64,000 bases of DNA from a bacterium (GTDB lineage: Bacteria; Patescibacteriota; Minisyncoccia; Sungbacterales; HO2-52-23), in contig JAUYPW010000013.1 in assembly GCA_030697525.1 (NCBI GenBank), positions 2,293 to 66,292 of the forward strand. The letters are read 5' to 3'. Of this stretch, positions 1 through 64,000 are shown piece by piece. The position numbers and the translations under genes were made by a program. How positions within the stretch are numbered: the first letter of the stretch is position 1; the number at the start of each line of letters is the position of its first letter. The notes under the pieces are model-generated. The model had not been told where the DNA came from, did no database searches, and was given only the letters and a program-made list of their open reading frames with translations.

Positions 1-158
1 GGCCGGTGGCAAGATGTATGGGTACGAGGTAAAAGGTGAATGGTACGATTGTGGCGACAAGCTTGGATATATGAAAGCCATGGTGAACTATGGAATTAAG
101 CACCCCGAACTAGGGGAAGGATTTAAAGAATACCTAAAAGGGTTTAGGGTTTAAAAGC
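1..158 (+). CDS. galU: UTP-glucose-1-phosphate uridylyltransferase (GalU), 3' partial
   Basis: Frame-1 translation ...YDCGDKLGYMKAMVNYGIKHPELGEGFKEYLKGFRV* matches the conserved GalU C-terminus (YDCG.KLGY..A.V.YG..H). It is followed by a rho-independent terminator. Confidence 0.6.
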
Positions 159-180
159 TTAAACACCCGAAGGATCTATC

Positions 181-210
181 AAAAAATCGAGCTGAATTGG
201 CTCGATTTTT
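181..210. terminator. palindromic rho-independent terminator (stem TCGAGC/GCTCGA with flanking A and T tracts); bidirectional
   Basis: AAAAAATCGAGC-tgaattg-GCTCGATTTTT lies directly after the galU stop. Confidence 0.6.
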
Positions 211-783
211 AGTTATCCACATTTGTAATACTTGCTTGACTGGCGAAGGTGTTTATAATAGGGTGTAGTTTGTTATATTTAGATAAATTTAAAAGGTCTA
301 GCGTTTTTCTGTGGATAACTGTCCCTTGCGGGCAGTTTGTGTAGAAGTATAATGAGTTGTAACGACGAGAGAAAGCCAGCTTTTTGGTTGCTTTGGTGCT
401 TAAGTAATGGGTATTGCAAGTCAGGTTCCAGTCTGTTATGTTTAATGGACTGAAATCTGCATTCCAATAATCATTCACTGAACCGAAAGAACTTTAAAAA
501 TTAAATAAAAACGCAAGAAATACGAGTTACTTTCGGTTTTGTTAAACTTTAATTCTTACTAAAGAAAAAGAATCGTTAAATTGTTAATTATAAAAACACT
601 TAAATTTTTACTTGTGGAAGGCCGGGCGACTGGCCAATAAAGTCGACAAGTTACCCCTAAAAAGGAAATGACCCGACTGGCGTCGGATCATAAAAAAATA
701 AGTGTCCCCAGTGGAAACTTCTCTTTACTTCTAAAACAATACGAAGTTAGGGTGGGTTTCCAAAACAATAATTATTAGACATT

Positions 784-3700
784 ATGATGAAAATTAAACT
801 AGAAGGTGGAGTAGGGTTGAAAGCCAAGCTTTTGACCGTTGCTACCACCATCGCTTTATCAGGAGTAGTTGCTTTTGTGCCTATGGCGGCGGTAGCCCAG
901 AGTTCATCTGATACTATCGCTCAACTGCAAGCACAGATTGCGGCTCTCAGCGCACAACTAGTTGCTTTATCTGGAGGCTCGGCAGCACCAGTGGTAGCTA
1001 GCGGCGCAAAATGTAGTTTCACCCGAAACCTAAAAGTAGGGGTCAAGGGTGATGATGTAAAATGCTTACAGCAATATCTAAACGGTGCTGGCTATGCCGT
1101 ATCGGCTAGCGGAGCAGGATCCCCCGGAAAAGAATCAACATATTTCGGAAACGCAACCAAAATGGCAGTATCAAAGTGGCAAGCGGCTATGAGTGTTAGC
1201 CCAGCAGTTGGATTCTTCGGCGCTCTTTCCAGAGCAAAGTTTGATTCAACAGTTGTGGCGGCTCCAGTAGCCCCTGCGGCTCCGGCAGTTCCCGGCACTC
1301 CTGCGGTAGCAGTACCAGCAGGATCCGGACTCACAGTAACGACAGTTGCTGATCAGCCAGCGGCGCAATTGGCTCCATTGAAAGCATCAAGACTTCCTTT
1401 CGTGAAAGCTATCTTTACAGCTTCTTCAGACGGAGACGTGACTGTTAAGTCGGTTACGGTAGAAAGACAGGGTATGGCTGACGATGATGCTTTTGATAGC
1501 ATCGTATTGCTTGATGAAGGCAATGTGCAGATCGGACTTTCCAAGACCTTAAATACCTTGCACCAAGTATTGCTTAACGAATCTTTTGTGGTAAAGGCAG
1601 GAACTTCAAAGGTTATGACAATCGGAGCAAACATGCTTTCTGCTGCCGGAACTACAAACTCTGGACAAGTAGCAAAATTATCGATTGTAAAAGTTGATGC
1701 CGGTACTACAGCAGTAAATGGCGCATTCCCAATAGTGGGTAACGGCATGACTATAAACGAAAGCTTGGACATTGGCGCGTTGGCATCTCCTTCCCGAGGC
1801 ACACTTGACCCAGGTTCTGCGAGAAGCTCTCTGGAGGTTGGTACCAAAGCATTCTATGCTTCTGGTGGCCGATGGTCAGTTGGTTCCCAAGAGCCGGTAT
1901 TGCTAGACCAAATGAGATGGTATCAATCAGGCTCGGCAGGATCTGGTGATCTTAAGAATGTAATGGTGGTAGTAAAAGACAAAGACTACCCAACAGAAGT
2001 TTCCTCGGACGGCAAATTCTATACAGCCAAATTTAATCCCGCGATTGAATTTGACAAAGGAGCTACCATGGAAATCTCTATCAAGACTGATATTGAGTCT
2101 GGTTCCGACCGAACCGTTGACTTTGATGTTCAGAAGAGGACCGATATAGTAGTTAAGGGCAAAACCTTCGGTTACTATATAATCGCAGCAAACGGAACTT
2201 CTGACCCAACGGATGACACCGGAGCATTCTCTAATGTAGAGCCTTACTACGACGCATATCAGCACACTATTTCCAAGGGTTCTCTACGATTTGAGAAAAA
2301 CAACGCAGTATCAGCTGGAAACGTTCCTATAGATGTAAATGGTGTAGAACTTGGCGCTTTTGGTCTTGAGGCCAAAGGAGAAGCGGTTCAGATTTCATCC
2401 TTTAAAGTTACCTTTACTCTGTCTGCAGGCGAGGATGGAACTCAGATGGATAATGTGGCTATCTATGATAGCAAAGGAGCCGTTGTCGCTGGTCCAAAAG
2501 ATGTTGGATCAGATGAAACAGTAACCTTTACTGACACTTGGACCGTACCGATTGGATACAACATATATAAACTCAAAGGTAAGCTGACAACTGATTTTGA
2601 GGATGCAGATACTTTGTCCGGAGCAGTTGATCCTGACGGCGATATAACAGCCAAGGGAGAGACAACCGGATTAACTCTGACAGCAAGCCCAGCCACCTCA
2701 CAGTCTATGAATACCATGACCGTAAGAGGTGCTAGCTTGAAAGTATCGGTTGCCGGAACACCATCATCCCAGAACGTAGTGCGTGGAATCACTGGATTTA
2801 CCTTTGCTAAAATTCAGTATGACGCTACTAACTCTGGTGAAGACGTGAAAGTAACTTCACAGGAATTGACAACTAGCGCCGGTAACTTAGCTATTGGTAA
2901 TAACCTAAACACTTGTCAGATGTTTGATGGAGCTACGGCTCTAAACACTGGTTCAAACATCGTAAACTTCGCGGGTACCGATTCAGACGCGGCGGATGAG
3001 GATGCGGAAGATACCTTTACTCTTGACAACAACCTCATCATTCCGAAAGGAACAGTTAAGACTGTAGATGTAAAATGTAATATAGGATCTAACGCTGTTG
3101 GTAGCGGCACATATGTAATCATGTTGTCCGACCACGATACGACCACAACCGCGTCAGCTGACACTGTAACAACCGGTAAAGATACGGGAGTAAGCATCAC
3201 TGAAACTGTAGTGGCAAGCGCTGGTCCTGTGATGACTATTCAGACCGGTGGCGAGTTGCGAGTTTCTAAAGATATTTCCAGCCCTACTGCACGACACGGA
3301 ATTGCTGGAAAGACTGATGTTGTACTGGCTATATTGAAACTTGAGTCTGATTATGAAGCTCTAAAACTTGATAGACTCGCTTTAACCTTGTCTTCCTCTA
3401 CGGCTTCCACAACCGACCTTTCCAAGGTTACGTTGTGGGACGGAGCAACTAAGGTTGGAGAGGCAGTATTTACCGGAACAGACACTAGAGCAACCTCAAC
3501 TCTTACCGCTGACTTCATAGTTCCGAAAGATTCTTACAAATTGCTCACCATTAAAGGTGACTTGGCAACACTAGGTCTAAACTTGCCAGGCACCAGAGGC
3601 GCTTTGGTAGGGGTAAACTATGACGGTGAAGCAACCACTACTACCAGAGCCACAGGTCAGGCATCAGGTATACAGGTCAATCCGGCAAATGGGAAAGATA

Positions 3701-4440
3701 CAGTGGCAGATGGAGTACGATTAGTAAGAACCCTGCCTACCCTTGAAAGACTTGCTGTTCCGTCAAATACCCTGTCCAACGGTACTATGACTATGTTTCG
3801 CTTCAAGGTAACGGCTGATGCCGCAGGCGATGTAGGGCTCTACAAATTCACGTTTATTGTATCGTCGTCATCACTGACAGGAACATCATCAAACTTCAGT
3901 TTGTATGGCTACTCTGATTCATCCTTCTCGGTAAACGCATACGCCTCCAACCCGCTAAACTCCAATGATGTTGACTGCGTAGGATCATCTTCGGTTGAGC
4001 TTGGTTCAGATACGAACGATACTTGTACGGCAGACAATCAGACAAGCACCCTAACGAGTCAGTCGGCCTCTACATCAGAGGTAGTTATCTACTTTGACCC
4101 GGTTAAGAACACAGGAGCAAATCCAACAGCAGAGGCGATAAACATTCCCGCTGGACAATCCAGATACTTTGAGCTCCGTGGTATATTCTCCTCTACTGTG
4201 GCTGGAGAATCTATCTCTGTGAACCTTGGCGGTGACGCCGGTCTAGATGTAGATACCAATCTTGTTGGAAGAGTAACAGCTGATACGGTTGATAAAGATG
4301 TTGCAACGAACTATGACAACTTCATCTGGTCGCCTAACACCACCACCACGGTTGCAACAACAACCAATGACTGGATAAACGGCTACCTGCTACCTGGACT
4401 ACCAACAACCGGAATGTCCTCACAGACCTTCTCGAAGTAA
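784..4440 (+). CDS. very large secreted surface (S-layer-like) protein with signal peptide, N-terminal coiled coil and a PG_binding_1-like domain, then about 1000 aa of Thr/Ser/Val/Ala/Gly-rich beta-rich sequence
   Basis: 1218-aa ORF. It has an N-terminal hydrophobic segment (LLTVATTIALSGVVAFVPMAAVA) and a coiled coil (IAQLQAQIAALSAQLVAL). The PG-binding-like motif is CLQQYLNGAGY...GNATKMAVSKWQ. The rest is a low-Cys, T/S/G-rich body. Terminators flank it on both sides. Confidence 0.8.
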   Translation: MMKIKLEGGVGLKAKLLTVATTIALSGVVAFVPMAAVAQSSSDTIAQLQAQIAALSAQLVALSGGSAAPVVASGAKCSFTRNLKVGVKGDDVKCLQQYLNGAGYAVSASGAGSPGKESTYFGNATKMAVSKWQAAMSVSPAVGFFGALSRAKFDSTVVAAPVAPAAPAVPGTPAVAVPAGSGLTVTTVADQPAAQLAPLKASRLPFVKAIFTASSDGDVTVKSVTVERQGMADDDAFDSIVLLDEGNVQIGLSKTLNTLHQVLLNESFVVKAGTSKVMTIGANMLSAAGTTNSGQVAKLSIVKVDAGTTAVNGAFPIVGNGMTINESLDIGALASPSRGTLDPGSARSSLEVGTKAFYASGGRWSVGSQEPVLLDQMRWYQSGSAGSGDLKNVMVVVKDKDYPTEVSSDGKFYTAKFNPAIEFDKGATMEISIKTDIESGSDRTVDFDVQKRTDIVVKGKTFGYYIIAANGTSDPTDDTGAFSNVEPYYDAYQHTISKGSLRFEKNNAVSAGNVPIDVNGVELGAFGLEAKGEAVQISSFKVTFTLSAGEDGTQMDNVAIYDSKGAVVAGPKDVGSDETVTFTDTWTVPIGYNIYKLKGKLTTDFEDADTLSGAVDPDGDITAKGETTGLTLTASPATSQSMNTMTVRGASLKVSVAGTPSSQNVVRGITGFTFAKIQYDATNSGEDVKVTSQELTTSAGNLAIGNNLNTCQMFDGATALNTGSNIVNFAGTDSDAADEDAEDTFTLDNNLIIPKGTVKTVDVKCNIGSNAVGSGTYVIMLSDHDTTTTASADTVTTGKDTGVSITETVVASAGPVMTIQTGGELRVSKDISSPTARHGIAGKTDVVLAILKLESDYEALKLDRLALTLSSSTASTTDLSKVTLWDGATKVGEAVFTGTDTRATSTLTADFIVPKDSYKLLTIKGDLATLGLNLPGTRGALVGVNYDGEATTTTRATGQASGIQVNPANGKDTVADGVRLVRTLPTLERLAVPSNTLSNGTMTMFRFKVTADAAGDVGLYKFTFIVSSSSLTGTSSNFSLYGYSDSSFSVNAYASNPLNSNDVDCVGSSSVELGSDTNDTCTADNQTSTLTSQSASTSEVVIYFDPVKNTGANPTAEAINIPAGQSRYFELRGIFSSTVAGESISVNLGGDAGLDVDTNLVGRVTADTVDKDVATNYDNFIWSPNTTTTVATTTNDWINGYLLPGLPTTGMSSQTFSK

Positions 4441-4464
4441 TAAGAATCATCCTTGTGGATTCGC

Positions 4465-4496
4465 AAAAGCCCCGTTTGAACGGGGCTTTTGTTTTG
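4465..4496. terminator. rho-independent terminator after the large surface protein gene
   Basis: AAAAGCCCCG-tttgaa-CGGGGCTTTTGTTTT. Confidence 0.7.
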
Positions 4497-4512
4497 ATAT
4501 TAGATGGTATTT

Positions 4513-4554
4513 ATAAACTTAAAATCCGGCATAGTGCCGGATTTTAAGTTATCC
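4513..4554. terminator. long palindromic bidirectional terminator element (conserved A/T arms ATAAACTTAAAA / TTTTAAGTTATCC)
   Basis: AACTTAAAATCCGGCA-tag-TGCCGGATTTTAAGTT is a perfect palindrome. A DnaA-box-like TTATCCCCA lies at 4549-4557. Confidence 0.55.
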
Positions 4555-4662
4555 CCAGCGTCGCAACAGCTCAACCAAGTGGACTCGCTGTTGCTCCCTA
4601 AAACCCCTCGGTTTTAGTATTTCCGCCACGGAAAACTCCCGTTTTCCGACCCTTTCCCAAAC

Positions 4663-4712
4663 CTGCAGATAACTTAAAACCCCGAATATTCGGGGTTTTA
4701 AGTTATCCACAG
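4663..4712. terminator. long palindromic bidirectional terminator element, 40-nt perfect palindrome
   Basis: GATAACTTAAAACCCCGAAT|ATTCGGGGTTTTAAGTTATC spans 4668-4707. A perfect DnaA box TTATCCACA lies at 4703-4711. Confidence 0.55.
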
Positions 4713-4854
4713 CTACTCCACTTTACTATTTGTAAGAGTAATATAGAATTGAAGTAAATAAAAAAACTTATCCACTGTAGTTACTAAAAACTACTGTGGC
4801 AATACAAATATGGTCATGTTTGTATTCGCTTAATTAATAATAAAAACAATATTT

Positions 4855-5808
4855 ATGAAAAAAAGGTTTCTATCAAGTCATTTTTCTTTTTTCTTGGCTT
4901 TGGTAATCGGTTTGGCATTAGCGGTGGGAGCGTCGGTTTGGGCTACCACTATCGGAACTAACATTTCCGGTACAGGCACTTTAGATATAACTGGCGCTAC
5001 AACCCTTAATGGAGCTGTAACTATAGGAGATGCGGCGGCGGATGCATTTACTATTAATAGCAATAGCGTGACTTTTGCTAATGCTGGTACTAGTACTATT
5101 CCATCAGCAAGCGCCGTTTCTTGGGCAATAGCAACCTCATCAGCAGACATGCCGTTCTTTAGATTTGATACTTCTAACACCAAAATCGGTATTGCAAGTG
5201 GTACGCCAATAGTTACCTTTTCTGTGGGCGGTGCTGGCAATATTTATGCAGCAGGAGGTTTAGGTGTCGGACAAGCAACTACTACCGCAGGTGTTATTGA
5301 AAATACTGGTAATGTTCTTTTTGGTGATGCCGCAGGAGACATAGTTAGGCTTAACTCTGCCAGTCTTATATTCAACAATGCAGGAACCACAACTATTCCT
5401 GCTGCCAGTGGCCCGAGTTGGGCAATTGCTACGTCGTCAGCAAATATTCCACTTGTTAGATATGATACCTCCAATAGCCGAATTGGTATCGCAAGTGGCA
5501 CGCCAATAACTACCCTTTCTATTGGCGGTGCCGGCAATGTTTATGCGGCAGGAGGTTTGGGTGTTGGGCAGGCTACAACAACAGCAGGAGTTATAGAGAC
5601 ATCTTCGGGACCATCACTTTTTGGTGGGGATGCGTTTGTTGTTGGCTCGTCAGGTACAACTACAATGAGAGTAGAATCAACAGCGAACGGCAGGGGAGGA
5701 TGTATTCAGATTGAGTCTCCCGGTGCTCTTGCTGGGGCTGGTTCATACTTTCATATGTACGCAACAACTACGGGTGCGGCCTACTGGCAGACAGGCGCTT
5801 GTAAATAA
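4855..5808 (+). CDS. secreted Gly/Thr/Ala-rich repeat protein (two ~101-aa internal tandem repeats; C-terminal Cys pair)
   Basis: It has a signal peptide/TM (FFLALVIGLALAVGASVWA). The repeat unit ...NAGT.TIP.AS..SWAIATSSA..P..R.DTSN..IGIASGTPI.T.S.GGAGN.YAAGGLGVGQATTTAGVIE... occurs twice, at about nt 5026-5328 and 5329-5635. The protein ends ...GGCIQIE...YWQTGACK. Confidence 0.7.
   Translation: MKKRFLSSHFSFFLALVIGLALAVGASVWATTIGTNISGTGTLDITGATTLNGAVTIGDAAADAFTINSNSVTFANAGTSTIPSASAVSWAIATSSADMPFFRFDTSNTKIGIASGTPIVTFSVGGAGNIYAAGGLGVGQATTTAGVIENTGNVLFGDAAGDIVRLNSASLIFNNAGTTTIPAASGPSWAIATSSANIPLVRYDTSNSRIGIASGTPITTLSIGGAGNVYAAGGLGVGQATTTAGVIETSSGPSLFGGDAFVVGSSGTTTMRVESTANGRGGCIQIESPGALAGAGSYFHMYATTTGAAYWQTGACK
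5026..5635 (+). repeat. in-frame ~303-nt tandem duplication (2 copies, ~80% nt identity) inside the 4855..5808 CDS
   Basis: GGAGGTTTAGGTGTCGGACAAGCAACTACTACCGCAGGTGTTATTGAAA (5255-5303) matches GGAGGTTTGGGTGTTGGGCAGGCTACAACAACAGCAGGAGTTATAGAGA (5552-5600). Confidence 0.6.
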
Positions 5809-5834
5809 TTCTCTTACTTAATTGTATTTAATTT

Positions 5835-6824
5835 ATGAAACGAATACTCACGTTTCTTATAACCGCCTTTTTACCCCTTACAGCTATGGCGGCAAATGAG
5901 GTAAGCTTAACTTCCAATGTAACTCTGGTACTGCCTTCAGATAGTTCGGAATACACTCTTTTAAATGGGAGCACGTTTGATTCTTTAATAGTCAATAATA
6001 CCAATTTCACTTTTGGAATGTCGGCTGGATCCAGCGTTGAGATAACGTCAGCCGATAAGAAGAAGCTTACTAACTCCTTATTAGCAACTATTCAATGTGA
6101 AAGTACTCAATCGAGAATATTTATGTCTAAGCCCTCGGGTGCTACGACTGAAGATATAACCGTTACCCCTTCTGGTACCTGTTCTTCGACCGGTGGAAGT
6201 GGCGGTGGTGGAGCTTCAAGCGGAGGTAGCAGTGGTAGTAGTGGAGGTGGGAGTAGTAGTGGCGGTAGTAGTGCGCCCGCGCCTTTGCCGGCCACGGAAA
6301 CAGTGGATAAGGTTGCCCAATTAAAAGCCCAAATAGCGAGCGTCCAGGCCGCTATAGCCCAAAAGCTTGCCCAAAAAGGAGTTCAAACAAAATATGTAGC
6401 GCCAGCCTTTGGTGTATTTGCCCGGAGTTTAGCTCCCGGGCAGAGGGATGATGAAATAAAAAGATTGCAAGAACTTCTGGCTACGGATAAAAGTATCTAT
6501 CCCGAAGGTAAGGTTACTGGATATTATGGGCCAGCCACACTCAATGCAGTTAAAAGATTTCAGAAGAAATATGGTATTTCTCAAGTTGGGAAAGTTGGAC
6601 CGCAGACCATTTCTAAACTAAACGAAGTTTTTGGGGGAACTATTCCAGTTGTTGTTCCCGAAACAAAACCAGCAACACAAGCTTCCGTTATTTCATCTCC
6701 AGCTTCCGCGGCGGTGAGCACTCAAGTCCAACAAATCCAAGAACAAATTAAAGCAATCCAGGCCAAACTGATTCAGGAGCAAATTAAACAAATTCAAGAA
6801 AAAATTAAATCCCTACAAAAATAA
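5835..6824 (+). CDS. secreted protein: signal peptide, N-terminal domain, Gly/Ser-rich linker, coiled coil, PG_binding_1 domain, C-terminal QEQIK coiled-coil motif
   Basis: The signal peptide is MKRILTFLITAFLPLTAMAA. A (GGS)n low-complexity linker lies at nt ~6175-6290. The PG-binding motif is DDEIKRLQELLA...VTGYYGPATLNAVKRFQKKYGI. The protein ends QQIQEQIKAIQAKLIQEQIKQIQEKIKSLQK*. Confidence 0.75.
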   Translation: MKRILTFLITAFLPLTAMAANEVSLTSNVTLVLPSDSSEYTLLNGSTFDSLIVNNTNFTFGMSAGSSVEITSADKKKLTNSLLATIQCESTQSRIFMSKPSGATTEDITVTPSGTCSSTGGSGGGGASSGGSSGSSGGGSSSGGSSAPAPLPATETVDKVAQLKAQIASVQAAIAQKLAQKGVQTKYVAPAFGVFARSLAPGQRDDEIKRLQELLATDKSIYPEGKVTGYYGPATLNAVKRFQKKYGISQVGKVGPQTISKLNEVFGGTIPVVVPETKPATQASVISSPASAAVSTQVQQIQEQIKAIQAKLIQEQIKQIQEKIKSLQK

Positions 6825-7516
6825 TGTCAAAAAAACTTTTAATGGTTTTGGGGGTCATAGTGGTGCTGGGGTTTGTTTCTTTTGCTACCGGACTTGCCAG
6901 CATATCTTCTATTCAGGAGCAATTAAAATCAGTACAAGTTAAACTGATAGGTGAGCAGATAAAGCTGTTGCAAGAAAAAATACTAGGTGTGGGTAAAGAA
7001 AAGCCCAAACCTGTGGTGGTGGAGGCCGAACCGGTAAAAAGCAAAGAAGAGCTGTCTAAAAGCCTGGAGGAGCAGATAAAACAGCTGGAGGGGGTAGTCA
7101 GAGCCTTGCGGCCAAAAGCTATGGACGAAGAGGTGCTAAGACTTGAGAAAAAAATCACAGAAATAAGTTTGGCCATCGGAGCCGCCGAGGGTGAAAAACT
7201 GGTGGATTTGCAGAAGGAATTTAACAAAGCGGTTACAGATTACAATAAGCTTAGTTCGGAAGTCAGAAAAGCCCTAGATGAGAACATAAAGGCTAAACAG
7301 GCAGACGCCATAAGGGAACAAATTAGGACTTTGAAGGAAAAAGTCAGCTTATTGCCAACACCCGGGTCTTATGACAAAGCGGCTGTAGCGAAAGATGAAA
7401 GCAAAAAGGCCAGCTTACAGATACTGCAAGAACAAATCAAATCTGTAAAAGCAAAACTACTAGCCGAACAGATTAAGGCAGTTCAGGAGAAAATAGATCA
7501 GTTGAAAACAAAGTAA
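6824..7516 (+). CDS. membrane-anchored coiled-coil protein sharing the QEQIK...EQIK..QEKI motif at both termini
   Basis: The start is coupled to the upstream stop as TAATG. The protein has an N-terminal TM (LLMVLGVIVVLGFVSFATGL) and is highly charged with heptad periodicity. The N-terminal motif is IQEQLKSVQVKLIGEQIKLLQEKI and the C-terminal motif is ILQEQIKSVKAKLLAEQIKAVQEKIDQLKTK*. A terminator follows. Confidence 0.7.
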   Translation: MSKKLLMVLGVIVVLGFVSFATGLASISSIQEQLKSVQVKLIGEQIKLLQEKILGVGKEKPKPVVVEAEPVKSKEELSKSLEEQIKQLEGVVRALRPKAMDEEVLRLEKKITEISLAIGAAEGEKLVDLQKEFNKAVTDYNKLSSEVRKALDENIKAKQADAIREQIRTLKEKVSLLPTPGSYDKAAVAKDESKKASLQILQEQIKSVKAKLLAEQIKAVQEKIDQLKTK

Positions 7517-7523
7517 TTTCTTT

Positions 7524-7550
7524 CAACACCCCGCCATCGGGGTGTTTTGG
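7524..7550 (+). terminator. rho-independent terminator
   Basis: AACACCCCG-ccatc-GGGGTGTTTTGG lies immediately after the 6824..7516 stop. Confidence 0.7.
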
Positions 7551-7573
7551 TATTGTAGTGATTTGTATTAAAG

Positions 7574-8611
7574 TTGTATAATGGTGATATGAGTAAAAAT
7601 CTGTTTAAGTTTTTATGTATAATTGCTGTATTATTTATCATACCATCAGTAAGTTTTGGGTTTTTCGAACGCGATCTCTATTTCGGACTCAAAAACAGCT
7701 CGGAGGTAAGTGGCCTGCAGGAATTTTTACAAAAACAGGGAGTTTATTCGGGGCCTGTCAATGGCAATTTCTTTTCTCTTACTCGTGAAGGGGTTAAAAA
7801 ATTTCAGATTAAGGAAAGCATAAAACCAGCCCTTGGTTATTTTGGGTCTATGACCCGAGCGGCTGCTAATCGCCTCGTTGTTGGGACGGGTGAGGCTACA
7901 AAAAAAGCTGATTTGATTGCTACGCTGCAAGTGCAGATCAAAGCCCTGAACGATCAATTACAGCAACTTCAGAAGCAACAGCAAAAAGAAAAGGAGGAGG
8001 AATTGGCAAAAACATCGGAGATTCCTGCCGTACCAGAAACACCTTCTCTCGCACCAGTTCCTCCACCACCAGCTTTGGAAATTAGCGGAGAAAAAAACCA
8101 GACCTTTCCTACTAGTTATACAAGTCCTCTTAAAATAGGCGATTTTACCATTGCAAATCGCACTGGCAATGATATCCTCTTTGCCCAGATTAAAATTAAG
8201 ATTACTGACCAGATGGATTCTTTTCTTAACCGCAACAAAGAAATACAGATTCTATTGAGAAAAGGTTCTTGGTTCTCCGACACCTTAATCTCAAAAACAG
8301 CGCATACTTTTAGTTCTTTGGTGGTTCCAGAAGGCTCATCGCATATCCAATTTGCGAACCTGTCTTATCCCATCTTAATAAAAAACGGAGAAGAAGTGAC
8401 CACTGGCCTGTGGATTGAAAATTTTGATTATGTTACCAGAGGTTCTCTTAAGTTTGAATTCTACGAAGCGCAAGCCACTACTGCTATAAGTCCTAAGGGA
8501 GGGTTTAACTTTACTTTGAGCAGGGTAAACACTACCGCATTAGGGGTGGTAAATAATTTAAGCAGTATACTGGGCTCACTTAATTCCTTACTTAAGCAGT
8601 TAGAAAAATGA
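7574..8611 (+). CDS. secreted protein with PG_binding_1-like domain, coiled coil, Pro-rich linker and C-terminal beta-rich domain
   Basis: It has a signal/TM segment (LFKFLCIIAVLFIIPSVSFG). The PG-binding-like motif is LQEFLQKQGVYSGPVNGNFFSLTREGVKKFQ. The coiled coil is ATLQVQIKALNDQLQQLQKQQQKEKEE, followed by the Pro-rich PAVPETPSLAPVPPPPA. Confidence 0.7.
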   Translation: MYNGDMSKNLFKFLCIIAVLFIIPSVSFGFFERDLYFGLKNSSEVSGLQEFLQKQGVYSGPVNGNFFSLTREGVKKFQIKESIKPALGYFGSMTRAAANRLVVGTGEATKKADLIATLQVQIKALNDQLQQLQKQQQKEKEEELAKTSEIPAVPETPSLAPVPPPPALEISGEKNQTFPTSYTSPLKIGDFTIANRTGNDILFAQIKIKITDQMDSFLNRNKEIQILLRKGSWFSDTLISKTAHTFSSLVVPEGSSHIQFANLSYPILIKNGEEVTTGLWIENFDYVTRGSLKFEFYEAQATTAISPKGGFNFTLSRVNTTALGVVNNLSSILGSLNSLLKQLEK

Positions 8612-8675
8612 TCTTCTCTTTGGAATTAAGGACCTATACTTGAAAAGTGTAGCCTTTTAGGCTAGTATAGTTTTT

Positions 8676-9476
8676 ATGGAAAAACTGAAGAATAGAAACA
8701 TCTTAATACTCCTTGGGGTAATCGTTGTTGCTGGCTTAGTTATACTGTTATTTAAGAAAAAAGAAGCTCTGGATACTACCCCGACCGTTGTCAATACCCC
8801 TGTAATTACTTCAACTGATTCAGTGCCCAAAAAACAGGACACAGTTACTGCCAGTGGCGCTTCTAATAATCCTAAGTATACTGGCCGTGATCCGGAAGAA
8901 GTTCATCCTAATCCTGACGATGTTAAAATTTTTTCTGAAAAAAGAAAAGAAGAAATTTATAGCGGTATTACCGTGCATGGGCGAAACGTAAAAGAAAATC
9001 CAGATTTTTTAAATGGCTGGTTGGAGCTTGGTATATTGAAAAAAGTGATTGGCGACTATGAAGGAGCACGGGACGCATGGGAATATGCAAATATTATAAG
9101 ACCGGGAAATTCAATTTCATTTTCCAATCTAGGGGAGCTTTATTGGCGATATCTGCCTAATTACACCAAGTCAGAAGCAAATTTTAAAACCTCTATTAAA
9201 AACAAATCAGACGATCCTTCTGTTTATATCTCCTTGTCCGACCTGTATTTCTACTCCTATGCGGAAAAAAAAGACTTTGCGGATGATATTCTTTTAGAAG
9301 GTACAAAAGCCAATCCCGAAGACACCAACCTTGTCCGAGCTTTAGCCGCTTTGTATGAGCGGCAAAAAGAATATACGAAAGCAAAAGAGTGGTGGACTAA
9401 GCTTCTGGAAAAAGAACCAAATGATGCGGAAATCACTGCCCACATCAAAGGGTTAGGGGAAAAGATTAATCCCTAG
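8676..9476 (+). CDS. membrane-anchored TPR-repeat protein
   Basis: It has an N-terminal TM (ILILLGVIVVAGLVILLF). The C-terminal half carries TPR-like helices (NGWLELGILKKVIGDYEGARDAWEYA...; LVRALAALYERQKEYTKAKEWWTKLLEKEPNDAE). Confidence 0.65.
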   Translation: MEKLKNRNILILLGVIVVAGLVILLFKKKEALDTTPTVVNTPVITSTDSVPKKQDTVTASGASNNPKYTGRDPEEVHPNPDDVKIFSEKRKEEIYSGITVHGRNVKENPDFLNGWLELGILKKVIGDYEGARDAWEYANIIRPGNSISFSNLGELYWRYLPNYTKSEANFKTSIKNKSDDPSVYISLSDLYFYSYAEKKDFADDILLEGTKANPEDTNLVRALAALYERQKEYTKAKEWWTKLLEKEPNDAEITAHIKGLGEKINP

Positions 9477-9477
9477 T

Positions 9478-10875
9478 ATGTCATATTATCGATTCTTGTT
9501 GCTGTTACCATTCCTCCTGCTTCCGGCAGGAGGAATTTTTGCGTCTGGCAACATACAGTTCAGTGAGGTTGTGTGGATGGGTATGTTGCCACGCGAGGGC
9601 GAATCAAGCCAGGCCGCGTCTAATAATGAATGGATAGAATTATATAATCCCACAGATCAGGAAATAAACTTGACCGGCTGGAAAATAACTTCGTCCGATG
9701 GATCACCAAATATCATTTTATCTGGCAGTATAAAGTCTCAAAGCTATTTTTTACTTGAAAGGGGAAATGACGATGTTTTGCCAAATTTCAAAGCTGATCA
9801 GATATACTCTTTTACAAACAATGCTCTTTCTAATTCTGGCGAGCACCTTTTCTTAAAAGATGCCGCTAGTAGCACGGTAGATGAAATAAATGCTTCATCC
9901 GGATGGCTGGCGGGTGATAACACCACTAAAGAGACTATGCAGAAATCCGGCAGTAATTGGGTGACGGCTCTAGCTACTCCAAAGTCGGGATGGGTTAACG
10001 CGATAACCAATTCTGAAAACAGCAGCACATCTCAAACCGCATCTACGCAATCTACTATCTCCCAGTCGTCTACTATCTACCCATCTATAAAAGCCTCCGC
10101 CGGAGAAGATAAAATAACAATTGCCGGATCGGAAGTTGATTTTGTTGGGCAGGCATGGAACTCAAACAAAGAACCCCTGGAAGATACCAGATTTTGGTGG
10201 AATTTTGGAGACGGAGAATCAAAAGAGGGGAAATCCATATCTCATATTTTCCAAATCCCAGGTAGATATACGGTTGGTTTGCATATCTCCAACGGTTCTT
10301 ATGCGGCTTCCGATTATGCTTATATAGAAGTAATAGCAAACAAGCTTAAGATTATAGACGTTTTACTAGGTGAGAAGGGTTATTTTAAACTGTATAACCC
10401 TTCTGATTTTCTCTTGGATATTGGCGGGTGGTTGGTGGAATCTGGGTCCGGAAAGCAGTTTGTAATTCCTACAAAAACCAAAATAGGACCAATGGCCGAA
10501 ATCGCTTTGGCCAATTCTCTTACCAAGATTTTTCTGGAAGAAAAAACGTTGGAAGCCAAAATGCGTTACCCCAATGGGCTTCTTGCTCTTGAATGGAAAA
10601 CAAATAATACGCCAGTTCAACATCCAGCCGGTACTATTATTCAAACTCCGGCGATCTATAATCAAACACCCAAAATTTCTAAAATTATCAGAGACGAATC
10701 TCTTCCCGAAGCTTATTTAACCCGAGTTGTATCAACTACTTCTGAAATTGCAGAGATAAATAAAACTACACCAGGAAAACTAAAGATATCTCCGTTTTGG
10801 TTGGCCGGAATTTTAAGTTTAATAACAGCTGTCGGATATATATTAGTAAGCAAATGGAAAAACCAAAAGTTATAA
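9478..10875 (+). CDS. surface protein with two lamin-tail (LTD) domains flanking a PKD-like domain; C-terminal TM anchor
   Basis: LTD signatures are SEVVWMG...NEWIELYNPTDQEINLTGWKITSSDG...YFLLERG and KGYFKLYNPSDFLLDIGGWLVESG. The PKD-like segment is FWWNFGDGESKEGKSISHIFQIPGRYTVGLHISNG. The C-terminal TM is ISPFWLAGILSLITAVGYILV. Confidence 0.7.
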   Translation: MSYYRFLLLLPFLLLPAGGIFASGNIQFSEVVWMGMLPREGESSQAASNNEWIELYNPTDQEINLTGWKITSSDGSPNIILSGSIKSQSYFLLERGNDDVLPNFKADQIYSFTNNALSNSGEHLFLKDAASSTVDEINASSGWLAGDNTTKETMQKSGSNWVTALATPKSGWVNAITNSENSSTSQTASTQSTISQSSTIYPSIKASAGEDKITIAGSEVDFVGQAWNSNKEPLEDTRFWWNFGDGESKEGKSISHIFQIPGRYTVGLHISNGSYAASDYAYIEVIANKLKIIDVLLGEKGYFKLYNPSDFLLDIGGWLVESGSGKQFVIPTKTKIGPMAEIALANSLTKIFLEEKTLEAKMRYPNGLLALEWKTNNTPVQHPAGTIIQTPAIYNQTPKISKIIRDESLPEAYLTRVVSTTSEIAEINKTTPGKLKISPFWLAGILSLITAVGYILVSKWKNQKL

Positions 10876-13100
10876 TATTTACCACGGCTTATTTTCCGTT
10901 TATTGGCGGAGCGGAAATAGCAATACAGGAGATTACAAAGCGGCTGAAGGACCGCTTTGATTTTTATATTATTACATCCCGCTTACGCCGTGATTTACCC
11001 CCAAAAGAAGTCAGACCAGAAGGTACTATCGTCAGAATTGGTTTTGGAACCAGATTTGATAAATGGTTACTTCCTTTTGCCCCTCTTTATTATAAAAATT
11101 CAGCCTCGATTATGTTGGGCGTGGATATATCTCAGGGGTCTCTGGCCGCCGCTTTTTATAAGTTGTTACATCCTAAATGTAAGTTTGTTTTTAATATTCA
11201 ATACGGATATGGAGAAGAAAGGCTAAGGAAAGGAAGGTTGGGCATGTTGGCTTTGGCTTTTCGTATTATTTTGAGGCAAGCAGACTGTGTCACTGCTATA
11301 TCCAAGCACCTGTCAGATGTTGCAAGAGAGTATAATTATAAAAGATCAATGGAAGTCATACCGAATGGGGTGGATTTTAACAGATTCCAAAACCCAAATT
11401 ACAAATTACAAATAAATTCCAATCCGCCAACTGGCGGACCGAATCCCAAAATAATTATAACCACCTCACGATTAGTACAAAAAAATGGAATTGATATCTT
11501 AATTAAAGCCATCGCTGAAATAAAAAAAGAAATTTCTGATGTCCAATGCTGGATTATTGGAGATGGGCCAGAGCGCAAGGCGCTCGAGCTACAAGCTACA
11601 AGCTACAAGCTACAAGCTAATATAAAATTCTTCGGAGAAATCCCGCATGAAAAGATCCCCGAACATCTTCACCAAGCCGATATATTTGTTCGTCCATCAA
11701 GGTCAGAGGGTATGGGTAATTCTTTTGTAGAGGCCCTATCCGCGGGACTTCCGATCATAGGCACTCCAGTAGGAGGTATCACGGATATTATTAAGGACAC
11801 GAAAACAGGTCTTTTTGCCCGCGCGGGCGACTCCAGTGATCTGGCTCAAAAAATAAAACTATTGTTGGCCAATGAAGAACTTAGGCAGACTATTGTTAAA
11901 AATGGGTATCAACTGATCAAAGAACATTTTGCTTGGGAGAAAATTTCTGGAGGATATGGAATAATTTTTGATGAACTGCAAACAAAAGAAAAACTGTGCT
12001 TGGTCATAGCTACTGGTTTGTTTCCTCCGGACATTGGCGGTCCGGCTACCTACAGCAAAACGCTTTCCGAAGAACTTCCCAAACGCGGATTTGATGTGAA
12101 GGTGGTTAGTTTTGGCTTGGTGCGACATCTCCCTAAATTCATCAGGCATTTGGCCTATTTTTTAAAAATCTGCAGAGCGGCATGGAAAAGTGATATAATT
12201 TTTGCCCAAGATCCTGTAAGTGTGGGTCTGCCGGCCATGCTAGCTGCTAAAATTTTGCGAAAGAAATTTATATTAAAAATAGTGGGGGATTATGCGTGGG
12301 AACAACATCAGACAACAAATACAAAAGTTATGTCTTTGGAGGAATTTCAAGAAAAGAAACTTGATTTTATCACTGAACTTCGGCGTTGGATAGAATTTTT
12401 AGTAGCCCGTCAGGCCAAGATTATTATAACTCCGAGCAATTATCTGAAAAAAATTGTATCTGGATGGGGTATTAAAGAAAACATCATAAAAGTTATTTAT
12501 AATTCATTTGATATTCCTCAAGTGGTTGAATCCAGAGAGGAGGCGAGAAAGAAATTAAATTTATCCGGTTTTGTAATAATTTCTGCCGGAAGATTGGTAC
12601 CCTGGAAAGGATTTGAAACAGTTATGGACGTTATACCGGAGGTACTCAGAGAAATACCGCAATTAAAACTCATTATTGTAGGATCCGGGCCAGACGAGAA
12701 AAAGTTAGAAGAAAGGATAAAAGAGCTAAAGCTAGAAAAGATAATTACCATGGTCGGCAGGATTAGTCACGATCAACTACTTACCTATCTTAGGGGAGGT
12801 GATGTATTTCTACTAAATACGGCCTATGAAGGTTTTTCGCACACTATACTGGAAGCTATGGCTGTAGAAATACCGGTAATTACTACGCGAGTCGGGGGTA
12901 ATCCAGAAGTTATTACTGACGGGTTATCTGGCTTGCTAATAGAGTATAATGAAAAAGAGGGAATGAGGACTGCCATATTGAGAATATACAATAATCCCGA
13001 ACTGCGTCTCCGTGTAAGCCAACATGCCTTACTTAAGGCAAGGGAATTTAATCAAGATAGAATGTTGAGCCAAGTAGCATCTGTTTTACAGCAGCTATGA
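10854..13100 (+). CDS. bifunctional glycosyltransferase, two tandem GT4 (GT-B) modules in one polypeptide
   Basis: I chose the ATG at 10854 (MEKPKVIIFTTAYFPFIGGAE) over the upstream in-frame ATG at 10797, which overlaps the previous gene by 79 nt. Module 1 has the EX7E region SRSEGMGNSFVEALSAGLPIIGTPVGG. Module 2 starts ~aa 400 (KLCLVIATGLFPPDIGGPATY) and has its own EX7E region YEGFSHTILEAMAVEIPVITTRVGG. Confidence 0.8.
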   Translation: MEKPKVIIFTTAYFPFIGGAEIAIQEITKRLKDRFDFYIITSRLRRDLPPKEVRPEGTIVRIGFGTRFDKWLLPFAPLYYKNSASIMLGVDISQGSLAAAFYKLLHPKCKFVFNIQYGYGEERLRKGRLGMLALAFRIILRQADCVTAISKHLSDVAREYNYKRSMEVIPNGVDFNRFQNPNYKLQINSNPPTGGPNPKIIITTSRLVQKNGIDILIKAIAEIKKEISDVQCWIIGDGPERKALELQATSYKLQANIKFFGEIPHEKIPEHLHQADIFVRPSRSEGMGNSFVEALSAGLPIIGTPVGGITDIIKDTKTGLFARAGDSSDLAQKIKLLLANEELRQTIVKNGYQLIKEHFAWEKISGGYGIIFDELQTKEKLCLVIATGLFPPDIGGPATYSKTLSEELPKRGFDVKVVSFGLVRHLPKFIRHLAYFLKICRAAWKSDIIFAQDPVSVGLPAMLAAKILRKKFILKIVGDYAWEQHQTTNTKVMSLEEFQEKKLDFITELRRWIEFLVARQAKIIITPSNYLKKIVSGWGIKENIIKVIYNSFDIPQVVESREEARKKLNLSGFVIISAGRLVPWKGFETVMDVIPEVLREIPQLKLIIVGSGPDEKKLEERIKELKLEKIITMVGRISHDQLLTYLRGGDVFLLNTAYEGFSHTILEAMAVEIPVITTRVGGNPEVITDGLSGLLIEYNEKEGMRTAILRIYNNPELRLRVSQHALLKAREFNQDRMLSQVASVLQQL
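11587..11621 (+). repeat. heptanucleotide tandem repeat (AGCTACA)x4 plus a degenerate fifth unit, inside the coding sequence of GT4 module 1
   Basis: The sequence reads cgctcg|agctaca|agctaca|agctaca|agctaca|agctaat. It translates in frame to ELQATSYKLQAN. Confidence 0.85.
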
Positions 13101-14215
13101 GAGTATTAATGATTAGCGAAGATTCGAATATTGCTTTCCAGGATTCTGAAGCGAGGGTGAGAATGAACGAGTATGCAGGGCTCTTTGAGGAGCTTCATAT
13201 TGTCGTGCCTTTTTCCAAGAAAATAAATGACGAGCAGATGGGCAATCTTTTTATTTATTATGCTCAGTCTTCGCATAAAATCTGGCAAAAACTAAAATTA
13301 TTTTTTAAGAGCAAAGATATCGCTAAAAAAATAAAGCCCGATGTTTTAACCGTGCAGAATCCAGCCGAACTAGGGGTCATGGGTTTACTACTCGCCAGAG
13401 TCTACAATATTCCTCTAGTGGTGCAGGTTCACACAGATGTATTCAGTCCTTGGTATCGCCACTCCTTCTTCACAGACCGTATTAGATATTGGTTAGCGCT
13501 TTTGATTATACCGCGCGCTAGTCGGACACGAGTTGTTTCGGATAGAATCAAAAAATCTATCGTTACTCGTGGACTTCTGCCTGCCGAGAAAATCACGGTT
13601 TTACCAATTTATACTGATATCTCCAAGTTTCTCAACACTATCAGTGATATACAAACAGAAGAACTATTTGGGCAACATTCTTTAAAAATGATTGCTGTTG
13701 GCCGTTTTGTGGACAAAGAAAAAAATTTCAGCATGCTGATTGAGGTAATGAAGGAATTGATAAAAACAAATCCGGAGGCAGTTTTAGTTATAGTAGGAGA
13801 TGGGCTGGATAAAGATAGTTACAAGCGACAAGTGACAAGATACAAGTTGGAGAAGAATGTAATTTTAGAACCATGGAGAAATGACCTGCCAAGTTTCTTA
13901 AAATCTTTTGATCTTTTTGTAATGCCTTCCAATTACGAAGGGTGGGGAAGGGTAGTAATAGAAGCTATGGCTTCTGGTCTGCCTATATTAATGACTGACG
14001 TGGGGGTTGCCGGAGAAATTGTGGGCCACGATCGAGAAGGTATAGTGGTTCCCGTCCAAGACAAAAAGGCCCTGTTAAGAGCGATAAAGGACTTGTATAA
14101 TAATAGAGGCAAACTGGAAAGAATGGGTGAGGCAGCTAAAAATAAAGTTATAGGACTAAACCCAAAGACCAAAAAGGAGTATTTAGAATTGTACAAAAAA
14201 AGTTTAGATATATGA
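13097..14215 (+). CDS. GT4 family glycosyltransferase
   Basis: The ATGA overlaps the upstream stop. The GT4 C-terminal motif is PSNYEGWGRVVIEAMASGLPILMTDVGVAGEIV. Confidence 0.8.
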   Translation: MRVLMISEDSNIAFQDSEARVRMNEYAGLFEELHIVVPFSKKINDEQMGNLFIYYAQSSHKIWQKLKLFFKSKDIAKKIKPDVLTVQNPAELGVMGLLLARVYNIPLVVQVHTDVFSPWYRHSFFTDRIRYWLALLIIPRASRTRVVSDRIKKSIVTRGLLPAEKITVLPIYTDISKFLNTISDIQTEELFGQHSLKMIAVGRFVDKEKNFSMLIEVMKELIKTNPEAVLVIVGDGLDKDSYKRQVTRYKLEKNVILEPWRNDLPSFLKSFDLFVMPSNYEGWGRVVIEAMASGLPILMTDVGVAGEIVGHDREGIVVPVQDKKALLRAIKDLYNNRGKLERMGEAAKNKVIGLNPKTKKEYLELYKKSLDI

Positions 14216-15294
14216 AATTGTTAATAGTAACTCAAAAGATAGACCACGCCGATGAAAATCTAGGCTTTTTTTGCAAATGGCTAGAGGAATTAAAAAATAA
14301 TTTTAGCGAGGTACGAGTCATAACTTCCTATTTAAATGAGAAAAATAAGCCTGATGGAATAAAAATTTTCTCTTTAGGCAAAGAGAGAGGTACGGGAAAG
14401 ACGAAGAGGGTTTGGAACTTCTGGAGTCTTTTTTCAGAGCACTATATTGATGCCGACGCTGTTTTTTTTCATATGGCGCCGGAGTTTGTAGTCGCTGCTT
14501 GGCCTTTTCTGTGGTCATTGAAAAAACCAACAGCTTTATGGTACACCCACAGAGTTGTTAATCCATACTTAAAAGTTGCTGAAAAAATAGTAGATAACAT
14601 TTTTACCGCCTCCGAATTAAGTTTTAGGCTGCCATCGCAAAAGGTATTGGTGATAGGACATGCCATTGATACAAACTATTTCAGACCAGTATTAGAAGAG
14701 TCTGCAAAACCAAAAGGAAATAAGACTATTAAATTACTTACTCTCGGCAGAATTTCGCCCATCAAAGACATAGAGACGATTTTATGGGCTAGCGAAATAT
14801 TAAAAAACCGCTGGAAAAGACCCTGGAAACTTTCCATCGTTGGCGGACCTCTATTACCCAGAGATCATAAATATCTACAAACCCTGAAAGATTTTGTAAA
14901 AGAGAAAGGTCTGGAGAATAAGGTTGATTTTATAGGTCCGGTTGACCATACAAAAGTGGCTGAAATTTATAACAACCATGATGTTTTTATCTCTATGTCC
15001 GGTACCGGCTCGATAGATAAATCTGTGTTGGAAGCCATGGCTTCTGGTCTTACGGTCATTACTTCCAACGAAGCTTTCAAAGACGCTCTTCCACCCCAAT
15101 ATTTTTTGGCAGAGAAGTCCGCGGACATACTTGCCGAACGCATAGAAATTCTAGCTGGGGAAACTTGTCCCAATTTGTCTCTTCGTCAAAGAGTGGTTGA
15201 TAAACATAGTCTTAAGACAACTATCGGTAAAATAAGCCAAAATCTTTTAAAAAATACTCATGACCTCGCACATCTACAAACTTCTAAGAGATAA
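14212..15294 (+). CDS. GT4 family glycosyltransferase
   Basis: ATGA start/stop overlap. The N-terminus is typical of GT4 (MKLLIVTQKIDHADENLGFF). The C-terminal motif is SMSGTGSIDKSVLEAMASGLTVITS. Confidence 0.8.
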   Translation: MKLLIVTQKIDHADENLGFFCKWLEELKNNFSEVRVITSYLNEKNKPDGIKIFSLGKERGTGKTKRVWNFWSLFSEHYIDADAVFFHMAPEFVVAAWPFLWSLKKPTALWYTHRVVNPYLKVAEKIVDNIFTASELSFRLPSQKVLVIGHAIDTNYFRPVLEESAKPKGNKTIKLLTLGRISPIKDIETILWASEILKNRWKRPWKLSIVGGPLLPRDHKYLQTLKDFVKEKGLENKVDFIGPVDHTKVAEIYNNHDVFISMSGTGSIDKSVLEAMASGLTVITSNEAFKDALPPQYFLAEKSADILAERIEILAGETCPNLSLRQRVVDKHSLKTTIGKISQNLLKNTHDLAHLQTSKR

Positions 15295-15730
15295 GACTGA
15301 AGGTTTTTTATTAGTAAACATTCCTTTTCTTCATAGACGTCTTCATCGTCACCGGCTAGGTTTAAAATATATTATAGCCGGCTCAACCGCGGCTGGGGTA
15401 GACCTGATCCTTCTTTTTCTTTTAACAGATATGGTGGGTATGTGGTATTTTTATTCAGCAATTATAGCCTATATATGCTCTTTTTTCACCAGCTTTTTTC
15501 TGCAAAAGTTCTGGACTTTTAGAGACAATGACCGGAGTAGAATAAAAAAGCAATTGGCTATATACATAGCTACTGCCGGAGTGAGCCTGACATTAAATTC
15601 ATTTTTTATGTTTGTTTTTGTGAGCTTCTTTCAAATCTGGTATCTGACGGCCCAGTTTATAACCTCTGCTCTGCTAGCTTTTGGCAGTTTTATACTCAAC
15701 AAAACAGTTACATTTAAAAAATTATCATAA
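15260..15730 (+). CDS. GtrA-like small polytopic membrane protein (putative polyprenyl-phosphate-sugar flippase)
   Basis: The GtrA signature is LKYIIAGSTAAGVDLILLFLLTDMVGMWYFYSAIIAYICSFFTSFFLQKFWTFRD, with four predicted TM segments. The only in-frame ATG (15260) overlaps the upstream GT by 35 nt, so the true start may be a non-ATG codon further downstream. Confidence 0.55.
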   Translation: MTSHIYKLLRDKTEGFLLVNIPFLHRRLHRHRLGLKYIIAGSTAAGVDLILLFLLTDMVGMWYFYSAIIAYICSFFTSFFLQKFWTFRDNDRSRIKKQLAIYIATAGVSLTLNSFFMFVFVSFFQIWYLTAQFITSALLAFGSFILNKTVTFKKLS

Positions 15731-17577
15731 TGTGTGGTATAAACGGATTCAATTTTTCAGACCAGGAATTAATCGGGCACATGAATAGTTCGGTAGCTCA
15801 TAGGGGTCCGGATAGTTTTGGTATATTTACGGAAGAAGGCATATCCCTAGGACACCGCCGACTTTCTATCTTAGATTTAAGCCCGGAGGCTAACCAGCCG
15901 ATGTATAGCCAAGACAAACGGTTGGTTATTGTTTTCAACGGCGAAATTTATAATTTCCGAGAGCTGCGAGACGAACTTAGTTTGTCTTACGACTTTAAAA
16001 CCAAAGGCGATACCGAAATTATCTTAGCGGCCTATCAAAAATGGGGAGAGACTTGCGTTAAAAAATTCAACGGTATTTTTGCTTTTGCTATCTGGGATAG
16101 GGATAAAAAAAAATTGTTTTTAACGCGCGATCACTTAGGAGTAAAGCCCCTCTATTATTACCACAATGGAGAAAAACTAATTTTTTCATCAGAAATTAAA
16201 AGTATTCTGGCTCATAATTTTTCAAAGAAGATTGATGAAGGAGCGGTTGGTTTATATTTTTATCTTTTGCATGTACCCGAACCGCTTACGATGGTGCGGA
16301 ATATTTACAAGTTGCCTCCGGCCCACTATGCTATTTTAAAAAATAATAAACTATCCCTACATCGTTATTGGAGTATTGATTCTTTTGATACGATTTCGGA
16401 TAAGAATGAGGCTAGGAGTAAAATCAAAAGCACTCTTAAGAGTGCGGTTAAAAAACAACTTATTTCTGATCGTCCGGTAGGCCTTTATTTAAGCGGAGGT
16501 ATAGACTCCACCGTGCTTCTGGGAATTATGTCTGAACTGACCAGTCATCCCGTACGTACATTCAGTGTTGGTTTTGATGTAAAAGAGCAGGCCGAAAAAT
16601 TCAATGCGGATTTTAATTTAGCCCAAAAGACAAGCCAATATTTTGGAAGTATACATGAAAAGGTTATTTTGTCTCCAAAAGATGTATTGAATAATTTTGA
16701 GAAAATTATCTGGCACGGAGATGATTTGGTGGCAAACCACACTCAACCGGCAATGTATGTGCTATCTGAATTGGCCAAGAAAAAAGTGGCTGTGGTTTTA
16801 GCCGGAGACGGAGGTGACGAACTCTTTGCTGGCTACGATAGATATTACCTGAACAGACAATTGGACCGGATTCAGATGATCCCTAATTTTTTACGTAGCA
16901 GTAATCTTCTCAGGCATTTTTTAGGCACAGACTTGTACAACAAGATTAATACAAAATCTGTTCTTGACCGCTGGCTCTCTTTTATGTCTCAAAAAGAAAA
17001 TGTAGTGAGCCGGTTTCTTAAGCCAGATTTTAATCATAAAAATACTGCTTTCGAATTTCTGAATCATAGACTTGCCGAAAGAAATTTTCCTGCTCTGAAT
17101 AAGGCAAGCTCTACCAAACTTTTCCAGTATTTAGACTTGCAAACTTGGCTTGTGGACGATGCGTTAAATAGGGTAGACCGGATGAGTATGGCGCACGGGA
17201 TTGAGGAGAGGGTTCCTATCTTGGATAAGGACTTGGTGGAGCTTGCTATGTCGGTACCCGCTGAATATAATCTGGATACGAGAATAGGAGGTAAGAAAGT
17301 TTTTAAAGAGGCTCTTAGAGAATATATACCGTCGCATGTGTATGATCAGCCCAAAAGGGGGTGGTTCTCACCTATGTCCAAGTGGTTGAGAGGAGATTTA
17401 AAAGACTGGGCTTATGACATTCTATCTCCTTCGTATAACCCAGACATGGCCGACTGGTTTGATTTCAAAGAAATAAATAATATTTTAGATAAACATATTA
17501 GTGGAGAAAAATATGCGCTAAATACGATTTGGTCTCTAATAAGTTTCCAAGTATGGAAGAAAAAAATGAAAATTTAA
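15730..17577 (+). CDS. asnB: asparagine synthetase B-like glutamine amidotransferase (class II GATase N-terminal Cys plus PP-loop synthetase)
   Basis: It has the N-terminal MCGI nucleophile and the PP-loop motif LSGGIDS. The overall AsnB architecture is about 615 aa. Confidence 0.85.
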   Translation: MCGINGFNFSDQELIGHMNSSVAHRGPDSFGIFTEEGISLGHRRLSILDLSPEANQPMYSQDKRLVIVFNGEIYNFRELRDELSLSYDFKTKGDTEIILAAYQKWGETCVKKFNGIFAFAIWDRDKKKLFLTRDHLGVKPLYYYHNGEKLIFSSEIKSILAHNFSKKIDEGAVGLYFYLLHVPEPLTMVRNIYKLPPAHYAILKNNKLSLHRYWSIDSFDTISDKNEARSKIKSTLKSAVKKQLISDRPVGLYLSGGIDSTVLLGIMSELTSHPVRTFSVGFDVKEQAEKFNADFNLAQKTSQYFGSIHEKVILSPKDVLNNFEKIIWHGDDLVANHTQPAMYVLSELAKKKVAVVLAGDGGDELFAGYDRYYLNRQLDRIQMIPNFLRSSNLLRHFLGTDLYNKINTKSVLDRWLSFMSQKENVVSRFLKPDFNHKNTAFEFLNHRLAERNFPALNKASSTKLFQYLDLQTWLVDDALNRVDRMSMAHGIEERVPILDKDLVELAMSVPAEYNLDTRIGGKKVFKEALREYIPSHVYDQPKRGWFSPMSKWLRGDLKDWAYDILSPSYNPDMADWFDFKEINNILDKHISGEKYALNTIWSLISFQVWKKKMKI

Positions 17578-18404
17578 ATAAGAAGGTTGCTGCTTGGTGG
17601 GATGATAATCCGTTTGTCTACAGCTTTGAGAAAAAAGAAGTTGCTCCGAATGTCGACTTTTTCAGAGAAGTTGATCGAAAGTTTATAAAGTGGACTCCGT
17701 GGGGACAAAGGGATATGCGGCCGCTGTCCGGGATGATTGATTATAATAAATTGCGGGATAAAAAGGTGCTGGATATTGCGGTGGGAACTGGATGGAGTAC
17801 GGAGCAGTTCGCAAGACACGGAGCTACAACCACAGCTATAGATATAAGTCCTAAAGCAATTGATCTTACTAAAAAAAGATTTAAGACTTTTGATTTGCCT
17901 GAACCGGAGGCTTTGGTGGCTGATGCGCAAAATATGCCTTTTGCGGACGGTACTTTTGATTTTGTTCTAGCCTGGGGGTGTCTTATGCATATGCCGGATA
18001 CAGAAAAAGCTATAAGAGAAATACACAGAGTGCTGAAACCAGGAGGCAGAATGGCGGCAATGATGTATAACAAGAATTCTCTTCATTGGTGGTATTACAT
18101 TTGGTTGAGCAAAGGAATTTTGAGAGGGAAACTGTTATCTATGAGTGCCCAACAATTAGCTAATCGCTATACTGACGGAGTTTATCAGGGAGGTAATCAA
18201 CTAACCAAGTTTTATAGCCGAAAAGACATTAAAAAAATGTTCTCAATGTTTAATTCTTGCAAAGTGCGGGTTTATGACACCACGACGCCGATTGATCACC
18301 TGCCACACCGCCGTGTTCCGATGGGGAGTATTTTGCCAATTAGATTTAAAAATTATTTAACTAAAAAACTGGGTCAAAGTTTATGGATAGAAGTTCAGAA
18401 ATAA
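17553..18404 (+). CDS. class I SAM-dependent methyltransferase
   Basis: Motif I is VLDIAVGTGWSTEQFARHG. Post-I is AIDISP. The VLKPGGRMAA motif is present. I chose the start at MEEKNENL (17553); the upstream in-frame ATG at 17529 is an alternative. Confidence 0.7.
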   Translation: MEEKNENLNKKVAAWWDDNPFVYSFEKKEVAPNVDFFREVDRKFIKWTPWGQRDMRPLSGMIDYNKLRDKKVLDIAVGTGWSTEQFARHGATTTAIDISPKAIDLTKKRFKTFDLPEPEALVADAQNMPFADGTFDFVLAWGCLMHMPDTEKAIREIHRVLKPGGRMAAMMYNKNSLHWWYYIWLSKGILRGKLLSMSAQQLANRYTDGVYQGGNQLTKFYSRKDIKKMFSMFNSCKVRVYDTTTPIDHLPHRRVPMGSILPIRFKNYLTKKLGQSLWIEVQK

Positions 18405-19171
18405 AACAAGCTCTCTTAGGGGCTTATAAATTATTGGAGCCTTGGTCAAAACCTCACCTACATGAGCGTAATTATTATGAAAAAGTAATGCGCTACGCGG
18501 TGGGTTGCTGTCCGGACAGAGATGGTTATATTGCTGATCTGGGAAGCGGGGTTGGTGTGCTTCCGCTTGCCCTAAGACTTATGGGATATAAGGTGGACGG
18601 TTTTGAAAAATATGTTTTTTCGGATGCCGAAAGCCCAATGTTCAAAGTTGCTGATGTCACCAGTCTTAAAGAAGTATGGAACAAAAATGGGCTGGAGGTA
18701 TTTGATTGTGATGTCTTGGCCGTTCCGGGAGAAAATCTTAAAAATAAATATAATGTGGTTATAAACACAGCCTTGATTGAACACGTGAAGAACCCAAAAT
18801 TGCTGCTAGGCAATATGCGGCTGCTTCTTAAAGATGGCGGGCATATAATTACCATGACCCCCAATTTGGCGGTATTTTATAAAAGACTTAGGTTTTTATT
18901 AGGTTTGTCTCCGCACTGGAATGTGGCCGATTTTTTTAATTTAGGAGAGCTTGGTTTTACAGGACATTGGCGGGAATATACATCAAAGGAGTTATGCTGG
19001 GTTCATAAACAGGCCGGTTTTGAAATAATTAAAGCCAACAATTGTGATATTTTTCCTCTAACTGATAAGAAAAACCTACGCAACTTTATACACCTTTTCG
19101 CTCGTTATATATCATATCCAATAGCCAATAGTCGGGAAGCCAATATTGTTATTGGTAAGAAAAATGGATGA
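18383..19171 (+). CDS. class I SAM-dependent methyltransferase
   Basis: Motif I is IADLGSGVGVLPLALRLMGYKVDGFE. The LLKDGGHIIT motif is present. Confidence 0.65.
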   Translation: MDRSSEIKQALLGAYKLLEPWSKPHLHERNYYEKVMRYAVGCCPDRDGYIADLGSGVGVLPLALRLMGYKVDGFEKYVFSDAESPMFKVADVTSLKEVWNKNGLEVFDCDVLAVPGENLKNKYNVVINTALIEHVKNPKLLLGNMRLLLKDGGHIITMTPNLAVFYKRLRFLLGLSPHWNVADFFNLGELGFTGHWREYTSKELCWVHKQAGFEIIKANNCDIFPLTDKKNLRNFIHLFARYISYPIANSREANIVIGKKNG

Positions 19172-20309
19172 AAAACTAAACATACTATATGTCGCCAATA
19201 GCAGAATTCCAACCGAAAAAGCCCATGGCAAACAAATAGCCGAAACTTGCCAGGCCCTAGCAGACAAAGGCTGTAATATACTTTTACTATTGCCGGCAAG
19301 AAAAAATTATATCACGGAGAATATTTTTGATTTTTATGGACTGCGTAGAAATTTCGCTGTTAAAAAGTTAACCTGCCTAGATCTTTTATTTTTACCTTTC
19401 GGTAAGTCCCTTTTCTTCTTTATCCAATCTGTGACATTCGCCCTGTCGACAATCTTTTTTTGTTTATGGACAAATAAAAAGTTCGACATCGTCTATACCA
19501 GAGATTTACTTTTGGCAGGTCTCCTTTCCTTTGGTAGGAGGGCAATCTTTGTTGAGATACACGATTTTCCGGCTAAATCAACTTTTATTCATCACATGAT
19601 GTGGCGAAAAGTAAAAGGCATAATTGTTATTAGCCAGGGCCTTAAAGAAGAGTTGGTTAAGCAGGGTATTACTGATGAAAAAATTCTGGTTGCCCGAGAC
19701 GGGGTAAGATTAGAGGAATTTGATATTGATATATCAAGAAAAGAGGCACGATTACGGCTTAACCTCGATCTTTATAAAAAGATTGTTCTATACACGGGCC
19801 ACCTTTATGACTGGAAGGGGGCTGATCTGCTTGCTGAGGCAGCCACAAATATGTCGCTGGATGTCCGGATTTATATTGTAGGAGGCACGGCTGAAGATGT
19901 TACTAATTTTAAAAGAAAATTTAAGGCCCCAAACTTATTTATTGTTGGCCACAGACCTCCTCAAGAAATTCCCATATGGCTCAAGGCAGCTGACTTGCTT
20001 GTACTTCCAAACAGGGCTGACAAAAAAATATCTTCTCACTATACTTCCCCACTCAAGCTTTTTGAATATATGGCGTCAGACACGCCAATGATTGTGTCTG
20101 ATCTGCCTTCTCTGCGAGAGGTTGTAGGTGACAATGAGGCTGTTTTTTTTACACCCGGCAACAAGAACGATTTGACACAAAAGATTATAACCGGCATAAA
20201 TAATAAAGAATCCTTGACGGCCGGCGCGCGCTTGGTGCAAACTACGGTTAGGCAATACAGTTGGGAAAACCGAAGCAAACTTATAAAGAAATTTATATTA
20301 GATCAATAA
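19164..20309 (+). CDS. GT4 family glycosyltransferase
   Basis: The N-terminus is GT4-like (MDEKLNILYVANSRIPTEKAHGKQIAE). The C-terminal region is YTSPLKLFEYMASDTPMIVSDLPSLREVV. Confidence 0.75.
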   Translation: MDEKLNILYVANSRIPTEKAHGKQIAETCQALADKGCNILLLLPARKNYITENIFDFYGLRRNFAVKKLTCLDLLFLPFGKSLFFFIQSVTFALSTIFFCLWTNKKFDIVYTRDLLLAGLLSFGRRAIFVEIHDFPAKSTFIHHMMWRKVKGIIVISQGLKEELVKQGITDEKILVARDGVRLEEFDIDISRKEARLRLNLDLYKKIVLYTGHLYDWKGADLLAEAATNMSLDVRIYIVGGTAEDVTNFKRKFKAPNLFIVGHRPPQEIPIWLKAADLLVLPNRADKKISSHYTSPLKLFEYMASDTPMIVSDLPSLREVVGDNEAVFFTPGNKNDLTQKIITGINNKESLTAGARLVQTTVRQYSWENRSKLIKKFILDQ

Positions 20310-20310
20310 C

Positions 20311-21027
20311 ATGCTATCATCTGTTTATCCAATCTCACGCGAGAAAGAAGATACTTATTGGTATTCTGCCGGTATGCGAAAACACATGAGTAGATTCTGT
20401 GGTAGATATGTTCGTGGCAAGATACTAGAAATTGGCTGCGGTACTGGGGGAAACATCCCGCTTTTAAAACAATACGGGCAGTATTACGGTGTGGATATAA
20501 ATATGGATGCGGTGGAACTGGCGCGTGGACGAGACTACAGTCTTACTATTACACAGGGTAATGTTGCCAGTCTGCCATACCCCGATCAATTTTTTGACAC
20601 GGTGTATTGCACCGATGTTTTATATCATCAATGGGTAAACAGTCCGGCCGTAGCGTTGCAAGAAATAAAACGAGTCCTAAAAAGCGGCGGTTTATTTGTT
20701 GTACGCGAAGCTGCCTATAATTGGTTGCGCTCCCGACACGATGATGCGGTTATGACCGGACGAAGATTTACTAAACAGTCGCTTGTTCGTCAGTTGGAGA
20801 AAGCCGATTTTTTTGTTTTGGAAGAAAGATATTTAAATTCGTTTATCTTGCCATTTGCTATTGCCGAGAGATTATTGCACAAATGGTATCAGGGAGATTC
20901 GGCAAAGGGCTTTATGGACACAACGCCATTTGATAGGTTGTTTGTGTTACTAATGACCTTGGAAAGGAAATTAGGCATTAAAATGCCTTTTGGTTTAGCT
21001 GTGGTGGCGGTGGCGAAAACAAAATAA
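20311..21027 (+). CDS. class I SAM-dependent methyltransferase
   Basis: Motif I is KILEIGCGTGGNIPLLKQYGQYYGVDIN. The VLKSGGLFVVRE motif is present. Confidence 0.75.
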   Translation: MLSSVYPISREKEDTYWYSAGMRKHMSRFCGRYVRGKILEIGCGTGGNIPLLKQYGQYYGVDINMDAVELARGRDYSLTITQGNVASLPYPDQFFDTVYCTDVLYHQWVNSPAVALQEIKRVLKSGGLFVVREAAYNWLRSRHDDAVMTGRRFTKQSLVRQLEKADFFVLEERYLNSFILPFAIAERLLHKWYQGDSAKGFMDTTPFDRLFVLLMTLERKLGIKMPFGLAVVAVAKTK

Positions 21028-21051
21028 TAACTTTTGTTTTTATAAAAAAAT

Positions 21052-21114
21052 AGTGACAAGTTTAGTACAAATAGAGTATTATATATATGGTGTGTGTTGA
21101 ATAACAACAATTTC
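21052..21114 (+). promoter_or_regulatory. sigma70-like promoter (TGACAA - 17 nt - TATTAT) with a conserved extended spacer; followed by a degenerate copy of the gmhA 5' end and the RBS AAGGAGG
   Basis: AGTGACAAGTTTAGTACAAATAGAGTATTATATATATGG...TTGAATAACAACAATTTCTAA is near-identical to the sequence at 22750-22800, which is the promoter plus start of the gmhA-like gene. Confidence 0.45.
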
Positions 21115-21150
21115 TAAAATCTTGTCAGTGCTAGAGAAAAGGAGGTAGTT

Positions 21151-22710
21151 ATGCGGACACCGAAAGTTCTTTTTATTTACCCACCGATACAGCTTACGGA
21201 TATAGAAACCCCTCGTCCTGATGGGTCACTAGGACCTCTTTACTTGGCTGGAGCTTTGCGAGAAATAGGAATTGAAGCAGACATAATAGACGCCAGCGTC
21301 GGCACTCCGGAAGATGATGTAAAAGATACTTTCCATAGAAGCGTATCACAGGAAAACGGTTTGATCCGTATTGGTATGTCTTGGGAACGTATAGAAGAGG
21401 TTCTGGGACAAAGGAATTATGATATTATAGGTATACATTCCAATTTTACTCCCCAGACCCGAATGGTTCTGAAGGTTGCCGAAATAGCCAAAAAAATCAA
21501 CCCGGAGACTTTAGTTATATCTGGCGGAGTAAACGCCCGTGCTATACCTAAATATCTTTTCCGCGATGGACTCGTGGATCTTGTCTGCACCACGGAAGGT
21601 GAAAAAGTAATGGTAGATATCGTTAATGGATGGACGAGAGACCAATCCATTAAAGGGTTGCAGGGAATACCCGGAACAATTTGCAGAAAAAGCGAAAGAA
21701 AGAATGCCGAAATTTTAGCTACTCCTCTGGGACTAAACACCGTGACTTCTGATTTGGATAAACTTCCCATTCCGGCTTGGGATAAACTGCCGTTTGAAAA
21801 GTACGATCAAATATCCGCAACCCCAGGAATATCCTTGATTGGCCATAACTTGCGCCACGCATCCATGATGACTTCCCGCGGTTGCCCTTTCCGCTGTCTT
21901 TATTGCCACATCTCCAGAGAAAAAGGAGATGGACTGGAAGATACTGGCGACATCGGTTCTTATCGCGTAAAATCGGTTGATAGGGTGTTTAAAGAAATAG
22001 AAATTCTTAAACATCTGGGGGTAAAAAGAGTTTTTCTAGAAGACGATAGTTTGCTTGCCAAGAAAAGCAGAGTGAAAGAAATTTTTAACGGCCTGCTGGG
22101 TGCTGGTCTTACCATGTTGGGAATAAATGGAGTAAATCTTGTACATTTTTTCCAAAGAAATAATGTAGGCAAGCTTGTGCCGGATGAAGACTATATGCAG
22201 CTCCTACAATCTTCCGGCTTTGGCCAAATTGTCTTTCCAATTGAGTCGGGTTCCCAAAGGATTCTGGATAAGTATGCTACCGCCAAATTAAAACTACCCA
22301 TAATGGATGTGGTGGGGCTAGTACAAGTCGCCAAGAAGGTTGGGATAGTCTGTCCCATAAATATGATGATTGGATTTCCGGATGAGAGCGAAGAGGAGAT
22401 GCTAATGTCAGTTGATCTTGCGCGTAAGTTGATTGATGCCGGAGCTCCTTACGTTACTTTCTTCATTCCTATCCCTTTCCCCGGATGCGATCTTTATGAT
22501 ATTGCTCTTGCGGGAGGGTATCTTAATCAAGAGTTTGACCCGGATATTTTCAATTGGAAGAAGCCGGTTATGGAAAACACCGTTGTCGCTCCGCAAAGGA
22601 TAGAAGAAATACGCGAGTGGGCTCAAGGAACTGTAAACACCAAAGAACACGTTGCCAATAGAATAAAAGAAAGCGCTGGAGCCAGAAGATGGGACTCCAA
22701 CGATTTATAA
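21151..22710 (+). CDS. B12-binding (cobalamin-dependent) radical SAM enzyme, class B radical SAM methyltransferase-like
   Basis: The N-terminal B12-binding Rossmann region is KVLFIYPP...LYLAGALREIGIEADIIDA...IIGIHSNF. The radical SAM CX3CX2C motif is MMTSRGCPFRCLYCH. A strong SD, AAGGAGGT, sits 6 nt upstream. Confidence 0.8.
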   Translation: MRTPKVLFIYPPIQLTDIETPRPDGSLGPLYLAGALREIGIEADIIDASVGTPEDDVKDTFHRSVSQENGLIRIGMSWERIEEVLGQRNYDIIGIHSNFTPQTRMVLKVAEIAKKINPETLVISGGVNARAIPKYLFRDGLVDLVCTTEGEKVMVDIVNGWTRDQSIKGLQGIPGTICRKSERKNAEILATPLGLNTVTSDLDKLPIPAWDKLPFEKYDQISATPGISLIGHNLRHASMMTSRGCPFRCLYCHISREKGDGLEDTGDIGSYRVKSVDRVFKEIEILKHLGVKRVFLEDDSLLAKKSRVKEIFNGLLGAGLTMLGINGVNLVHFFQRNNVGKLVPDEDYMQLLQSSGFGQIVFPIESGSQRILDKYATAKLKLPIMDVVGLVQVAKKVGIVCPINMMIGFPDESEEEMLMSVDLARKLIDAGAPYVTFFIPIPFPGCDLYDIALAGGYLNQEFDPDIFNWKKPVMENTVVAPQRIEEIREWAQGTVNTKEHVANRIKESAGARRWDSNDL

Positions 22711-22713
22711 CCC

Positions 22714-22739
22714 AATGAGGACCTCGGTCCTCATTTTTT
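22714..22739 (+). terminator. rho-independent terminator
   Basis: AATGAGGACC-tc-GGTCCTCATTTTTT. Confidence 0.7.
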
Positions 22740-22750
22740 AAAAGAAAACA

Positions 22751-22785
22751 GTGACAAGTTTAGCATAAACTAGGTAGTATATATT
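22751..22785 (+). promoter_or_regulatory. sigma70-like promoter (TGACAA - 17 nt - TAGTAT) ending about 6 nt before the ATG, which implies a leaderless or near-leaderless transcript
   Basis: GTGACAAGTTTAGCATAAACTAGGTAGTATATATT|ATG has no SD sequence. It is the same extended motif as at 21052 and 59269. Confidence 0.45.
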
Positions 22786-23421
22786 ATGAATAACAATAAT
22801 TCCTATGCTGAATCGTTTCTCCAGCAAATAAACGAGATTAGCACAGTTTTGAAGGTCTTATATGGCGCTAAGCTGGATCAGGCTGTAAACCTGCTTTTTG
22901 ATGCTTGGCGAGATGGTAGGTGGGTGTATATCATGGGTAACGGCGGTTCGGCCTCAACGGCCACGCATTTTGCCTCGGATTTGGCTAAAACGATTTGTGA
23001 TACCCCACAAGATTCAGGGCTAAAAGCCCTAGCTTTGGTTGATAATATTCCTCTGGTTAGCGCCCTGACCAATGATTGGGGTTGGGACAATCTTTATCTC
23101 AATCAATTAAAAAATTTTTATGTCCCCGGGGGCGTAGGTATTGGTATTAGTGTTCATGGGGGAAGCGGCAAAGAAATTGCTGGCCAGTGGTCGCAAAATC
23201 TGTTACGAGGACTGCAATTTATAAAAGACAAAGGCGGCAAGACCATAGGGTTAAGTGGTTTTGACGGCGGACCGATGAAAGATTTGGTAGATATCGGTAT
23301 TGTGGTGCCAGCCAATTCAACCCCGGTTGTAGAGGGCATGCATGTTGTTTTACACCACCTGCTAGTATTTGGCCTTAAAGAAAAAATTAATGAACACAAG
23401 AAAAATAGCCCTATTTATTGA
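22786..23421 (+). CDS. gmhA: D-sedoheptulose-7-phosphate isomerase (SIS domain), GmhA-like
   Basis: The SIS-domain motif is VYIMGNGGSASTATHFASDL. The length is ~210 aa, with about 50 aa before the GNGGS motif as in GmhA. Confidence 0.75.
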   Translation: MNNNNSYAESFLQQINEISTVLKVLYGAKLDQAVNLLFDAWRDGRWVYIMGNGGSASTATHFASDLAKTICDTPQDSGLKALALVDNIPLVSALTNDWGWDNLYLNQLKNFYVPGGVGIGISVHGGSGKEIAGQWSQNLLRGLQFIKDKGGKTIGLSGFDGGPMKDLVDIGIVVPANSTPVVEGMHVVLHHLLVFGLKEKINEHKKNSPIY

Positions 23422-23944
23422 CCGAGACGGGGTAATCAATGATACGGTTGATAGAGGCGAAGTTTTTTTTGTAAAAGGAAAGAAAGTGCGCTGGACAGCT
23501 CCTTTTAATCGCGAAGAATTTAAATTTAAACCCGGCGTGCATAATGCTCTGGCGGCAACAAAATCCTTAGGCTATATGAATATTTTAGTTACCAACCAGC
23601 CCGACGTTGGCTATGGCAATATGACCGTAGAAGAACATGACCACATGATGTTTCTGGTCAGACAACTGCCCTTGGATGATATTTATATATGTCTGCATAC
23701 CAGGTTTGATACTTGCGGTTGTAAAAAACCACTGCCGGGCATGATCACGGAAGCTGCTATAAAATGGGATATTGATTTGCCGCGCTCATTTGTGGTGGGG
23801 GATACCGCAAATGATGTGGGCGCTGGTAAGGCTGCTGGTTGCCGGACTATAATTTTAGATCATCCGTATAATCAAGATGTTGCGACTGATGTTAGATTAT
23901 TTGATTTGCAAGAGCTAGTAAGGTTTTTATCCAGAACACGCTAA
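23390..23944 (+). CDS. gmhB: HAD-IIIA phosphatase, D-glycero-D-manno-heptose-1,7-bisphosphate phosphatase GmhB-like
   Basis: The HAD motif I is IALFIDRDGVIN. It is followed by VTNQPDVGYG... and a Cys cluster CxxxxxC..C. The start is taken at MNTRK; an upstream in-frame ATG at 23369 is an alternative. Confidence 0.7.
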   Translation: MNTRKIALFIDRDGVINDTVDRGEVFFVKGKKVRWTAPFNREEFKFKPGVHNALAATKSLGYMNILVTNQPDVGYGNMTVEEHDHMMFLVRQLPLDDIYICLHTRFDTCGCKKPLPGMITEAAIKWDIDLPRSFVVGDTANDVGAGKAAGCRTIILDHPYNQDVATDVRLFDLQELVRFLSRTR

Positions 23945-23950
23945 TTAAAA

Positions 23951-23987
23951 AGCCAATCTTTACCACAGAGATTGGTCCTGTTTTTTA
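23951..23987 (+). terminator. rho-independent terminator
   Basis: CCAATCT-ttaccacag-AGATTGG followed by TTTTTT. Confidence 0.55.
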
Positions 23988-24044
23988 TCATAAGGTCGCT
24001 ATAAAAATGTACAAAATTGTTATAAATTGTTTAATAAAAAAATT

Positions 24045-24779
24045 ATGAAAATTTTTATTGATAGCGCCAATTTAACCGATATAGAAGAAGGTCTCAAACG
24101 CGGTTTTGCTCAAGGAGTGACCACCAACCCCTCGCTTCTGGCCAAAGAACCCAAATCCTCGTTTGAGGAACATGTAAAAAAGATAGTTGAACTGATAAAT
24201 CGATATCAGCCCGGGATGAGTTTAAGCATAGAAGTATTTTCAAAAGATCCGTCAGAAATACTTTCCCAAGCTCAGAGATTTGTAAAAGATTTTTCTTATC
24301 CCCAGCTAAGCATAAAAGTTCAGATCGGCTGGAACGAATTAGAAACTATAGCTAAGTTAAGCAAAATGGGAATTTCTGTTAATTGTACGGCGTGTATGAG
24401 CGTGACTCAAGCAGTAATGGCGGCGCGCGCCGGCGCCAAATATGTCAGTATTTTTTGGGGGCGTATACGGGACGGGGGTACAGAGCTGGAAACTGCTGCC
24501 CAACGAAATCATTTAAAAAGCAAAAAAACCTTTGATGATAAAGATTTTGACCCCGAATTTGTTGTCAACTCAACCAGAAAAATATTGGATAACGACAAGG
24601 TAGAGTCAGAAATAATAGTCGGCAGCATAAGAAGCCTTACGGATATCAGAGACGCGGGGATAGCCGGGGCTCATATAGTTACCATACCACCCAAGTTTTT
24701 CCCGGATATGACAAGTCATTTCAAAACCGACCAGGTGGTTAACCAATTTTTAAATGACTTTAAGAGCTGGCTAAGCTAA
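24045..24779 (+). CDS. transaldolase / fructose-6-phosphate aldolase family (TalC/FSA-type), plausible sedoheptulose-7-P supplier
   Basis: MKIFIDSANLTDIEEGLKRGFAQGVTTNPSLLAKE matches the short transaldolase N-terminus (FxDTAN...GVTTNPSL). Confidence 0.75.
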   Translation: MKIFIDSANLTDIEEGLKRGFAQGVTTNPSLLAKEPKSSFEEHVKKIVELINRYQPGMSLSIEVFSKDPSEILSQAQRFVKDFSYPQLSIKVQIGWNELETIAKLSKMGISVNCTACMSVTQAVMAARAGAKYVSIFWGRIRDGGTELETAAQRNHLKSKKTFDDKDFDPEFVVNSTRKILDNDKVESEIIVGSIRSLTDIRDAGIAGAHIVTIPPKFFPDMTSHFKTDQVVNQFLNDFKSWLS

Positions 24780-24793
24780 AATTTATAAAGCTG

Positions 24794-25903
24794 TTGATGA
24801 AAATTGAATTAGTGAATTTAAAAAGGCAATACAACCTGCATCGGAAAAAAATATCTTCTGCTGTTTTGAGAGTTCTTGGCAGTGGGAGATATATTCTGGG
24901 TTCTGAAGTAGAAAAATTTGAACGCGAGTTTGCTGATTTCTGTAGGGCCAAACATTGTATAGGTGTTGCTTCCGGCACAGACGCCCTGCACTTATCGCTA
25001 AAAGCTCTGGGAATCAAAAATGGCGATGAGATTATAACCGTCCCAAACTCTTTTGTCGCCACTGCTATGAGCATTTCCATGGTTGGCGCAAAACCTGTTT
25101 TTGTTGATATAGATCCAGAAACCTGCAATATGGATGTGAAGAAGATTACGGACAAGATTACGGCTAAAACCAAAGCTATTATCCCTGTACATCTTTACGG
25201 ACAGCCGGCGGATATGGACTCTATTTTAAAAATAGCGCGCAGACATAATCTGAAGATTATAGAAGACGCATGTCAAGCGCATGGCGCGCTATATAAAGGA
25301 AGGCGCGTAGGAACCCTAGGCGATATAGGAGCCTTTAGTTTTTATCCCAGTAAAAATTTGGGAGGATACGGGGATGGTGGTGCAGTAGTGACCAACAATG
25401 ATGAACTGGCAAAAAAAATCTTTTTATACAGAGTTTATGGCGGAAAGGATAGACATACTTATTTAGCACAGGGGTTGAATTCCAGGCTGGATGCCGTACA
25501 GGCCGCTGTCTTAAGGATCAAATTGAAGCATCTTGACCGATGGAACAAGCAAAGAGCGGCCAAGGTAAAAATGTATGATACTTTGCTCAAAAAAATGCCA
25601 ATAAAGACCATCTCGACCCAGCCTTATACACAATCAGTTCATCACCTCTACGTAATAAGAACCGCACACAGAGACAGCTTGAGAGAATATCTTGCGCATA
25701 AGGGAATTAGCACAGAAATCCATTATCCGGTTCCAATTCATCTTCAACCGTTATATAAAAATCTGGGGTATAGAATAGGAAATTTACCTGTTGCTGAAAC
25801 TGCCGCCAACGAGATTATATCTTTGCCCATATTTCCTGAGATGGAAAATAAAGAAATCAAATATATTACCGATATAATTAGAGAATTTTTCCAAAAACCA
25901 TGA
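24794..25903 (+). CDS. DegT/DnrJ/EryC1/StrS-family PLP-dependent sugar aminotransferase
   Basis: It has the characteristic N-terminus (..LKRQY....I..A...VL.SG.YILG.EVEKFE.EFA.F). The overall length is ~370 aa and it ends ...ISLPIFPEM. Confidence 0.8.
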   Translation: MMKIELVNLKRQYNLHRKKISSAVLRVLGSGRYILGSEVEKFEREFADFCRAKHCIGVASGTDALHLSLKALGIKNGDEIITVPNSFVATAMSISMVGAKPVFVDIDPETCNMDVKKITDKITAKTKAIIPVHLYGQPADMDSILKIARRHNLKIIEDACQAHGALYKGRRVGTLGDIGAFSFYPSKNLGGYGDGGAVVTNNDELAKKIFLYRVYGGKDRHTYLAQGLNSRLDAVQAAVLRIKLKHLDRWNKQRAAKVKMYDTLLKKMPIKTISTQPYTQSVHHLYVIRTAHRDSLREYLAHKGISTEIHYPVPIHLQPLYKNLGYRIGNLPVAETAANEIISLPIFPEMENKEIKYITDIIREFFQKP

Positions 25904-26577
25904 AAGCCGTAATTTTAGCTGCAGGGAGGGGAAAAAGAATGGGTCCTCTTACTCGTCACACCCCCAAACCCTTATTAGCCGTTGAGGGTAAACCTTTATT
26001 GGATTGTATTTTAAGCACACTTCCTTTGGATATAGATGAAGTTATTATTGTTGTGGGTTATTTGGGAGAGAAGATAATTAAACGGTATGGGGAACTTTAT
26101 TTTGGCAAAAAAATATCTTATGTGTATCAGAAAAAATTAAACGGAACTGCCCAAGCCCTTTTTCTAACCAAAAGATTTTTTAACAAAAACAAAGAACGTT
26201 TCGCCGTGATTTATGGAGATGAATTGCCAACCAAACGGCAAATGGAAAAATGCTTGTCATATAAATACAGCTGGTTGTGTCGGAAAACAAAAGACCCAAG
26301 CCAATCCGGCATAGCTACCTTGTCCAATAAGGGATACATAATAGACGCAGTGGAGAAACCAAAACACAGTAAGACCAACCTGGCGGTTGCCGGTCTTATG
26401 GTTATAGACACAGACATATTTAATTATAAAATGACCAAACACGAAAACAGTGAATATTATCTCGCCTCAGTTATGCAGGGGTTCGTAAAAGAACACAAAG
26501 TTTATCCTGTAAAAGGAGACCATTATGTTGATTTTGGTTCACCCGAAGATTTAAAAAGGAGTAATAACAATAAATAA
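25900..26577 (+). CDS. sugar-phosphate nucleotidyltransferase, HddC-like (heptose-1-P guanylyltransferase candidate)
   Basis: The NTP-transferase N-terminus is MKAVILAAGRGKRMGPLTRHTPKPLL. The protein is 225 aa. ATGA start/stop overlap. Confidence 0.7.
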   Translation: MKAVILAAGRGKRMGPLTRHTPKPLLAVEGKPLLDCILSTLPLDIDEVIIVVGYLGEKIIKRYGELYFGKKISYVYQKKLNGTAQALFLTKRFFNKNKERFAVIYGDELPTKRQMEKCLSYKYSWLCRKTKDPSQSGIATLSNKGYIIDAVEKPKHSKTNLAVAGLMVIDTDIFNYKMTKHENSEYYLASVMQGFVKEHKVYPVKGDHYVDFGSPEDLKRSNNNK

Positions 26578-26578
26578 C

Positions 26579-27517
26579 ATGATATCTATTGTAATACCCG
26601 TTTATAACGAAGAAGCGACTCTAAGAGAACTACACCAGCGCGTAGTGGAAGTCATGCTGAAACAAAATGACAGCTACGAAATAATTTTTATAAACGACGG
26701 TTCGACAGACAGAACTTATGAAGTGGCTAAAGATTTACGGCCTCTTAAAATGATTACACTGCAGAGGAATTACGGAGATACGCCAGCCCTCGATGTGGGC
26801 ATACAGGAGGCAAAAGGAGATATTATAATTTTTATGGATGCGGATCTGCAAGATGATCCGGGAGAATTGATTAAAATGCTACATAAACTTTCTGAAGGTT
26901 GTGACGTAATAGTCAGCTGGCGCAGAAAAAGGTATGATAGACCGTCTCGTATTATTTTTTCTCGTTTTGCCAATATGATTGTAAGTTATGTTCTCGGAGT
27001 AAATATACATGACTTTGGCTGCGGTTTAAAAATATATAAAAGTAAATTTATAAAAGATTTTAGATTATGGGGTGAGGCTCAGGTTTTTTTACCAGCTATT
27101 GCCAAAGAAAGAGGGGCAAGGATATGCGAGGTTGAAATAAGCCACTATCCGAGAAAGTACGGTAGTTCAAAGATCAAGATATCCAAAATGATAAAAGGAG
27201 GTTTCGATTTAATCAGTGTGGCTTTTTTTATAAAATATTTTTCTAAACCACTTAGATTTTTCGGGGGATGGGGCTTGTTCTCAATTGTTCTGTCGTTCAC
27301 TGCCTTTATTTCCTCTCTTTTGTTGCGTATATATAATACGCCCCTTACTACGACTCCTCTTCCTACAGTAGGCACCCTTTTTGCCTTAACCGGCGTTATA
27401 CTTTTTATGTTAGGCTTATTGGCGGAGATCGTGCTAAGGAACTATTACGCGGTAGTAGGTCGGTCCCCTTATTTTATTCGCGAAATCATAGACAATGGTC
27501 GGAGTGTTAAAGAATAA
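26579..27517 (+). CDS. GT2 polyprenyl-phosphate glycosyltransferase (GtrB/DPM1-like) with two C-terminal TM helices
   Basis: MISIVIPVYNEE...FINDGSTDRT...DADLQDDP carries the DxD motif. The C-terminal TM segments are WGLFSIVLSFTAFISSLLL and LFALTGVILFMLGLLAEIV. Confidence 0.8.
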   Translation: MISIVIPVYNEEATLRELHQRVVEVMLKQNDSYEIIFINDGSTDRTYEVAKDLRPLKMITLQRNYGDTPALDVGIQEAKGDIIIFMDADLQDDPGELIKMLHKLSEGCDVIVSWRRKRYDRPSRIIFSRFANMIVSYVLGVNIHDFGCGLKIYKSKFIKDFRLWGEAQVFLPAIAKERGARICEVEISHYPRKYGSSKIKISKMIKGGFDLISVAFFIKYFSKPLRFFGGWGLFSIVLSFTAFISSLLLRIYNTPLTTTPLPTVGTLFALTGVILFMLGLLAEIVLRNYYAVVGRSPYFIREIIDNGRSVKE

Positions 27518-28640
27518 AAAAAAATTGAGAATAGGAATCATAGGCGGTGGTATATTTGGGACCACCTGCGCTTTAGTTCTTGGAAAGAAGCACTCGGTAG
27601 TTTTATACGAACGCCATTCCGATATACTGACCGAGGCTTCTTATGCTAATCAATATAGACACCATATGGGTTATCACTATCCACGAAGTCCTGAAACAAT
27701 CGAGGAAATAAAAAGTTCCACAAAAGAATTCGAGACTTTTTATATAGATATGGTAGAAAACATACCCGCTTATTATTGTGTTTCCAAAAGTGATAGTCTT
27801 GTATCCTCTGACAAGTTCTTGCAAATATGCAACAGCAAAGACCTGCCCCACAAGAAGGAGTTTCCAGAAAGGTCTTTGTTAAATTCTTACAATATTTCTA
27901 TTTGTGTAAAAACACCGGAGGGAGTATATGATTATGAAAAATTGAAAAAAAATATTTGGCTAAGGCTCAAGCAAGAAAAAGGCATAAAATTAAAGCTGGG
28001 ATATAGTGTTATGGGTGGTAAGTTGGATGCTAAGGGGAAGAAACTTATTGTGGCCAGAAGTCCAAAAAACAGCCTCAGTGAAGAAATGTTTGACTGTGTA
28101 ATAAATGCCACCTATGCTAACTATAACAATTTTTGCGGCTGGTTTAATTTTAAAAAAAAACCGATTGATTTAAGGTTAAAGGAGGTCATTGTTTTAAAGA
28201 TCAAAAGTAGAAAGAAGTGCGCTATTACCATTGTGGACGGGCCATTTGCTACGCTTGTCCCTATTAGTGGCAGCGGAGATTTGTATACTTTCGGAGATGT
28301 TCCTCTCTCTGTACACCGCCATTTAGGTCTTGCTGAAAACATATCTATATATGATAACGCAGGCAATCTTCCATATTCAAAATGGGAATCAATGCGAGAA
28401 AGATGTGTCAAGTGGTTCCCTATCCTCCGGAAAGCTGAATATATAAAATCTATGTTTGTTATCCTGCCGGTTGAACTAGAAAACATAAAAAATGACGCCA
28501 GACCCACTGATATCACAGGCCATGGATCTGGTTGCTGGTCAATTTTGAGTGGTAAGATTATAACGTGTGTGTCTGCGGCCATGACCATACTTAAAGAAGT
28601 AGAGAGCTACACACAAACAAATGAAAAAAAAGATAACTAG
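27495..28640 (+). CDS. FAD/NAD(P)-binding oxidoreductase, function unknown
   Basis: The N-terminal Rossmann dinucleotide fold is KLRIGIIGGGIFGTTCALVLGKKHSVVLYER. No confident family assignment. Confidence 0.5.
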   Translation: MVGVLKNKKKLRIGIIGGGIFGTTCALVLGKKHSVVLYERHSDILTEASYANQYRHHMGYHYPRSPETIEEIKSSTKEFETFYIDMVENIPAYYCVSKSDSLVSSDKFLQICNSKDLPHKKEFPERSLLNSYNISICVKTPEGVYDYEKLKKNIWLRLKQEKGIKLKLGYSVMGGKLDAKGKKLIVARSPKNSLSEEMFDCVINATYANYNNFCGWFNFKKKPIDLRLKEVIVLKIKSRKKCAITIVDGPFATLVPISGSGDLYTFGDVPLSVHRHLGLAENISIYDNAGNLPYSKWESMRERCVKWFPILRKAEYIKSMFVILPVELENIKNDARPTDITGHGSGCWSILSGKIITCVSAAMTILKEVESYTQTNEKKDN

Positions 28641-28641
28641 A

Positions 28642-29619
28642 ATGATTATATTGAGTAAAACACCTTTTCGTCTGCCTCTGGGGGGCGGTTCTACAGACAT
28701 GCCGTCATATTACGAAAAATACAGCGGTTTTATATTTTCTGTAACAATAAATATGTATATGGATATTTTTATCAAGGAGCCAATTACAGACGACTTAGTT
28801 CATATGCACTATATGAGATATGAAGCTGAAGATTCTTCAGACAAAATTAAACACACACTGGGGAAGGAGGCATTAAAGATGATGAATATAAAAAACAAAA
28901 TTCTAGTTTCTTTTAATGCTGATACTCCGGCTGGGACAGGGCTCGGATCTTCCGGGGCTTGCGCGGTTGGTCTGCTCAAGGGCCTGGCTTTATATAAAGG
29001 GGGGACTCTAAGCAATATTGAGGCGGCGGAGAGATCTTTTATTATAACCCAAAATCTCGGATTGCCAGACGGCAAGCAAGATCCATATGTCTGCGCCTTA
29101 GGCGGTTTTGTGGTCTTGGAAATAGATAAAAATGGTAAAGTCAAAGTTACCAAACCAGCAATATCTAAAAATACCGCTGACCGATTTATAAACAATAGTC
29201 TTTTCTTTTACACAGGGATAAAACGTGATAGCGAACCCATTTTATCTGCTCAAAATACCTCCCAAGTCCTTGAGTTAAAACACCGGACCAAAGAGATTGG
29301 TAAAGAAATATATAAATGTTTTTTGAAGGGGGATCTTGATAAATTCGGAAAATTGCTAGATGAGCACTGGAGGGTAAAAAAAATGATGTCCGGCAGTATA
29401 AGTAACACTTGGCTGGATGAAATTTACCTGGTAGCCCAAAAAGCAGGGGCCCTGGGAGGTAAAATTATGGGTGCCGGAGGTGGAGGGTATTTTATGTTTT
29501 ACTGTCCTTCAGAAAAAATAAAGGCTAAGGTTAGAAAGACGTTGCAAAGGTTTAAACTTAGAGAGATGAATTTTGCTATTGATGAACATGGTGCTCGAGC
29601 CGACGCGGTTTATTTATAA
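28642..29619 (+). CDS. GHMP-family sugar kinase, HddA-like (D-glycero-D-manno-heptose 7-phosphate kinase candidate)
   Basis: The GHMP ATP-binding motif is PAGTGLGSSGACAVGLLKGL. The N-terminus is MIILSKTPFRLPLGGGSTD. The C-terminal segment KIMGAGGGGYFMFY is present. Confidence 0.7.
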   Translation: MIILSKTPFRLPLGGGSTDMPSYYEKYSGFIFSVTINMYMDIFIKEPITDDLVHMHYMRYEAEDSSDKIKHTLGKEALKMMNIKNKILVSFNADTPAGTGLGSSGACAVGLLKGLALYKGGTLSNIEAAERSFIITQNLGLPDGKQDPYVCALGGFVVLEIDKNGKVKVTKPAISKNTADRFINNSLFFYTGIKRDSEPILSAQNTSQVLELKHRTKEIGKEIYKCFLKGDLDKFGKLLDEHWRVKKMMSGSISNTWLDEIYLVAQKAGALGGKIMGAGGGGYFMFYCPSEKIKAKVRKTLQRFKLREMNFAIDEHGARADAVYL

Positions 29620-29628
29620 TTTGTAAAA

Positions 29629-30480
29629 ATGTCTAATAACAACATAGGCTACATATTAAGTTGCCCAAATTGTAAATCTAGACTTCTAATTGAGAAAGAT
29701 TTTTGTAAATGTAGCCAATGCGGCGCTTTGTATAAACACGAAAGCGGGATATTTTTTTTCCATGACTCGGGGGAATATAATACTGGTGCTGATAAATCCG
29801 ACAATCTTATTTTTCAAATAAAGTCTCTCATTAAGAAATCCCCTAAACTATTTTATTTTCTTAATCATACACTGGGTATTCATGCTGGAAAATCAGTCAA
29901 AGATTTCCTAAGAAATATACCAAAAGGAGCACTAATCATAAACTTAGGTTCCGGATCTAATATTATAAGAGATGACGTCATAAATCTTGATTCTTATCCT
30001 TACCCTGGAGTTAAGATAGTGTCGGATGTGCACAAGTTGCCCTTTAAGGACGCATCTGTAGACGTGGTCGTAGCCGAATCCTTGCTTGAGCATGTTAAGA
30101 ATCCGGAGGCAGTGGTAAAAGAGATTTATCGGGTATTGAAGCCCGGAGGAACAATCTATATTACGACCCCCTTCATCATAGGGTTCCATTCTTCTCCGGA
30201 TGATTATTATCGTTGGACCTACTCGGGCCTTAGGATTTTATTTAAAGATTTTAAAGAAATAGAATTGGGGTCAGCGGTAGGGCCTACTGTAGCCTTTACT
30301 TATATTCTAAGGGAATGGTTAGCGGTGTTTTTTTCTTTCAATTCGGCCTATATCTACCAATTGGTAACCCTATTCCTGATGTTCATCTTGGCCCCTCTTA
30401 ATTTATTAGATTTTATACTCATTAAATATAAAATTTCTAAAAACATAGCCCATATCTTCTATTTTGTCGGTAAAAAATAA
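29629..30480 (+). CDS. SAM-dependent methyltransferase with N-terminal Trm112-like zinc ribbon and C-terminal hydrophobic tail
   Basis: The zinc ribbon is CPNCKSRL...CKCSQCG. The MTase motifs are INLGSGSN, VVVAESLLEHV and VLKPGGTIYITTP. A TM-like C-terminus is present. Confidence 0.65.
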   Translation: MSNNNIGYILSCPNCKSRLLIEKDFCKCSQCGALYKHESGIFFFHDSGEYNTGADKSDNLIFQIKSLIKKSPKLFYFLNHTLGIHAGKSVKDFLRNIPKGALIINLGSGSNIIRDDVINLDSYPYPGVKIVSDVHKLPFKDASVDVVVAESLLEHVKNPEAVVKEIYRVLKPGGTIYITTPFIIGFHSSPDDYYRWTYSGLRILFKDFKEIELGSAVGPTVAFTYILREWLAVFFSFNSAYIYQLVTLFLMFILAPLNLLDFILIKYKISKNIAHIFYFVGKK

Positions 30481-30496
30481 CCTTCCTTGTTTTATT

Positions 30497-32314
30497 ATGT
30501 TTAGACGTCACTATATATGTATTGTTTGTGCGGTGCTAGTCGGGCTTATATATGTTTTGCCTAACCTTATTTTTATTAATTCTCTGGGCGAGGAATATAA
30601 AGGCATACCCATGTTGCAGACAGCCAATGAAGACGCTTATTTGGCTAGGATAAGAGAGATTGTAGATGGGCATTGGCTGGTTGGATCCTTTACCTCTTTT
30701 GAATATAAAAATTATTTGCCGCTAACTCCCCCGACTGGGGAATTTTTCTACGCTATTCCAAGCCTGCTATTCAATATTTCTCCAGTTAATACCCTGATCG
30801 CCAGCAAGCTATTTTTCCCAGCCATTTTATTTGTTTTGGTGTATTATTTGATTTATTTATTGATAGAATCAGGTGGTTCTGTATGGCAAAGAAAACTTAG
30901 TTCTTTAGCAGGAGCCTTTGTTGTAACTCTGGGTTACGACCTGGTAGATTATCGTAATTTGTGGGGCTTTCTTTCCGGTAAAATTGATTTGACGGACCAA
31001 TTTCTTCTATGGGCCAGACCAGTCAATCCTATCTTGGGGGCCATATTTTTATTTAGCTTCCTAATTATATTATGGGGGATACTTACAAAATCTGAAAATT
31101 CCTGTATAAGAATACTCACGGCGGGAATGTTTCTTGCTCTAATGATGGGTAGCTATTTTTTTAGCTGGGGAATAGCGGTTTCTATTTTAGGAACAGTAGT
31201 ACTAATATATCTTTCCCAAAAAAACTTTAAAATCGTCAAAAGGTTGGTCGGAGTTGTGTTGGTTGCTCTGGTTTTGTCGTCTCCATACTGGTACATGTCT
31301 TGGTTGGCCTCACAAAATCCGTGGTACAAGGACTCTATATTGAGAAGTGGCATTTTTTATACACACCACCCTATTTTAAATAAGTTTATTTTAGCATCTC
31401 TAGTTTTTTATTTCATCCTTATCTTTATAGACGCGTTTAAATTTCTTGGTGGCCATTTTCGATTGAGAGAGATAGCGTCCTTTCTCAAAAAAGAACAACT
31501 TAATGAACGGAATATTTTCTGTCTGGCTACTCTCCTTGGTTCTCTTTGGGCCTATAATCAACAGGTTGTAACCGGAGTGACCCTATGGCCTTATCACTTT
31601 GTCCAGTACTCTATCCCGCTGGTTTTTGTTTTTTTTATTACCCTGCTTCATAATATAATAAAAAAATGGTCAAAATTGATTTGGTTTTTTGTGGTATTTT
31701 TGATTATAATTTCATCTCTGGCATTTGGCATATACACACAGACAAGTGTTTTTTATAAACACTTTGGAGATTATAAAAAATTACAATTATATGATTCAGT
31801 TATATCCTGGCTCAACAATAAAGAAAAAGACTGTGTGGTGCTGATAAGCAATGATTCTGATTCAGCAATAAAGATAGAAAACTTGATACCATCCTTTACC
31901 CACTGCAACCTATATATTTCTAATGCCTTTTTGTCTCTAATGCCAAGCGATAGGATATATCATAACTATTTGATCTATTTGAGACTAAAAGGAATTTCTG
32001 CTAAGAGTATAGATAAATATCTAAATGAACACAAACCCGAAATCAGAAAATTTCTGCTCAATAATTGGAAAGAAGTATACCAAGTAAAGAACTTTCCAGA
32101 CTTCACCTATTCTAAATCAGAAAGCAGAATAGCTAACATAGCCAAAGATTATAAAGATTTTTCAACTCGCGATTTTCGATCAGAACTTAGCAGATATAAA
32201 CTTGATTTTATTCTTTCGGTTGGTGAACTTGACAAAAACATTCTAAAGCAATTACCCGGCACCAAATTAGATTTCAAGTCTGATAATACCTTTATCTATA
32301 AGTTCGCCAAATAA
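30497..32314 (+). CDS. large polytopic integral membrane protein (GT-C-like / polymerase-like candidate) with C-terminal soluble domain
   Basis: There are ≥10 predicted TM helices in the first ~420 aa and a ~190-aa hydrophilic C-terminal domain. No recognisable catalytic motif. The start is taken at MFRRHY; 30464 is an alternative. Confidence 0.55.
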   Translation: MFRRHYICIVCAVLVGLIYVLPNLIFINSLGEEYKGIPMLQTANEDAYLARIREIVDGHWLVGSFTSFEYKNYLPLTPPTGEFFYAIPSLLFNISPVNTLIASKLFFPAILFVLVYYLIYLLIESGGSVWQRKLSSLAGAFVVTLGYDLVDYRNLWGFLSGKIDLTDQFLLWARPVNPILGAIFLFSFLIILWGILTKSENSCIRILTAGMFLALMMGSYFFSWGIAVSILGTVVLIYLSQKNFKIVKRLVGVVLVALVLSSPYWYMSWLASQNPWYKDSILRSGIFYTHHPILNKFILASLVFYFILIFIDAFKFLGGHFRLREIASFLKKEQLNERNIFCLATLLGSLWAYNQQVVTGVTLWPYHFVQYSIPLVFVFFITLLHNIIKKWSKLIWFFVVFLIIISSLAFGIYTQTSVFYKHFGDYKKLQLYDSVISWLNNKEKDCVVLISNDSDSAIKIENLIPSFTHCNLYISNAFLSLMPSDRIYHNYLIYLRLKGISAKSIDKYLNEHKPEIRKFLLNNWKEVYQVKNFPDFTYSKSESRIANIAKDYKDFSTRDFRSELSRYKLDFILSVGELDKNILKQLPGTKLDFKSDNTFIYKFAK

Positions 32315-32399
32315 TTATAGGAATGTTTAAAAAATATCGGAAACAAACTCAAACAATAAGGTGTTATAAAACTATAAAAGCTTATTAAGTCAAACACTA

Positions 32400-33476
32400 A
32401 TGTCCAAAAAAGCATTAATAACTGGGGTAACCGGACAGGATGGCTCTTACCTTGCAGAGCTTTTGTTAAAAAAAGGTTACCGGGTATATGGTTTGCAAAG
32501 AGGGGCCAGTGTGCCCAACACTGCCCGGGTGGATCATTTAAACGGAGGATCCTCCCCAGCCAACTTTTTTATGGCCTATGCTGATTTATCCGACAGCTCC
32601 AGTTTAACAAACATTATAAACAGAATTAAGCCGGACGAAATTTATAATCTAGGCGCACAGAGCCATGTACAAATAAGTTTTGATATACCAGAATATACTG
32701 CCAATGTAGATGCGCTGGGCCCTCTGAGGATTTTAGAAATAATTCGTGGCCTGAATTTGCCCACTAGATATTATCAGGCTAGTTCGTCGGAGATGTTTGG
32801 AAAAGTTCTTGCCACACCGCAAAATGAAAAAACTCCTCTTAATCCGCAGTCTCCTTATGGACTCTCAAAGGTTTTTGCTTTCCATATCACTAAAATTTAC
32901 CGCGAAGGATACGGAATATTTGCATCTAATGGTATGCTCTTCAATCACGAATCTCCGCGGCGCGGATTGAATTTTGTAACTAGAAAAATTACCGTGGGCA
33001 TGGCCCGCATAAAACTTGGCCTGCAAAAAACGCTACAACTGGGCAATCTTGAATCCAAACGTGATTGGGGATATGCCAAGGATTATGCGGAAGCTGTTTG
33101 GATGATTCTTCAGCACAAGGAGCCGGATGATTTTGTAATAGCTACCGGTGAGACACACACAGTCCGTGAATTTGTCCAAGAAGTCGCTGGTCATTTGGAT
33201 TTTGACTTGGTTTGGAGAGGAAAGGGTCTTAAGGAGCACGGAATTGATAGAAAAAGCGGCAAAGTAATAATAGAAATAAGCCCGAAATATTTTCGTCCTA
33301 AAGAAGTAGATACCCTGATAGGTGATGCTTCAAAAGCTCGCAGGATTCTAGGGTGGAAACCAAAAACAAAATTTGTCCAATTAGCTAAACTTATGGCTTT
33401 AGCGGATCTTGAAAATGTTAAACGTGGGCAAGAATTGGGCCTTGCTATGGAGACATCCAGCAATAGAAATTCTTAA
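32400..33476 (+). CDS. gmd: GDP-mannose 4,6-dehydratase family (Gmd; possibly a GDP-heptose 4,6-dehydratase in this context)
   Basis: [37 protein letters not shown] is near-canonical for Gmd. The catalytic S..Y...K region is intact. Confidence 0.9.
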
Positions 33477-33515
33477 ACGATTCTCTAGACCCTTTTCCAC
33501 TATTATATATTCTAA

Positions 33516-34706
33516 ATGAGGATATATTTTATTACTACAAAACTAAACTTTGTTAATGCTGGCGGATCAGTCAGAGATATTGACCTGCGCGCTAAAGCCC
33601 TAGTAGAAATGGGGCATACGGTGACCGTTATAAGCGCCTTCCCCGAATCAAATATTATCACCGAATCTTTGCCATATCAGGTCAAAGAAGAATTTATTCG
33701 CTCGCGGGGCTTGTTAGGTATTCAAATAGGCGCCCACCGCATTATAAAAAAATATGAACAAAAAGCCGATGTTTTCCACGTTGATGGCCAAGTGTTTTTA
33801 TATGCTGCTGGTTGGTACCGTCTGATGGGTGGTCGCGTGCCGGTTCTAAGTCTTTTCAATCACTGGCTTAATGCCTGGGCGGACGAAACCCAAGCTGACG
33901 TCAAACCAGTTAAACCCTACTGGTGGTGGGCCAAATGGCTGAAGAAAAAACTGCGTTTTTTCTTGGAACGAAGGCTGGGAGTATTTATTGCCAACCGGGC
34001 CGATGCTTTTATTTTTGATACCCCACAGATAGAAAAAAAATTTATTAGTCTTGGTTTCAACGCACACAAGGGATTTGTTTTGCCAGATTTTGTTGATACT
34101 CAAGGATCGCTTGCAGGGGAGTCTATGACGATGGATAAGATTATATCCCATCAGCAACCACGCCGAGGTATAGTTACCATACTACTGACCGGCAGAATGT
34201 TGCCGGAGAAGGGTTTTGATATGGCAATTAAAGCTTTTGTCTCCCTACCCAATAAAGAGAATTATCGTGTTATTATGAGCGGTACTGGTCCGGAATTAAA
34301 TAATCTCCAGCGCCAAGTCTCCGAACTAAAGTTGCAGGATTTTTTTTATTTTCCTGGTTGGGTGGATAGGGAAGAATTGTTAAGTTTTTTCCAGCAAGCG
34401 CAGATTTTTATTTTTCCGAATTGGTGGCCAGAATATGGTTCAGTGACGTTTGAAGAGGCTATGTCTTTTGGATTAGCAAGTATTATACCAGACGGAGGGG
34501 CTTTAGAGTGGTTGTCGGGCGGTACGGCCTTCACGTTTAAAAGTAATAACGTAGCTGACCTTTCCCGTGCTATGCAGCAATTAGGCGAGGATACTAATCT
34601 CAGAATTAAGATAGCACAAAAAAGCTTGGAGCATATCGTCAAGCTCGATTATCGAATAGTCGGCAGAGAATTGGAAAGAATACTCAAATCTATTGTCCAG
34701 ATTTAA
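33516..34706 (+). CDS. GT4 family glycosyltransferase
   Basis: The GT-B C-terminal region is PNWWPEYGSVTFEEAMSFGLASIIPDGG. The N-terminus is MRIYFITTKLNFVNAGGS. Confidence 0.7.
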   Translation: MRIYFITTKLNFVNAGGSVRDIDLRAKALVEMGHTVTVISAFPESNIITESLPYQVKEEFIRSRGLLGIQIGAHRIIKKYEQKADVFHVDGQVFLYAAGWYRLMGGRVPVLSLFNHWLNAWADETQADVKPVKPYWWWAKWLKKKLRFFLERRLGVFIANRADAFIFDTPQIEKKFISLGFNAHKGFVLPDFVDTQGSLAGESMTMDKIISHQQPRRGIVTILLTGRMLPEKGFDMAIKAFVSLPNKENYRVIMSGTGPELNNLQRQVSELKLQDFFYFPGWVDREELLSFFQQAQIFIFPNWWPEYGSVTFEEAMSFGLASIIPDGGALEWLSGGTAFTFKSNNVADLSRAMQQLGEDTNLRIKIAQKSLEHIVKLDYRIVGRELERILKSIVQI

Positions 34707-36204
34707 TTTTTCGAAATATTAAGTCTGCTAAGTCTGTGAGTTGTTTTTTATTTTTTTCCTTGTTAACTTGTCTGCCATACTGCAATTGCCAGATACTTAC
34801 CATATCAACATCGGCACTCTCTTTATAAACAGCCGCAATAAGATCAAGTAACGCCTGCTCGTCGTGTGCGAAGTTTTCTAATTGTTCTTTAATTAAATAC
34901 GGCAGGTCTTCAATCGCCCGACAGTGCTTGACCATAGGCAGAATGTTATAGAAAACCCGACCGAAAGTAATTACCGGTTTTTTAAATAAAATTGCTTCCC
35001 AGCCAGCCGTACCGGTTGTAGTCACCACTAATTTAGCATTTTTTAATAATTCCGTACTGACCACTGAAGGATTAATAAGTTTAGCATTAGGTATTTTTTT
35101 AATTTGTTTGTAAAAATAACGTGGGCGAAAACCGAACATGGCTGGATGTTCTTTGATGTATAATTTATACCCGACAGGCAAAGAGCGCGCGATCTGTTTG
35201 ATAAGATAAAGCTGGTCTGTGTAAAAAGGAGCAAAAAGCAAACTGGCTATTTCCGGCTCAAGCTGTAAAGCGTAGAAAGCAAAGTTTTCTTGAAAATCAA
35301 CTTTGTCATAGAGGTCGTCAAAACCGATTAAAACTCGCAGTTTTCTCTTTAATTTATCCCAAACATGATGCCATGGTTTGATGTTGGAATAGTCATCTTT
35401 GTTTTTATCTTTAAGATATCTCCACCAACTGCGTCCCAGCCAACCTAGAGAACGAAAAATATGCCTAGGTGATAAGAATCTAAATTGTTTCTCCCTGTTG
35501 GTCGGTCTGTTTTGAGGCAGATCTATTGAGGAGGGCGGGAGCGGGTTGGAACGAAAACGGTTTAAGAATGCTTGTGAGGCAAGCACGTCCACATCATCAG
35601 ATCGGTGATTGACCCGTATCTTTTTATATGTTTTTTCTACGTCAGTAAGGGTATTATAGTCATCGGTAACGGAATATTTATGCTCAACTCGTGTTGACAT
35701 AATAACAAACGTTTTGATATTTCTTTTTTTAGCAATTTGGTAAAGGAGTAAACCGCCAAGTGGCCCGGCAACCACGAAAATAACAAAATCCGGTTTTTCT
35801 TTATCCAGGAAATTGATAATAGCCTTGGCGTTTACTTGCAATATCTTCAGCATCTCCTCATGGGTATAAGGTGGTGTGTTGTAAGGATACTCACGCAAAA
35901 ACATGCCGTGTCTTATAATGCGGTCAACTTCTATGTATGGCCATAGGTTTGGTAAGCCATATTCCATCTCAAGGTTTTTTAGATAAGCCATATCAAGAGC
36001 TTCACTTTTGTATCTTTTTTGCACATCCTCATCCAATAATAAAGAAGAATATTCTATCTCTTTTTGGTTTTTGAGAAACTCATAACTGTCCCGTGTCTGC
36101 ACATAGCCGCAGAAATCACGGATTCCATATTTTTTTTTCAAAATCACGGCCAATTCATGGCCGACGTAGGCAAAGCTTCTATGTAAAAAAAGGCCTATTT
36201 TCAT
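34690..36204 (-). CDS. capsule polysaccharide biosynthesis protein, Capsule_synth (KpsS/KpsC/LpsZ) family, putative ulosonic-acid (Kdo-like) transferase
   Basis: The motifs KLYIKEHPAMF and LVVTTTGTAGWEAILFKKPVITFG resemble the conserved HP and ...ST.GlEAl..gkPV... motifs of PF05159. Confidence 0.55.
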   Translation of the reverse strand: MKIGLFLHRSFAYVGHELAVILKKKYGIRDFCGYVQTRDSYEFLKNQKEIEYSSLLLDEDVQKRYKSEALDMAYLKNLEMEYGLPNLWPYIEVDRIIRHGMFLREYPYNTPPYTHEEMLKILQVNAKAIINFLDKEKPDFVIFVVAGPLGGLLLYQIAKKRNIKTFVIMSTRVEHKYSVTDDYNTLTDVEKTYKKIRVNHRSDDVDVLASQAFLNRFRSNPLPPSSIDLPQNRPTNREKQFRFLSPRHIFRSLGWLGRSWWRYLKDKNKDDYSNIKPWHHVWDKLKRKLRVLIGFDDLYDKVDFQENFAFYALQLEPEIASLLFAPFYTDQLYLIKQIARSLPVGYKLYIKEHPAMFGFRPRYFYKQIKKIPNAKLINPSVVSTELLKNAKLVVTTTGTAGWEAILFKKPVITFGRVFYNILPMVKHCRAIEDLPYLIKEQLENFAHDEQALLDLIAAVYKESADVDMVSIWQLQYGRQVNKEKNKKQLTDLADLIFRKIKSGQ

Positions 36205-37106
36205 AGCTTCTGCAAGAGAAGATTATAATATCCTGTTTTATACAATTTTCCTTCAGAAAGTTTATCTAAGGATTTAATCTCTCCATTTTCGGCTATCACA
36301 TTTATCATCAACCCAAAGCCCCTTAGTTTTTCAAGAAATAATTGGGGGTCTTCACCGGTTTTCTCCAAAACGCCAGGAAGAAACTCCATAATTACAGAAA
36401 TATCTTTTTGTTTTTGGAGGAACTCCAGCATTCCTCTAAAAGCTAGGGGTTCGCCACCCTCTATGTCTATTTTTAAGAAGTTAACTGCTGGCATACCGAC
36501 CTGTCTTAAGAAATGATCTATCGTAGTCGACTCAGTCGCTGTTTTCTTTGCTTCGACAGAAGCAAATATACTGTGGGATCCAGTACTGCCCGGAAGTATA
36601 AAAAAATCTATAGAGCCGATCTTGTCACTTACTGCCTTGTTGCATAGAGTAACGTTTCTAAGATGGTGGGTATTCTTTTTAAGAAGTTCAAAGTTTTCAA
36701 TATTGGGTTCAAATGCATATACTCTCCCTTCTTGCCCCACAAGCTTTGAAAATATTCTTGTATAGTATCCAATATGGGCTCCGATATCCATTACTACCAT
36801 TTTGGGCTTGATCAATTTTTTGCATATATGCACAGAGTCTCTTTCATATTTTTCCATTAACATTTCCAGCTTCCATTCCCAGTTGAATTTTTTTGGGAAA
36901 TAGAATCTATTCAATCTTGACAAAAATTGTGCGTAGATATCTAAAAACAAAACCACCCCCCTTTTTATAGGTATTGGAAGAATAGATGACGCTTTTTTAA
37001 TTCTGTCTAAAACTTCAGTGGTTTGAGCCATTGCAAAAATTGACCTTTCTCTTTCTTTCGCCTTCCAACTTGATATAAGTAACCTCCTTTTATAATAAAA
37101 CCCCAT
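36201..37106 (-). CDS. FkbM-family methyltransferase
   Basis: VVMDIGAHIGYYTRIFSKLVGQEGRVYAFEPNIENFELLKKN and NFLKIDIEGGEPLAF are FkbM hallmarks. The true start may be the internal Met at 37031 (MAQTTEV). Confidence 0.7.
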   Translation of the reverse strand: MGFYYKRRLLISSWKAKERERSIFAMAQTTEVLDRIKKASSILPIPIKRGVVLFLDIYAQFLSRLNRFYFPKKFNWEWKLEMLMEKYERDSVHICKKLIKPKMVVMDIGAHIGYYTRIFSKLVGQEGRVYAFEPNIENFELLKKNTHHLRNVTLCNKAVSDKIGSIDFFILPGSTGSHSIFASVEAKKTATESTTIDHFLRQVGMPAVNFLKIDIEGGEPLAFRGMLEFLQKQKDISVIMEFLPGVLEKTGEDPQLFLEKLRGFGLMINVIAENGEIKSLDKLSEGKLYKTGYYNLLLQKL

Positions 37107-37175
37107 TTTCTATACAGTATACATTATAAAACATCTAAGTAAGCCGTTTTGTTATAAGAAGGTATAGCCATTTTT

Positions 37176-39971
37176 ATGAATAAACCAAAGACAAAAATAA
37201 TAGTTACTTTGGGTCCTTCCACCAAAGAAGAGAACGATCTTCAAAGACTTAAAGACCGGGAAGTTGATTTTGTCAGAGTCAATATGTCCCACTCTAGTCT
37301 AGAAGATCTTTCTTATTTTTTGAAGTTGGCTAAAAAGGTTGGAATTCCTTTTATAATAGATACCGAGGGTTCGCAGATACGTAGCGGAGATTTGGCAGAG
37401 GACAATCTTTATATACCAGAAAATAAAACTATACAAATACATGCCGAACCGATAATAGGTGATGTAGAAAAAATATGTTTGCGCCCAGGAATTGTTGTAC
37501 AGCAACTTGAACCCGGAGATTTAATTTACATTGATTTTGATACGCTTATTTTGCGGGTGACAGACACTTCAACCTTGGCATCCGGCTTTATCACCGCCAA
37601 AGCCCTTGCTGGAGGATCGCTGGGAAGAAATAAGGGGGTAATTGTGGACTCTTCTTTGGGTAAAAAATTGGATCTTCCCACTCTATCTCCTAAAGACTAT
37701 CAATCAATTGAGCTTGGTTTGCAAGAGGGGGTTGAACATATTGCCGCCTCATTTATGAGGTCTGGGGAATCTGTAGAAGAAGTTCGCATAGCTACCCAGA
37801 ACAAGATGAAAATAATTTCTAAGATAGAATGTCTGGACTCTCTGAAAAATCTAGACAGTATTATTGAAAAATCTGACTATTTACTGATAGACAGAGGAGA
37901 TTTGAGCAAGGAAATCCCAATTGAAAAAATTCCGCTAACGCAAAAAATAATTCTTGCTAAGGCCAAGGAAAGAAATAAGGGAGTTTTTGTTGCCACTAAT
38001 TTACTGGAAACTATGGTTGGTAAGAAAAAGCCTACTAGGGCGGAAGCTCATGATGTAATAGCTACCATTCTTGATGGGGCGTCGGGTGTGGCTCTTTCTG
38101 CGGAAACAGCCATTGGTAAGTATCCATTGGAATGCGTGAATATGATGCACAAACTAATTAATCAAGCCTCACTTATTGAGTCGGATGGGTTGTTGGAAAA
38201 ACCCTCCTCACAAATTCTAAACCGTTTAAACCCAGAAAAATATTGGTTTGAAGGAAGCGCTTCATATTTGAACGACCCCCATGGGGGTGTTTTGGTGGAT
38301 AGGACTACCACAAAAAACTACTCTAAAGATTATCTCGCCTCTTTACCGGGAATACTTTTAAGCAATGAACTTCAAATGGATGTTGAGCAGATAGGAATAG
38401 GTACATACAGCCCACTGGAGGGATTTATGCTTGAAAAGGACTTTCTATCAGTACTAAACTCCATGAGGATCGCCAATGGTGTTATTTGGCCGTTACCGAT
38501 TATCCTTGGGGTTTCTCAAGAATTGGCCAATCAATTGACGGAGGGTGGGGACGTCTCCTTGCTTGATGCCAAAGGAGAAGTAATATCTATTTTACATCTA
38601 GAACAAAAATACACATTCAGTTGGCAGAATACCTGTTTGAAGTTGTATGGCACTATTGATCAAGAGCATCCGGGGGTCAGAATGATAAAGGACACGCCTC
38701 CGGTATTATTGGGCGGTAAAATTACTCTTCTGCGAAGAAGAAATTCTCCCACAAGTTCTTATGAACTAACTCCTCGCCAAGCCAGGCGCATTTTTGATGA
38801 GCGGGGCTGGAAAAGAGTGGTCGGTTTTCATACCAGAAATGTGTTGCACCGAAGTCACGAATATATACAAATGAAAGCGTTGGAGGATAGCAGGAGCGAT
38901 GGTCTTTTTGTTCATCCTGTTGTAGGCAAGAAAAAAATAGGCGACTTCAATGCCGAATACATTATGAAAGCCTACGAGATTATGAGCGAACTATTTTATC
39001 CTGAAAATAAAGTGGTGCTAGGAGCTTTCGCTACGTACTCCCGCTATGCGGGACCGCGGGAGGCTGTATTTACGGCTCTGTGCCGGAAAAATTTCGGCTG
39101 TACACATTTTATCGTAGGACGAGATCATACTGGGGTTGGAACATTTTATCATCCGCAGGCATCCCATGATATTTTTGATAGCCTTCCTAATCTCGGCATA
39201 TCCATAATAAAGTTTGATGAAATAATTTATTCTAAAAAGTACAATTCCCATTTATCTGACAGAGAGAGCAGTGATCACTCCGAGGAAGAGAAACTAAGAC
39301 TAAGCGGGACGGAAGCGAGGAAAATGCTTGAAAGAAATGTAGCCCCTCCCGAGTGGTTTATGAGAAAGGAGATATCACAGATGCTTATTGAAGCTCTGCA
39401 AAAGGGGGAAGAAGTTTTTGTAAAAGAAAAGTATGAACTAAAAAATTCAGGCAAAGTAATTTGGTTTACCGGTTTGAGCGGTTCAGGAAAGACGACACTT
39501 GCCGGGCTATTACAGAAATCTTTGGAAGCTTCCGGGAAAAAAGTTAAGGCCATCGATGGGGATGAAATACGCAACACTGTCGCCAAAAATTTAGGTTTTA
39601 CCAGGGAAGACATCAGGACCAATAACCGCCTAATTGCCGAACTTGCCAAAAAGGAAGGGGTTATCCATGACTATGTCTTGGTGTCAGTAATTTCTCCATT
39701 TGCGGAAGATAGGAGGCTCGCCCGTTCTATTGTTGGTGATAATTTTTTAGAGGTATATGTGAACTGTCCTCTACAGAAGTGTATGGATCGGGACCCTAAG
39801 GGTATTTATAAAAAAGCTCTGGCTGGAGAGCGAGAAAAACTCATTGGTATGCCAGATGCCCTACCTTATGAGATACCTACCTCTTCAGAGATAGAGGTGA
39901 AAACAGCGGAGTCGGGCATATATCAGAATTTAGGGATTATATTGGATTTCTTAAATAGTAAGAGTTATTAA
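37176..39971 (+). CDS. trifunctional fusion: pyruvate-kinase-like barrel domain + ATP sulfurylase (PUA-like and catalytic domains) + APS kinase; a PAPS synthase with an N-terminal PK-like domain
   Basis: aa 1-330 are PK-like (KTKIIVTLGPST...VRVNMSHSS...IDTEGSQIRSG; DRGDLSKEIPIEKIPLTQK; NLLETMV; DGASGVALSAETAIGKYPLE). aa ~360-700 are ATP sulfurylase (VVGFHTRNVLHRSHEYIQ; IVGRDHTGVG). aa ~760-931 are APS kinase (VIWFTGLSGSGKTTLAGLL). Confidence 0.85.
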   Translation: MNKPKTKIIVTLGPSTKEENDLQRLKDREVDFVRVNMSHSSLEDLSYFLKLAKKVGIPFIIDTEGSQIRSGDLAEDNLYIPENKTIQIHAEPIIGDVEKICLRPGIVVQQLEPGDLIYIDFDTLILRVTDTSTLASGFITAKALAGGSLGRNKGVIVDSSLGKKLDLPTLSPKDYQSIELGLQEGVEHIAASFMRSGESVEEVRIATQNKMKIISKIECLDSLKNLDSIIEKSDYLLIDRGDLSKEIPIEKIPLTQKIILAKAKERNKGVFVATNLLETMVGKKKPTRAEAHDVIATILDGASGVALSAETAIGKYPLECVNMMHKLINQASLIESDGLLEKPSSQILNRLNPEKYWFEGSASYLNDPHGGVLVDRTTTKNYSKDYLASLPGILLSNELQMDVEQIGIGTYSPLEGFMLEKDFLSVLNSMRIANGVIWPLPIILGVSQELANQLTEGGDVSLLDAKGEVISILHLEQKYTFSWQNTCLKLYGTIDQEHPGVRMIKDTPPVLLGGKITLLRRRNSPTSSYELTPRQARRIFDERGWKRVVGFHTRNVLHRSHEYIQMKALEDSRSDGLFVHPVVGKKKIGDFNAEYIMKAYEIMSELFYPENKVVLGAFATYSRYAGPREAVFTALCRKNFGCTHFIVGRDHTGVGTFYHPQASHDIFDSLPNLGISIIKFDEIIYSKKYNSHLSDRESSDHSEEEKLRLSGTEARKMLERNVAPPEWFMRKEISQMLIEALQKGEEVFVKEKYELKNSGKVIWFTGLSGSGKTTLAGLLQKSLEASGKKVKAIDGDEIRNTVAKNLGFTREDIRTNNRLIAELAKKEGVIHDYVLVSVISPFAEDRRLARSIVGDNFLEVYVNCPLQKCMDRDPKGIYKKALAGEREKLIGMPDALPYEIPTSSEIEVKTAESGIYQNLGIILDFLNSKSY

Positions 39972-39973
39972 AT

Positions 39974-40951
39974 ATGTCAAAAATTTCAGTCGGGAAGAGA
40001 AAATACTTGGTAGAGAATTTGCTTCTGCTTGATGGTATAACCAGATCGGGCAAATTTCTGCTCGCTAATATCATTTCATCTTTCTCAAATATTGAACCAG
40101 TCCAATATTATGGGCTGCTTGAACATATTCCTTTTTTTGAGAAATTCGGTTTGATGGATAAGGATACTTCTAAAGAACTACTACAATGTGAGATAGACTT
40201 TCATTGCTACGAAACGCTGATCGGTAGAAATCTCAATCACCGAAAAACAGACAAATCCTCCATCTATCATAATCCCCAGAGTCAGTCATATATACAAAGA
40301 TCGGGAGAGAAAAATATAGATCTACTCTTGAAAAATTTCCATAATAAAAAGCCATACAGTTTTTTCATAACCCACGAAATTCTGCCGCATATAAATATCT
40401 ATCTAGAAGCATTTCCTAAAATAAAAATTATCGTAATTGAGCGAAATGCCATAGATCTTGTTTATTCGTGGTGGAGGAGGGGTATTGGAACAAGAATTGG
40501 GAATGATCCTATTATGTTCCAAATACCACTTCGCAATAATAATGGTCCGGCAGCGCCTTGGTACGCGCAATCATGGGGTAAAAAATATCATTCGCTTTCA
40601 GAGGTAGACCGCATTATATTTTCTATCAAAACACTCAAAGAGTTATACCAAAAGGCTTATCGCAAATTGACTAGTGAACAAAGAAAAAAGATTTTATTTA
40701 TTGATTACGACAATTTACTTATAAATCCGGATAAGGTTACTGAGGCAATATCCAGTTTTTTACAATTGAAAAAAAGTTCGACAGAAATAAAAAATGTTCT
40801 AAAAAAAGAACATTTGCCCAATTCCGGATCAATTAAGACAAGATCGGCTAGAACCGAAGAGTTAAGGACCGTAGCATCAAAAAAATATCTCCTGTATCTA
40901 CTAAAATTAGAAAAGGAAAACGCTTCTTTGGAAAAATTTTATAATTTTTAG
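39974..40951 (+). CDS. putative PAPS-dependent sulfotransferase
   Basis: The 5'-PSB-like P-loop is LDGITRSGKFLLANII and the 3'-PB-like motif is IIVIERNAIDLVYSWW, comparable to sulfotransferase PKSGTT and RNP.D..VS motifs. It sits immediately after the PAPS synthase, 2 nt apart. Confidence 0.55.
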   Translation: MSKISVGKRKYLVENLLLLDGITRSGKFLLANIISSFSNIEPVQYYGLLEHIPFFEKFGLMDKDTSKELLQCEIDFHCYETLIGRNLNHRKTDKSSIYHNPQSQSYIQRSGEKNIDLLLKNFHNKKPYSFFITHEILPHINIYLEAFPKIKIIVIERNAIDLVYSWWRRGIGTRIGNDPIMFQIPLRNNNGPAAPWYAQSWGKKYHSLSEVDRIIFSIKTLKELYQKAYRKLTSEQRKKILFIDYDNLLINPDKVTEAISSFLQLKKSSTEIKNVLKKEHLPNSGSIKTRSARTEELRTVASKKYLLYLLKLEKENASLEKFYNF

Positions 40952-43503
40952 TTTTCCACCCAGTAAGGATTCTCTACCTGCTTGTTATTTAAGAGTTTTT
41001 TGGCAGATATCCTGCCTTGTTCTAGTAAAGATGGGTAGCTGAATTCAATCAAGTTTTTTCCGGCAGGTACTAGGACAGCCTGATACAAATAATTGGCGGT
41101 GTAGAGATTGGTTTCTTTGCCATTTATCGATGCGCGCCAAAACGGATATTTATTCTCGCTAAACACCACGAAACGGGCATTTTTGGTAACGGTCTCAACC
41201 CGCAATCTCCCCGCTGTGTAGTTTAAAAGTTTAAGAGAGTCGTTTTTATCCCCCTTTCCGTATTGTACTGGCAAGACATCATCTTTTTTCCTTTCTAGAA
41301 GAGTGGTCTCATTGAAATCATCAACAGTCTTAATTACATCCAGAGCTAATTTTTCATCCGACTCGGTCCATATTATTTCTTTGGCGAAATACCACCGAGG
41401 CATAAAATCCGGATTTTGATATATATAGATAGGAACCTTCCCGTCCAATATATGGGTAGTAAATATTTTCTTCCATTTGCCAGTGAGCTCAAAAGGGGAC
41501 AGAACATATTTTACATTTAGCATACCCAGAATAGTAGTTCCTTTTTCGCTGAAGTTTTTTATGTAAGCAGTGAATGGGGTAGTGAGAGTAAAATCTTGTT
41601 TTGTTTCAACACTTTGCTGGCGGGCCGTGTAGTATAGATTGATCATGCGGCGCAAGGCGAGGGCTTGATGATTATAAAAAGCATCGAGATCGTATAAGAC
41701 ATTAAGGTTGTCATCCATCATCTCATAATAAAACCACTGTTTATTATTCGGGTTTACAATGTCTGTATTATATTTTTCAGCAATCTCGGCAACATATTGG
41801 TCCGGAGTATAGAGAAATATTCTATAGGGTTGGATTGCTTGAGCGGTATACTGTGTTAGAGGTAGAGAATTGCTTCGATATGATTCTGTGGCATGGAGAA
41901 ATCTGGCAGTAGCCGGAGGATTCTTTATGAATTCCACAGGGGGACCCTTAAGAATATCTTTCCAGACCACAATCGAGCCGAGGAATGTGATAAATATAGA
42001 ACCCCACAGCCATTTTTGCCAAGAAATTAATCCATATTTTCCCAAGGTAAGAAATAGAATGGTTACTATCCAAAGAGTAAAAATAAAAATAGTTTGAGGT
42101 TCTGTAAAAGAGAATTTACTCACCACGCTTGTGGCAATGTTTTTTACAAGCCCTTTATAATAGATATCCGATCTCAAGAAAACCCTATCCGGGGTATTTT
42201 TAAAGTGTTCTACTCCATATTCAGTTAAAGCTGTAGTTATGGATTGCTGGTAAATAGTTACCACAACACTTGTTATGGTTATAGTGATAAGTACCCCCCA
42301 GAGAATTTTAAGCAAAACGGCGCTTCTCTTGGCTCGAAAAAATATTTTTATGTAATCCAGGGAGTGGGCCGCTGTAAGTGATAAGGAAAAAACAATTACA
42401 AAAGACCATTTCCATTGGCCGCCAAACCAGTTTAGTACTGGCAGTTGGTGAAGTAGCCAGAAAAGAGGTGAATATTTTATGGCAATAAGTAGGAACATTA
42501 CCCCCAGCCAAAAGAAGAATCTAAAAACCCCTTTATTTTTACGATAAGTAAAAATACTGACCAAAACCAATAGAAATGGCAGCGTACCGATATATAGCAC
42601 TATATCTTGATCGCCAAGCGCCAAAAAAGGCATAGTCTCGCCATAGTACACAAAAGAGTTGGGATGGATCATACGTAGGAAGTGAGAAAGAGTTATCGGC
42701 ATCATGGCCGCGTTTGATATACCCCCACTTCGGGCGGAGTAGGATATAAAATTCAATATAGAGAGGAACCATGGAAGGAGTATTACTATACTCATAATGA
42801 CCCCGCCTAGCAGGAGCAGTAAGTTTTTTAGTTTTTTCTTGGTTGCACCTCCGCTAAACAAGAGATACAGGGTGAATGATCCTGTTGCCACAAGAGCATA
42901 AACGGCCATCTCTGACCACCCCCCAACCCACACATAGAGCATTAAGGGTAACCACAACCAAAACCATCTTCTTCGGCCCTCCATTATTTTTTTACAAATC
43001 AAAAAAGAGAGCGGCAAAAAAGGCATGAGCGCGGCGATGCCTGTGACATCTAGGTATTTGATGGATACGCCGCTGAATGAATAGGCTAGGGTTCCGACCA
43101 AACTAGCTGGTTTACTTAGTCCCAGATTCCGAGCCAGAAAATAAAAACTTCCCGCGTTAGCCAAAAAGAAAAATAAAATAAGAAGGTTGTTGGCGGTGAA
43201 AGGATTTAAGAATCCGATAGTCGCGAGAAAAAGCGGATTTAAGAATCCATCCAAGGTAAGAGCAATTGGATAACCGGAGTTAAATGCTGGCCACCAATTT
43301 GGGAGTATGCCCAGATCATAGAAAAAAAATCGCATTACTTTAAGATATCCGTAGTGATAAGCGCCGATAAACTGCAAAGGAAAAATGTGTTTTCCGGAGA
43401 GTATTGGCCAAAACAAAAATAAAGCCCCAGTCGTTATAATAAGCGCTGGGCCAGCCTTAATTACAAAGTTTTTTATTCTATCTTTTACCACAATGTGCAT
43501 CAT
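40948..43503 (-). CDS. large polytopic membrane protein, YfhO-like (GT-C superfamily candidate; extracytoplasmic glycosyltransferase)
   Basis: It is 851 aa, with an N-terminal ~500 aa of multiple TM helices and a C-terminal ~300-aa soluble domain. The size and topology match the YfhO family; there is no direct motif proof. Confidence 0.5.
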   Translation of the reverse strand: MMHIVVKDRIKNFVIKAGPALIITTGALFLFWPILSGKHIFPLQFIGAYHYGYLKVMRFFFYDLGILPNWWPAFNSGYPIALTLDGFLNPLFLATIGFLNPFTANNLLILFFFLANAGSFYFLARNLGLSKPASLVGTLAYSFSGVSIKYLDVTGIAALMPFLPLSFLICKKIMEGRRRWFWLWLPLMLYVWVGGWSEMAVYALVATGSFTLYLLFSGGATKKKLKNLLLLLGGVIMSIVILLPWFLSILNFISYSARSGGISNAAMMPITLSHFLRMIHPNSFVYYGETMPFLALGDQDIVLYIGTLPFLLVLVSIFTYRKNKGVFRFFFWLGVMFLLIAIKYSPLFWLLHQLPVLNWFGGQWKWSFVIVFSLSLTAAHSLDYIKIFFRAKRSAVLLKILWGVLITITITSVVVTIYQQSITTALTEYGVEHFKNTPDRVFLRSDIYYKGLVKNIATSVVSKFSFTEPQTIFIFTLWIVTILFLTLGKYGLISWQKWLWGSIFITFLGSIVVWKDILKGPPVEFIKNPPATARFLHATESYRSNSLPLTQYTAQAIQPYRIFLYTPDQYVAEIAEKYNTDIVNPNNKQWFYYEMMDDNLNVLYDLDAFYNHQALALRRMINLYYTARQQSVETKQDFTLTTPFTAYIKNFSEKGTTILGMLNVKYVLSPFELTGKWKKIFTTHILDGKVPIYIYQNPDFMPRWYFAKEIIWTESDEKLALDVIKTVDDFNETTLLERKKDDVLPVQYGKGDKNDSLKLLNYTAGRLRVETVTKNARFVVFSENKYPFWRASINGKETNLYTANYLYQAVLVPAGKNLIEFSYPSLLEQGRISAKKLLNNKQVENPYWVEN

Positions 43504-43511
43504 ATACTAGT

Positions 43512-44300
43512 ATGCCCAAAAAACATTTACATGACAAGTTTTCAAATAAAAGAATTATCGCGCGACTGGACATAAAAGGTGGGAATGTAGTAAAGCCCGT
43601 GCATACCGAAGCCTTACGTATTGTTGGAAAACCTAGAGAACGAGCAGAACTTTACTATAAGCAAGGTATTGATGAGATTGTGTATATGGATATAGTGGCG
43701 AGTCTCTACGGTCGCAATCTGGATTTTGATCTTCTGCGGTCAGTGGCAGAAAATATTTTTGTTCCCCTAACGGTGGGAGGCGGTATAAGAACTATCAAAG
43801 ATATCAATGAAGCTCTTAGGTCTGGGGCGGATAAGGTAGCGATAAATACTTACGCCATTGGCAACCCGAATTTTTTAGAAAAGGCTATCCACGAGTTTGG
43901 CTCGCAATGCATTGTTCTATCTATCGAGGCAAAGAAACAGGCAAACGGGCATTGGGAGGCGTATACAGATGGTGGACGCGAAAGGACGGGTGTAGATGTG
44001 GTGGAATGGGCCAGGCAGGGAATAAAAAGGGGGGTGGGTGAATTACTCATAACTTCCATTGATCGTGATGGCACAAGACAGGGATACGACCTAGATTTGA
44101 TAAAACGCATATCTTCCCTTTCTCCTATTCCAGTTATCGCTTATGGAGGTGCCGGAAAGCCTGAAGATATGGGGGAAGTAATAAAAAAAGCTAGGGCTGA
44201 TGCGGTGGCTGCAGCTTCAATTTTTCATTATGATTTATGTTCTGTGCGGGAGATAAAGAAACATTTAAATAGTATTGGAGTATATACCAGGACCTTATGA
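43512..44300 (+). CDS. HisF-like cyclase subunit of imidazole-glycerol-phosphate-synthase family (WbuZ-type, glycan amidation-associated)
   Basis: IIARLDIKGGNVVKPVHTEAL...GIDEIVYMDIVAS...PLTVGGGIRT is HisF-like. It is adjacent to a HisH-like gene and a WbuX-like gene. Confidence 0.8.
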   Translation: MPKKHLHDKFSNKRIIARLDIKGGNVVKPVHTEALRIVGKPRERAELYYKQGIDEIVYMDIVASLYGRNLDFDLLRSVAENIFVPLTVGGGIRTIKDINEALRSGADKVAINTYAIGNPNFLEKAIHEFGSQCIVLSIEAKKQANGHWEAYTDGGRERTGVDVVEWARQGIKRGVGELLITSIDRDGTRQGYDLDLIKRISSLSPIPVIAYGGAGKPEDMGEVIKKARADAVAAASIFHYDLCSVREIKKHLNSIGVYTRTL

Positions 44301-44944
44301 GCAAAAAAAAAATATCTCCCAATATAGTAATCGTAGACTATGGTGTGGGTAATTTGCATAGTCTGTGTCAGGCTTTTAAGCATTCGGGTATTGTGCCGTT
44401 AGTTACATACGACCCAGAGACCATAAAAAGATCTGATGCCGTAGTGCTTCCGGGTGTTGGTTCATTTGAGGCTGGTATGTGTGGTTTAAAAAAACGAAAA
44501 CTAATCGATACAATTGTAACTGCGAGCATTAATCAAAAACCAATTTTGGGTATATGTCTTGGGGCTCAGGTAATGCTGGATGTAGGTTACGAGTTCGGAA
44601 CTTTTAATGGCCTTGGTCTTATACCCGGCAAAGTGATCCGTTTCCCAAAACTAAATAGTGAGAAGATACCTCATGTGGGATGGAATTCTGTATATAAACC
44701 CACTCACATCTCTTGGAAAGGTACTATATTGCAGGGACTGAAAAATGAATTCGAAACATATTTCGTACATTCTTATGTCCTGGTCCCTAGTGATAAAAAG
44801 TATATTTATGGACTGACTTCCTATGGCGGTCATGAATTTTGTTCTGTCATCAAAAAAGGCAACACATATGGCTGCCAATTCCATCCTGAAAAGAGCGGTC
44901 CTATGGGTCTATCCATCATTGATAGGTTTATTAAAAGTATCTAA
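44297..44944 (+). CDS. HisH-like class I glutamine amidotransferase (WbuY-type)
   Basis: IVIVDYGVGNLHSLCQAF...LPGVGSF...ILGICLGAQ contains the catalytic Cys and a downstream His. ATGA start/stop overlap. Confidence 0.8.
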   Translation: MSKKKISPNIVIVDYGVGNLHSLCQAFKHSGIVPLVTYDPETIKRSDAVVLPGVGSFEAGMCGLKKRKLIDTIVTASINQKPILGICLGAQVMLDVGYEFGTFNGLGLIPGKVIRFPKLNSEKIPHVGWNSVYKPTHISWKGTILQGLKNEFETYFVHSYVLVPSDKKYIYGLTSYGGHEFCSVIKKGNTYGCQFHPEKSGPMGLSIIDRFIKSI

Positions 44945-44954
44945 AAATATTTAA

Positions 44955-46139
44955 ATGATTAAAACCTTAGATAAACAACTAATCAGTCAACCGACCGATG
45001 TTCGTTTTTGCACAAAATGCGTTGTCTCCAATCAGAGACCAAGAATTACGTTTAACAAAGATGGAGTTTGCAGCGCTTGTGATTATGCTCATCGCAAGCA
45101 TTATGTAATTGATTGGAAAAAACGGGAGAAAGAACTGTCGGCACTTTGCGCAAGATACCGTTCCAAAAACGGCGAGTTTGATGTGGTGGTGCCTGGTAGC
45201 GGGGGTAAGGACAGTAGTTACACGGCTCATATATTGAAGACTAAGTACAATATGCATCCGCTTGTTGTTACTTGGGCTCCCTTTGCCTATACCGATATTG
45301 GTTGGAAAAATTTTGAGAATTTCATAAAGTCTGGATTCACGGTTTTAAATTGTTTTCCGGACGGCAAACTACACAGAAAACTTGCTCGGATTGCCTTTGA
45401 GCTCAAGGGTGATGCATGGGAACCATTTGCGTTTGGTCAAAAGGCATACGCATTTCATATAGCAGTAAAATGGGGTATTCCTTTGATTTTTTATGGAGAA
45501 AACGGCGAGGTGGAATATGGAGGATCTTTGAAAAATGCTGATGTACCCCATGAGTCTGTGTATGATTGGGATAAATTATATTATAAAGGTGCGGGTGTCG
45601 ACAGACTTCTTATGGAAGGAAAGAAAATGGGACTGATTACCCCCAAGGAGGTTAAAGATAGGTCTTTTGATTTTTATCGCCCGCCATCCAAAAAAGAGAT
45701 AGAAAAATTGGGCGTTCAGATGCATTGGTTATCATATTATAGAAAGTGGGTGCCACAAGAAAATTTTTATTATGCTCAAAAACACACCGGTTTTACTGCC
45801 AACGAGGAGGGCCGATCTGAAGGTACTTATTCCAAATATGCCAGTCTTGATGATCAGACCGATGGCTTTCATTTTTATATGGCCTTTATTAAGTTTGGTA
45901 TTGGACGGGCAACCTCTGACGCTGCTCACGAAATAAGAGATGGTCATATAACCAGAGAGGAGGGTGTTTCTTTGGTCAAAAGATATGATGGCGAATTTCC
46001 TAAAAAATATTTTAGAGAATTTCTTGCTTATCTAAATATCACTGAAAATCATTTCTGGAAGATGGTTGATTCGTATCGCAAACCTCATTTGTGGAAAAAG
46101 GTTGGTGGAGAATGGAAATTAAAGCACGGAATCAATTAA
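44955..46139 (+). CDS. N-acetyl sugar amidotransferase (WbuX/PseA-like, PP-loop ATP pyrophosphatase)
   Basis: The N-terminal zinc ribbon is CTKCVVSNQRP...CSACDY. The PP-loop is VVVPGSGGKDSSY. Confidence 0.75.
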   Translation: MIKTLDKQLISQPTDVRFCTKCVVSNQRPRITFNKDGVCSACDYAHRKHYVIDWKKREKELSALCARYRSKNGEFDVVVPGSGGKDSSYTAHILKTKYNMHPLVVTWAPFAYTDIGWKNFENFIKSGFTVLNCFPDGKLHRKLARIAFELKGDAWEPFAFGQKAYAFHIAVKWGIPLIFYGENGEVEYGGSLKNADVPHESVYDWDKLYYKGAGVDRLLMEGKKMGLITPKEVKDRSFDFYRPPSKKEIEKLGVQMHWLSYYRKWVPQENFYYAQKHTGFTANEEGRSEGTYSKYASLDDQTDGFHFYMAFIKFGIGRATSDAAHEIRDGHITREEGVSLVKRYDGEFPKKYFREFLAYLNITENHFWKMVDSYRKPHLWKKVGGEWKLKHGIN

Positions 46140-46868
46140 ATGAAAAAATTTACCCAAAAAGGTCTAGTCATAATTCCAGCTCGGGGCGGATCCAAAAGGA
46201 TAAAAAATAAAAATATAAAAAATTTTCTTGGCGATCCTCTTATTGCTTACACAATCAAGCAGGCAAAACAATTAAAAATGGCTGATAGGGTTATTGTTGA
46301 CACTGATTCACCCCAAATAGCCAAGGTAGCTAGGCGTTATGGTGCGGAAGTGCCATTTTTACGTCCGGCGAATCTTGCCCAAGATAATTCTTTAGTGATT
46401 AATAGTGTTATTTATATCCTGCAGAGATTAAAGAAAGAGGAAAATTATATACCAGATTATATTATTATACTTCAAACAACCTCACCACTTCGAGAGATGA
46501 AAGATATTGAGAGTTGTTGGAAATTATTTAAAGATACGGACGCAACGACAGTGCTTACGGTTTGCGAAACTCATCCGAGATCTTATCGGCTTACTCGCGA
46601 AAATAATTTAATTTTACTTAACGGCTCTGAGAAGTATTCCACCAATGTACAAGCTTGGAATAAGCGCTATATTCTCAACGGTTGTTTCGTATATTTTGTA
46701 GAAACAGCAGCTTTACTAAGAGAGAAGGTTATCATAACCAGAAAAACTAAGGCTGTTGTATGCGACAAGTGGCGTTCGGTTGATCTAGATAATCCGGAAG
46801 ATTGGGTAATCGCGGAATTGCTTTATAGAGAGAGAAAGTCTGTTACTAAGAAGATAAAATCCATATGA
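46140..46868 (+). CDS. CMP-nonulosonic acid synthetase (acylneuraminate cytidylyltransferase family; NeuA/LegF/PseF-like)
   Basis: LVIIPARGGSKRIKNKNIKNFLGDPLIAYTI matches the CMP-NeuAc synthetase N-terminal motif. Confidence 0.75.
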   Translation: MKKFTQKGLVIIPARGGSKRIKNKNIKNFLGDPLIAYTIKQAKQLKMADRVIVDTDSPQIAKVARRYGAEVPFLRPANLAQDNSLVINSVIYILQRLKKEENYIPDYIIILQTTSPLREMKDIESCWKLFKDTDATTVLTVCETHPRSYRLTRENNLILLNGSEKYSTNVQAWNKRYILNGCFVYFVETAALLREKVIITRKTKAVVCDKWRSVDLDNPEDWVIAELLYRERKSVTKKIKSI

Positions 46869-47842
46869 ATTTAAGATTTTTAATTGTCGGCCTCGGTTCT
46901 ATGGGAAAGCGGCGTATTCGTAACCTGCTTTTTAATGGTGAGAGTGCTATTACTGGTTTTGATATTTTGCCGGAAAGGTGTCATGAGGCAGAAAAAAAAT
47001 ATGGAATAAAAATAATAAACAGGTTTAAAAACATAGCACCAAAGGACTTTGATGTCATGATAATTTCTACATCCCCAGAATTCCACGGAAACTATATTCG
47101 GTACGCTCTTAAGCACAAAAAACATTTTTTTGTTGAGCATCCCACCAACGCTGATGGTTATAAAAATATTTTTGGAAACAAAGATTCTGATACGGTAAAA
47201 GCTCCTTCGTGCACTCTACGATTCTACCGACCTATTTTGGCGATAAAAAAAATAATTGAGGAAGGGAAGATCGGAAAAATATTATCATTCCAATATCACA
47301 TGGGGCAATATCTTCCCGATTGGCATCCGTGGGAAGATTATCGAAAAGTTTATTTCTCTAAGAAAGAAACTGGTGCGTGTCGTGAGATGCTTCCTTTCGA
47401 ATTAATTTGGCTGAATTGGGTTTTGGGTTCCAAAGTAAAAGAAGCTCGCGGTTTTATACGGAAAGTATCAGAGCTAGATATGAAAGCGGAAGATGTGGTG
47501 ACCGCCAGTGTGCTTTACGAAAATAACATAACAGGGAATATCATGATTGATGTTGTTTCCAGAAAACCTTTCAGAACCTTACGAATTATGGGTTCCAAAG
47601 GGGTTTTGGATTGGGAAAAATTTGATTCAAACTTAAGACTATACGATGCCAAATCCCAAGAAACCAAAACCATATCAGTGCCCAAAGGTCATCCCGAAAC
47701 AGGCTATGTAAATGAGGAGGAAATGTACCAAAAAGAGATAAAGGCTTTTCTTGACGCTGTTTACGGCAAGGCAAAATATCCTTTTACTTTTGAGGAAAAC
47801 TTATTGAATCTTAAGGTGCTTTTTGGGCTTCTGCGCAAGTAG
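46865..47842 (+). CDS. Gfo/Idh/MocA-family NAD(P)-dependent oxidoreductase
   Basis: The N-terminal Rossmann region is LRFLIVGLGSMGKRRIRNLL. The protein is 325 aa. Confidence 0.65.
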   Translation: MNLRFLIVGLGSMGKRRIRNLLFNGESAITGFDILPERCHEAEKKYGIKIINRFKNIAPKDFDVMIISTSPEFHGNYIRYALKHKKHFFVEHPTNADGYKNIFGNKDSDTVKAPSCTLRFYRPILAIKKIIEEGKIGKILSFQYHMGQYLPDWHPWEDYRKVYFSKKETGACREMLPFELIWLNWVLGSKVKEARGFIRKVSELDMKAEDVVTASVLYENNITGNIMIDVVSRKPFRTLRIMGSKGVLDWEKFDSNLRLYDAKSQETKTISVPKGHPETGYVNEEEMYQKEIKAFLDAVYGKAKYPFTFEENLLNLKVLFGLLRK

Positions 47843-47873
47843 TTACTTCCATTTTTAAGCAGGGGTTATAATA

Positions 47874-48145
47874 GGAGACCAGGATTCGAACTAACATCAA
47901 TTTAGTGAATCAATTCCCGTCCCAGATTCAAGGCGCGAGAAGCGAAGTGTATCTTTAGATACACGAGCGACGAGAAACGCAGAAGATGGGCGGGAATTGA
48001 TTCACCCGAAGGGAAGAGAGAATTTGGCCAATTTCTTCGTCACTCCTCGGAGAGGTGCTGGTCAGCACGATCTCCTTGTCGTTCCTAGAACTTGGCTCAA
48101 ATTCTCTCTTCTAAACTCTGATGCTAGTTCGAATCCTGGTCTCCA
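47874..48145. repeat. 272-nt nested perfect-palindrome element (22-bp terminal inverted repeats plus at least five internal perfect hairpins) directly abutting the neuB-like start codon
   Basis: The terminal inverted repeats are GGAGACCAGGATTCGAACTAAC and GCTAGTTCGAATCCTGGTCTCC. Internal perfect pairs are GTGAATCAATTCCCG/CGGGAATTGATTCAC, GTGTATCT-tt-AGATACAC, GAAGAGAGAATTTG/CAAATTCTCTCTTC, CCTC-gga-GAGG and GTGCTG-gt-CAGCAC. Confidence 0.6.
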
Positions 48146-48151
48146 AAGTAT

Positions 48152-49207
48152 ATGGCGCAAAGAGTCTTAAAGATAGGAAGAAAATTGGTTGGTTCAGGCC
48201 AGCCCGTTTTTATAATCGCCGAGGCTGGAGTAAATCACAACGGCAGATTGGATTTGGCTTTGCGGCTTGTAGATGCTGCGGCTGGTGCCGGAGCCGATGC
48301 TATAAAATTCCAGACCTTCAAAGCGGAGGGGGTTGTCACTAAAGGCGGAGAATTAGTTGCCTATCAAAAAAATAATATAAGAAAATTCAAAAATCAGCTT
48401 GACATGCTTAGAAGTTTGGAAATAAAAGAATCGTTCTACAAATCTATTATCAAGCGATGCGAGAAAAAAAATATAATTTTTTTATCTACACCGCACGGTG
48501 GTTTCCAGAGCGTTGATTTTTTAGAAAAGTTTAAGGTATCAGCATTCAAATTCGGATCAGGCGATATTACCAATCTTCCTCTTTTGGCGTATGCCGCGCA
48601 TTTTAAAAAACCGATAATATTGGGAACCGGTATGTCTAATATGCAGGAGGTGAGAGATGCCATCCGGTGCATCAAGAAAGCTGGTAATGACAAAATTGTA
48701 GTTCTACACTGTACCACCAGCTATCCCTGCCCACATGATGAAGTTAATCTTGCGGCTATGAGAAGTATGGCAAAAGAGCTGGATGTTCTGATCGGCTATT
48801 CAGATCACACCCATGGTATCCAGGCGGCGGTTATGGCTACTACCCTAGGCGCTAGTGTAATTGAAAAACATCTCACTTTGGATAAAAATTTTTCTGGACC
48901 TGATCATAAAGCCTCTGTTGAGCCAAAAGAATTTAAAGAGATGGTTGAATGGTTGCGTAATATACCAATCGTCTTGGGAAGTTCTTCTAAGAAGCCCACA
49001 GAACAGGAGTTGCTACACCGTCATCTGGTTAGAAAGAGTTTGGTTGCAGATAAAGATATTATGAAAGGAGAAATTTTTACGGAAAATAATTTAGCCATAA
49101 AACGTCCCGGAACAGGTATGATGCCGGAGCGATATTTTTCAATCATCGGTAAAAGGGCAAAAAGAAATATAAGTAAAGATACAATATTGAGACAAAATGA
49201 TTATTGA
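48152..49207 (+). CDS. N-acylneuraminate-9-phosphate / nonulosonic acid synthase (NeuB/LegI/PseI family) with C-terminal SAF domain
   Basis: VFIIAEAGVNHNGRLDLALRLVDAAAGAGADAIKFQTF is canonical NeuB. The C-terminal SAF/antifreeze-like domain is present. Confidence 0.85.
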   Translation: MAQRVLKIGRKLVGSGQPVFIIAEAGVNHNGRLDLALRLVDAAAGAGADAIKFQTFKAEGVVTKGGELVAYQKNNIRKFKNQLDMLRSLEIKESFYKSIIKRCEKKNIIFLSTPHGGFQSVDFLEKFKVSAFKFGSGDITNLPLLAYAAHFKKPIILGTGMSNMQEVRDAIRCIKKAGNDKIVVLHCTTSYPCPHDEVNLAAMRSMAKELDVLIGYSDHTHGIQAAVMATTLGASVIEKHLTLDKNFSGPDHKASVEPKEFKEMVEWLRNIPIVLGSSSKKPTEQELLHRHLVRKSLVADKDIMKGEIFTENNLAIKRPGTGMMPERYFSIIGKRAKRNISKDTILRQNDY

Positions 49208-50345
49208 TAAACAAAATAAAAAAAATATCGCCTATATCTCTGGCAGCAGGGCGGATTTTGGAATTATGACCCCCGTGCTACGTGCCATAAAAAATAGTAA
49301 AAAGTTAAATCTTCAACTATATGCTACCGGTATGCATCTTATGAATGATTTTGGCGGGACGATAAATGAAATAAAGAAAGAATTCAGTGGGGTAGTTCCG
49401 ATTAAAACTTGGTTTAAAGGAAATGAAAGAAAATATACAGCTCGTTTTATGGGTTCTTTCTTGGAGAAAGTGGTCACGGTATTAGAAAAATATAAACCCG
49501 ACTTTCTGCTTGTAATGGGGGATCGCCCGGAGATGTTTTGTGTTGCCTTAGCGGGTCTTTACATGGGGATTCCTGTGGCTCATGTCCATGGAGGGGAGCG
49601 CACTACAACTGTTGATGAGAGCGCTCGTCATGCCATAACTAGACTAGCGCATCTACATTTTCCCGCCACCAAAGAATCGGCAGAAAGAATTAGAAAAATG
49701 GGGGAGGAAAAGTGGAGGATAACAACAGTTGGGGCTCCTGCGCTGGATACCATCATAAAGGAAAAGCTACCGACACGTGACGAATTATTTAGGTCATTAA
49801 ATATAAACCCGGCAGAAAAAATTGCGTTAGTTACTTTTCATCCGGTTAGTGAAAAGTGGCGTCTGTCCGGTCAGCAAATGGGAGAAATTATGGCCGCAAT
49901 CAAAGGTCTAAATATGGTTACTGTGATTATCTATCCCAATACTGATGCGGGTAGTCATTTTATCATCAATGAAATAGAAAAAGAAAAAAATAACCCCAGA
50001 TTTAGAATATATAAAAACTTGCCGTACAAACATTTTCTTGCTCTGGAGCGGGAAGCAAGTGTTTGGATTGGTAACAGCAGTGCTGCCATGATAGAATCCG
50101 CTTACTTTGGCACCCCAGTTGTAAATGTGGGTGACCGCCAGCGCAACCGAGAAAGGGGTGATAATGTGATAGATGTAAGGTGTATAAAAAAAGATGTTGT
50201 TTCAGCAATTAGGAAAAGTATTTTCAAAGAAAAAAGATACGGTAAAAAAATATGGGGAGATGGACGGGCCAGTAAGCGCATCGTCAAAATCCTAGAGGAT
50301 CTAAAAATTACAAATCGTTTATTAGAAAAACAAATAACTTATTAA
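49197..50345 (+). CDS. hydrolysing UDP/GDP-N-acetylhexosamine 2-epimerase (NeuC/LegG family)
   Basis: AYISGSRADFGIMTPVL, GDRPEMF and HVHGGERTT are conserved motifs of the UDP-GlcNAc 2-epimerase family. Confidence 0.8.
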   Translation: MIIDKQNKKNIAYISGSRADFGIMTPVLRAIKNSKKLNLQLYATGMHLMNDFGGTINEIKKEFSGVVPIKTWFKGNERKYTARFMGSFLEKVVTVLEKYKPDFLLVMGDRPEMFCVALAGLYMGIPVAHVHGGERTTTVDESARHAITRLAHLHFPATKESAERIRKMGEEKWRITTVGAPALDTIIKEKLPTRDELFRSLNINPAEKIALVTFHPVSEKWRLSGQQMGEIMAAIKGLNMVTVIIYPNTDAGSHFIINEIEKEKNNPRFRIYKNLPYKHFLALEREASVWIGNSSAAMIESAYFGTPVVNVGDRQRNRERGDNVIDVRCIKKDVVSAIRKSIFKEKRYGKKIWGDGRASKRIVKILEDLKITNRLLEKQITY

Positions 50346-50350
50346 GTTAT

Positions 50351-50962
50351 ATGAAAGAAGTAATTATTATTGGGGCTGGGCAAAATGGTCAGGTCGTAAA
50401 AAATATTATTTCTCTGGATAAAAATACCAAAGTAATTGGTTTTCTTGATGATGCTAAACATGGCCGGGAAATTGTTGGCCTGGTGGCTGATTTTTTAAAG
50501 TTTAAAAAAAGAGGATGTGAATTTTTTATCTCCGTTGGGGATAACGAAGTAAGATCAAAAATTTTCCTAAAACTGCAAAAAAATAATGTAAAGTTTATAA
50601 ACGCAATTCATCCCTCTTCTTGTATAGAATCGTCAGCCAGCTTGGGCAGAAATATTATGATTGGCGCCTTTTCGTACCTTAATGTCAACTGCGTAGTGGG
50701 TGACAATACATTCATAAATAATGGTTGTATTATAGAGCACGATGTTAACATTGGGGCACATTGTCATCTAGCACCCGGGGTGGTTACGGCGGGCGAGACA
50801 GTAATTGGAGATAGGGTTTTTGTGGGTATAGGCGCTATGTTGCGGGATAGGATTAGAATTGGAAATAATTCTGTTATTGGTGCTGGTTCCAATGTTGTGT
50901 CTGATACTAAGGCCGGTGCAATGTATTATGGTAATCCGGCAAAATTTGTAAAAAAATTATGA
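50351..50962 (+). CDS. hexapeptide-repeat sugar N-acetyltransferase (NeuD/PglD/LegH-like)
   Basis: The N-terminal Rossmann-like region is VIIIGAGQNGQVVKNII...VIGFLDD, followed by LbH repeats (IGDRVFVGIGAMLRDRIRIGNNSVIGAGSNV). Confidence 0.7.
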   Translation: MKEVIIIGAGQNGQVVKNIISLDKNTKVIGFLDDAKHGREIVGLVADFLKFKKRGCEFFISVGDNEVRSKIFLKLQKNNVKFINAIHPSSCIESSASLGRNIMIGAFSYLNVNCVVGDNTFINNGCIIEHDVNIGAHCHLAPGVVTAGETVIGDRVFVGIGAMLRDRIRIGNNSVIGAGSNVVSDTKAGAMYYGNPAKFVKKL

Positions 50963-51456
50963 AGTACAAATATTGCTCGCTGTGCGGGAACACCCTGCGT
51001 CAGCGAAAAGACGGAAGGTTAGCCTGCACTAAATGCGATTTTGTTAATTATCAAAATCCTCGCCCGACAGTAACTGTTGTGGTTCTGCATAACAACAAAC
51101 TGCTTCTTACCAAAAGAGCCAGAGAGCCTTTCCAAGACTGGTGGGATTTGCCGGGTGGTTTTATTGAAAAGGGGGAGAGGCCGGAGGAAGCGGCATGTAG
51201 GGAATTGTGGGAAGAGACTCGACTCAAAATAAAAATAAAAAGTTTGTTTGGAATATACCCTGGAGTTTATCCCTCTAAGAAAGAACCTTTTTCAGTTTTA
51301 AGTATTGTTTATATCGCAGAGTGTAAAACCGCGAACTTAAAAGCTTTGGACGATGTTGCTGAAGGTAAATGGTTTGAGAAAGAAAAGATTCCCACAAAAA
51401 TTGCTTTTGACAGTAACCAAAAGGTTATTAAAGAATTCCTACGTTTATGGAAATAA
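50959..51456 (+). CDS. NUDIX hydrolase with N-terminal zinc ribbon
   Basis: The zinc ribbon is CSLCGN...CTKCDF. The Nudix box is GGFIEKGERPEEAACRELWEETRL. Confidence 0.7.
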   Translation: MKYKYCSLCGNTLRQRKDGRLACTKCDFVNYQNPRPTVTVVVLHNNKLLLTKRAREPFQDWWDLPGGFIEKGERPEEAACRELWEETRLKIKIKSLFGIYPGVYPSKKEPFSVLSIVYIAECKTANLKALDDVAEGKWFEKEKIPTKIAFDSNQKVIKEFLRLWK

Positions 51457-52124
51457 AGGATTTTGACTATTATTTTGACTTAAGTAAATTTGCGCATAAA
51501 AATCTTTTCGCTAACTGCGAATATGTATTTGATTTCTTAAAACATCTCGAAGGTTATATAAGGGCCAACCTGAATTCTGCCGTTTTGGGCAAGGTTTTAT
51601 CTGGAGCTATTGTTGAGGATAATGTGTATATAGGCAGGAACAGCGTGGTTCAACCCGGAGCTTGGGTACGAGGACCTTCTATAATTGGAGACAATTGTGA
51701 AATACGACATGGGGCTTATGTTGGGTCCAATACACTCACCGGTAACGGGGTTATTATTGGACACGCCTCGGAAGTGAGCAACTCTGTTTTTTTGGATAAT
51801 GCTCGGGCTCCGCATTTTGCGTTTGTGGGGCATAGTATATTGGGTAATCGAGTAAACTTAGGAGCTGGTACCAAGCTATCTAATCTTAAAATTACTGCAA
51901 AAGAAATAGAACTAGATAATATTAAAACCGGCCTTCTGAAGCTAGGAGCAATAATAGGGGACGACAGTTCTTTGGGGTGCAACACTGTTACCCAACCAGC
52001 GACGTTTCTTGGGAAAAAAGTTTTCAGTTATCCCGAAACTTTACTGCGAGGCTTTATCCCCTCCAGCACTATTATCAAACTTAGGCAGCAGCAGGAAATC
52101 ACACCATTTAATGAAAAGATCTAA
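51447..52124 (+). CDS. left-handed beta-helix (hexapeptide-repeat) protein, acyl/acetyltransferase-like
   Basis: Repeated [LIV]-G-x-x-x-x-[LIV] hexapeptides run through VYIGRNSVVQPGAWVRGPSIIGDNCEIRHGAYVGSNTLTGNGVIIGHASEV. There is no NTP-transferase domain. Confidence 0.5.
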   Translation: MEIKDFDYYFDLSKFAHKNLFANCEYVFDFLKHLEGYIRANLNSAVLGKVLSGAIVEDNVYIGRNSVVQPGAWVRGPSIIGDNCEIRHGAYVGSNTLTGNGVIIGHASEVSNSVFLDNARAPHFAFVGHSILGNRVNLGAGTKLSNLKITAKEIELDNIKTGLLKLGAIIGDDSSLGCNTVTQPATFLGKKVFSYPETLLRGFIPSSTIIKLRQQQEITPFNEKI

Positions 52125-53259
52125 TGGCAATAAAAAATATCCTCTGGCAAAGCCAAACATCGGCCGAGAAGAAATTGCCAATGTTACAAAAGTATTACAT
52201 TCCGGGATATTGAGTCTCGGAAATTTTGCAAAAAGATTTGAAAATGAATTTGCGAGAAAGATAGGAACCAAACATGCCTGTGCGGTGTCCAGCGGTACCG
52301 CCGGGTTACATTTGGCGCTACTTGCGGCAGGAATTAAAGATGGAGATGAAGTCATAACTACTCCTTTTTCTTTTGTGGCATCTGCCAATAGCATTCTCTA
52401 TGTTGGAGCAAAACCGGTGTTTGTGGATATTGAACCAGATACTTATAATATTGATCCTGAAAAAATTGAGAAAGTAATTACTCCAAAAACCAAAGCCATC
52501 TTGGTGGTTCATATATTTGGACAGGCCTGTAACATGACCCCCATACTAAGGATTGCCCAAAAACATAAACTGAAAATTATTGAAGATGCGTGTGAATCTT
52601 TGCTAGCTGAATACAAAAATAAAAAGACGGGTACTTTTGGGGAATCGGCTGTATTTGCTTTTTATCCTAATAAGCAAATTACCACCGGTGAGGGTGGCAT
52701 GATTATCACCAATAATCAATCAATAAACGCTCTGTGCCGATCTTTAAGAAACCAAGGCCGTTCTCCGGATATGAAGTGGCTAAACCACGAAAGATTGGGT
52801 TATAACTATAGGATGGACGAGATGAGCGCAGCTTTGGGACTTGCCCAGCTTGGCAAGGTGGACAAGATACTCAAAGAGCGAGCCAATGTAGCATACTTAT
52901 ATCACAAGCACCTGCTTCCGTATAAAAGTATTCTGTCAATTCCGAAAATTGCCGCACATAATACTCATACCTGGTTTGTATATGTGGTAAGAATATTAAA
53001 TCGCGATGTAGATAGGGATAAGGTGATTACTGATTTAGAAAAAATTGGTATAGAGACAAAACCATATTTACCATCTATACACCTGTTCAGTTTTTATAAA
53101 AATAAGTTTGGGTATAAAAAAGGCGATTTTCCGATAGCAGAGGAAGTAAGCCAGAATACCTTAGCGCTACCTTTTTATATAGGGATTAAAGAAAAGGATA
53201 TAATTAAAATAGTTGTAGCTTTGATTAAGGTTATCGAAAAAAATGGAAAAGGAATTTAA
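52111..53259 (+). CDS. DegT-family PLP-dependent aminotransferase (LegC/PglE/PseC-like)
   Basis: From MKRSNGNKKYPLAKPNIGREEIANVTKVLHSGILSLG.F...FE.EFA it shows typical aminotransferase class-V/DegT features. The ATG at 52111 overlaps the upstream stop by 14 nt. The longer ORF from 52009 is rejected because it lies wholly inside the upstream gene. Confidence 0.8.
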   Translation: MKRSNGNKKYPLAKPNIGREEIANVTKVLHSGILSLGNFAKRFENEFARKIGTKHACAVSSGTAGLHLALLAAGIKDGDEVITTPFSFVASANSILYVGAKPVFVDIEPDTYNIDPEKIEKVITPKTKAILVVHIFGQACNMTPILRIAQKHKLKIIEDACESLLAEYKNKKTGTFGESAVFAFYPNKQITTGEGGMIITNNQSINALCRSLRNQGRSPDMKWLNHERLGYNYRMDEMSAALGLAQLGKVDKILKERANVAYLYHKHLLPYKSILSIPKIAAHNTHTWFVYVVRILNRDVDRDKVITDLEKIGIETKPYLPSIHLFSFYKNKFGYKKGDFPIAEEVSQNTLALPFYIGIKEKDIIKIVVALIKVIEKNGKGI

Positions 53260-54262
53260 AGGAAAAAGAATTTTAGTCACCGGAGGAACGGGCTCTATTG
53301 GCTCGGCAATTGTAAAAGAGCTTTTGAGATATAAACCCTATCAAATTAGGGTTTATAGCCGTGACGAGACCAAACAGTTTGAGTTAAGCCACGAATTGGA
53401 TCCTAAAGCTCCAGTCAATTTTTTGATAGGCGATATTCGGGATAAAGAGCGTCTTAATATGGCTATGGAAAATATTGACATAGTCTTTCATGCCGCGGCC
53501 ATGAAGCATGTGGCTGCCTGCGAGAAAAATCCCTTTGAGGCGGTAAAGACCAATATCCAAGGTACGCAAAACGTCATTGATTGCGCTTTTACTAATGGGG
53601 TAGATAAAGTTATAGGTATTTCAACCGACAAGGCGGCCGATCCGACAAATGTCATGGGGTGTACTAAGTTACTAGCGGAGAAAATAATGTTGGCTACTTA
53701 TTTTTACAAAGGCAAGAAGAAAACTAGGTTTTGTTTCGTTCGTTTTGGCAATGTATTGGGATCACGGGGGTCGGTTGTGCCGCTTTTTATAAAGCAGGCA
53801 AAAAGTGGTGGGCCGGTAACAATTACTGACCCTGCCATGACCAGATTTTTTATGTCTGTGTCACAGGCCGTAAACCTGATTTTCAAGGCAACCAAACTAA
53901 TGAAAGATCGGGAAATTTTTGTTTTAAAAATGCCAGTAGCCAATATAAAAGATTTAGCTCTGGTAGTGGTGGATTCAATAAAAGCCAAAAATAATAGCGT
54001 AGACAAGAGAATAGAAATTAAGGTGATTGGTAAAAAAAACGGGGAGAGAGTGCATGAGAAGCTACTAACGAGAGAAGAATCGGAAGTTGCTTTAGAAACG
54101 GACGAAATGTTTGTAATAACCCCAGATTTAAGCGTGGAAAAAAACAGCGCAGGACACAATTCTTATTATAAATCAAAAAAAGCTAAAGTAAGGGAGTATT
54201 CTTCTAAAGATCAATCGCTTCTTTCTCCAGAGGCTATTAAAAAAATACTTCTTGAAATATGA
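53243..54262 (+). CDS. nucleotide-sugar (UDP/GDP-GlcNAc) 4,6-dehydratase, short PseB/LegB/CapD-like SDR
   Basis: KRILVTGGTGSIGSAIVKELLRY is the Gly-rich NAD(P) motif. The protein is ~340 aa, CapD/FlaA1-like. Confidence 0.8.
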   Translation: MEKEFKGKRILVTGGTGSIGSAIVKELLRYKPYQIRVYSRDETKQFELSHELDPKAPVNFLIGDIRDKERLNMAMENIDIVFHAAAMKHVAACEKNPFEAVKTNIQGTQNVIDCAFTNGVDKVIGISTDKAADPTNVMGCTKLLAEKIMLATYFYKGKKKTRFCFVRFGNVLGSRGSVVPLFIKQAKSGGPVTITDPAMTRFFMSVSQAVNLIFKATKLMKDREIFVLKMPVANIKDLALVVVDSIKAKNNSVDKRIEIKVIGKKNGERVHEKLLTREESEVALETDEMFVITPDLSVEKNSAGHNSYYKSKKAKVREYSSKDQSLLSPEAIKKILLEI

Positions 54263-55758
54263 ATGATCGGGTAGCTGACAACAAGGGCGCTTTAGCCAAA
54301 GCGATACACAGTGGCAAATGGATGTTATACGGCACAGCCACACAAAAAATCCTTAGTGTGGCCACTTTTTTTATATTGGCGCGTATTCTCACTCCAGAAC
54401 ACTACGGAATCATTGCTGTGGTATTGATGATTACCTCAACCACCAACCTAATGACTAGCCACGGGCTAGAGATGGCCATCGCTCAACGAGGTGTAGATGT
54501 AGAAAAATATTTGGACTCAATCTGGACCCTCAATATACTACGAGCTCTTGCGCTGGCCATTTTAATCTTTATATTGTCTAAGCCGTTGAGTATTTTTTTC
54601 CATATCCCGACCGCTGTAAATATTCTGCGAGTTGGTGGCCTGTTGTTAATTGCCATCCATTTGATTAATGTTCGTCAGATACACTTTGTTATAAATCTTG
54701 ATTTTAAAAAACTTTTTTGGAGAGATTTTGCCGGACAAATAGCTTACACAATTTCCGCCTTAAGCTGGGCTTTGTTTGTCCAGGCATCAGCCTGGGCGCT
54801 CTTGGTGGGGCATATGGCGCGCCAGATAGTGTCCGATGTGGTTACTTATATTGAATATCCTTGTTGGCCGCGGCTATCTTTCAAATTCCGCCCCCTTTTA
54901 AATTTTATAGGTTATAGCAAGTGGATTAGCGGCCAAGTTGTGCTGGACTACATAACTAATTTTATAGACCCAATTTTTGTGGGCCGTATGCTAGGACCGA
55001 GTAATTTGGGCTTGTACTCCAAAGCCAATGAGCTGGCTTCTACCGCTACCGCTACCCTTTTAAGCATTATGCGCAAAATAAGTTTTTACGCTTATAATAC
55101 TGTCCAGTCTGATCTGCAGAAAATTCAAAAAGGTTTTATCAAGAGTTTAGATGTTATCGGCTTAATAATGTTCCCGTTCAGTTTTTTAATTTTTATAGAA
55201 GGGGAGGCCATAGTCTCTATGTTATTGGGGCAAAGATGGTTATTGCTGGTTGTTCCGCTTAAAATTTTGGCTATAGCTAATTTTTTAGACTCAATATCAG
55301 GCATATTTAACCCAGTCTTTAATATTCTAGGAAAGCCAAAGATTAATGCTTATGCCACACTATTGAGATTAATATCGTCGTTGGCGCTTTTATATTTTGC
55401 CGCTAAATGGTGGGGCATGACGGGGGTTGCCGTAGCCATTCTGATTATGGCTTTTCTGGTTTTGTTGTATAATATTTGGGAATCAATGGCGCTCTTAAAG
55501 CTGGGGTGGCGAAAAGTAATGCCAAGTATTTTACAACCAGTGGTATCTCTCGTGCCGTTGTTTGTTTTATTTTTATTCCTACAAGAATCGATACACAAAA
55601 TAGAAAACGCTTATCTCACTGTTGTTTGGCTGATATTACTTCTTGCGATATACGCGATATCTTTTCTTTTATTGAGTAGATTTTTCAAGCAAGGGCCTCG
55701 TAACACAATAATAGATATACTGGCTGAATTTAAACACAAAGGAGATCTTATATCTTAA
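54259..55758 (+). CDS. wzx: Wzx-like oligosaccharide flippase (MOP superfamily polysaccharide biosynthesis protein)
   Basis: It has 12-14 predicted TM helices. The N-terminus (K..L...SGKWMLYGTATQKILSVATFFILARILTPEHYGIIAV) is typical of PF01943 flippases. Confidence 0.7.
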   Translation: MNDRVADNKGALAKAIHSGKWMLYGTATQKILSVATFFILARILTPEHYGIIAVVLMITSTTNLMTSHGLEMAIAQRGVDVEKYLDSIWTLNILRALALAILIFILSKPLSIFFHIPTAVNILRVGGLLLIAIHLINVRQIHFVINLDFKKLFWRDFAGQIAYTISALSWALFVQASAWALLVGHMARQIVSDVVTYIEYPCWPRLSFKFRPLLNFIGYSKWISGQVVLDYITNFIDPIFVGRMLGPSNLGLYSKANELASTATATLLSIMRKISFYAYNTVQSDLQKIQKGFIKSLDVIGLIMFPFSFLIFIEGEAIVSMLLGQRWLLLVVPLKILAIANFLDSISGIFNPVFNILGKPKINAYATLLRLISSLALLYFAAKWWGMTGVAVAILIMAFLVLLYNIWESMALLKLGWRKVMPSILQPVVSLVPLFVLFLFLQESIHKIENAYLTVVWLILLLAIYAISFLLLSRFFKQGPRNTIIDILAEFKHKGDLIS

Positions 55759-57182
55759 ACCGTAGTCACGTGTTTTTTAATCCGTAGCAAAGCATAGCCG
55801 GCCATTATAAGAACTAAAGAGTTTATAGGCTGCCGTACTCGGCCGGTAAGACCAATGCCCATAGTTGCTGCAGCGATTGAAAAATATACTACCACCAGCA
55901 AAATAAGCAGAATTTTTGCGTCGAGTTTGTTTTTAACCACATATTTAATTACTCCGCCAAGGGCCAGAACAGCAGCCGCTATCCACAGCAGACGGCTTAG
56001 AACTATAATTATGGCCGGACTGGCAAGATAAGAAACGATATGAGGTAGGTAGGAAAGTTTGGGGTGTGTGAGCATGGTAAATAGGGGAGGAGTGGGAAGT
56101 TTCAGGGTCTCGTAATCAGTTAGATAGCCGAGAAACTGCACAACCGTAATATAATTATCGTGGGTCCAGAATTGAAATACTCCTCCCAGCACGCTTAATA
56201 AAAATCCTTTCGGATGTTCTTTGATAGTTTGCCAAAGAATTCTGTTGTACTCCTTTTCCTTAGTTATATCTATATACGGCTGGGAGCCGTCGGGGGTTAT
56301 TTCTTTGAATAATTCGGTTTGGGCTTCGGCATAGGTGATATTTTTTCCCAGTGAAATTATAGAAGGAGCCCAGACAACAACACCTAAACCTGACCTGGCT
56401 GAAGTAAAACCCCAAACACCAAAAGTCTTATAGTTGCGGTAAATCCACGGCAAAATTGTTATATAGAATATGCTAGCCACTATAAATACCTGCACTATAA
56501 AAGTTTTCAAGGACAGATTCTTTGTTATTTTTTTCCATAAGGCAAACGCACAAAAAGCGTAAGGCAAATAAATAGTTATTGGTCTGACTAGCGTCGCCAG
56601 ACCAATAAACAACCCCAGCAATGCCAGTTGCCAAAAACTAGTTGATTTCTGCTCCCCATAATCAAGTAATTTTATAAACACAATTAAAAATAAGATGGTA
56701 AACAATGTTTCAGTGACCAGCTGGATTGATAAGAGAATAGATAGGGGTTCTAGAGCCAAAACAGTTCCTACGCCATAGGCTAATTTTTTATTTTGAGGAA
56801 ATAATTTAAGGCTTAGGAAATAGCTTAAAATTGGTATTATACTGCTGGCCAGTACCTGGATGAATAGAAATAATCCGATCGAATTACTAGCTATAAAAGG
56901 AGCCATTAACAGAGAATAACCCGGAGCCCTAAAACCATCATCCGAATAGATGTTGGTATCTTCGTCATAATGCGGCAAATCAAGCCCTTTAGCAAAATAT
57001 ATAGCTGACCTATAATAATCATCCAAGGCAATATTTTGGAGAAGATTATTTCCATAGTGAGCGTACGAAGCATAAAGAAAAACCAGCCGTAAAACTACGG
57101 CAATAATAAAGATTAAGACAAGCCATTTGTTTTTCAGTAAAGACTTTATTTTAATAAACATATTATTACTATAATATAACAT
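55755..57182 (-). CDS. GT-C fold membrane glycosyltransferase, ArnT/PMT (GT39/GT83)-like
   Basis: The N-terminal TM segment (WLVLIFIIAVVLRLVFLYASYAHYG) is followed by a periplasmic loop. A D-D-like loop is present (YDEDTNIYSDDGFRAPG). There are about 11 predicted TM helices. Confidence 0.55.
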   Translation of the reverse strand: MLYYSNNMFIKIKSLLKNKWLVLIFIIAVVLRLVFLYASYAHYGNNLLQNIALDDYYRSAIYFAKGLDLPHYDEDTNIYSDDGFRAPGYSLLMAPFIASNSIGLFLFIQVLASSIIPILSYFLSLKLFPQNKKLAYGVGTVLALEPLSILLSIQLVTETLFTILFLIVFIKLLDYGEQKSTSFWQLALLGLFIGLATLVRPITIYLPYAFCAFALWKKITKNLSLKTFIVQVFIVASIFYITILPWIYRNYKTFGVWGFTSARSGLGVVVWAPSIISLGKNITYAEAQTELFKEITPDGSQPYIDITKEKEYNRILWQTIKEHPKGFLLSVLGGVFQFWTHDNYITVVQFLGYLTDYETLKLPTPPLFTMLTHPKLSYLPHIVSYLASPAIIIVLSRLLWIAAAVLALGGVIKYVVKNKLDAKILLILLVVVYFSIAAATMGIGLTGRVRQPINSLVLIMAGYALLRIKKHVTTV

Positions 57183-57215
57183 TTCGCAAGGTGTTCAAGT
57201 TTTTTGTGGAAAATA

Positions 57216-57258
57216 AAAGCGATGCTAACCCCATAAGGTCACATCGCTTTTGTTTTTT
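57216..57258 (-). terminator. rho-independent terminator for the minus-strand TPP-enzyme operon
   Basis: On the minus strand: AAAAGCGATG-tgaccttatggggttag-CATCGCTTTTATTTT. Confidence 0.55.
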
Positions 57259-57271
57259 TAAAATTATTCTA

Positions 57272-58240
57272 TTAAGCCATCATGGCTCTGACCTCTTCTA
57301 TTATCTGCTCGGTGCTGGGGTGATAATTTTTTAGCAAATAAGGTGTGGCCGGAGCCGGAACTTCTGGAAGGGCGATTCGTTGGGGCTTTCTATCTAAATA
57401 CAGATTCTCGCATACCAGAGCAATGACTTCCGCAGAGACCCCGAAAGACCGCCACCCGGTATCGGCTACTATTAGCCGTCTTGTTTTAGCTACGGACTCA
57501 AGAATTACTCGACTATCCAAAGGACGAATAGAGCAGAGATCTATTACCTCAACACTTACTTCGTTTTCAAGTTGCTCGGCAACCTCCAATGCGTTTTGGA
57601 GCACAGCCGATACGGCAACGATAGTAATGTCACTTCCGACCCACGCCACCCTTGCTTGACCTAATGGAATCTCATAAAGCTCTTCTGGAACATGATCCTT
57701 TTGTTCAAACAAGGCTCGATGGTAAAGAACAATCACCGGATCGTCGTCGGCAATGGCTGAAAGCAACAATCCCTTCGCGTCGTAGGGCGTGGCTGGCATT
57801 ACTACCTTTAGACCCGGGATATGGGCAAATAAGGACTGAAGACTCTGGGAGTGCTGGGCTCCTTCGCCGGGTTTTCTAGCTATAAAACTCACCACAGTTA
57901 AAGGCACTTTATGGACACCAGCTGAAATATATCTGAATTTTGCCGCATTATTTACCAGCTGGTCCATGGTCAGCAACATAAAGTCATTACGCTGATGAAA
58001 AAGCACTGGGCGAAGACCGTCCATGGCAGCGCCTATGGCAATGCCGGTAAGCCCGTTTTCCGAAAGGGGGGTGTCAATCACCCTTTGGGGGCCAAAACGC
58101 TTAAAGGAAGGCAAGATCGTGCCATATATGCCGGTTATGTTATCAACCCCTTCACCCATAAGAAGTACTCTTGGGTCTTCCATGGCTTGGACCAGTCCAT
58201 CGGCTATGGCCTGAACGTAAGTCAATTGGCGATCTACCAT
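57272..58240 (-). CDS. thiamine-diphosphate enzyme beta subunit (transketolase C-terminal / 2-oxoacid dehydrogenase E1-beta-like)
   Basis: QLTYVQAIADGLVQAMEDPRVLLMGEGVD...RVIDTPLSENGLTGIAIGAAMDGLRPV is the typical E1-beta / transketolase Pyr domain. Confidence 0.8.
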   Translation of the reverse strand: MVDRQLTYVQAIADGLVQAMEDPRVLLMGEGVDNITGIYGTILPSFKRFGPQRVIDTPLSENGLTGIAIGAAMDGLRPVLFHQRNDFMLLTMDQLVNNAAKFRYISAGVHKVPLTVVSFIARKPGEGAQHSQSLQSLFAHIPGLKVVMPATPYDAKGLLLSAIADDDPVIVLYHRALFEQKDHVPEELYEIPLGQARVAWVGSDITIVAVSAVLQNALEVAEQLENEVSVEVIDLCSIRPLDSRVILESVAKTRRLIVADTGWRSFGVSAEVIALVCENLYLDRKPQRIALPEVPAPATPYLLKNYHPSTEQIIEEVRAMMA

Positions 58241-59184
58241 TGGTACAACTCCTTTTCTTCGGGCTCCGGGCTCGATTTAGCAAAATCAACCGCTTCCGCA
58301 ATTTCCGCGTTAATTTGTTCCGTCATCAGCGCAAAGTTTTTTTGGTTGATTAGGGCGCCTCCGAGCCTGTCGCTCAAACGCAGCAAAGGACATTTTTTTC
58401 GCCACATATCCCCTTCTGCTTCCCAGCGGTAGCCCAGATGCCAATCCTCTCCGGGTCCCCAATGTTCTTTTAGCCGGTAAGTCTTAGCTTCTAAAAACGA
58501 TGGTCCTTGGCCAGAAAGAGATCGGCCGATCATCTTCAAAGTCATCTCATATACACTCTCCACATCGTTTCCATCCACTGTCTCGGCGTAGACACCGTAA
58601 CCGGACAGGCGAGAAGCAATTTGGTCATTGGGTTGTCTTTTAATAATGTGAGAATGAGTTGCGTATAAATTATTCTCACACACAAAAATAACCGGCAGAT
58701 GATGTACTTGAGAAAAGTTTAGACTTTCCCAAAAAACACCTTCTTCAACTGCGCCATCTCCAAAGAAAGCAACAGTCACTCGTCTGATTCCTTTCAGTTG
58801 CGCGGAGAAAGCGGTACCCACAGCAATCGGAATACTTCCGGCAACTATAGGCAGAGACAAGAAAACGCCAGCAGAAGGTTCAAAAAGATGCATTGAACCG
58901 CCCTTTCCCCTGGAACAGCCACCTACTTTGCCCGCCAATTCGGCGTACATTTTCTTGAGACTTCCGCCCTTAGCCAGATAATGTGCGTGGCACCTGTGGG
59001 TTGAAACTATCAAGTCTTCTTCGGCCAGCGCCTGGCATACTCCCACAGCCACAGCTTCCTGACCGGTGGAGAGATGCATCAGCGAGCGTATTTCATTCGC
59101 GTGCCAAAGTTCAATCAATTTTTCTTCCGCTAGTCTGATTCGCAACATTTCGCGGTAAAACTGGCTAAGTAATTCTTCTGTCAT
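58234..59184 (-). CDS. thiamine-diphosphate enzyme alpha subunit (E1-alpha / transketolase N-terminal-like, TPP-binding)
   Basis: The TPP-binding region is HLSTGQEAVAVG...STHRCHAHYLAKGG...GKGGSMHLF, with GDGAVEEG. It overlaps the beta-subunit gene by 7 nt. Confidence 0.8.
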   Translation of the reverse strand: MTEELLSQFYREMLRIRLAEEKLIELWHANEIRSLMHLSTGQEAVAVGVCQALAEEDLIVSTHRCHAHYLAKGGSLKKMYAELAGKVGGCSRGKGGSMHLFEPSAGVFLSLPIVAGSIPIAVGTAFSAQLKGIRRVTVAFFGDGAVEEGVFWESLNFSQVHHLPVIFVCENNLYATHSHIIKRQPNDQIASRLSGYGVYAETVDGNDVESVYEMTLKMIGRSLSGQGPSFLEAKTYRLKEHWGPGEDWHLGYRWEAEGDMWRKKCPLLRLSDRLGGALINQKNFALMTEQINAEIAEAVDFAKSSPEPEEKELYQW

Positions 59185-59268
59185 AACCTTCTCCTTTCTC
59201 GCAGATTGTCAAAAAACCACCCCAATTATAGTTTTCTTAGAATACATTTTTTATCAAAATTTGTAAAC

Positions 59269-59297
59269 TTGACAACAATAGCATAAGCTAGTAGATT
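59269..59297 (+). promoter_or_regulatory. sigma70-like promoter TTGACA - 17 nt - TAGATT, third member of the extended promoter family
   Basis: TTGACAACAATAGCATAAGCTAGTAGATT matches TGACAAGTTTAGCATAAACTAGGTAGTAT (22752) at 22 of 29 positions. The SD GAAAGGAG lies ~50 nt downstream, before the ATG at 59358. Confidence 0.45.
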
Positions 59298-59357
59298 ATA
59301 AACAGGTCTAAGTAATTAAATATTGAGGGTTAATCCACCACTCTCTTAGAAAGGAGA

Positions 59358-59867
59358 TTGGTTATGGCACGAGAAGGGTTCTGGCAGGAAGTTGAGCAGG
59401 CTATCATTCTACAGGACTATGCTATTGCCCTAGAAGGGCAGCAAAAGATCGATGAGGTTGTGAAGAACAAGGCAGATGTGTGGCGCAAGGTTTTAATTGA
59501 ATTAATTCCAGAGATTCGAGATGGTCATACTAAGGTTTCTTCATATAAATTCGGTGAAGGATCGGAAGGGGATAGTGTAACATATGGCTATAAAATTCTT
59601 TCCAAAAATTACCGTTTTTATATCGAATGTTTTTATCCCCCAGGTAACTCGAAAGAACTTAGGCGTTTCAGCGTACATGTAAAAAGTGGTTTTTGGGGTT
59701 TATTCAGTAGGTGTATTGTGCGTTTTGATATCAACAAGCTTATTTGTTCGGGTCAGAAACTTAGCTCATTAGCCCAGATGCCAAACGCTTGCGTGCAGGT
59801 TCATAACATTCTTGATCAAATGTCCGCCAACAAAGAGGTAAATCAGATGTTCACTAGAAAGAGCTAG
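59358..59867 (+). CDS. hypothetical protein (169 aa), no recognisable domain
   Basis: It has a strong SD (AAAGGAGATTGGTT-ATG), a predicted promoter upstream and a bidirectional terminator downstream. Confidence 0.5.
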   Translation: MVMAREGFWQEVEQAIILQDYAIALEGQQKIDEVVKNKADVWRKVLIELIPEIRDGHTKVSSYKFGEGSEGDSVTYGYKILSKNYRFYIECFYPPGNSKELRRFSVHVKSGFWGLFSRCIVRFDINKLICSGQKLSSLAQMPNACVQVHNILDQMSANKEVNQMFTRKS

Positions 59868-59897
59868 ATGAAACTATAAAGTTAGAAAACTAAAAAA

Positions 59898-59932
59898 TAA
59901 ATCCACCAGCCTAGTGCCGGTGGATTTTTGTT
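59898..59932. terminator. bidirectional rho-independent terminator between convergent genes
   Basis: AAAAAATAAATCCACC-agcctagtgcc-GGTGGATTTTTGTTT. Confidence 0.7.
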
Positions 59933-59938
59933 TGAAAA

Positions 59939-61147
59939 TCAAATCACATTACCCCGATGAGGAAAGGGAAGAGTCTCCAATGTTACTAACTCGGCCTGTT
60001 GCTCCTCGGGAGACATTTGCTGGAATTTGAGGAGATACCTGTTTTCCTTGTCCGGATGGCAAGTCTTCCGGCAAACACTGATGTCAAAATCCTTCATAAA
60101 CTCCAGATGCTGACGACGTCGTTCCCCGAACCAAATTTCATTTATAGTTTGGGTGTTGATATTTCCTAGATGAAAGTCTGCGTTTGTCCAATGAGCTGAA
60201 CAGCTGATCCAAACTCCATCTGCCTGCACATACGACCAAAGGGTCGGTGTGGCCAAACATCTGGCGTAACCACGATCAGTTTCTTCATACTCTTTGAAAC
60301 GACTGAAGCGAAATATTACTTCAAAATCATCTGTTTGGTACCGATCTCGGAGCATGTCTCCGGTATCCATAATTTCGTCCATCATACCGGCATAGCTCAT
60401 GTCGCCATACAACTTCATGGTCTCGGTGCTATACGGATGCTGGCTATAGGGCTTGAAAGAAACATAATCAAGCCCCGTATCCCTGGCTTTCTGGGCGAGA
60501 TCTTCAACATTTGGCCAGTTGGGGGGAATACGTTTACCATCTTCAAGAACAGCTTCCTTGACCAAGATGGTCATGTTTGCGCCAATTTGGCAAGTGCTTC
60601 CCGACTCTCTTTTGATTCTGACCAGGTTTGCCAGATTCTTCCACAAACGTTCCCAATCGTGAGTGCCGGTTTTATGTATCAGAGCATAGCTTTCGGCAGT
60701 TCCTGCATTTATACTTATTTGGATATACACGTTGGTAAACGGCAATATTTCGTGAATACGTTTCTCTGTAAGTGCGACACCATTGCTCAACATGGCCACA
60801 TCAATTCCTGCCGATCGAGCATACCCAAATATTTTACCAAGTTTTGGGTGAAGCATGGGCTCGCCCTCACCGGCAAACTGAATGCTTTTAATTCCCAAAC
60901 CATCCGGATCTTTTTCGCGAAGCTCTTTTATTTCGGCAAATCGTTCGGCCAAAATAGAGTCTTTGAGATAGTTGGTTTTGTAGCCCAGCATTTCTGGCGC
61001 GCAGAAGGTGCATCGATGGTTGCACGCGCCGGCCGGTGACATTTCTATGTAAACAGGTGGCACTGAAAATGGATCATCATTCCAACGTTTGATCCAAACA
61101 GGGTGATACTTTATCTTTGCGCTTTCAATCCAGTCTCGGATTCTCAT
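59939..61147 (-). CDS. radical SAM enzyme with C-terminal Cys-rich (SPASM/twitch-like) extension
   Basis: The CX3CX2C motif is SPAGACNHRCTFCAPE and the GGEP-like SAM motif is IQFAGEGEPMLHP. C-terminal cysteines lie in ...WISCSAHW...DISVCRKTCHPD. Confidence 0.75.
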   Translation of the reverse strand: MRIRDWIESAKIKYHPVWIKRWNDDPFSVPPVYIEMSPAGACNHRCTFCAPEMLGYKTNYLKDSILAERFAEIKELREKDPDGLGIKSIQFAGEGEPMLHPKLGKIFGYARSAGIDVAMLSNGVALTEKRIHEILPFTNVYIQISINAGTAESYALIHKTGTHDWERLWKNLANLVRIKRESGSTCQIGANMTILVKEAVLEDGKRIPPNWPNVEDLAQKARDTGLDYVSFKPYSQHPYSTETMKLYGDMSYAGMMDEIMDTGDMLRDRYQTDDFEVIFRFSRFKEYEETDRGYARCLATPTLWSYVQADGVWISCSAHWTNADFHLGNINTQTINEIWFGERRRQHLEFMKDFDISVCRKTCHPDKENRYLLKFQQMSPEEQQAELVTLETLPFPHRGNVI

Positions 61148-61279
61148 AACAAGAACTCACTCCCTTTTCGGTTAGATTGTGGTTGTCAAATAGCAATCAA
61201 CTTGGAGAACCCACTCTCCTATAATTTTAACCAACAAAAACCGGAATAAGTTACTTATAACTGATTTAGGTAACCAACC

Positions 61280-62086
61280 CTATTTTTTAATTCTAAATAT
61301 GACGCTTGCTCTCCCCCCAACTTCTCTCTGCCAGTAGACAACATCCAAGACGGTACCAAAAAGATTTAGTAATTCATTTGGTCCACCTCGTAAACGTGAC
61401 ACCTTGTTAATTGGTTCGGATTTTTCAATTGGCGGGGGGATGCTGAATCCTATGGCAACAAGAGCGCCGTTTTTTGCAACTCGTATTATCTCAGAGATTG
61501 CCTTATCCAGGTTATAACAGTATGTTAAAACCCACGCGCAAATTATCGTATCAAAACTGTTATCTTCAAAAGACATACAATGAATATCCATAACTAAAAT
61601 TTTAGGACTATAAGAAAAAAGATCAATACCTACAGTATTTTTTAGTTTAAATCCATGCATCCACAACAGCAATAATTCTCCCTCGTTTCTTGGCCCGACA
61701 GAAAGCGTCCGACCTTCAAGTTTTGCTGGTATGATTTTTAATATGTAAATTAGGAATTCTATTCTATGTCTAGCAAAATTAAAAATATTGAGTTTTTTCC
61801 ACAAATTATGATTTATAACAAGAGTATTATGCCGACTCGTAGGGTTTATTTCAATCTGCTTACATCTGAACCCTTTCTTTGAAAGAAAATAGAACGCTCT
61901 CACCATCATCAATGAATAAATAAACCACCGCGAAAGTTTTATATATTCCCATAAGGTGCGGACAAAAAGAGGCCGGTGCGGATACAAAGCATATTGGGGC
62001 GGAAAATTATTTTTTAAATACCTAAAAATGTGAATCTTCGGTTGAGAAGAGATATCTTTTTCGGTTTTTTTTATACCATGTGGCAT
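61280..62086 (-). CDS. putative class I SAM-dependent methyltransferase
   Basis: It has the Rossmann-fold MTase-like core (TLSVGPRNEGELLLLWMHGF...FEDNSFDTIICAWVLTY...AKNGALVAIG). The motifs are degenerate. Confidence 0.5.
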   Translation of the reverse strand: MPHGIKKTEKDISSQPKIHIFRYLKNNFPPQYALYPHRPLFVRTLWEYIKLSRWFIYSLMMVRAFYFLSKKGFRCKQIEINPTSRHNTLVINHNLWKKLNIFNFARHRIEFLIYILKIIPAKLEGRTLSVGPRNEGELLLLWMHGFKLKNTVGIDLFSYSPKILVMDIHCMSFEDNSFDTIICAWVLTYCYNLDKAISEIIRVAKNGALVAIGFSIPPPIEKSEPINKVSRLRGGPNELLNLFGTVLDVVYWQREVGGRASVIFRIKK

Positions 62087-62091
62087 TTTAT

Positions 62092-62838
62092 CTATTTAAA
62101 TAATTCAAAATGGATATTTCTTTTAGGAATTTTCTTTCTTGATAAGAAAGCGGACATATCATGAACAAAATGTGAACCGCCACAGAGATAAAAATCAGCA
62201 GTTTTGTCAAAATTTACCTTGTTTAGGTGTGAGGCAAACTCTGAAGTAATGCCGGTTCCTGTTTCAGACTCCTTTAAGAAAATGGAGTAGTTAAAATTAT
62301 TATAGATCTTTCTTAGTGTAACTAACTCATCCTTTAAAAATAATTCTTTTTTGTTTTGGACAAAAAAGAAACACCATAGTTTCGTGCTAACTTTTTTTAC
62401 TTCAAGTAAATCATAGATCATTGACCTCAAAGGAGCAATTCCAGTACCGGAAGTTAAGAAAAAAATTGTGTGAGACAAAGTTTTTATCCTAAAAGAGCCC
62501 TTTGGGCCACAAAATTGAATTGGTGAGCCCAACTCTACTCGTTCAAAAAAATCTGAGGCTACACCACCGGCGGTTATTTTAACCAATAATTCTAAAAAAT
62601 AGGGTTCCTTTGGGGAAGAGGCTATAGAAAAAGGGCGGTCAACAAATATACTGCCAGCTGGGATTTTCAAAACAATATACTGCCCAGCACGAAAATTAAT
62701 TTTCTTACGATCGGCAAGATGTAAGCGTACTATAAGTACAGTTGGAGTAAGATGCCTTTTTTTTTCAATAATCGCGGTGAAATAACGTGTCCTCATAGCC
62801 CCCGTTTTAATCTCCTGAAAACATCTCTTATTAACCAC
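62092..62838 (-). CDS. ferredoxin-NADP+ reductase-like FAD/NAD(P)-binding oxidoreductase (no Fe-S domain)
   Basis: The FAD-binding motif is RPFSIASSP (RxYS-type) and the NAD(P) motif is LTSGTGIAPLRSM. It ends with CGGSHFV, an FNR-fold C-terminus. Confidence 0.7.
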   Translation of the reverse strand: MVNKRCFQEIKTGAMRTRYFTAIIEKKRHLTPTVLIVRLHLADRKKINFRAGQYIVLKIPAGSIFVDRPFSIASSPKEPYFLELLVKITAGGVASDFFERVELGSPIQFCGPKGSFRIKTLSHTIFFLTSGTGIAPLRSMIYDLLEVKKVSTKLWCFFFVQNKKELFLKDELVTLRKIYNNFNYSIFLKESETGTGITSEFASHLNKVNFDKTADFYLCGGSHFVHDMSAFLSRKKIPKRNIHFELFK

Positions 62839-63761
62839 ACAACATATAAGCCCGGAATCTTTGAGGCAAAAAAGTTAAACCAGTAGCGATTAGTGGCATA
62901 ACCTTTGGTAATACTTGCGGGTGGATTGGTATGTGTTCCAATAAGAATATCTCGTGATTTCCGATGGCAATGAAAAAACAGCGTGGGAAATGTATGACCG
63001 CGGTGATGTACTACTACACATCCACGGCTATCAGTTTCTTGTAGTAGTCTTACGCCGCGCTCTCCAAATATCTCATCAACATCAATAACAAATGTACCAT
63101 ATGGTCCCACTGATATCTCCGAACCAGGTACGCTTTTTCCACGCAAGTTGCGCAACTGCGGCCTAAGAGTAACCACATCGGCGTAGCCAGGCTCTGAAGA
63201 ATGATTGAAAAAGGTAATCAGGGTTTTTTTCTCCGGTGTGCTAATAACCGCGGGACAGTACATAAGATATTGCTGATTTTCTTTGCGACCACCCACATTG
63301 AGAATTTTTAACGCGCCCAATCCAATATGACAAGCGCTTTTTGTCACTGACGACGACCAGATACTGACGAAATCTCTCTGAGAGAGATCTTCGGTCATGA
63401 TGTCTATAGGATGGACGACGCAGAAGACGCTTCCTCGGAACTGAAAAATTCCAATTTTTTGAAGTTCACTCTTGACATTAAGTCTAACCGATTGACCCGG
63501 AGCTAGGGTATGTATCTCGGGTACAAAATTTGGCACCTCTTTTCCATCAAGATGAAACATAAGAAGAAGCACCTCTTCACGTCCCACGCTGGGATTCTGA
63601 TAAATAAATTCACAGTCCTGGTAGGGTTTTTCAAGGTGGACATAACTGGAGAATAAACATTTATGTTCTTGTTTGAGAAGAGGATCCAGCAACTGTTTAT
63701 AGTTAGAGTAACTCATAAATTCTTTAATTATTACCAAGAACTTGTCTCTAAAGATGTTCAC
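62793..63761 (-). CDS. hypothetical protein (322 aa), His/Cys-rich C-terminal segment
   Basis: It has no recognisable family. It overlaps the FNR-like gene by 46 nt, in the same operon as the radical SAM and MTase genes. Confidence 0.4.
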   Translation of the reverse strand: MNIFRDKFLVIIKEFMSYSNYKQLLDPLLKQEHKCLFSSYVHLEKPYQDCEFIYQNPSVGREEVLLLMFHLDGKEVPNFVPEIHTLAPGQSVRLNVKSELQKIGIFQFRGSVFCVVHPIDIMTEDLSQRDFVSIWSSSVTKSACHIGLGALKILNVGGRKENQQYLMYCPAVISTPEKKTLITFFNHSSEPGYADVVTLRPQLRNLRGKSVPGSEISVGPYGTFVIDVDEIFGERGVRLLQETDSRGCVVVHHRGHTFPTLFFHCHRKSRDILIGTHTNPPASITKGYATNRYWFNFFASKIPGLYVVWLIRDVFRRLKRGL

Positions 63762-63993
63762 CCATAATAGCCTCCCCGTTCGAAAATATTATAAACGGCT
63801 TAGAAAGAAAATTTTCTCCAACAACTTTAAGGCCAAATGGTTTATCTTGAATATGGTCTGCAAGAGAGGGGTAACTATCAAATAAATCAAGTAGGTGACA
63901 CTGTCCCGGCCTCATTGAGGGTACTTGATAAACCCGTTCATTATTTTCAAAATTGATAAACGTCAACGATGCCTTTGCACAGGAAGGGTGCAA
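63748..63993 (-). CDS. hypothetical protein; window-truncated ORF, no start within window
   Basis: The ORF continues to the window edge and overlaps the downstream gene by 14 nt. It could be a separate gene or the N-terminal part of the 62793..63761 protein (frameshift). Confidence 0.25.
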   Translation of the reverse strand: MHPSCAKASLTFINFENNERVYQVPSMRPGQCHLLDLFDSYPSLADHIQDKPFGLKVVGENFLSKPFIIFSNGEAIMGEHL

Positions 63994-64000
63994 GAAAGAA

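Follow-up and report, generated by a model that had tools for sequence, protein, structure and literature searches.

A sigma-70-type promoter module, with the first codons of gmhA, probably copied in front of a B12-binding radical SAM gene in a Patescibacteria surface-glycan cluster

The window analysed here is a 64-kb (64,000-nucleotide) stretch of DNA from an uncultured Patescibacteria bacterium, and the setting is a sugar-coat (surface-glycan) gene cluster. Within it, a B12-binding radical SAM gene lies directly upstream of a gmhA-like gene, and a short repeated segment, present as R1 and R2, precedes each of the two:

21037..21116, + strand: R1, the upstream copy of the promoter module (repeat search, gapped alignment)
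21053..21058, + strand: R1 -35 hexamer GTGACA, of GTGACA-18-TATTAT, 10/12 against the sigma-70 consensus
21077..21082, + strand: R1 -10 hexamer TATTAT (consensus match)
21087..21104, + strand: relic ATG where the gmhA ATG sits, start of a 5-codon mini-ORF, ATG GTG TGT GTT GAA TAA (sequence, alignment)
21097..21117, + strand: decayed copy of gmhA codons 1-7, TTG AAT AAC AAC AAT TTC TAA (alignment)
21140..21145, + strand: Shine-Dalgarno (SD) sequence AGGAGG, 5 nt before the radical-SAM ATG at 21151
21151..22710, + strand: B12-binding radical SAM gene, 519 aa, class-B methyltransferase-like (domain and family search)
22714..22740, + strand: intrinsic terminator of the radical-SAM gene (folding, -14.1 kcal/mol, z -4.3)
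22735..22805, + strand: R2, the downstream module copy, before and into gmhA (repeat search, gapped alignment)
22751..22756, + strand: R2 -35 hexamer GTGACA, of GTGACA-18-TAGTAT, 9/12 against the sigma-70 consensus
22775..22780, + strand: R2 -10 hexamer TAGTAT, 5 nt short of the gmhA ATG
22786..23421, + strand: gmhA-like SIS-domain gene, putative sedoheptulose-7-P isomerase (family search, homologue alignment)

The gmhA product contains Pfam SIS_2, and its best NCBIfam match is TIGR00441 gmhA at 95.8 bits, under the 209-bit cut-off; the assignment is supported by heptose-pathway neighbours, namely a GmhB-like HAD phosphatase, a transaldolase, a GHMP kinase and an NTP-transferase. The radical-SAM protein falls below every NCBIfam family cut-off. 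Its terminator is built of a 9-bp stem, a 4-nt loop and a U-tract that doubles as the first part of R2. R1 and R2 flank a self-contained unit of leader, perfect SD, B12-radical-SAM gene and strong terminator. A foreign origin of the radical-SAM gene by composition was considered and rejected (GC3 z-score +0.6).

R1 and R2 are direct repeats. Positions 21037-21086 and 22735-22784 share 80% identity over 50 ungapped nucleotides (repeat search of the window), and a gapped alignment stretches the repeat to 21037-21116 versus 22735-22805 (~71-80 nt), with one 10-nt insertion in R1 at 21088-21097. Each copy comprises a T/A tract, the -35 hexamer GTGACA, an 18-nt spacer, a -10 hexamer and the opening 21 nt of gmhA, which in R1 have decayed; a promoter scan found no extended -10 TG at either. 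The first-pass annotation had placed TGACAA at 21054 and 22752, which is where it occurs, and had proposed a duplication of promoter plus start in front of the radical-SAM gene, which both the direct repeat and the gapped alignment bear out. It had also described a degenerate gmhA start behind the first promoter: TTGAATAACAACAATTTCTAA (21097-21117) indeed aligns with ATGAATAACAATAATTCCTAT (22786-22806), and 17/19 aligned bases are the same. The GT-rich 10-nt insertion directly after the relic ATG gives rise to the mini-ORF, which may be translated, to judge from its sequence. Of the 35-nt leader and perfect SD said to follow, the SD is present as AGGAGG, while the distance from the relic stop to the SD-led ATG is ~33 nt.

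The repeat runs past the promoter on either side, and identity between the copies is similar along its whole length: 13/16 in the upstream T/A tract, 13/13 around the -35, 5/6 in the -10 and, as given above, 17/19 in the coding relic. The hexamers are identical at 11/12 positions versus 29/38 elsewhere, a difference statistically indistinguishable from neutral decay. Since the copies have diverged by 20% and differ by three indels, the event was not recent.

ATG 22786 is the sole gmhA start consistent with the conserved N-terminal residues of homologues: an in-frame stop (TAG, 22771-22773) lies upstream, and the next in-frame start (TTG 22849) would remove the conserved F11 and L12. As had been noted, this ATG follows the -10 by about 5 nt (TAGTAT ends at 22780) and has no SD; the spacing is one base below the commonest, and the ATG occupies the expected transcription start of GTGACA-18-TAGTAT, with T at -1 and A at +1. 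If transcription began there, folding predicts the mRNA to be unpaired over its first 17 nt. A leaderless gmhA mRNA is thus plausible on this geometry. The missing SD, which had been taken to predict it, carries little weight and was set aside as evidence, because ~45 of the 52 ORFs in the window have none (an SD is present in only ~7/52) and none was found in 19 related gmhA genes (0/19). Across the window, TANNNT showed no peak at 5-8 nt upstream of start codons, first-in-operon genes being too few. The searched literature yielded neither a paper on leaderless mRNAs in Patescibacteria nor transcript-start data for this lineage, and we infer promoter function and leaderless initiation only from consensus and geometry.

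A third promoter of similar type lies elsewhere in the window, in a 173-nt divergent intergenic region:

59269..59297, + strand: third promoter TTGACA-17-TAGATT, 10/12 against the sigma-70 consensus
59364..59867, + strand: 167-aa near-orphan gene behind the third promoter (homology search, SD, hairpin)

It consists of TTGACA (59269-59274), a 17-nt spacer and TAGATT (59292-59297). The earlier report of a third TGACAA copy at 59269 was therefore correct as to the existence of a similar promoter and one base off in position (TGACAA begins at 59270); likewise, the proposed -10 consensus TA(G/T)TAT describes R1 (TATTAT) and R2 (TAGTAT) but not the third copy. Its spacer sequence TAGCATAAGCTAG (59279-59291) matches the register of TAGCATAAACTAG in R2 (22761-22773), and in both TAGCATAA(A/G)CTAG begins 9 nt after the T of TGACA; the first three spacer bases differ. 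The third copy and R2 share 18/22 bases in the same register (p about 0.002-0.007), a level reached anywhere in only 2 of 300 Markov-simulated windows, and 13/17 bases after TGACA (expectation 0.002 over the 85 TGACA sites of the window). It is also the best non-paralogous gapped match in the window, scoring 36 against 28 for the next. The likeness is concentrated in the -35 and spacer, including a 10/12 palindrome, TAGCATAAGCTA. This resemblance is beyond chance, yet far weaker than that of the R1/R2 pair, and the third copy may be a propagated copy of older date or else an operator that the sites have in common. The 167-aa gene has its own SD (AGGAG, 59352-59356) and a strong hairpin downstream (59899-59927). 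A word-indexed search gave no homologue, and a full HMMER search gave two, at 46-49% identity; these homologues carry an SD behind different promoters, and the third promoter is absent from their upstream regions, which are unrelated (one is clipped by a contig end).

All three sites are thus sigma-70-type matches (9-10/12) with 17-18-nt spacers, upstream of and facing a gene, and the genes behind them are non-homologous (B12-radical SAM, SIS-domain GmhA and an orphan 167-aa protein). R2 follows the strong terminator, and R1 follows the stop codon of a methyltransferase gene.

In about 25 related loci the arrangement seen here does not recur: only in the window is the radical-SAM gene directly upstream of and co-directional with gmhA; the other loci have it on the opposite strand or kilobases distant, or lack it. 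No relative showed an 'empty' methyltransferase-gmhA junction. The GmhA of one of these loci, L003, is 84% identical to that of the window, and its radical-SAM protein only 50%; radical-SAM homologues elsewhere have an SD and differ in their promoters. Four related loci (L003, L005, L020 and L027) have gmhA promoters of the form TTGACA/TTGATT/TTGACG-16/17-TATnnT, and because these lie 8-17 nt before the ATG, a very short gmhA leader in the window is as probable as none.

The likeness of the spacers had been read by the first-pass annotation as the mark of a dedicated regulator or sigma factor. Under such a reading, the spacer motif TAGCATAA[A/G]CTAG in its fixed register would be the site of a dedicated repressor, activator or specialised sigma factor, and a small regulon would take in the heptose operon together with the radical-SAM and 167-aa genes. 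The agreement in register between R2 and the third copy is what this reading would predict, as are the near-palindromic spacer of the latter and an inverted repeat, AGTTTA-N3-TAAACT, in R2; however, that repeat is lost in R1 with no compensating changes, and the palindromes differ between sites in both sequence and half-site spacing. A fourth promoter-like site (8640-8668) has TAGC 9 nt after TGA, together with TAGCC-N5-GGCTA, but its overall similarity is not significant (score 23). Moreover, the hexamers are canonical housekeeping ones, and spacer identity between R1 and R2 is no higher than that of the non-promoter flanks, because of which we attribute the spacer similarity to common descent. 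The spacers of the four orthologous gmhA promoters, from the closest relatives, show no similarity to that of the window, the promoters of the 167-aa homologues are unrelated, and no further copies of the motif were found within the window. When 185,579 species genomes (the source genome not among them) were scanned for exact matches to TGACAANNNTAGCATAANCTAG, none turned up in relatives and two in all, in Maribacter and a Bacteroidales MAG (Bacteroidota, unrelated); IMG/VR gave none, and blastn-short of R1, R2, the third copy and the radical-SAM leader against the fetched related loci found no copies beyond the source contig. A 15-nt match to the radical-SAM leader in L014 falls within coding sequence and was put down to chance. 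The frequency of TAGCATAA is as expected, and an enrichment of CTAG/TAGC that might have been suspected in the spacers was dismissed, CTAG being mildly depleted (125 observed versus 137 expected, Markov model). We therefore regard a dedicated factor as quite unlikely. A more speculative extension, to which we give equally little credence, is that TAGCATAA(A/G)CTAG, fixed 9 nt past the T of TGACA, serves as an operator for a regulator specific to the lineage, or that active propagation of the module wires up SD-bearing genes newly placed in an SD-poor, largely leaderless genome, in which case the R1 start would give a leaderless five-codon mini-ORF modulating radical-SAM expression.

It might instead be that R1 is an unused rearrangement scar, in which case the long glycosyltransferase/methyltransferase operon upstream would supply the radical-SAM gene by read-through, and gmhA would be read either from upstream as well or from R2, with a start that is internal and independent of an SD. 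Read-through would be eased by the end of the upstream methyltransferase gene, after which comes no more than a weak A/U hairpin (-7.4 kcal/mol, z -1.6), and most genes in the window start translation SD-free inside operons; nor, as noted above, is the preservation of the R1 hexamers statistically above background identity. R1 nevertheless retains both hexamers and the 18-nt spacing despite ~20% divergence, and scores above R2, while the strong radical-SAM terminator shows the region to be split into separate transcription units and makes an independent gmhA promoter necessary. We consider the scar unlikely, if somewhat less so than a dedicated factor. That the similarities merely reflect chance between AT-rich, promoter-like sequences with low-complexity upstream tracts is highly improbable: for R1 and R2 this reading is refuted by 80% identity over 50 ungapped bases that runs on into coding sequence, and by a chance expectation of 0.00 in an exact 22-mer search allowing at most three mismatches, and for the third copy it is opposed by the rarity of its match in the simulations.

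We conclude that R1 and R2 are probably copies by descent of a single housekeeping (sigma-70/SigA-type) promoter module, of which the third promoter is most simply an older member. The copying of a ~75-base piece, holding an ordinary promoter and the first gmhA codons, in front of the radical-SAM neighbour explains the 'conserved' promoter without a special regulator. We propose that a segment of ~71-80 bp, running from the U-tract/A-tract through GTGACA, the 18-nt spacer and the -10 to the first 21 nt of gmhA, was duplicated, and that this accompanied the placing of the self-contained radical-SAM unit directly before gmhA. From the anatomy of the region, R1 would initiate at ~21087-21090 and yield a monocistronic radical-SAM mRNA with a ~60-nt leader and strong SD, the terminator at 22714-22740 would end this transcript, and R2 would re-initiate at or within one base of A22786 to give a gmhA-gmhB... 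mRNA with no leader or almost none. Since the two units share a promoter type, they would be expressed alike with no special factor, the spacers being alike through the kinship of the copies and not through being read by one. The third promoter would then be a more diverged relative, and the gene behind it is also self-contained, SD-led and terminator-bounded. Overall, this is probably a small family of propagated sigma-70-type promoters of ordinary mechanism. It offers a natural example of a relocated surface-glycan gene that gains transcription by copying its neighbour's promoter, start codon included, and a caution that conservation of a promoter spacer may be mere shared ancestry; gmhA and a few other genes of the window are also candidates for leaderless or near-leaderless expression in an SD-poor Patescibacteria lineage.

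Several known systems invite comparison. MerR-type promoters are controlled by spacer-binding regulators and have 19-20-bp spacers, and JUMPstart/ops are leader elements of polysaccharide clusters, with ops (GGCGGTAG) in the transcribed leader. The sites described here resemble both in having a conserved sequence between the promoter hexamers of polysaccharide genes or close to them, but their spacers are 17-18 nt and ops (GGCGGTAG) is absent. They look more like sigma-70 (SigA) promoters with a UP-like A/T tract, having (T/G)TGACA, a 17-18-nt spacer, TAKTAT/TAGATT, and T- then A-tracts upstream of the -35, and only the relatedness of their spacers sets them apart from housekeeping promoters. 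This -35/-10 model also accommodates the promoters mapped in Nanosynbacter lyticus, a CPR bacterium (PMC12641261). Leaderless mRNAs are abundant in Actinobacteria and Deinococcus, for example in M. tuberculosis (Cortes et al. 2013, as cited in PMC12641261), and gmhA shares with them a -10 a few bases before the ATG, the lack of an SD and a predicted unstructured 5' end; the lineage here, however, is SD-poor in general, and no more than 48% of Parcubacteria yielded an anti-SD motif (PMC9297842).

The closest parallel is with putative mobile promoters, defined as segments of 50-100 nt with at least 80% identity within one genome, upstream of non-homologous genes (Matus-Garcia, Nijveen & van Passel 2012, PMC3488235; PMC3575422). 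R1 and R2 fall within this definition in length, identity and non-homology of the downstream genes, and the third copy falls short of it in identity (18/22, roughly 70-78% over 30-55 nt gapped). Unlike typical members, the family here is tiny (two clear copies and one diverged), R1 and R2 bracket the gene in question at just 1.7 kb from each other, the copied piece takes in the donor start codon and six further codons, and no mobile element is involved. What R1 and R2 have in common with mobile promoters is the supply of a ready-made promoter to a newly placed gene.

The first-pass annotation is correct in most of what it observed. All three promoter sites it describes are present in the window, and two of them lie within a longer direct repeat that precedes both a radical-SAM gene (21151..22710) and gmhA (22786..23421):

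21037-21116, upstream copy (R1), direct repeat of R2, before the radical-SAM gene
22735-22805, downstream copy (R2), direct repeat of R1, before gmhA
59269-59297 (+), third promoter (copy 3), before the gene for a 167-aa protein (59364..59867)

A repeat search of the window matched R1 and R2 over 50 ungapped bases at 80% identity. In gapped alignment the homology runs through a T/A tract, the -35 element GTGACA, an 18-nt spacer, the -10 element (TATTAT in R1, TAGTAT in R2), the ATG and 19 further gmhA bases, interrupted by a single GT-rich insertion of 10 nt that R1 has relative to R2. The coding relic in R1 reads TTG AAT AAC AAC AAT TTC TAA, its gmhA counterpart ATG AAT AAC AAT AAT TCC TAT; the ancestral gmhA ATG is kept at 21087, where the insertion has turned it into the start of a five-codon ORF. 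The proposal that promoter and gene start were duplicated together and recruited for the radical-SAM gene is thus supported by the repeat, relic included. In L005, which carries the nearest gmhA relative (87% identity), the start of this gene (172-210) is also tandemly duplicated, with TATTATGAGTAACAAT followed 19 nt later by ATGGATAACAATAAC and an 8-codon ORF overlapping the real start, so this AAT/AAC-rich region seems prone to duplication.

The interval between the repeats is a complete monocistronic unit: a ~60-nt leader, a perfect Shine-Dalgarno sequence (SD; AGGAGG, 5 nt 5' of the ATG), a 519-aa class-B radical SAM gene and a predicted intrinsic terminator (9-bp stem, -14.1 kcal/mol, z -4.3, U-tract). 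The first part of R2 is the U-tract of this terminator, and R1 begins with an equivalent T-run, behind a weak A/U hairpin 3' of the upstream methyltransferase gene. Of ~25 related loci whose flanks were available, this window is the only one in which the radical-SAM gene stands immediately 5' of gmhA and co-directional with it; the gene is on the opposite strand 2-4 kb away in L003 and L008, divergent in L023, and absent from the others. The protein is 50% identical between the window and L003, though GmhA is 84% identical between the same loci, and its top database relatives reach only 60-62%. A composition test found no foreign composition in the gene. Every homologue inspected has an SD (GAGAGG or GGAGG), while their promoters differ, which suggests that the gene relocates within glycan clusters as a package that includes its ribosome-binding site and no promoter. 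We hypothesize that the gmhA promoter was copied in this window to serve it. The L008 homologue (5296-6813, minus strand; 57% identity by tblastn) is covered in the stored gene calls by two plus-strand ORFs without Pfam matches, which probably reflects conflicting gene calls on that contig.

Copy 3 has the form TTGACA-17-TAGATT; its -10 departs from the TA(G/T)TAT first described, while its likeness to R2 stands beyond chance. The two have 18/22 bases in common, including TAGCATAA(A/G)CTAG in the same register from the -35, a level attained by only 2 of 300 simulated windows (expectation 0.002 when anchored on the window's 85 TGACA sites), and copy 3 is the top non-paralogous gapped match. By our own count it is ~78% identical to the R2 core with one 1-nt gap; R1 is less similar. 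The 167-aa protein had no family match and no homologues in a word-indexed search; a full HMMER search against 1.8 billion representatives found only two, distant ones (46-49% identity). Both homologous genes likewise have a strong SD, with upstream regions unrelated to copy 3, which points to a self-contained SD-led unit, like the radical-SAM gene, whose promoter would be local and not inherited along with it. Downstream is a strong hairpin, called on the minus strand by the scan. Nearby, the E1 dehydrogenase genes (57272-59184) and a radical-SAM gene at 59939-61147 show raised GC3 (z ~+2.5) and may be an acquired block.

Conservation through the spacer had been taken to suggest a dedicated regulator or sigma factor. 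The spacer element common to copy 3 and R2 may be a shared operator, since 10/12 positions of the copy 3 spacer are palindromic. R1 and R2 are evenly identical over segments with and without a function (13/16 in the upstream tract, 13/13 around the -35, 5/6 in the -10, 17/19 in the coding relic); the remaining spacer has differences at several positions and indels, and the AGTTTA-N3-TAAACT inverted repeat of R2 is destroyed in R1 without compensating changes. This pattern argues for a duplicated segment drifting apart rather than a protected operator. Spacers unrelated to the window's occur just 5' of the gmhA ATG in L003 (TTGACA-17-TATTTT) and L005 (TTGACA-16-TATTAT), whose GmhA proteins are 84% and 87% identical to that of the window; in other relatives gmhA immediately follows apt with no promoter at all. 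An exact search for TGACAA-N3-TAGCATAA-N-CTAG in 185,579 species genomes gave two matches only, both in unrelated Bacteroidota, and in IMG/VR none. These data do not support a dedicated factor. The three promoters are ordinary sigma-70-type, and copy 3 is most simply explained as a further, older offshoot of the family of propagated promoters to which R1 and R2 would belong. A cross-phylum study including one CPR species found the same -35/-10 organisation and output altered up to 600-fold by spacer composition (PMC12641261), which offers an unremarkable explanation for keeping a good spacer when a promoter is copied.

The gmhA ATG at 22786 is fixed by an in-frame TAG (22771-22773) and by homologues starting at the same place; starting at TTG 22849, the next in-frame candidate, would remove nearly invariant residues. 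The sole good promoter, GTGACA-18-TAGTAT, has a -10 ending at 22780, which puts the expected transcription start at ~22786-22787 (T at -1, A at +1); folding predicts that the mRNA is unpaired over its first 17 nt. A leaderless mRNA, or a 0-1-nt leader, is therefore a plausible and natural reading of this geometry. The missing SD adds little, since an SD (of at least 4 nt) is present in only ~7 of 52 window ORFs and in 0/19 related gmhA genes, and the anti-SD motif is found in only 48% of Parcubacteria (PMC9297842). Distances from -10 to ATG in relatives (8, 11, 11 and 17 nt) suggest that the clade uses very short SD-less leaders and has no strictly fixed leaderless arrangement. Leaderless-like geometry recurs in the window at 7577-7591 (TATAAT, 6 nt, ATG at 7589), 8640-8678 (TTGAAA-17-TAGTAT, 7 nt, ATG at 8676) and 33490-33518 (TATTAT and 9 nt, or TATATT and 4 nt, before ATG at 33516), and at 43500-43514 two divergent genes start merely 8 nt apart (43503 minus, 43512 plus). 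Strong SDs in this SD-poor window lie at 21140 and 59352 and upstream of 58240, 59184 and 63761, with a common AGAAAGGAG-type site.

The R1/R2 region sits within a long co-directional surface-glycan cluster of glycosyltransferases, asparagine synthase, methyltransferases, the B12-binding radical SAM, SIS-domain GmhA, a GmhB-like HAD phosphatase, transaldolase, aminotransferase, NTP-transferase and GHMP kinase, a set that looks like a nucleotide-heptose pathway. The source genome belongs to an uncultured member of the Patescibacteria (CPR). The window's GmhA and radical-SAM proteins have identical counterparts on an NCBI MAG contig and on a Logan contig (SRR13727529), and annotation places the closest GmhA relatives in Patescibacteria, Magasanikbacteria or Minisyncoccia. 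Elsewhere, flanked by an ORF and a NeuB-like gene and with TATAAT just 5', lies a 271-nt nested inverted-repeat element (47874-48144, plus strand; outer arms 26 nt, 96% complementarity; inner hairpin arms 18 nt, 94%, and 14 nt, 100%; predicted RNA fold -141.7 kcal/mol, z -12.3). At its ends the sequence looks like a tRNA/tmRNA acceptor-T arm (GGTTCGAATCC-like), yet ARAGORN made no call and Rfam had no match with the cutoff relaxed to E<=1. The element may be either a structured RNA or, at the DNA level, a MITE-like palindrome. The 414-nt intergenic region at 4441-4854 contains three DnaA-box-like sequences (GTTATCCCCAG, GTTATCCACAG, CTTATCCACTG) as well as several G+C-rich hairpins and is a possible origin or DnaA-regulated region.

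MerR-type spacer operators have spacers of 19-20 bp; neither these nor the JUMPstart/ops leader element fits. R1 and R2 do fall within what has been defined as putative mobile promoters (50-100 nt, >=80% identity, 5' of non-homologous genes; PMC3488235), and their duplication would be a fresh example of an evolutionary mechanism already known, here in a phylum that has received little study.

What the first reader, a model, noticed from the sequence alone, without database searches (positions are those of the whole stretch)
21151..22710. Cobalamin-dependent (class B) radical SAM enzyme at the head of the GDP-heptose module
A B12-binding domain plus the CX3CX2C radical SAM core (CPFRCLYC) is the architecture of enzymes that methylate or rearrange unactivated carbons (GenK, Fom3 or TsrM-like). 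It lies directly upstream of gmhA/gmhB/HddC/HddA, which suggests C-methylation or another radical modification of a heptose or other sugar in this surface glycan. Cobalamin-dependent chemistry is also unexpected for a reduced-genome CPR-like organism, which is unlikely to make B12. That implies cofactor scavenging.
Basis: partly seen in the sequence, partly recalled or inferred. Interest (0 to 1): 0.6.

Follow-up and report, generated by a model that had tools for sequence, protein, structure and literature searches.

The report
B12-type radical SAM enzyme of heptose cassette
This gene encodes an uncharacterised radical enzyme with a vitamin-B12-type domain that, in dozens of uncultured bacteria and archaea, sits beside genes for making a seven-carbon sugar and exporting it to the cell surface, so it most likely modifies that sugar in a way not yet known.

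Summary
ORF 21151-22710 (+, 519 aa) has an N-terminal B12-binding Rossmann domain and a radical SAM barrel with an invariant CPFRCLYC motif.

It belongs to a tight family (50-63% identity, about 510 aa) found only in metagenome genomes. Most are Patescibacteria. Others are DPANN archaea, Delta-, Gamma- and Alphaproteobacteria, Nitrospirae and Elusimicrobiota. No member or sister group carries a functional name, and every curated family model scores far below its cut-off.

Across 44 loci the conserved neighbours are a polyprenyl-phosphate GT2, a transaldolase, a sugar-1-P nucleotidyltransferase, a heptose-type GHMP kinase, a GmhA-like isomerase and a GmhB-like phosphatase. A GlpD-fold flavoenzyme, an aminotransferase, a methyltransferase and a 616-aa multipass membrane protein are frequent additions. 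One subclade instead lies next to ADP-heptose-type genes and a GT9 heptosyltransferase.

The link to a heptose surface-glycan pathway is therefore well supported.

C-methylation is the best guess (about 0.45). OxsB/HpnJ-like rearrangement and AprD4-like B12-independent dehydration remain open. The CPR origin and B12 scavenging cannot be judged from this window.

The parts
21052..21082 (+). Promoter-like element upstream of the radical SAM gene (GTGACA-18 nt-TATTAT, inside a 20-mer that recurs at 22750)
   Evidence: Consensus scan gives 10 of 12 matches. The 20-mer AGTGACAAGTTTAGYAYAAA occurs only twice in the window, and 0 of 100 shuffles reach two matches. About 50 nt of the region is repeated. 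Function is inferred.
21151..22710 (+). B12-binding-domain radical SAM protein, 519 aa. B12 domain at nt 21229-21621, CX3CX2C motif at nt 21883-21906, radical SAM barrel at nt 21871-22419.
22714..22739 (+). Intrinsic-terminator-like hairpin (9-bp stem followed by a T run) immediately after the stop codon
   Evidence: MFE -14.1 kcal/mol, z = -4.4, and 0 of 200 shuffles fold as well. Sequence.
22750..22780 (+). Second copy of the promoter-like element, ending about 6 nt before the ATG of the isomerase gene (possibly a leaderless start)
22786..23421 (+). SIS-domain isomerase, GmhA-like (sedoheptulose-7-P isomerase type)
   Evidence: NCBIfam gmhA scores 95.8 bits against a cut-off of 209. The best PDB sequence hits are phosphoheptose isomerases, up to 70 bits. 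Present in 28 of 44 loci.
23369..23944 (+). HAD-IIIA phosphatase, GmhB-like (the start codon is uncertain)
   Evidence: NCBIfam histidinol-phosphatase domain 107 bits; GmhB models 84-93 bits, below cut-off. Present in 27 of 44 loci.
24027..24779 (+). Short-type transaldolase dedicated to the cassette
   Evidence: Pfam TAL_FSA 135 bits. The best PDB hits are true transaldolases (112 bits), while FSA scores 47 bits or less. Present in 29 of 44 loci; window-type copies have a median identity of 59%.
24794..25903 (+). DegT/PseC/ArnB-type nucleotide-sugar aminotransferase
   Evidence: Pfam 428 bits. PseC 294 bits and ArnB 238 bits, both below cut-off. Copies 59-62% identical lie just upstream of NTP-rSAM in L008, L020, L021 and L026.
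25900..26577 (+). Sugar-1-phosphate nucleotidyltransferase (fills the HddC role; nucleotide specificity unknown)
   Evidence: Present in 29 of 44 loci and usually immediately upstream of the radical SAM gene in relatives.
26579..27517 (+). GT2 polyprenyl-phosphate glycosyltransferase (ArnC/GtrB-like) with two C-terminal TM helices
   Evidence: ArnC model 158.6 bits, below its cut-off of 529. TM segments. The most conserved neighbour, present in 33 of 44 loci and usually immediately downstream of the radical SAM gene.
27495..28640 (+). FAD-dependent oxidoreductase with the GlpD / glycine-oxidase fold
   Evidence: Pfam DAO 37 bits. Model pLDDT 92. Best fold match is E. coli GlpD, TM 0.77. Fused to a GFO_IDH_MocA domain in many relatives, and to the GT2 catalytic domain in P0158 and P0161.
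28621..29619 (+). GHMP kinase, HddA-like heptose kinase
   Evidence: NCBIfam HddA 149.8 bits against a cut-off of 600. The best PDB hits are D-glycero-D-manno-heptose kinases, 145 bits. Present in 28 of 44 loci.
29629..30480 (+). Class I SAM methyltransferase, a frequent cassette member
   Evidence: Present in 16 of 44 loci.
30464..32314 (+). 616-aa multipass membrane protein with a C-terminal soluble domain. It is a candidate GT-C-type transferase using the polyprenyl-P-sugar.
   Evidence: At least 8 hydrophobic segments. No Pfam hit even at E 0.05. Present in 11 of 44 loci. The role is inferred.
15260..15730 (+). GtrA-family small membrane protein, a possible flippase for the polyprenyl-P-sugar (loosely linked)
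   Evidence: Pfam GtrA_DPMS_TM 77.6 bits. Found in only 6 of 44 loci.
32400..33476 (+). GDP-mannose 4,6-dehydratase-type SDR. It could supply a 4-keto-6-deoxy substrate for the aminotransferase (not a conserved cassette member).
   Evidence: Pfam GDP_Man_Dehyd 450 bits. Relatives carry only distant SDRs at 23-28% identity, except L017 at 49%.

Best explanation
The gene encodes a class B (B12-binding domain plus radical SAM) enzyme. It is the tailoring enzyme of a conserved, horizontally spread cassette that builds a heptose and delivers it to the cell surface.

Inferred pathway:
1. The transaldolase supplies sedoheptulose-7-P.
2. The GmhA-like isomerase, the HddA-like kinase, the GmhB-like phosphatase and the nucleotidyltransferase convert it to an NDP-heptose.
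3. The flavoenzyme (with a GFO domain in other genomes) oxidises a ring hydroxyl.
4. In this window's variant the DegT aminotransferase converts the keto group to an amine.
5. The ArnC-like GT2 loads the sugar on polyprenyl phosphate.
6. The 616-aa membrane protein transfers it to an acceptor outside the membrane.

The radical SAM enzyme most likely uses 5'-deoxyadenosyl radical chemistry together with methylcobalamin. It would add a methyl group to an unactivated carbon of the heptose-derived (amino)sugar, as GenK, GenD1, Fms7 and MoeK5 do on other sugars. The substrate is probably nucleotide-linked or polyprenyl-phosphate-linked.

Shown: the domain architecture, the family, the conserved gene neighbourhood and the fusions. 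Inferred: cobalamin binding, methyl transfer, the carbon attacked and the stage at which the enzyme acts.
For: Architecture and fold:
- Both Pfam domains score above their cut-offs. The cluster cysteines are invariant, and so are N-domain motifs such as PRPDGSLGPLYLA, SNFTPQT, GGVNA and TEGE.
- The best fold matches are the solved class I B12-radical SAM enzymes.
- A family profile aligns the N-domain with the cobalamin domains of OxsB, TokK, CysS and TsrM. It aligns AprD4 only over the barrel.
- The nearest curated model in all 28 members is the Sden_1168 B12-dependent methyltransferase family (126 bits for this protein; best member E 7e-50).

Context:
- tblastn of window proteins against 33 loci of at least 15 kb finds GHMP kinase in 28, SIS in 26, transaldolase in 26, GT2 in 25, HAD in 23, NTP-transferase in 20 and the FAD enzyme in 18.
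- Unbiased clustering over 44 loci gives the same ranking and no other conserved family.
- The common gene order is (AT)-NTP-rSAM-GT2-FAD-HAD/GHMP-SIS-TAL-MT-X616.
- One subclade instead sits beside a PfkB kinase, a CTP_transf_like adenylyltransferase and a GT9 heptosyltransferase, still with a transaldolase.
- The isomerase and the kinase have heptose enzymes as their best solved relatives.

Fusions:
- The radical SAM protein is fused to an LbH domain most similar to NDP-3-amino-sugar N-acetyltransferases WlbB, QdtC and WxcM, up to 109 bits.
- The GT2 catalytic domain is fused to the FAD enzyme in some relatives.

Precedent: class B enzymes that C-methylate sugars or cyclitols are listed in PMC12931638 (GenK, GntE/GenD1, Fms7, MoeK5, PctJ/N/O). 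From my own knowledge, GenD2, GenS2, GenN and GenD1 form the same enzyme set: GFO oxidoreductase, aminotransferase, class I methyltransferase and B12-radical SAM.
Against: - No characterised enzyme is close. Identity to any solved structure is 18% or less. Every NCBIfam model scores far below its cut-off. Sister groups at 35-47% identity carry no names.
- The Pfam B12-binding domain does not prove cobalamin binding. AprD4 and ArsL sit in the same sequence network but bind none (PMC12931638).
- In the profile alignment the loop under the corrin reads S97-N98-F99, and N98 aligns with OxsB Asn186. The review links a hydrophilic lower face with enzymes that do not perform radical methylation. The alignment is too distant to settle this, and three of the 28 aligned members (P0067, P0101, P0103) have I, L or M at position 98.
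- The second-best curated family (HpnJ) and the best PDB profile hit (OxsB) are non-methylating.
- A few family members (L004, L028) lie outside any heptose cassette.
- The switch to ADP-heptose-type neighbours is one nested clade, so it represents a single event.
- The window itself gives no evidence of cobalamin supply.
Confidence: 0.45

Rival explanations
1. The enzyme is cobalamin-dependent but does not methylate. It would carry out a radical rearrangement, ring contraction, carbocycle formation or oxidation of the heptose, possibly on the lipid-linked sugar, in the manner of OxsB, HpnJ or BchE.
For: OxsB is the best PDB hit of the family profile (43 bits), with the cobalamin domain aligned and OxsB Asn186 opposite N98. 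HpnJ (80 bits) and BchE (70 bits) are the second and fourth best NCBIfam models, and all 28 members match them. From my own knowledge, HpnJ acts on a sugar that a GT2 enzyme has attached to a lipid, which parallels the rSAM-GT2 adjacency seen here. The review notes that a hydrophilic lower axial environment goes with non-methylating chemistry (PMC12931638).
Against: Scores for HpnJ, BchE and OxsB are all far below family level, and the Sden_1168 methyltransferase model scores higher in every member. The residue after the third cysteine that would sit between the cluster and cobalamin is hydrophobic (I254, nearly invariant; this is inferred from TokK W215 lying at Cys3+2 in the alignment). The review associates that feature with radical methylases. 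Most characterised class B enzymes acting on sugars are methylases (PMC12931638).
Confidence: 0.22
2. The N-terminal domain is a degenerate, cobalamin-free Rossmann domain, as in AprD4. The enzyme would be a radical 1,2-diol dehydratase or deaminase that, together with a reductase, deoxygenates the heptose.
For: AprD4 has the highest TM-score among PDB matches (TMq 0.64, 18% identity) and acts on an aminoglycoside sugar. The AprD4 family model hits 19 of 28 members. SDR and GFO oxidoreductases that could serve as the reductase are common in the loci. This reading removes the cofactor-supply problem for a reduced genome. The review confirms that AprD4 and ArsL lack cobalamin despite similar domains (PMC12931638).
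Against: The AprD4 model scores only 42 bits against a cut-off of 500, versus 126 bits for Sden_1168. The family profile aligns AprD4 only across the barrel (aa 230-469), while true cobalamin binders align across the N-domain. The N-domain is among the most conserved parts of the family, with more than 25 invariant positions. That conservation is unexpected for a vestigial domain, although it could reflect substrate binding instead.
Confidence: 0.12
3. The cassette makes an eight-carbon sugar rather than a heptose, as in lincosamide biosynthesis (LmbR transaldolase, LmbN isomerase, LmbP kinase, LmbK phosphatase, LmbO guanylyltransferase, LmbS aminotransferase). The radical SAM enzyme would tailor that octose. 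This rival concerns the substrate, not the chemistry.
For: A dedicated transaldolase accompanies GmhA-, HddA-, GmhB- and HddC-like genes plus an aminotransferase, which is the Lmb gene set (PMC4351081). The transaldolase is one of the most conserved cassette members, including in a gammaproteobacterial locus that should already have a pentose phosphate pathway (L026, 69% identity). None of the four heptose-type genes reaches its equivalog cut-off.
Against: One subclade pairs the enzyme with a PfkB kinase, an HldC-type adenylyltransferase and a GT9 heptosyltransferase, all components of the ADP-heptose route. The isomerase and kinase have heptose enzymes as best solved relatives. The pentose phosphate pathway is reported incomplete in 92% of Patescibacteria MAGs (PMC8672522), so a cassette-borne transaldolase may simply secure S7P. 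Lmb sequences could not be obtained for a direct comparison.
Confidence: 0.12

Closest known systems
GenK, GenD1 (GntE) and Fms7, the cobalamin-dependent radical SAM C-methyltransferases of aminoglycoside sugars
   Same: They share the N-terminal B12 domain plus radical SAM barrel. They act on sugar carbons next to hydroxyl or amino groups. From my own knowledge, they work alongside an FAD or GFO oxidoreductase, a PLP aminotransferase and a class I methyltransferase (GenQ/GenB1; GenD2/GenS2/GenN). That enzyme set is also present in this cassette.
   Different: No detectable family-level relationship was found, and no curated methylase model passes its cut-off. The substrate here would be a heptose for a cell-surface glycan, not a pseudo-oligosaccharide antibiotic. 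The hosts are uncultured CPR, DPANN and other bacteria, not actinomycetes.
Sden_1168 / PhpK family B12-radical SAM P-methyltransferases (NCBIfam NF038361, TIGR04479)
   Same: This is the best-scoring curated model for every family member, and the alignment covers both domains (aa 2-461). The review lists SD1168 among the methyltransferases (PMC12931638).
   Different: The score is 126 bits against a cut-off of 575, so this protein is not a member. No phosphonate genes (for example a PEP mutase) occur in the window or among the conserved neighbours.
HpnJ (hopanoid cyclitol ether formation) and OxsB (oxetanocin ring contraction)
   Same: Both are class B enzymes acting on a sugar ring. From my own knowledge, HpnJ's substrate is a sugar attached to a lipid by a GT2 enzyme and OxsB's is a nucleotide. 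These parallel the NTP-rSAM-GT2 gene order here. OxsB is the best PDB profile hit.
   Different: They do not methylate. The similarity is remote (HpnJ 80 bits against a cut-off of 578; OxsB 17-18% identity). There are no hopanoid or oxetanocin genes nearby.
AprD4, the radical SAM 1,2-diol dehydratase of apramycin
   Same: It has the same two-domain shape and the highest TM-score (0.64), and it acts on an aminosugar.
   Different: It binds no cobalamin (PMC12931638). Only the barrel aligns with the family profile. The model score is 42 bits against a cut-off of 500.
GDP-D-glycero-alpha-D-manno-heptose pathway (GmhA, HddA, GmhB, HddC) and the lincosamide octose pathway (LmbR/N/P/K/O)
   Same: All four enzyme types are present. 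The additional dedicated transaldolase and aminotransferase match the Lmb set (PMC4351081).
   Different: All four score below the equivalog cut-offs. The nucleotide is unknown. No known heptose or octose pathway includes a B12-type radical SAM enzyme, and a literature search for radical SAM + cobalamin + heptose found nothing relevant.
ArnB/ArnC/ArnT and GtrA/GtrB/Gtr-type lipid-linked sugar transfer
   Same: The cassette has a DegT aminotransferase, a GT2 that loads polyprenyl phosphate (ArnC is its best model, at 159 bits), a multipass membrane protein and a GtrA-family protein in the island.
   Different: The sugar is a heptose-type sugar rather than Ara4N or glucose. The membrane protein matches no GT-C Pfam family. 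A flavoenzyme is fused or adjacent to the GT2, which from my own knowledge recalls DprE1 acting on a lipid-linked sugar.

Membership tests
Radical SAM superfamily (PF04055) | CX3CX2C motif that binds the [4Fe-4S] cluster | tested here: met
   C245, C249 and C252 are invariant in 28 of 28 homologues.
Radical SAM superfamily (PF04055) | Partial TIM-barrel fold and a Pfam score above the gathering threshold | tested here: met
   Pfam 50.6 bits against 29.5. The AF2 model matches radical SAM barrels.
Class B (cobalamin-dependent) radical SAM enzymes | N-terminal Rossmann-type B12-binding domain preceding the barrel ('class I' architecture of TokK, OxsB, TsrM and QCMT) | tested here: met
   PF02310 47.2 bits against 32.1. 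Foldseek E-values of 1e-15 to 2e-19 to QCMT, TsrM, OxsB and TokK. The family profile aligns the N-domain to the OxsB, TokK, CysS and TsrM cobalamin domains.
Class B (cobalamin-dependent) radical SAM enzymes | Actually binds cobalamin (base-off) | not testable with these tools
   AprD4 and ArsL show the same domain pair without cobalamin (PMC12931638). No residue-level structural superposition was available.
Class B radical SAM methyltransferases (GenK, Fom3, TsrM, PhpK, KedN5 or HpnR type) | Membership of a curated methylase family | tested here: not met
   Sden_1168 126 against 575; PhpK 69 against 600; KedN5 50.5 against 700; HpnR 43 against 650; TsrM-type 29 against 500; QCMT 56.5 against 360.
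Class B radical SAM methyltransferases | Hydrophobic residue under the corrin and a hydrophobic residue between the corrin and the cluster (trend described in PMC12931638) | tested here: inconclusive
   The loop reads S97-N98-F99, and N98 aligns with OxsB N186. I254, at Cys3+2, is nearly invariant and hydrophobic, as TokK W215 is. Alignments at 18% identity or less are not reliable at the level of single residues.
Class B radical SAM methyltransferases | Methyl transfer from SAM via methylcobalamin (SAH and 5'-dA co-products) | not testable with these tools
   This needs a biochemical assay.
AprD4 family radical SAM diol dehydratase (NF033070) | Score above the family cut-off | tested here: not met
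   42 bits against 500. Only 19 of 28 members hit at E <= 1e-10.
HpnJ (TIGR03471) and BchE (TIGR02026) | Score above the family cut-off, plus a hopanoid or bacteriochlorophyll gene context | tested here: not met
   80 against 578 and 70 against 481. The neighbours are sugar-pathway genes.
GDP-D-glycero-alpha-D-manno-heptose pathway (GmhA/HddA/GmhB/HddC) | All four enzyme types encoded together | tested here: met
   SIS, GHMP kinase, HAD-IIIA phosphatase and NTP-transferase all lie within 21151-29619. The best solved relatives of the isomerase and the kinase are heptose enzymes.
GDP-D-glycero-alpha-D-manno-heptose pathway (GmhA/HddA/GmhB/HddC) | Each protein reaches its NCBIfam equivalog cut-off | tested here: not met
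   gmhA 95.8 against 209; HddA 149.8 against 600; GmhB 83.9 against 149.6; HddC 71.4 against 300.
GDP-D-glycero-alpha-D-manno-heptose pathway (GmhA/HddA/GmhB/HddC) | The nucleotide is GDP | tested here: inconclusive
   The best hits of the nucleotidyltransferase are the N-domain of archaeal GlmU, AglF, RmlA and GMPPB; HddC ranks only sixth. One subclade uses ADP-heptose-type enzymes instead.
Polyprenyl-phosphate-linked (Arn/Gtr-type) extracytoplasmic glycosylation | GT2 with C-terminal TM helices, a flippase and a multipass GT-C transferase | tested here: inconclusive
   The GT2 is ArnC-like with 2 TM helices. A GtrA-family gene lies at 15260. The 616-aa protein has at least 8 TM segments but matches no Pfam family, and its fold was not modelled.

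The most novel reading that the evidence does not exclude
This family would be the first cobalamin-dependent radical SAM enzyme dedicated to cell-envelope heptose biosynthesis. It would produce a C-methyl-branched or chain-extended heptose (for example an 8-deoxy-octose by C7 methylation) or a rearranged one. That sugar would be a widespread and so far unseen component of the surfaces of CPR bacteria and DPANN archaea, exported through a polyprenyl-phosphate carrier. If so, these reduced-genome organisms would depend on scavenged cobamide to build their envelope.
Probability: 0.3. Interest if true: 0.75.

Novelty: new variant of a known kind. Interest (0 to 1): 0.55.

Why it matters
Class B radical SAM enzymes perform some of the hardest carbon-carbon chemistry in biology. 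Those characterised so far serve mainly antibiotic, cofactor, pigment, lipid or peptide pathways. Here a tight, unnamed family is tied by conserved synteny and gene fusions to a heptose pathway and a lipid-carrier export route in dozens of uncultured lineages.

This gives enzymologists a defined small set of candidate substrates (S7P, heptose phosphates, NDP-heptose or aminoheptose, polyprenyl-P-heptose). It predicts an undescribed sugar on the surfaces of CPR and DPANN cells, whose envelopes are almost unknown chemically. If cobalamin is really used, envelope synthesis in these episymbionts would depend on a cofactor they probably have to obtain from others.

Tried and rejected
1. PDB sequence search with the single protein. 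The top hits were de novo designed TIM barrels, a low-complexity artefact over aa 260-300. Real relatives were weak, and the profile search was more useful.
2. Literature searches: radical SAM + cobalamin + heptose; B12-binding + radical SAM + Patescibacteria; heptose / CPR / radical SAM; Sden_1168. None describes this family or cassette.
3. Viral contigs. 129 relatives were found and the best 80 were kept. All have 39% identity or less and none carries the cassette. The phage lead rests on the single contig L004.
4. Octose (Lmb-like) reading. I considered this seriously. It was down-weighted by the GT9, PfkB and HldC-type subclade and by the heptose-enzyme best hits. It is not excluded, because Lmb sequences could not be fetched.
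5. A search for conserved partners that would indicate cofactor supply (B12 transporters, corrinoid proteins, ferredoxin or flavodoxin). None was found among neighbour families present in 4 or more loci.
6. Rfam scan for a cobalamin riboswitch. There was no hit of any family in the window.
7. Names for sister clusters at 32-47% identity. None carries a functional name.
8. Taxonomic placement of the window. The NCBI record says only 'bacterium', the exact-protein contig look-up failed, and the window holds no marker genes.
9. I first read the ADP-heptose-type neighbourhoods as several independent associations. The tree shows one nested clade, so they count as one event.


Full report
**Observation**

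The ORF at 21151-22710 (+) is real and encodes 519 aa. Pfam finds a B12-binding domain (aa 27-157, 47.2 bits, cut-off 32.1) and a Radical_SAM domain (aa 241-423, 50.6 bits, cut-off 29.5). The CPFRCLYC motif is C245/C249/C252 (nt 21883-21906). In an alignment of 28 homologues the three cysteines are invariant, as are more than 25 positions of the N-terminal domain. These include the motifs PRPDGSLGPLYLA, SNFTPQT, GGVNA and TEGE.

An AlphaFold2 model built on that alignment is confident (pLDDT 86, pTM 0.87). Its best PDB matches are the solved 'class I' B12-radical SAM enzymes QCMT/MgmA, TsrM, OxsB and TokK, together with AprD4.

**The family**

The protein belongs to a tight family. The 120 best database hits are 52-62% identical, about 510 aa long, and all come from metagenomes.

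An exhaustive search of 1.84 billion cluster representatives puts the whole family in one 50% cluster (705 bits). After it come a few sister groups at 35-47% identity, then a plateau of about 30%-identical class B proteins. In all, 194 representatives have E <= 1e-30. None of ten sister clusters examined (32-47% identity) carries a functional name.

Every NCBIfam model scores far below its cut-off. The best, in all 28 members, is the Sden_1168 B12-dependent methyltransferase family (126 bits against 575). HpnJ (80), ApyD (73), BchE (70) and PhpK (69) follow, and AprD4 scores 42 against 500. The enzyme is therefore a class B-type protein with no characterised close relative.

**Genomic context**

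A scan of one genome per species returned 43 loci. They come from Patescibacteria (the majority), Deltaproteobacteria, Nitrospirae, Gamma- and Alphaproteobacteria, Dehalococcoidales, Elusimicrobiota, and Woese- and Pacearchaeota.

tblastn of the window's proteins against the 33 loci of at least 15 kb gave these counts: HddA-like GHMP kinase 28, GmhA-like SIS protein 26, transaldolase 26, polyprenyl-phosphate GT2 25, HAD phosphatase 23, nucleotidyltransferase 20, flavoenzyme 18. The glycosyltransferases and methyltransferases upstream of the gene recur in 8 loci or fewer.

Unbiased clustering of all ORFs in 44 loci gave the same ranking:
- GT2 in 33 loci
- transaldolase in 29
- nucleotidyltransferase in 29
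- GHMP kinase in 28
- SIS in 28
- HAD in 27
- class I methyltransferase in 16
- aminotransferase in 14
- flavoenzyme in 11 as a short form plus 9 as a GFO fusion
- 616-aa membrane protein in 11

No other conserved family appeared. In particular there was no corrinoid transporter and no redox partner.

The usual gene order is (aminotransferase)-nucleotidyltransferase-rSAM-GT2-flavoenzyme-phosphatase/kinase-isomerase-transaldolase-methyltransferase-membrane protein. A sister group at 45% identity also sits next to a nucleotidyltransferase and a GHMP kinase. The cassette in this window spans 21151-32314, with the radical SAM gene moved to its head.

**Is the sugar a heptose?**

- The best solved relatives of the isomerase are phosphoheptose isomerases.
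- Those of the kinase are D-glycero-D-manno-heptose kinases (145 bits).
- The aldolase-family protein resembles true short transaldolases, not fructose-6-phosphate aldolases.
- The nucleotidyltransferase is generic, so 'GDP' is not established.
- None of the four reaches its NCBIfam equivalog cut-off.

A dedicated transaldolase with these four enzymes and an aminotransferase is also the signature of the lincosamide octose pathway (LmbR/N/P/K/O/S; PMC4351081). I therefore considered an eight-carbon product.

Against that reading, one subclade of the family (L016/L130, L025, L032, L035) lies beside different genes. These are a PfkB kinase, an HldC-type adenylyltransferase and a GT9 heptosyltransferase, which are parts of the ADP-heptose route, again with a transaldolase. 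A distance tree shows this subclade as a single nested clade. It therefore counts as one replacement event, but the event kept heptose as the common denominator.

The pentose phosphate pathway is reported incomplete in 92% of Patescibacteria MAGs (PMC8672522). This offers a simple reason for a cassette-borne transaldolase. I put heptose at roughly 0.8 and octose at about 0.1.

**The rest of the pathway**

The GT2 is ArnC/GtrB-like and has two C-terminal TM helices. The 616-aa protein has at least eight hydrophobic segments and a C-terminal soluble domain but matches no Pfam family. A GtrA-family gene lies at 15260-15730. Together these suggest a carrier-lipid route to an extracytoplasmic acceptor.

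The flavoenzyme model (pLDDT 92) has the GlpD / glycine-oxidase fold. That fold belongs to enzymes that oxidise a C-OH or C-N bond, and GlpD acts on a phosphorylated polyol. In relatives the flavoenzyme is often fused to a GFO_IDH_MocA oxidoreductase, and twice to the GT2 catalytic domain. This pattern points to oxidation of the sugar at or just after the lipid-loading step. It would be followed either by reduction (GFO variants, giving an epimer) or by transamination (variants with the DegT aminotransferase, including this window). These steps are inference.

**What the radical SAM enzyme does**

Evidence for cobalamin-dependent C-methylation:
- The class B architecture is present.
- The N-domain aligns with the cobalamin domains of OxsB, TokK, CysS and TsrM, whereas AprD4 aligns only over the barrel.
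- The nearest curated family is a B12-dependent methyltransferase.
- Sugar C-methylation is the main known role of class B enzymes on carbohydrates, as in GenK, GntE/GenD1, Fms7 and MoeK5 (PMC12931638).
- The accompanying oxidoreductase, aminotransferase and class I methyltransferase mirror the gentamicin garosamine and purpurosamine enzyme sets (from my own knowledge).
- In two relatives the enzyme is fused to an LbH domain whose best solved relatives are the NDP-3-amino-sugar N-acetyltransferases WlbB, QdtC and WxcM. This implies a nucleotide-linked aminosugar pathway.

Evidence against:
- AprD4 and ArsL show that this domain pair can exist without cobalamin (PMC12931638).
- HpnJ and OxsB, which do not methylate, are the next-nearest references.
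- The loop expected under the corrin reads S97-N98-F99, with N98 aligned to OxsB Asn186. The review links a hydrophilic lower face to non-methylating chemistry. The alignment is too remote to rely on.

My estimates are:
- C-methyltransferase 0.45
- B12-dependent non-methylating rearrangement or oxidation 0.22
- B12-independent dehydratase 0.12
- other 0.2

I cannot resolve whether the enzyme acts on a sugar phosphate, the NDP-sugar or the lipid-linked sugar. Its position between the nucleotidyltransferase and the GT2 favours a late step, and so does its position before the GT9 in the variant clade.

**Local anatomy in this window**

The gene has a promoter-like element (GTGACA-18-TATTAT), an AGGAGG ribosome-binding site, and a strong hairpin with a T run directly after the stop codon (-14.1 kcal/mol, z -4.4). 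The 20-mer AGTGACAAGTTTAGYAYAAA and about 50 nt around it recur in front of the isomerase gene. The 20-mer itself occurs nowhere else in the window. The gene therefore looks like its own transcription unit that shares a promoter type with the module. This fits a rearrangement that moved it to the head of the cassette.

**CPR origin and B12**

The NCBI record is labelled only 'bacterium', and the window has no marker genes. The window contains no B12 uptake or biosynthesis gene and no cobalamin riboswitch. With 64 kb this says little. The scavenging argument is reasonable but untested.

**Verdict**

The specific chemistry and the use of the cofactor remain inferred. The enzyme is a new, uncharacterised branch of a known enzyme class, in a cassette combination that I could not find described.

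Noticed in passing
window 21028-21153 and 22711-22788: About 50 nt of upstream sequence, including the 20-mer AGTGACAAGTTTAGYAYAAA and a TATAT-rich -10-like box, is duplicated in front of the radical SAM gene and the GmhA-like gene. In the second copy the box ends about 6 nt before the ATG, which suggests a leaderless start. In the first copy the equivalent ATG opens only a 5-codon mini-ORF (21087-21104). This looks like a promoter duplication left by a gene rearrangement.
   Followed up: partly
window 37176-39971 (+) and 39974-40951 (+): A 931-aa protein fuses a pyruvate-kinase barrel, a PUA-like domain, ATP sulfurylase and APS kinase (Pfam 235, 146, 256 and 157 bits). A sulfotransferase gene follows. 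This is an unusual PAPS-synthesis fusion and implies that the surface glycan is sulfated.
   Followed up: no
window 43512-54262 (+): This region is a nonulosonic-acid (pseudaminic or legionaminic acid type) cluster. It contains HisF/HisH-like genes, a CMP-transferase, a GFO oxidoreductase, NeuB, a UDP-GlcNAc 2-epimerase, a PglD-like acetyltransferase, NUDIX, a second LbH protein, a second DegT aminotransferase and a PseB/PglF-type dehydratase. A flippase (54259-55758) and a PMT_2 GT-C (55755-57182, - strand) follow. Almost the whole 64-kb window is a glycan island on one strand.
   Followed up: no
window 57272-62838 (-): E1 dehydrogenase alpha and beta subunits, a radical SAM-SPASM protein (59939-61147), a methyltransferase and a ferredoxin-NADP-reductase-like flavoprotein (62092-62838) lie together. 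This could be a second radical or TPP-based sugar-tailoring set. The reductase could also serve radical SAM enzymes.
   Followed up: no
L004 10001-11926 (Logan SRR22388126 contig, 23.5 kb); proteins P0088 and P0046: The same radical SAM family is fused to an N-terminal WlbB/QdtC-like LbH N-acetyltransferase domain. It lies in a sugar gene cluster that lacks the heptose genes and sits directly next to an SU10-type portal protein and DUF5681. The contig may be a phage or prophage carrying glycan-modifying genes.
   Followed up: partly
L001 3015-4742; L026 18499-19998; L027 about 782: Second, very distant B12-radical SAM paralogues (22-26% identity, 499-575 aa) occur in the same glycan loci as the main family member. 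In L001 the paralogue lies next to a GT9 heptosyltransferase.
   Followed up: no
proteins P0158 and P0161 (604 aa); P0125 and many others (about 650 aa): The cassette flavoenzyme is fused either to the GT2 catalytic domain (without its TM helices) or to a GFO_IDH_MocA oxidoreductase. This suggests DprE1/DprE2-like oxidation and reduction of a lipid-linked sugar.
   Followed up: partly
window 784-10875 (+): A run of large secreted or surface proteins lies upstream of the glycan island. They carry PG_binding_1 domains (784-4440, 5835-6824, 7574-8611), TPR repeats, and Lamin-tail plus PKD domains. They are possible acceptors or cell-wall-anchored partners of the glycan.
   Followed up: no
window 21676-21705 (aa 176-185 of the radical SAM protein): A roughly 10-residue insertion (GTICRKSERK region) is unique to this window's protein among the 28 aligned homologues. 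It is the only internal stretch with pLDDT below 50.
   Followed up: no

Follow-up and report, generated by a model that had tools for sequence, protein, structure and literature searches.

The locus considered here raises the question of whether a set of putative heptose genes and a neighbouring dehydratase gene, gmd, serve one pathway or two. The window, i.e. the whole 64 kb stretch of DNA that was analysed, holds eleven co-directional ORFs on the + strand at positions 22786-33476 (Table 1). The ORF list and Pfam and NCBIfam profile searches agree with the gene set and domains given by a first-pass annotation, although several start codons are uncertain and TTG starts disagree with the gene calls. 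That annotation had read the genes as a GDP-heptose route coupled to Gmd and an aminotransferase. Our analysis points instead to two distinct functional units, placed side by side by the architecture of the locus: a cassette whose probable role is to load a lipid carrier with a modified (amino, methylated) heptose for cell-surface transfer in a Patescibacteria-type bacterium, and a frame that contains Gmd. We regard this full reading, cassette route and frame together, as reasonably probable.

Table 1. Features of the locus, with positions in the window.
Feature	Position	Strand	Basis or remark
GtrA-family small membrane protein, candidate polyprenyl-P-sugar flippase	15260..15730	+	PF04138, 78 bits
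B12-binding radical SAM enzyme, probably C-methyltransferase	21151..22710	+	Pfam B12-binding and Radical_SAM
SIS_2 sugar-phosphate isomerase, GmhA-like, candidate sedoheptulose-7-P isomerase	22786..23421	+	TIGR00441, PDB
HAD-IIIA phosphatase, GmhB-like, candidate heptose 1,7-bisphosphate 7-phosphatase	23369..23944	+	NCBIfam; start codon uncertain
TAL_FSA, short transaldolase/fructose-6-P aldolase family, candidate sedoheptulose-7-P supplier	24027..24779	+	PF00923
DegT-family PLP aminotransferase, sugar 3-aminotransferase type	24794..25903	+	PDB matches
NTP_transferase, sugar-1-phosphate nucleotidyltransferase	25900..26577	+	PF00483
GT2 polyprenyl-phosphate glycosyltransferase, ArnC/GtrB/PgfS type	26579..27517	+	NF007986, PgfS model
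DAO-type FAD oxidoreductase, proposed keto-group generator	27495..28640	+	PF01266
GHMP kinase, HddA/WcbL-like, candidate heptose-7-P anomeric kinase	28621..29619	+	NF049969, PDB
SAM methyltransferase, N-terminal zinc ribbon, C-terminal membrane anchor	29629..30480	+	Methyltransf_11
U616, GT-C-fold membrane glycosyltransferase, 616 aa, predicted extracytoplasmic lipid-linked-sugar transferase	30464..32314	+	Fold
Gmd, canonical GDP-mannose 4,6-dehydratase by its scores, conserved frame and not heptose cassette	32400..33476	+	TIGR01472, PDB
GT4 glycosyltransferase of the frame, likely GDP-sugar user	33516..34706	+	Glycos_transf_1, Glyco_transf_4

Judged by its scores, the Gmd of the window is a canonical GDP-mannose 4,6-dehydratase. 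It reaches 486 bits against TIGR01472 (cut-off 415) and 396-417 bits against solved Gmds from E. coli, human, Aquifex and others, while it scores 116 bits against 7us5, the GDP-heptose 4,6-dehydratase of C. jejuni. In the clustering test named beforehand it groups with bona fide GDP-mannose dehydratases by profile and PDB bit scores, which speaks against the proposal that it acts in the heptose pathway to give a 6-deoxyheptose. The lack of a GDP-fucose synthase partner, on which that proposal had drawn, holds across the whole window. Pfam scans covering every ORF of 150 aa or longer revealed no Fcl-like gene in the 64 kb; the only SDRs were Gmd and, at 53243, a PseB/LegB-like dehydratase. In tblastn searches of the window, three Fcl-like proteins of related Patescibacteria gave weak matches to these two genes alone. 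A downstream enzyme for the Gmd product is not identifiable in the window, which contains neither Fcl nor the WbuC-like cupin found after Gmd in all six relatives.

Two surveys of related loci bear on the proposed coupling. The one centred on the FAD enzyme comprised 80 genomes, and a locus was counted as a module locus when it had the GHMP gene together with two or more of SIS, HAD, and TAL. None of the 26 module loci has a Gmd (at least 250 bits) within 10 kb, and the four Gmd-bearing loci in this survey are all without heptose genes. The other survey comprised the six neighbourhoods of the closest Gmd orthologues (L087-L092). All six share a frame with a U616-type GT-C, Gmd, a small cupin, GT4, Capsule_synth, and FkbM, while the cassette upstream of the GT-C varies: L087 and L088 carry RmlB, FdtA, and DegT, L089 carries heptose genes, and L090-L092 carry SDR-based sets. 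GT4 is found directly downstream of Gmd, past the cupin ORF, in L087, L088, L089, and L092, and immediately upstream of it in L090 and L091. The closest orthologues thus stand mostly beside non-heptose cassettes, and the coupling of Gmd to heptose synthesis is not sustained. L089 has heptose genes and Gmd side by side, and their co-occurrence is therefore not zero.

The extent of the two units can be read from the comparison with L087. DNA similarity ends at 20150 and returns at 32194, and in L087 an RmlB/FdtA/DegT cassette is found in place of this whole 12 kb heptose stretch. Protein identity to L087 is 68-89% within the frame (Gmd 84%, GT4 77%), falls to 56% for Capsule_synth, which stands at the frame's edge, and reaches only 48-49% for DegT and GT-C. 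Since L087 keeps the frame while the heptose stretch is swapped, Gmd belongs to a constant frame (Gmd, GT4, Capsule_synth, FkbM), and the heptose genes are a separate, exchangeable cassette beside it. The B12-radical SAM gene, just outside 22786-33476, lies within the region lacking a DNA match to L087 and has an orthologue (at least 300 bits) in 14 of the 26 module loci; on this evidence it is a cassette member as well.

A transaldolase-fed sedoheptulose-7-P route to a nucleotide-activated heptose, as suggested earlier, is still the best reading of the SIS, GHMP, HAD, NTP, and TAL genes, because the closest solved relatives of the SIS and GHMP proteins are phosphoheptose isomerases and heptose-7-P kinases and because the five genes co-travel, as they do in at least 26 other genomes. 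Phosphoheptose isomerases make up 12 of the 15 PDB matches of the SIS protein, including the top 12 (50-70 bits), and DiaA makes up two; for the GHMP kinase, heptose kinases are the top four (124-146 bits), with fucokinase next at 60. The HAD-IIIA protein passes the cut-off of TIGR01656 (107 bits) but fails those of the GmhB models (84-93 bits). The TAL_FSA protein scores 135 bits against PF00923 and 139 against TIGR00875 (cut-off 246), and its gene is kept beside SIS and HAD in related loci. Further copies of the module occur in Patescibacteria, and DPANN archaea have its core. All four 'heptose' enzymes are, however, far under the NCBIfam equivalog cut-offs: 96 of 209 bits for SIS (TIGR00441), 93 of 178 for the phosphatase, 150 of 600 for the kinase (NF049969, HddA), and 71 of 300 for the NTP transferase (HddC). 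The sugar could therefore differ in carbon number or stereochemistry. The NTP transferase favours the archaeal GlmU N-terminal domain (152 bits), AglF (124), and RmlA-long (111) over HddC, and in the PDB it scores 72 bits to RmlA-type enzymes and 57 to GMPP. Of the GDP-heptose route first annotated, the four enzyme classes thus stand, while the label guanylyltransferase is not borne out by these scores.

The best PDB matches of DegT are 7b0d (412 bits), QdtB (390), DesV (358), WlaRG (319), and WbpE (294), while perosamine synthase scores 211 and ArnB about 180. Its YPSKNLG lysine motif aligns with QdtB, the catalytic Lys is kept, and the protein is 48-49% identical to the FdtA-adjacent DegTs of L087 and L088. 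It had been thought to aminate the 4-keto product of Gmd; its nearness to 3-aminotransferases and its presence with the flavoenzyme in Gmd-less loci argue against this, while an amino-modified heptose as such is plausible. The window's cassette holds neither a 4,6-dehydratase nor an FdtA-like ketoisomerase, and the flavoenzyme is therefore the only candidate for the keto source.

The AlphaFold model of the flavoenzyme (pLDDT 91.5) gave Foldseek matches to glycine oxidase, GlpD (TMq 0.75), and sarcosine oxidase, and UDP-galactopyranose mutase was not among them. The substrates known for these DAO-superfamily fold matches are amines, alpha-hydroxy acids, and glycerol-3-P rather than the ring hydroxyls of sugars, and the likeness to GlpD would equally fit C6 oxidation of heptose 7-phosphate. 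In related loci, no gene accompanies the heptose genes more constantly than that of the FAD enzyme, which has 361 homologues, many of them carrying a fused GFO_IDH_MocA domain. Where the FAD enzyme is stand-alone or fused to GT2, eight loci also have a DegT orthologue (at least 300 bits), as against only one of about 16 loci with a GFO-FAD fusion. This distribution fits 'oxidase + transaminase' and 'oxidase + reductase' as alternatives. Against this, the FAD enzyme occurs without a DegT or a GFO domain in several distant module loci, and L043 combines a fusion with a DegT.

GT2, the FAD enzyme, and the methyltransferase had been taken as embedded extras, but they are conserved core members of the module. 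GT2 matches the ArnC model NF007986 over its full length (159 bits, below cut-off), has two C-terminal hydrophobic segments (227-252 and 259-288), and forms a single fusion protein with the FAD enzyme in P0038 and P0041. The methyltransferase has the zinc ribbon motif CPNC...CSQC and a hydrophobic segment at 237-267, and its orthologue precedes the GT-C gene in L002, L011, L013, and L017. U616 has a GT-C fold but no Pfam match and is predicted to be a new, previously unannotated membrane glycosyltransferase. The GtrA gene lies 5.4 kb upstream of the cassette in the window, and GtrA genes adjoin the module in L002, L010, L015, and L020.

From the observed gene content, folds, conservation, and cassette/frame boundaries we infer the chemistry as a whole, including the substrates, the acceptor, the site at which the sugar is oxidised and aminated, and the order of steps, which may take place at the nucleotide or the lipid level. 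In the exchangeable 'donor cassette' (about 21151-32314), the transaldolase-type enzyme would supply sedoheptulose-7-P, which the GmhA-like isomerase, HddA-like kinase, GmhB-like phosphatase, and nucleotidyltransferase would convert to an NDP-heptose. The DAO-fold flavoenzyme would form a ketone by oxidising one heptose hydroxyl, and amination by the QdtB-like DegT would follow, most likely at C3 in view of the relatives of DegT. Methyl groups may be added by the B12-radical SAM enzyme and the membrane-anchored methyltransferase. The ArnC/GtrB-like GT2 would then transfer the sugar to polyprenyl phosphate, GtrA would be a candidate for flipping it, and U616 would transfer it to a surface glycan or protein. 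The product is likely a polyprenyl-phosphate-linked amino-heptose that is transferred outside the membrane. The second unit, from 32400, would have Gmd and GT4 in a conserved frame building the underlying glycan, together with Capsule_synth, FkbM, PAPS synthesis and a sulfotransferase, and a nonulosonic-acid block.

The first-pass model, in which Gmd joins the heptose route to give a 4-amino-4,6-dideoxy-heptose, could draw on the common strand, the gap of only 85 nt between cassette and Gmd, the lack of an Fcl, Rmd, or cupin partner in the window, the pairing in L089, and the known heptose 4,6-dehydratases of C. jejuni (PMC10680097). It is nevertheless very unlikely: Gmd passes the GDP-mannose dehydratase equivalog cut-off and scores more than three times higher to true Gmds than to 7us5, Gmd is absent from the 26 heptose modules, the 84%-identical orthologue adjoins a dTDP-3-amino-hexose cassette without heptose genes, DegT resembles 3- rather than 4-aminotransferases, and the NTP transferase scores do not single out GDP as the heptose nucleotide. 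Less probable still is that Gmd and DegT make GDP-perosamine (4-amino-4,6-dideoxy-D-mannose) for GT4, independently of the heptose genes. Perosamine synthases are detectable homologues of DegT, which is the only nearby class known to consume GDP-4-keto-6-deoxymannose, and Gmd has no reductase partner, but the 211 bits of the perosamine synthases contrast with the 390-412 of 3-aminotransferases. Moreover, DegT is inside the swapped cassette (49% identity between window and L087, against 84% for Gmd), and orthologous DegTs occur in seven Gmd-less loci.

A somewhat stronger contender, although improbable, is that the five activation genes serve a different sugar that derives from a ketose phosphate, for instance an octose or an unusual hexose, with the same lipid carrier and GT-C logic. 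Sedoheptulose-7-P is not the only ketose phosphate that FSA/TalC-family aldolases can make, and the low equivalog scores and an NTP transferase that resembles GlmU and RmlA types more than HddC would agree with this. The best solved relatives of the isomerase and kinase are, however, heptose enzymes, with a clear gap for the kinase (124-146 against 60 bits), and isomerase, kinase, phosphatase, and nucleotidyltransferase together are the signature of the D-alpha-D-heptose route of A. thermoaerophilus and C. jejuni.

With an exchangeable heptose cassette beside a Gmd-bearing frame as the preferred reading, several known systems may be compared. The Arn pathway for lipid A aminoarabinose consists of the ArnB aminotransferase, the ArnC GT2, the ArnE/F flippase, and the GT-C ArnT. 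Its sugar comes from UDP-glucuronate with the keto group formed by ArnA, whereas the cassette would use a heptose-type pathway and, as proposed, a flavoenzyme. GT2 and DegT are far under the ArnC and ArnB equivalog cut-offs, and U616 is without detectable sequence similarity to ArnT. Patescibacteria are generally held to be without LPS. Like the GtrA/GtrB/GtrV and streptococcal Pgf systems, the window has a polyprenyl-P GT2, a GtrA-family protein, and a polytopic GT-C, and PgfS is the second-best NCBIfam match of GT2 (131 bits). While those systems use a housekeeping UDP-hexose donor, the window has a dedicated 10-gene pathway that would make and decorate the donor sugar, and its GT-C family is without Pfam coverage.

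The D-alpha-D-heptose route has the same four enzyme classes, with best matches to heptose enzymes, but the window enzymes score at only 24-52% of the equivalog cut-offs, and the nucleotide is predicted only as NDP. The dedicated transaldolase and the flavoenzyme are constant extra members of the window-type module. In C. jejuni, the downstream enzymes are a 7us5-like dehydratase, C3/C5 epimerases, and C4 reductases (PMC10680097), all of which are missing in the window. The dTDP-3-amino-3,6-dideoxyhexose pathways (RmlA, RmlB, QdtA/FdtA, QdtB/FdtB) share with it a DegT closest to QdtB, DesV, and WlaRG, and the FdtA-containing cassettes of L087 and L088 fill the same slot in the locus. Since the cassette is without 4,6-dehydratase and 3,4-ketoisomerase, its keto intermediate must arise in another way.

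Two systems offer precedents in chemistry, with no homology to the window enzymes claimed. In the formation of the septacidin heptosamine, the oxidoreductase SepI oxidises a heptose hydroxyl and SepG then transaminates (PMC9978623). This is a precedent for heptose oxidation-transamination, although SepI works on a nucleoside-linked heptose, at C4', and does not belong to the DAO-fold flavoenzymes. In the DprE1/DprE2 pair, a flavoenzyme oxidises a polyprenyl-P-sugar and a separate reductase finishes the epimerisation. The FAD fold of DprE1 differs (VAO type), but the division of labour parallels that of the GFO-FAD fusions.

Eleven closely packed open reading frames lie on the forward strand across 22786-33476, and Pfam and NCBIfam scans, on which the domain assignments are based, confirmed the domains that the first-pass annotation had described for them. 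The zinc ribbon reported for the methyltransferase is present at its N-terminus (CPNC...CSQC), and the protein carries a hydrophobic anchor at the C-terminus.

Features of the window and of related loci in other genomes (L-numbers)
Feature	Sequence	Position	Strand	Remark
Large PG_binding_1 proteins (1218, 329, 345 aa), Lamin-tail/PKD-domain protein	window	784-8611; 9478-10875	+	upstream of the glycan genes
GtrA gene	window	15260-15730		
SIS_2/GmhA-like; HAD-IIIA/GmhB-like; TAL_FSA	window	within 22786-33476	+	Pfam/NCBIfam
DegT; NTP_transferase; ArnC/GtrB-like GT2; DAO-type FAD oxidoreductase (flavoenzyme)	window	within 22786-33476	+	Pfam/NCBIfam
GHMP kinase/HddA-like; Methyltransf_11 protein; Gmd	window	within 22786-33476	+	Pfam/NCBIfam
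616 aa protein (GT-C)	window	within 22786-33476	+	no family match in Pfam/NCBIfam scans
Fusion, 931 aa: pyruvate-kinase barrel, PUA-like domain, ATP sulfurylase, APS kinase	window	37176-39971	+	
Sulfotransferase	window	39974-40951	+	directly after the fusion
YfhO-like protein, 851 aa	window	40948-43503	-	polytopic GT-C-type candidate
Nonulosonic-acid block: HisF/HisH-like amidotransferase pair, CMP-transferase, GFO oxidoreductase, NeuB, hydrolysing 2-epimerase, PglD-like acetyltransferase, NUDIX, hexapeptide transferase, second DegT, PseB/LegB-like dehydratase	window	43512-54262	+	dehydratase at 53243
Wzx-type flippase	window	54259		after the nonulosonic-acid block
PMT_2 protein, 475 aa	window	55755-57182	-	polytopic GT-C-type candidate
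UbiA prenyltransferase-family gene, small HAD-like phosphatase, SDR, GtrA	L004 (Candidatus Giovannonibacteria CP066687.1)	19207-21944		directly after the heptose module
Counterpart fusion (929 aa) and sulfotransferase	L090	12680-15469		
Cupin after Gmd	L087	10551-10991		
Cupin after Gmd	L088	11073-11453		
Cupin after Gmd	L089	11137-11517		
Cupin after Gmd	L090	11085-11492		
Cupin after Gmd	L091	11085-11465		
Cupin after Gmd	L092	11090-11476		
C-methyltransferase group beside Gmd	L088	7396-9967		
C-methyltransferase group beside Gmd	L090	6439-8779		
C-methyltransferase group beside Gmd	L092	7985-10017		
Flavoenzyme fused to GFO_IDH_MocA (~650-700 aa)	L004, L008-L010, L014, L015, L018, L020, L021, L024, L029, L031, L032, L054, L066			
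Flavoenzyme stand-alone, orthologous DegT nearby	L001, L002, L006, L011-L013, L017, L019			

It was earlier proposed that Gmd acts on GDP-heptose and gives, together with DegT, a 6-deoxy or 4-amino heptose. Such a Gmd-dependent heptose is not supported. The protein matches TIGR01472 with 486.1 bits, passing the equivalog cut-off of 415, over residues 3-339 of 358, and PF16363 with 450 bits. Bacterial, plant and human Gmds of solved structure (7kf3, 2z1m, 1t2a, 1db3 and others) score 396-417 bits, while the C. jejuni GDP-heptose 4,6-dehydratase of the DdahA/WcbK type (PDB 7us5), which represents the heptose dehydratases in this comparison, scores 116. Identity among the 19 known heptose dehydratases of C. 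jejuni is 89-98% (PMC10680097), and 7us5 can thus stand for the C. jejuni class. The enzyme is closer to true Gmds, the very outcome named beforehand as refuting a heptose dehydratase.

Nor is the linkage of Gmd to heptose-nucleotide genes recurrent. The flavoenzyme has 361 homologues, many of them Patescibacterial; about one third are fused to GFO_IDH_MocA and a few to a GT2, as in the proteins P0038 and P0041. A survey limited to one genome per species comprised 80 loci, which were annotated by phmmer with the window proteins. The FAD enzyme is adjoined by a GHMP kinase and at least two of SIS, HAD and TAL in 26 of them, and the gene set of the window recurs in the neighbourhoods of L002, L004 and L006. 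Patescibacterial module loci usually also encode an NTP transferase, a GT2 and a B12-radical SAM enzyme (rSAM), and often a methyltransferase and the 616 aa protein, while a reduced core (GHMP, SIS, HAD, TAL, FAD, NTP, rSAM) is found in DPANN archaea, Dehalococcoidales, Nitrospina and others. A Gmd of at least 250 bits was found within 10 kb of the module at none of the 26 loci. The four Gmd-bearing loci of the survey lack heptose genes, and in L045 and L048 Gmd is followed by Fcl-like SDRs.

When the search was centred on Gmd, the closest orthologues (67-84% identity) were all Patescibacterial, and 15 of the best 120 have a longest contig equal in length to that listed for a homologue of the 616 aa protein, a rough proxy for a shared contig. 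The six readable neighbourhoods (L087-L092) have one architecture: variable sugar genes are followed by a Pfam-less protein of 586-609 aa from the 616 aa family and then, zero to four genes further on, by Gmd and a WbuC-like cupin of 126-146 aa. In L087, L088, L089 and L092 the next gene after the cupin is GT4, which in L090 and L091 comes just before Gmd instead. Genes for Capsule_synth and FkbM belong to this architecture, often together with counterparts of the nonulosonic-acid block, the sulfurylase-kinase fusion and the sulfotransferase of the window. The variable part of L087 and L088 consists of RmlB (TIGR01181, 412 bits), an NTP-transferase-GT2 fusion, FdtA and DegT, by sequence a classical dTDP-3-amino-3,6-dideoxyhexose set; L090-L092 have SDR-based sets, and only L089, one of the six, has heptose genes.

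The closest of these relatives, L087, shares with the window MT17 (89% protein identity), MT18 (84%), the upstream GT4 (68%), Gmd (84%), the downstream GT4 (77%) and Capsule_synth (56%), while DegT and the GT-C protein are 49 and 48% identical; no counterparts matching the rSAM, SIS, HAD, TAL, FAD, GHMP and cassette methyltransferase proteins of the window were found there. DNA similarity extends up to window position 20150, returns at 32194, about 120 nt ahead of the stop of the GT-C gene, and from there covers the intergenic region and Gmd. From these identities and limits, Gmd is assigned to a constant frame, and the heptose genes, DegT and GT-C to what is, by sequence, an exchangeable cassette. 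This division reconciles the two surveys and explains the adjacency of Gmd and the heptose genes without functional coupling. That Gmd and GT4 are a window-specific insertion was also considered, and rejected because Gmd lies near a member of the GT-C family throughout the Gmd-centred survey. Scanning 20900-34900 for promoters and terminators gave 45 and 16, where 38.5 and 13.2 were expected; this is indistinguishable from shuffled sequence, and thus uninformative on whether transcription is interrupted between GT-C and Gmd.

Gmd is most likely an ordinary GDP-mannose dehydratase, whose product GDP-4-keto-6-deoxymannose would go into a 6-deoxyhexose for the frame GT4. The lack of a GDP-fucose-synthase partner, noted before, holds for the whole window according to Pfam scans and tblastn. 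The only further SDR among the other window ORFs of at least 150 aa is the PseB/LegB-type dehydratase, which sits within the nonulosonic-acid block; tblastn with three Fcl-like proteins of related Patescibacteria gave nothing beyond the known SDRs, and the same searches disclosed no further SDR or cupin that could be the partner epimerase or C4 reductase for a 4-keto-6-deoxyheptose. The WbuC-like cupin that accompanies Gmd in all six relatives is not hidden in the window either (tblastn), and only 39 nt separate Gmd from GT4. With neither Fcl nor cupin, the window offers no candidate for the enzyme that consumes the Gmd product; such an enzyme may be encoded elsewhere in the genome.

The conserved cupin has the motif set HxH...QEC...GGH...NGPF and matches WbuC weakly (34 bits, cut-off 42); in these bacteria it may be a partner of Gmd that has gone unrecognised. 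In three relatives Gmd lies next to a TylC3-type sugar C-methyltransferase (Methyltransf_13/14) accompanied by an aldo-keto reductase, a NUDIX protein or both, which suggests that the Gmd product of L088, L090 and L092 is C-methylated and is reduced by a non-SDR reductase. None of these genes is found beside Gmd in the window.

The four enzyme classes of the GDP-heptose route are all encoded, as had been claimed, and their co-occurrence is conserved, but each protein falls far below its NCBIfam equivalog cut-off (GmhA 96 of 209 bits, GmhB 93 of 178, HddA 150 of 600, HddC 71 of 300). The closest characterised proteins are heptose enzymes, the exception being the nucleotidyltransferase, which is related most closely to RmlA and GlmU types and is not demonstrably a guanylyltransferase. 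Among solved structures, heptose-7-phosphate kinases match the GHMP kinase with 124-146 bits and the next family with 60, and the best relatives of the SIS isomerase are phosphoheptose isomerases. Since the kinase and isomerase relatives are heptose enzymes and the transaldolase is constant, the pathway sugar is best read as a sedoheptulose-7-phosphate-derived NDP-heptose, a quite probable assignment. Sequence similarity does not discriminate GDP as the nucleotide or sedoheptulose-7-phosphate as the substrate, and all substrate assignments are ones that we infer. In the literature searched, the only related statement is a KEGG-level one on heptose nucleotide synthesis in Paceibacteria (PMC9166423).

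DegT retains the PLP lysine, its motif FSFYPSKNLG aligning with that of QdtB and 7b0d, and is by this residue predicted to be an aminotransferase rather than a dehydratase. The best structure matches are 7b0d (412 bits), QdtB (390), DesV (358), WlaRG (319) and WbpE (294), compared to 120-211 bits for 4-aminotransferases (perosamine synthase 211, ArnB ~180). QdtB, DesV, WlaRG and WbpE are C3-specific enzymes, with structures from the Holden laboratory. The window DegT also shares 48-49% identity with the DegTs that accompany FdtA in L087 and L088. The window encodes no FdtA/QdtA or WbpB-type enzyme, nor did tblastn reveal a hidden FdtA.

The cassette contains neither a 4,6-dehydratase nor a ketoisomerase, which leaves the DAO-fold flavoenzyme as the sole candidate for producing a keto group. 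The structure model of this flavoenzyme (pLDDT 91.5) matches the folds of glycine oxidase, GlpD and sarcosine oxidase; a pyranose/furanose mutase resembling UDP-galactopyranose mutase was rejected on these matches. The phyletic pattern supports the flavoenzyme as keto source: an orthologous DegT occurs with a stand-alone or GT2-fused flavoenzyme at eight loci, while loci with the GFO-FAD fusion lack it with one exception (L043), making the two states nearly mutually exclusive. This fits oxidation followed by transamination in the one case and by reduction (epimerisation) in the other. The relatives of DegT point to C3 as the position of the keto and amino groups. The GlpD-like fold of the model suggests an alternative, in which C6 of the heptose 7-phosphate would be oxidised and aminated. 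Under the C3 reading, the product would be a 3-amino heptose.

The flavoenzyme family crosses domains. DPANN archaeal loci are L023, L049, L078, L080 and L086, and the GHMP, SIS, HAD, TAL, NTP and rSAM core accompanies it in Woese-, Pace- and other DPANN archaeal MAGs; further carriers are Mycobacterium sp. (L058, L068) and Methyloversatilis (L076). In Mycobacterium, Burkholderiales, Acidobacteria and others no heptose genes accompany it, so that more than one substrate is probable for the family. The genes that follow the heptose module in L004 are reminiscent of the mycobacterial decaprenyl-phospho-arabinose route.

The GT2 matches the ArnC model over its whole length (positions 8-314 of 316), with the catalytic domain followed by two C-terminal hydrophobic membrane segments (227-252 and 259-288). 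Encoded beside it, the 616 aa protein is of the polytopic GT-C fold, with some ten membrane segments and a soluble C-terminal domain; its first loop holds the invariant acidic residues D68 and E80. By analogy, the cassette most likely works as an Arn/Gtr-like relay: the NDP-(amino)heptose would be loaded onto polyprenyl phosphate and flipped, and GT-C would move the sugar to an acceptor at the surface. Methyl groups would be added at some stage by the B12-rSAM enzyme and by the methyltransferase with the membrane anchor. With two further GT-C-type candidates in the window, the locus may use several lipid-linked donors.

The 931 aa fusion and the adjoining sulfotransferase suggest that PAPS is made locally to sulfate a surface glycan. 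The nonulosonic-acid block appears complete and is of the legionaminic/pseudaminic type, and such a block follows the frame in L089-L091 as well. The PG_binding_1 and Lamin-tail/PKD proteins are possibly cell-envelope or attachment proteins, and thereby candidate acceptors for glycosylation.

Patescibacteria (CPR) and DPANN archaea are ultra-small episymbionts attached to host cells, and to our knowledge almost nothing is known about their surface chemistry. Full-text literature searches, including ones aimed at heptose in CPR/DPANN or at lipid-linked heptose with GT-C, gave no account of the module or of this GT-C family. We tentatively propose, with the odds rather against it, an undescribed route to a polyprenyl-phosphate-linked 3-amino-3-deoxy heptose (C- or N-methylated), in which the flavoenzyme would be an oxidase replacing dehydratase and ketoisomerase, a new Pfam-less GT-C family would deliver the sugar to the cell surface, the core would be common to Patescibacteria and DPANN, and the cassette would be swappable in a fixed glycan locus. 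If true, such swapping would be a mechanism of surface variation. The locus offers a concrete, testable proposal, that a conserved glycan frame takes interchangeable donor-sugar cassettes, one of them building a decorated heptose by enzymes from families without characterised members, the widespread DAO-fold flavoenzymes and the Pfam-less GT-C proteins. A Gmd next to heptose genes is no evidence of a 6-deoxyheptose, and the annotation GT-C glycosyltransferase can be given to such "hypothetical" proteins of 600 aa.

Compared with the GDP-heptose pathways of A. thermoaerophilus and C. jejuni, the route in the window is alike in enzyme classes only. The proposed cassette chemistry parallels that of QdtA/QdtB, but the keto sugar would be made differently, and the formation of the heptosamine of septacidin is a precedent for the amination (PMC9978623). 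As a relay, the predicted system would work like ArnB/ArnC/ArnT and GtrA/B/V, but with a dedicated heptose-type donor pathway.
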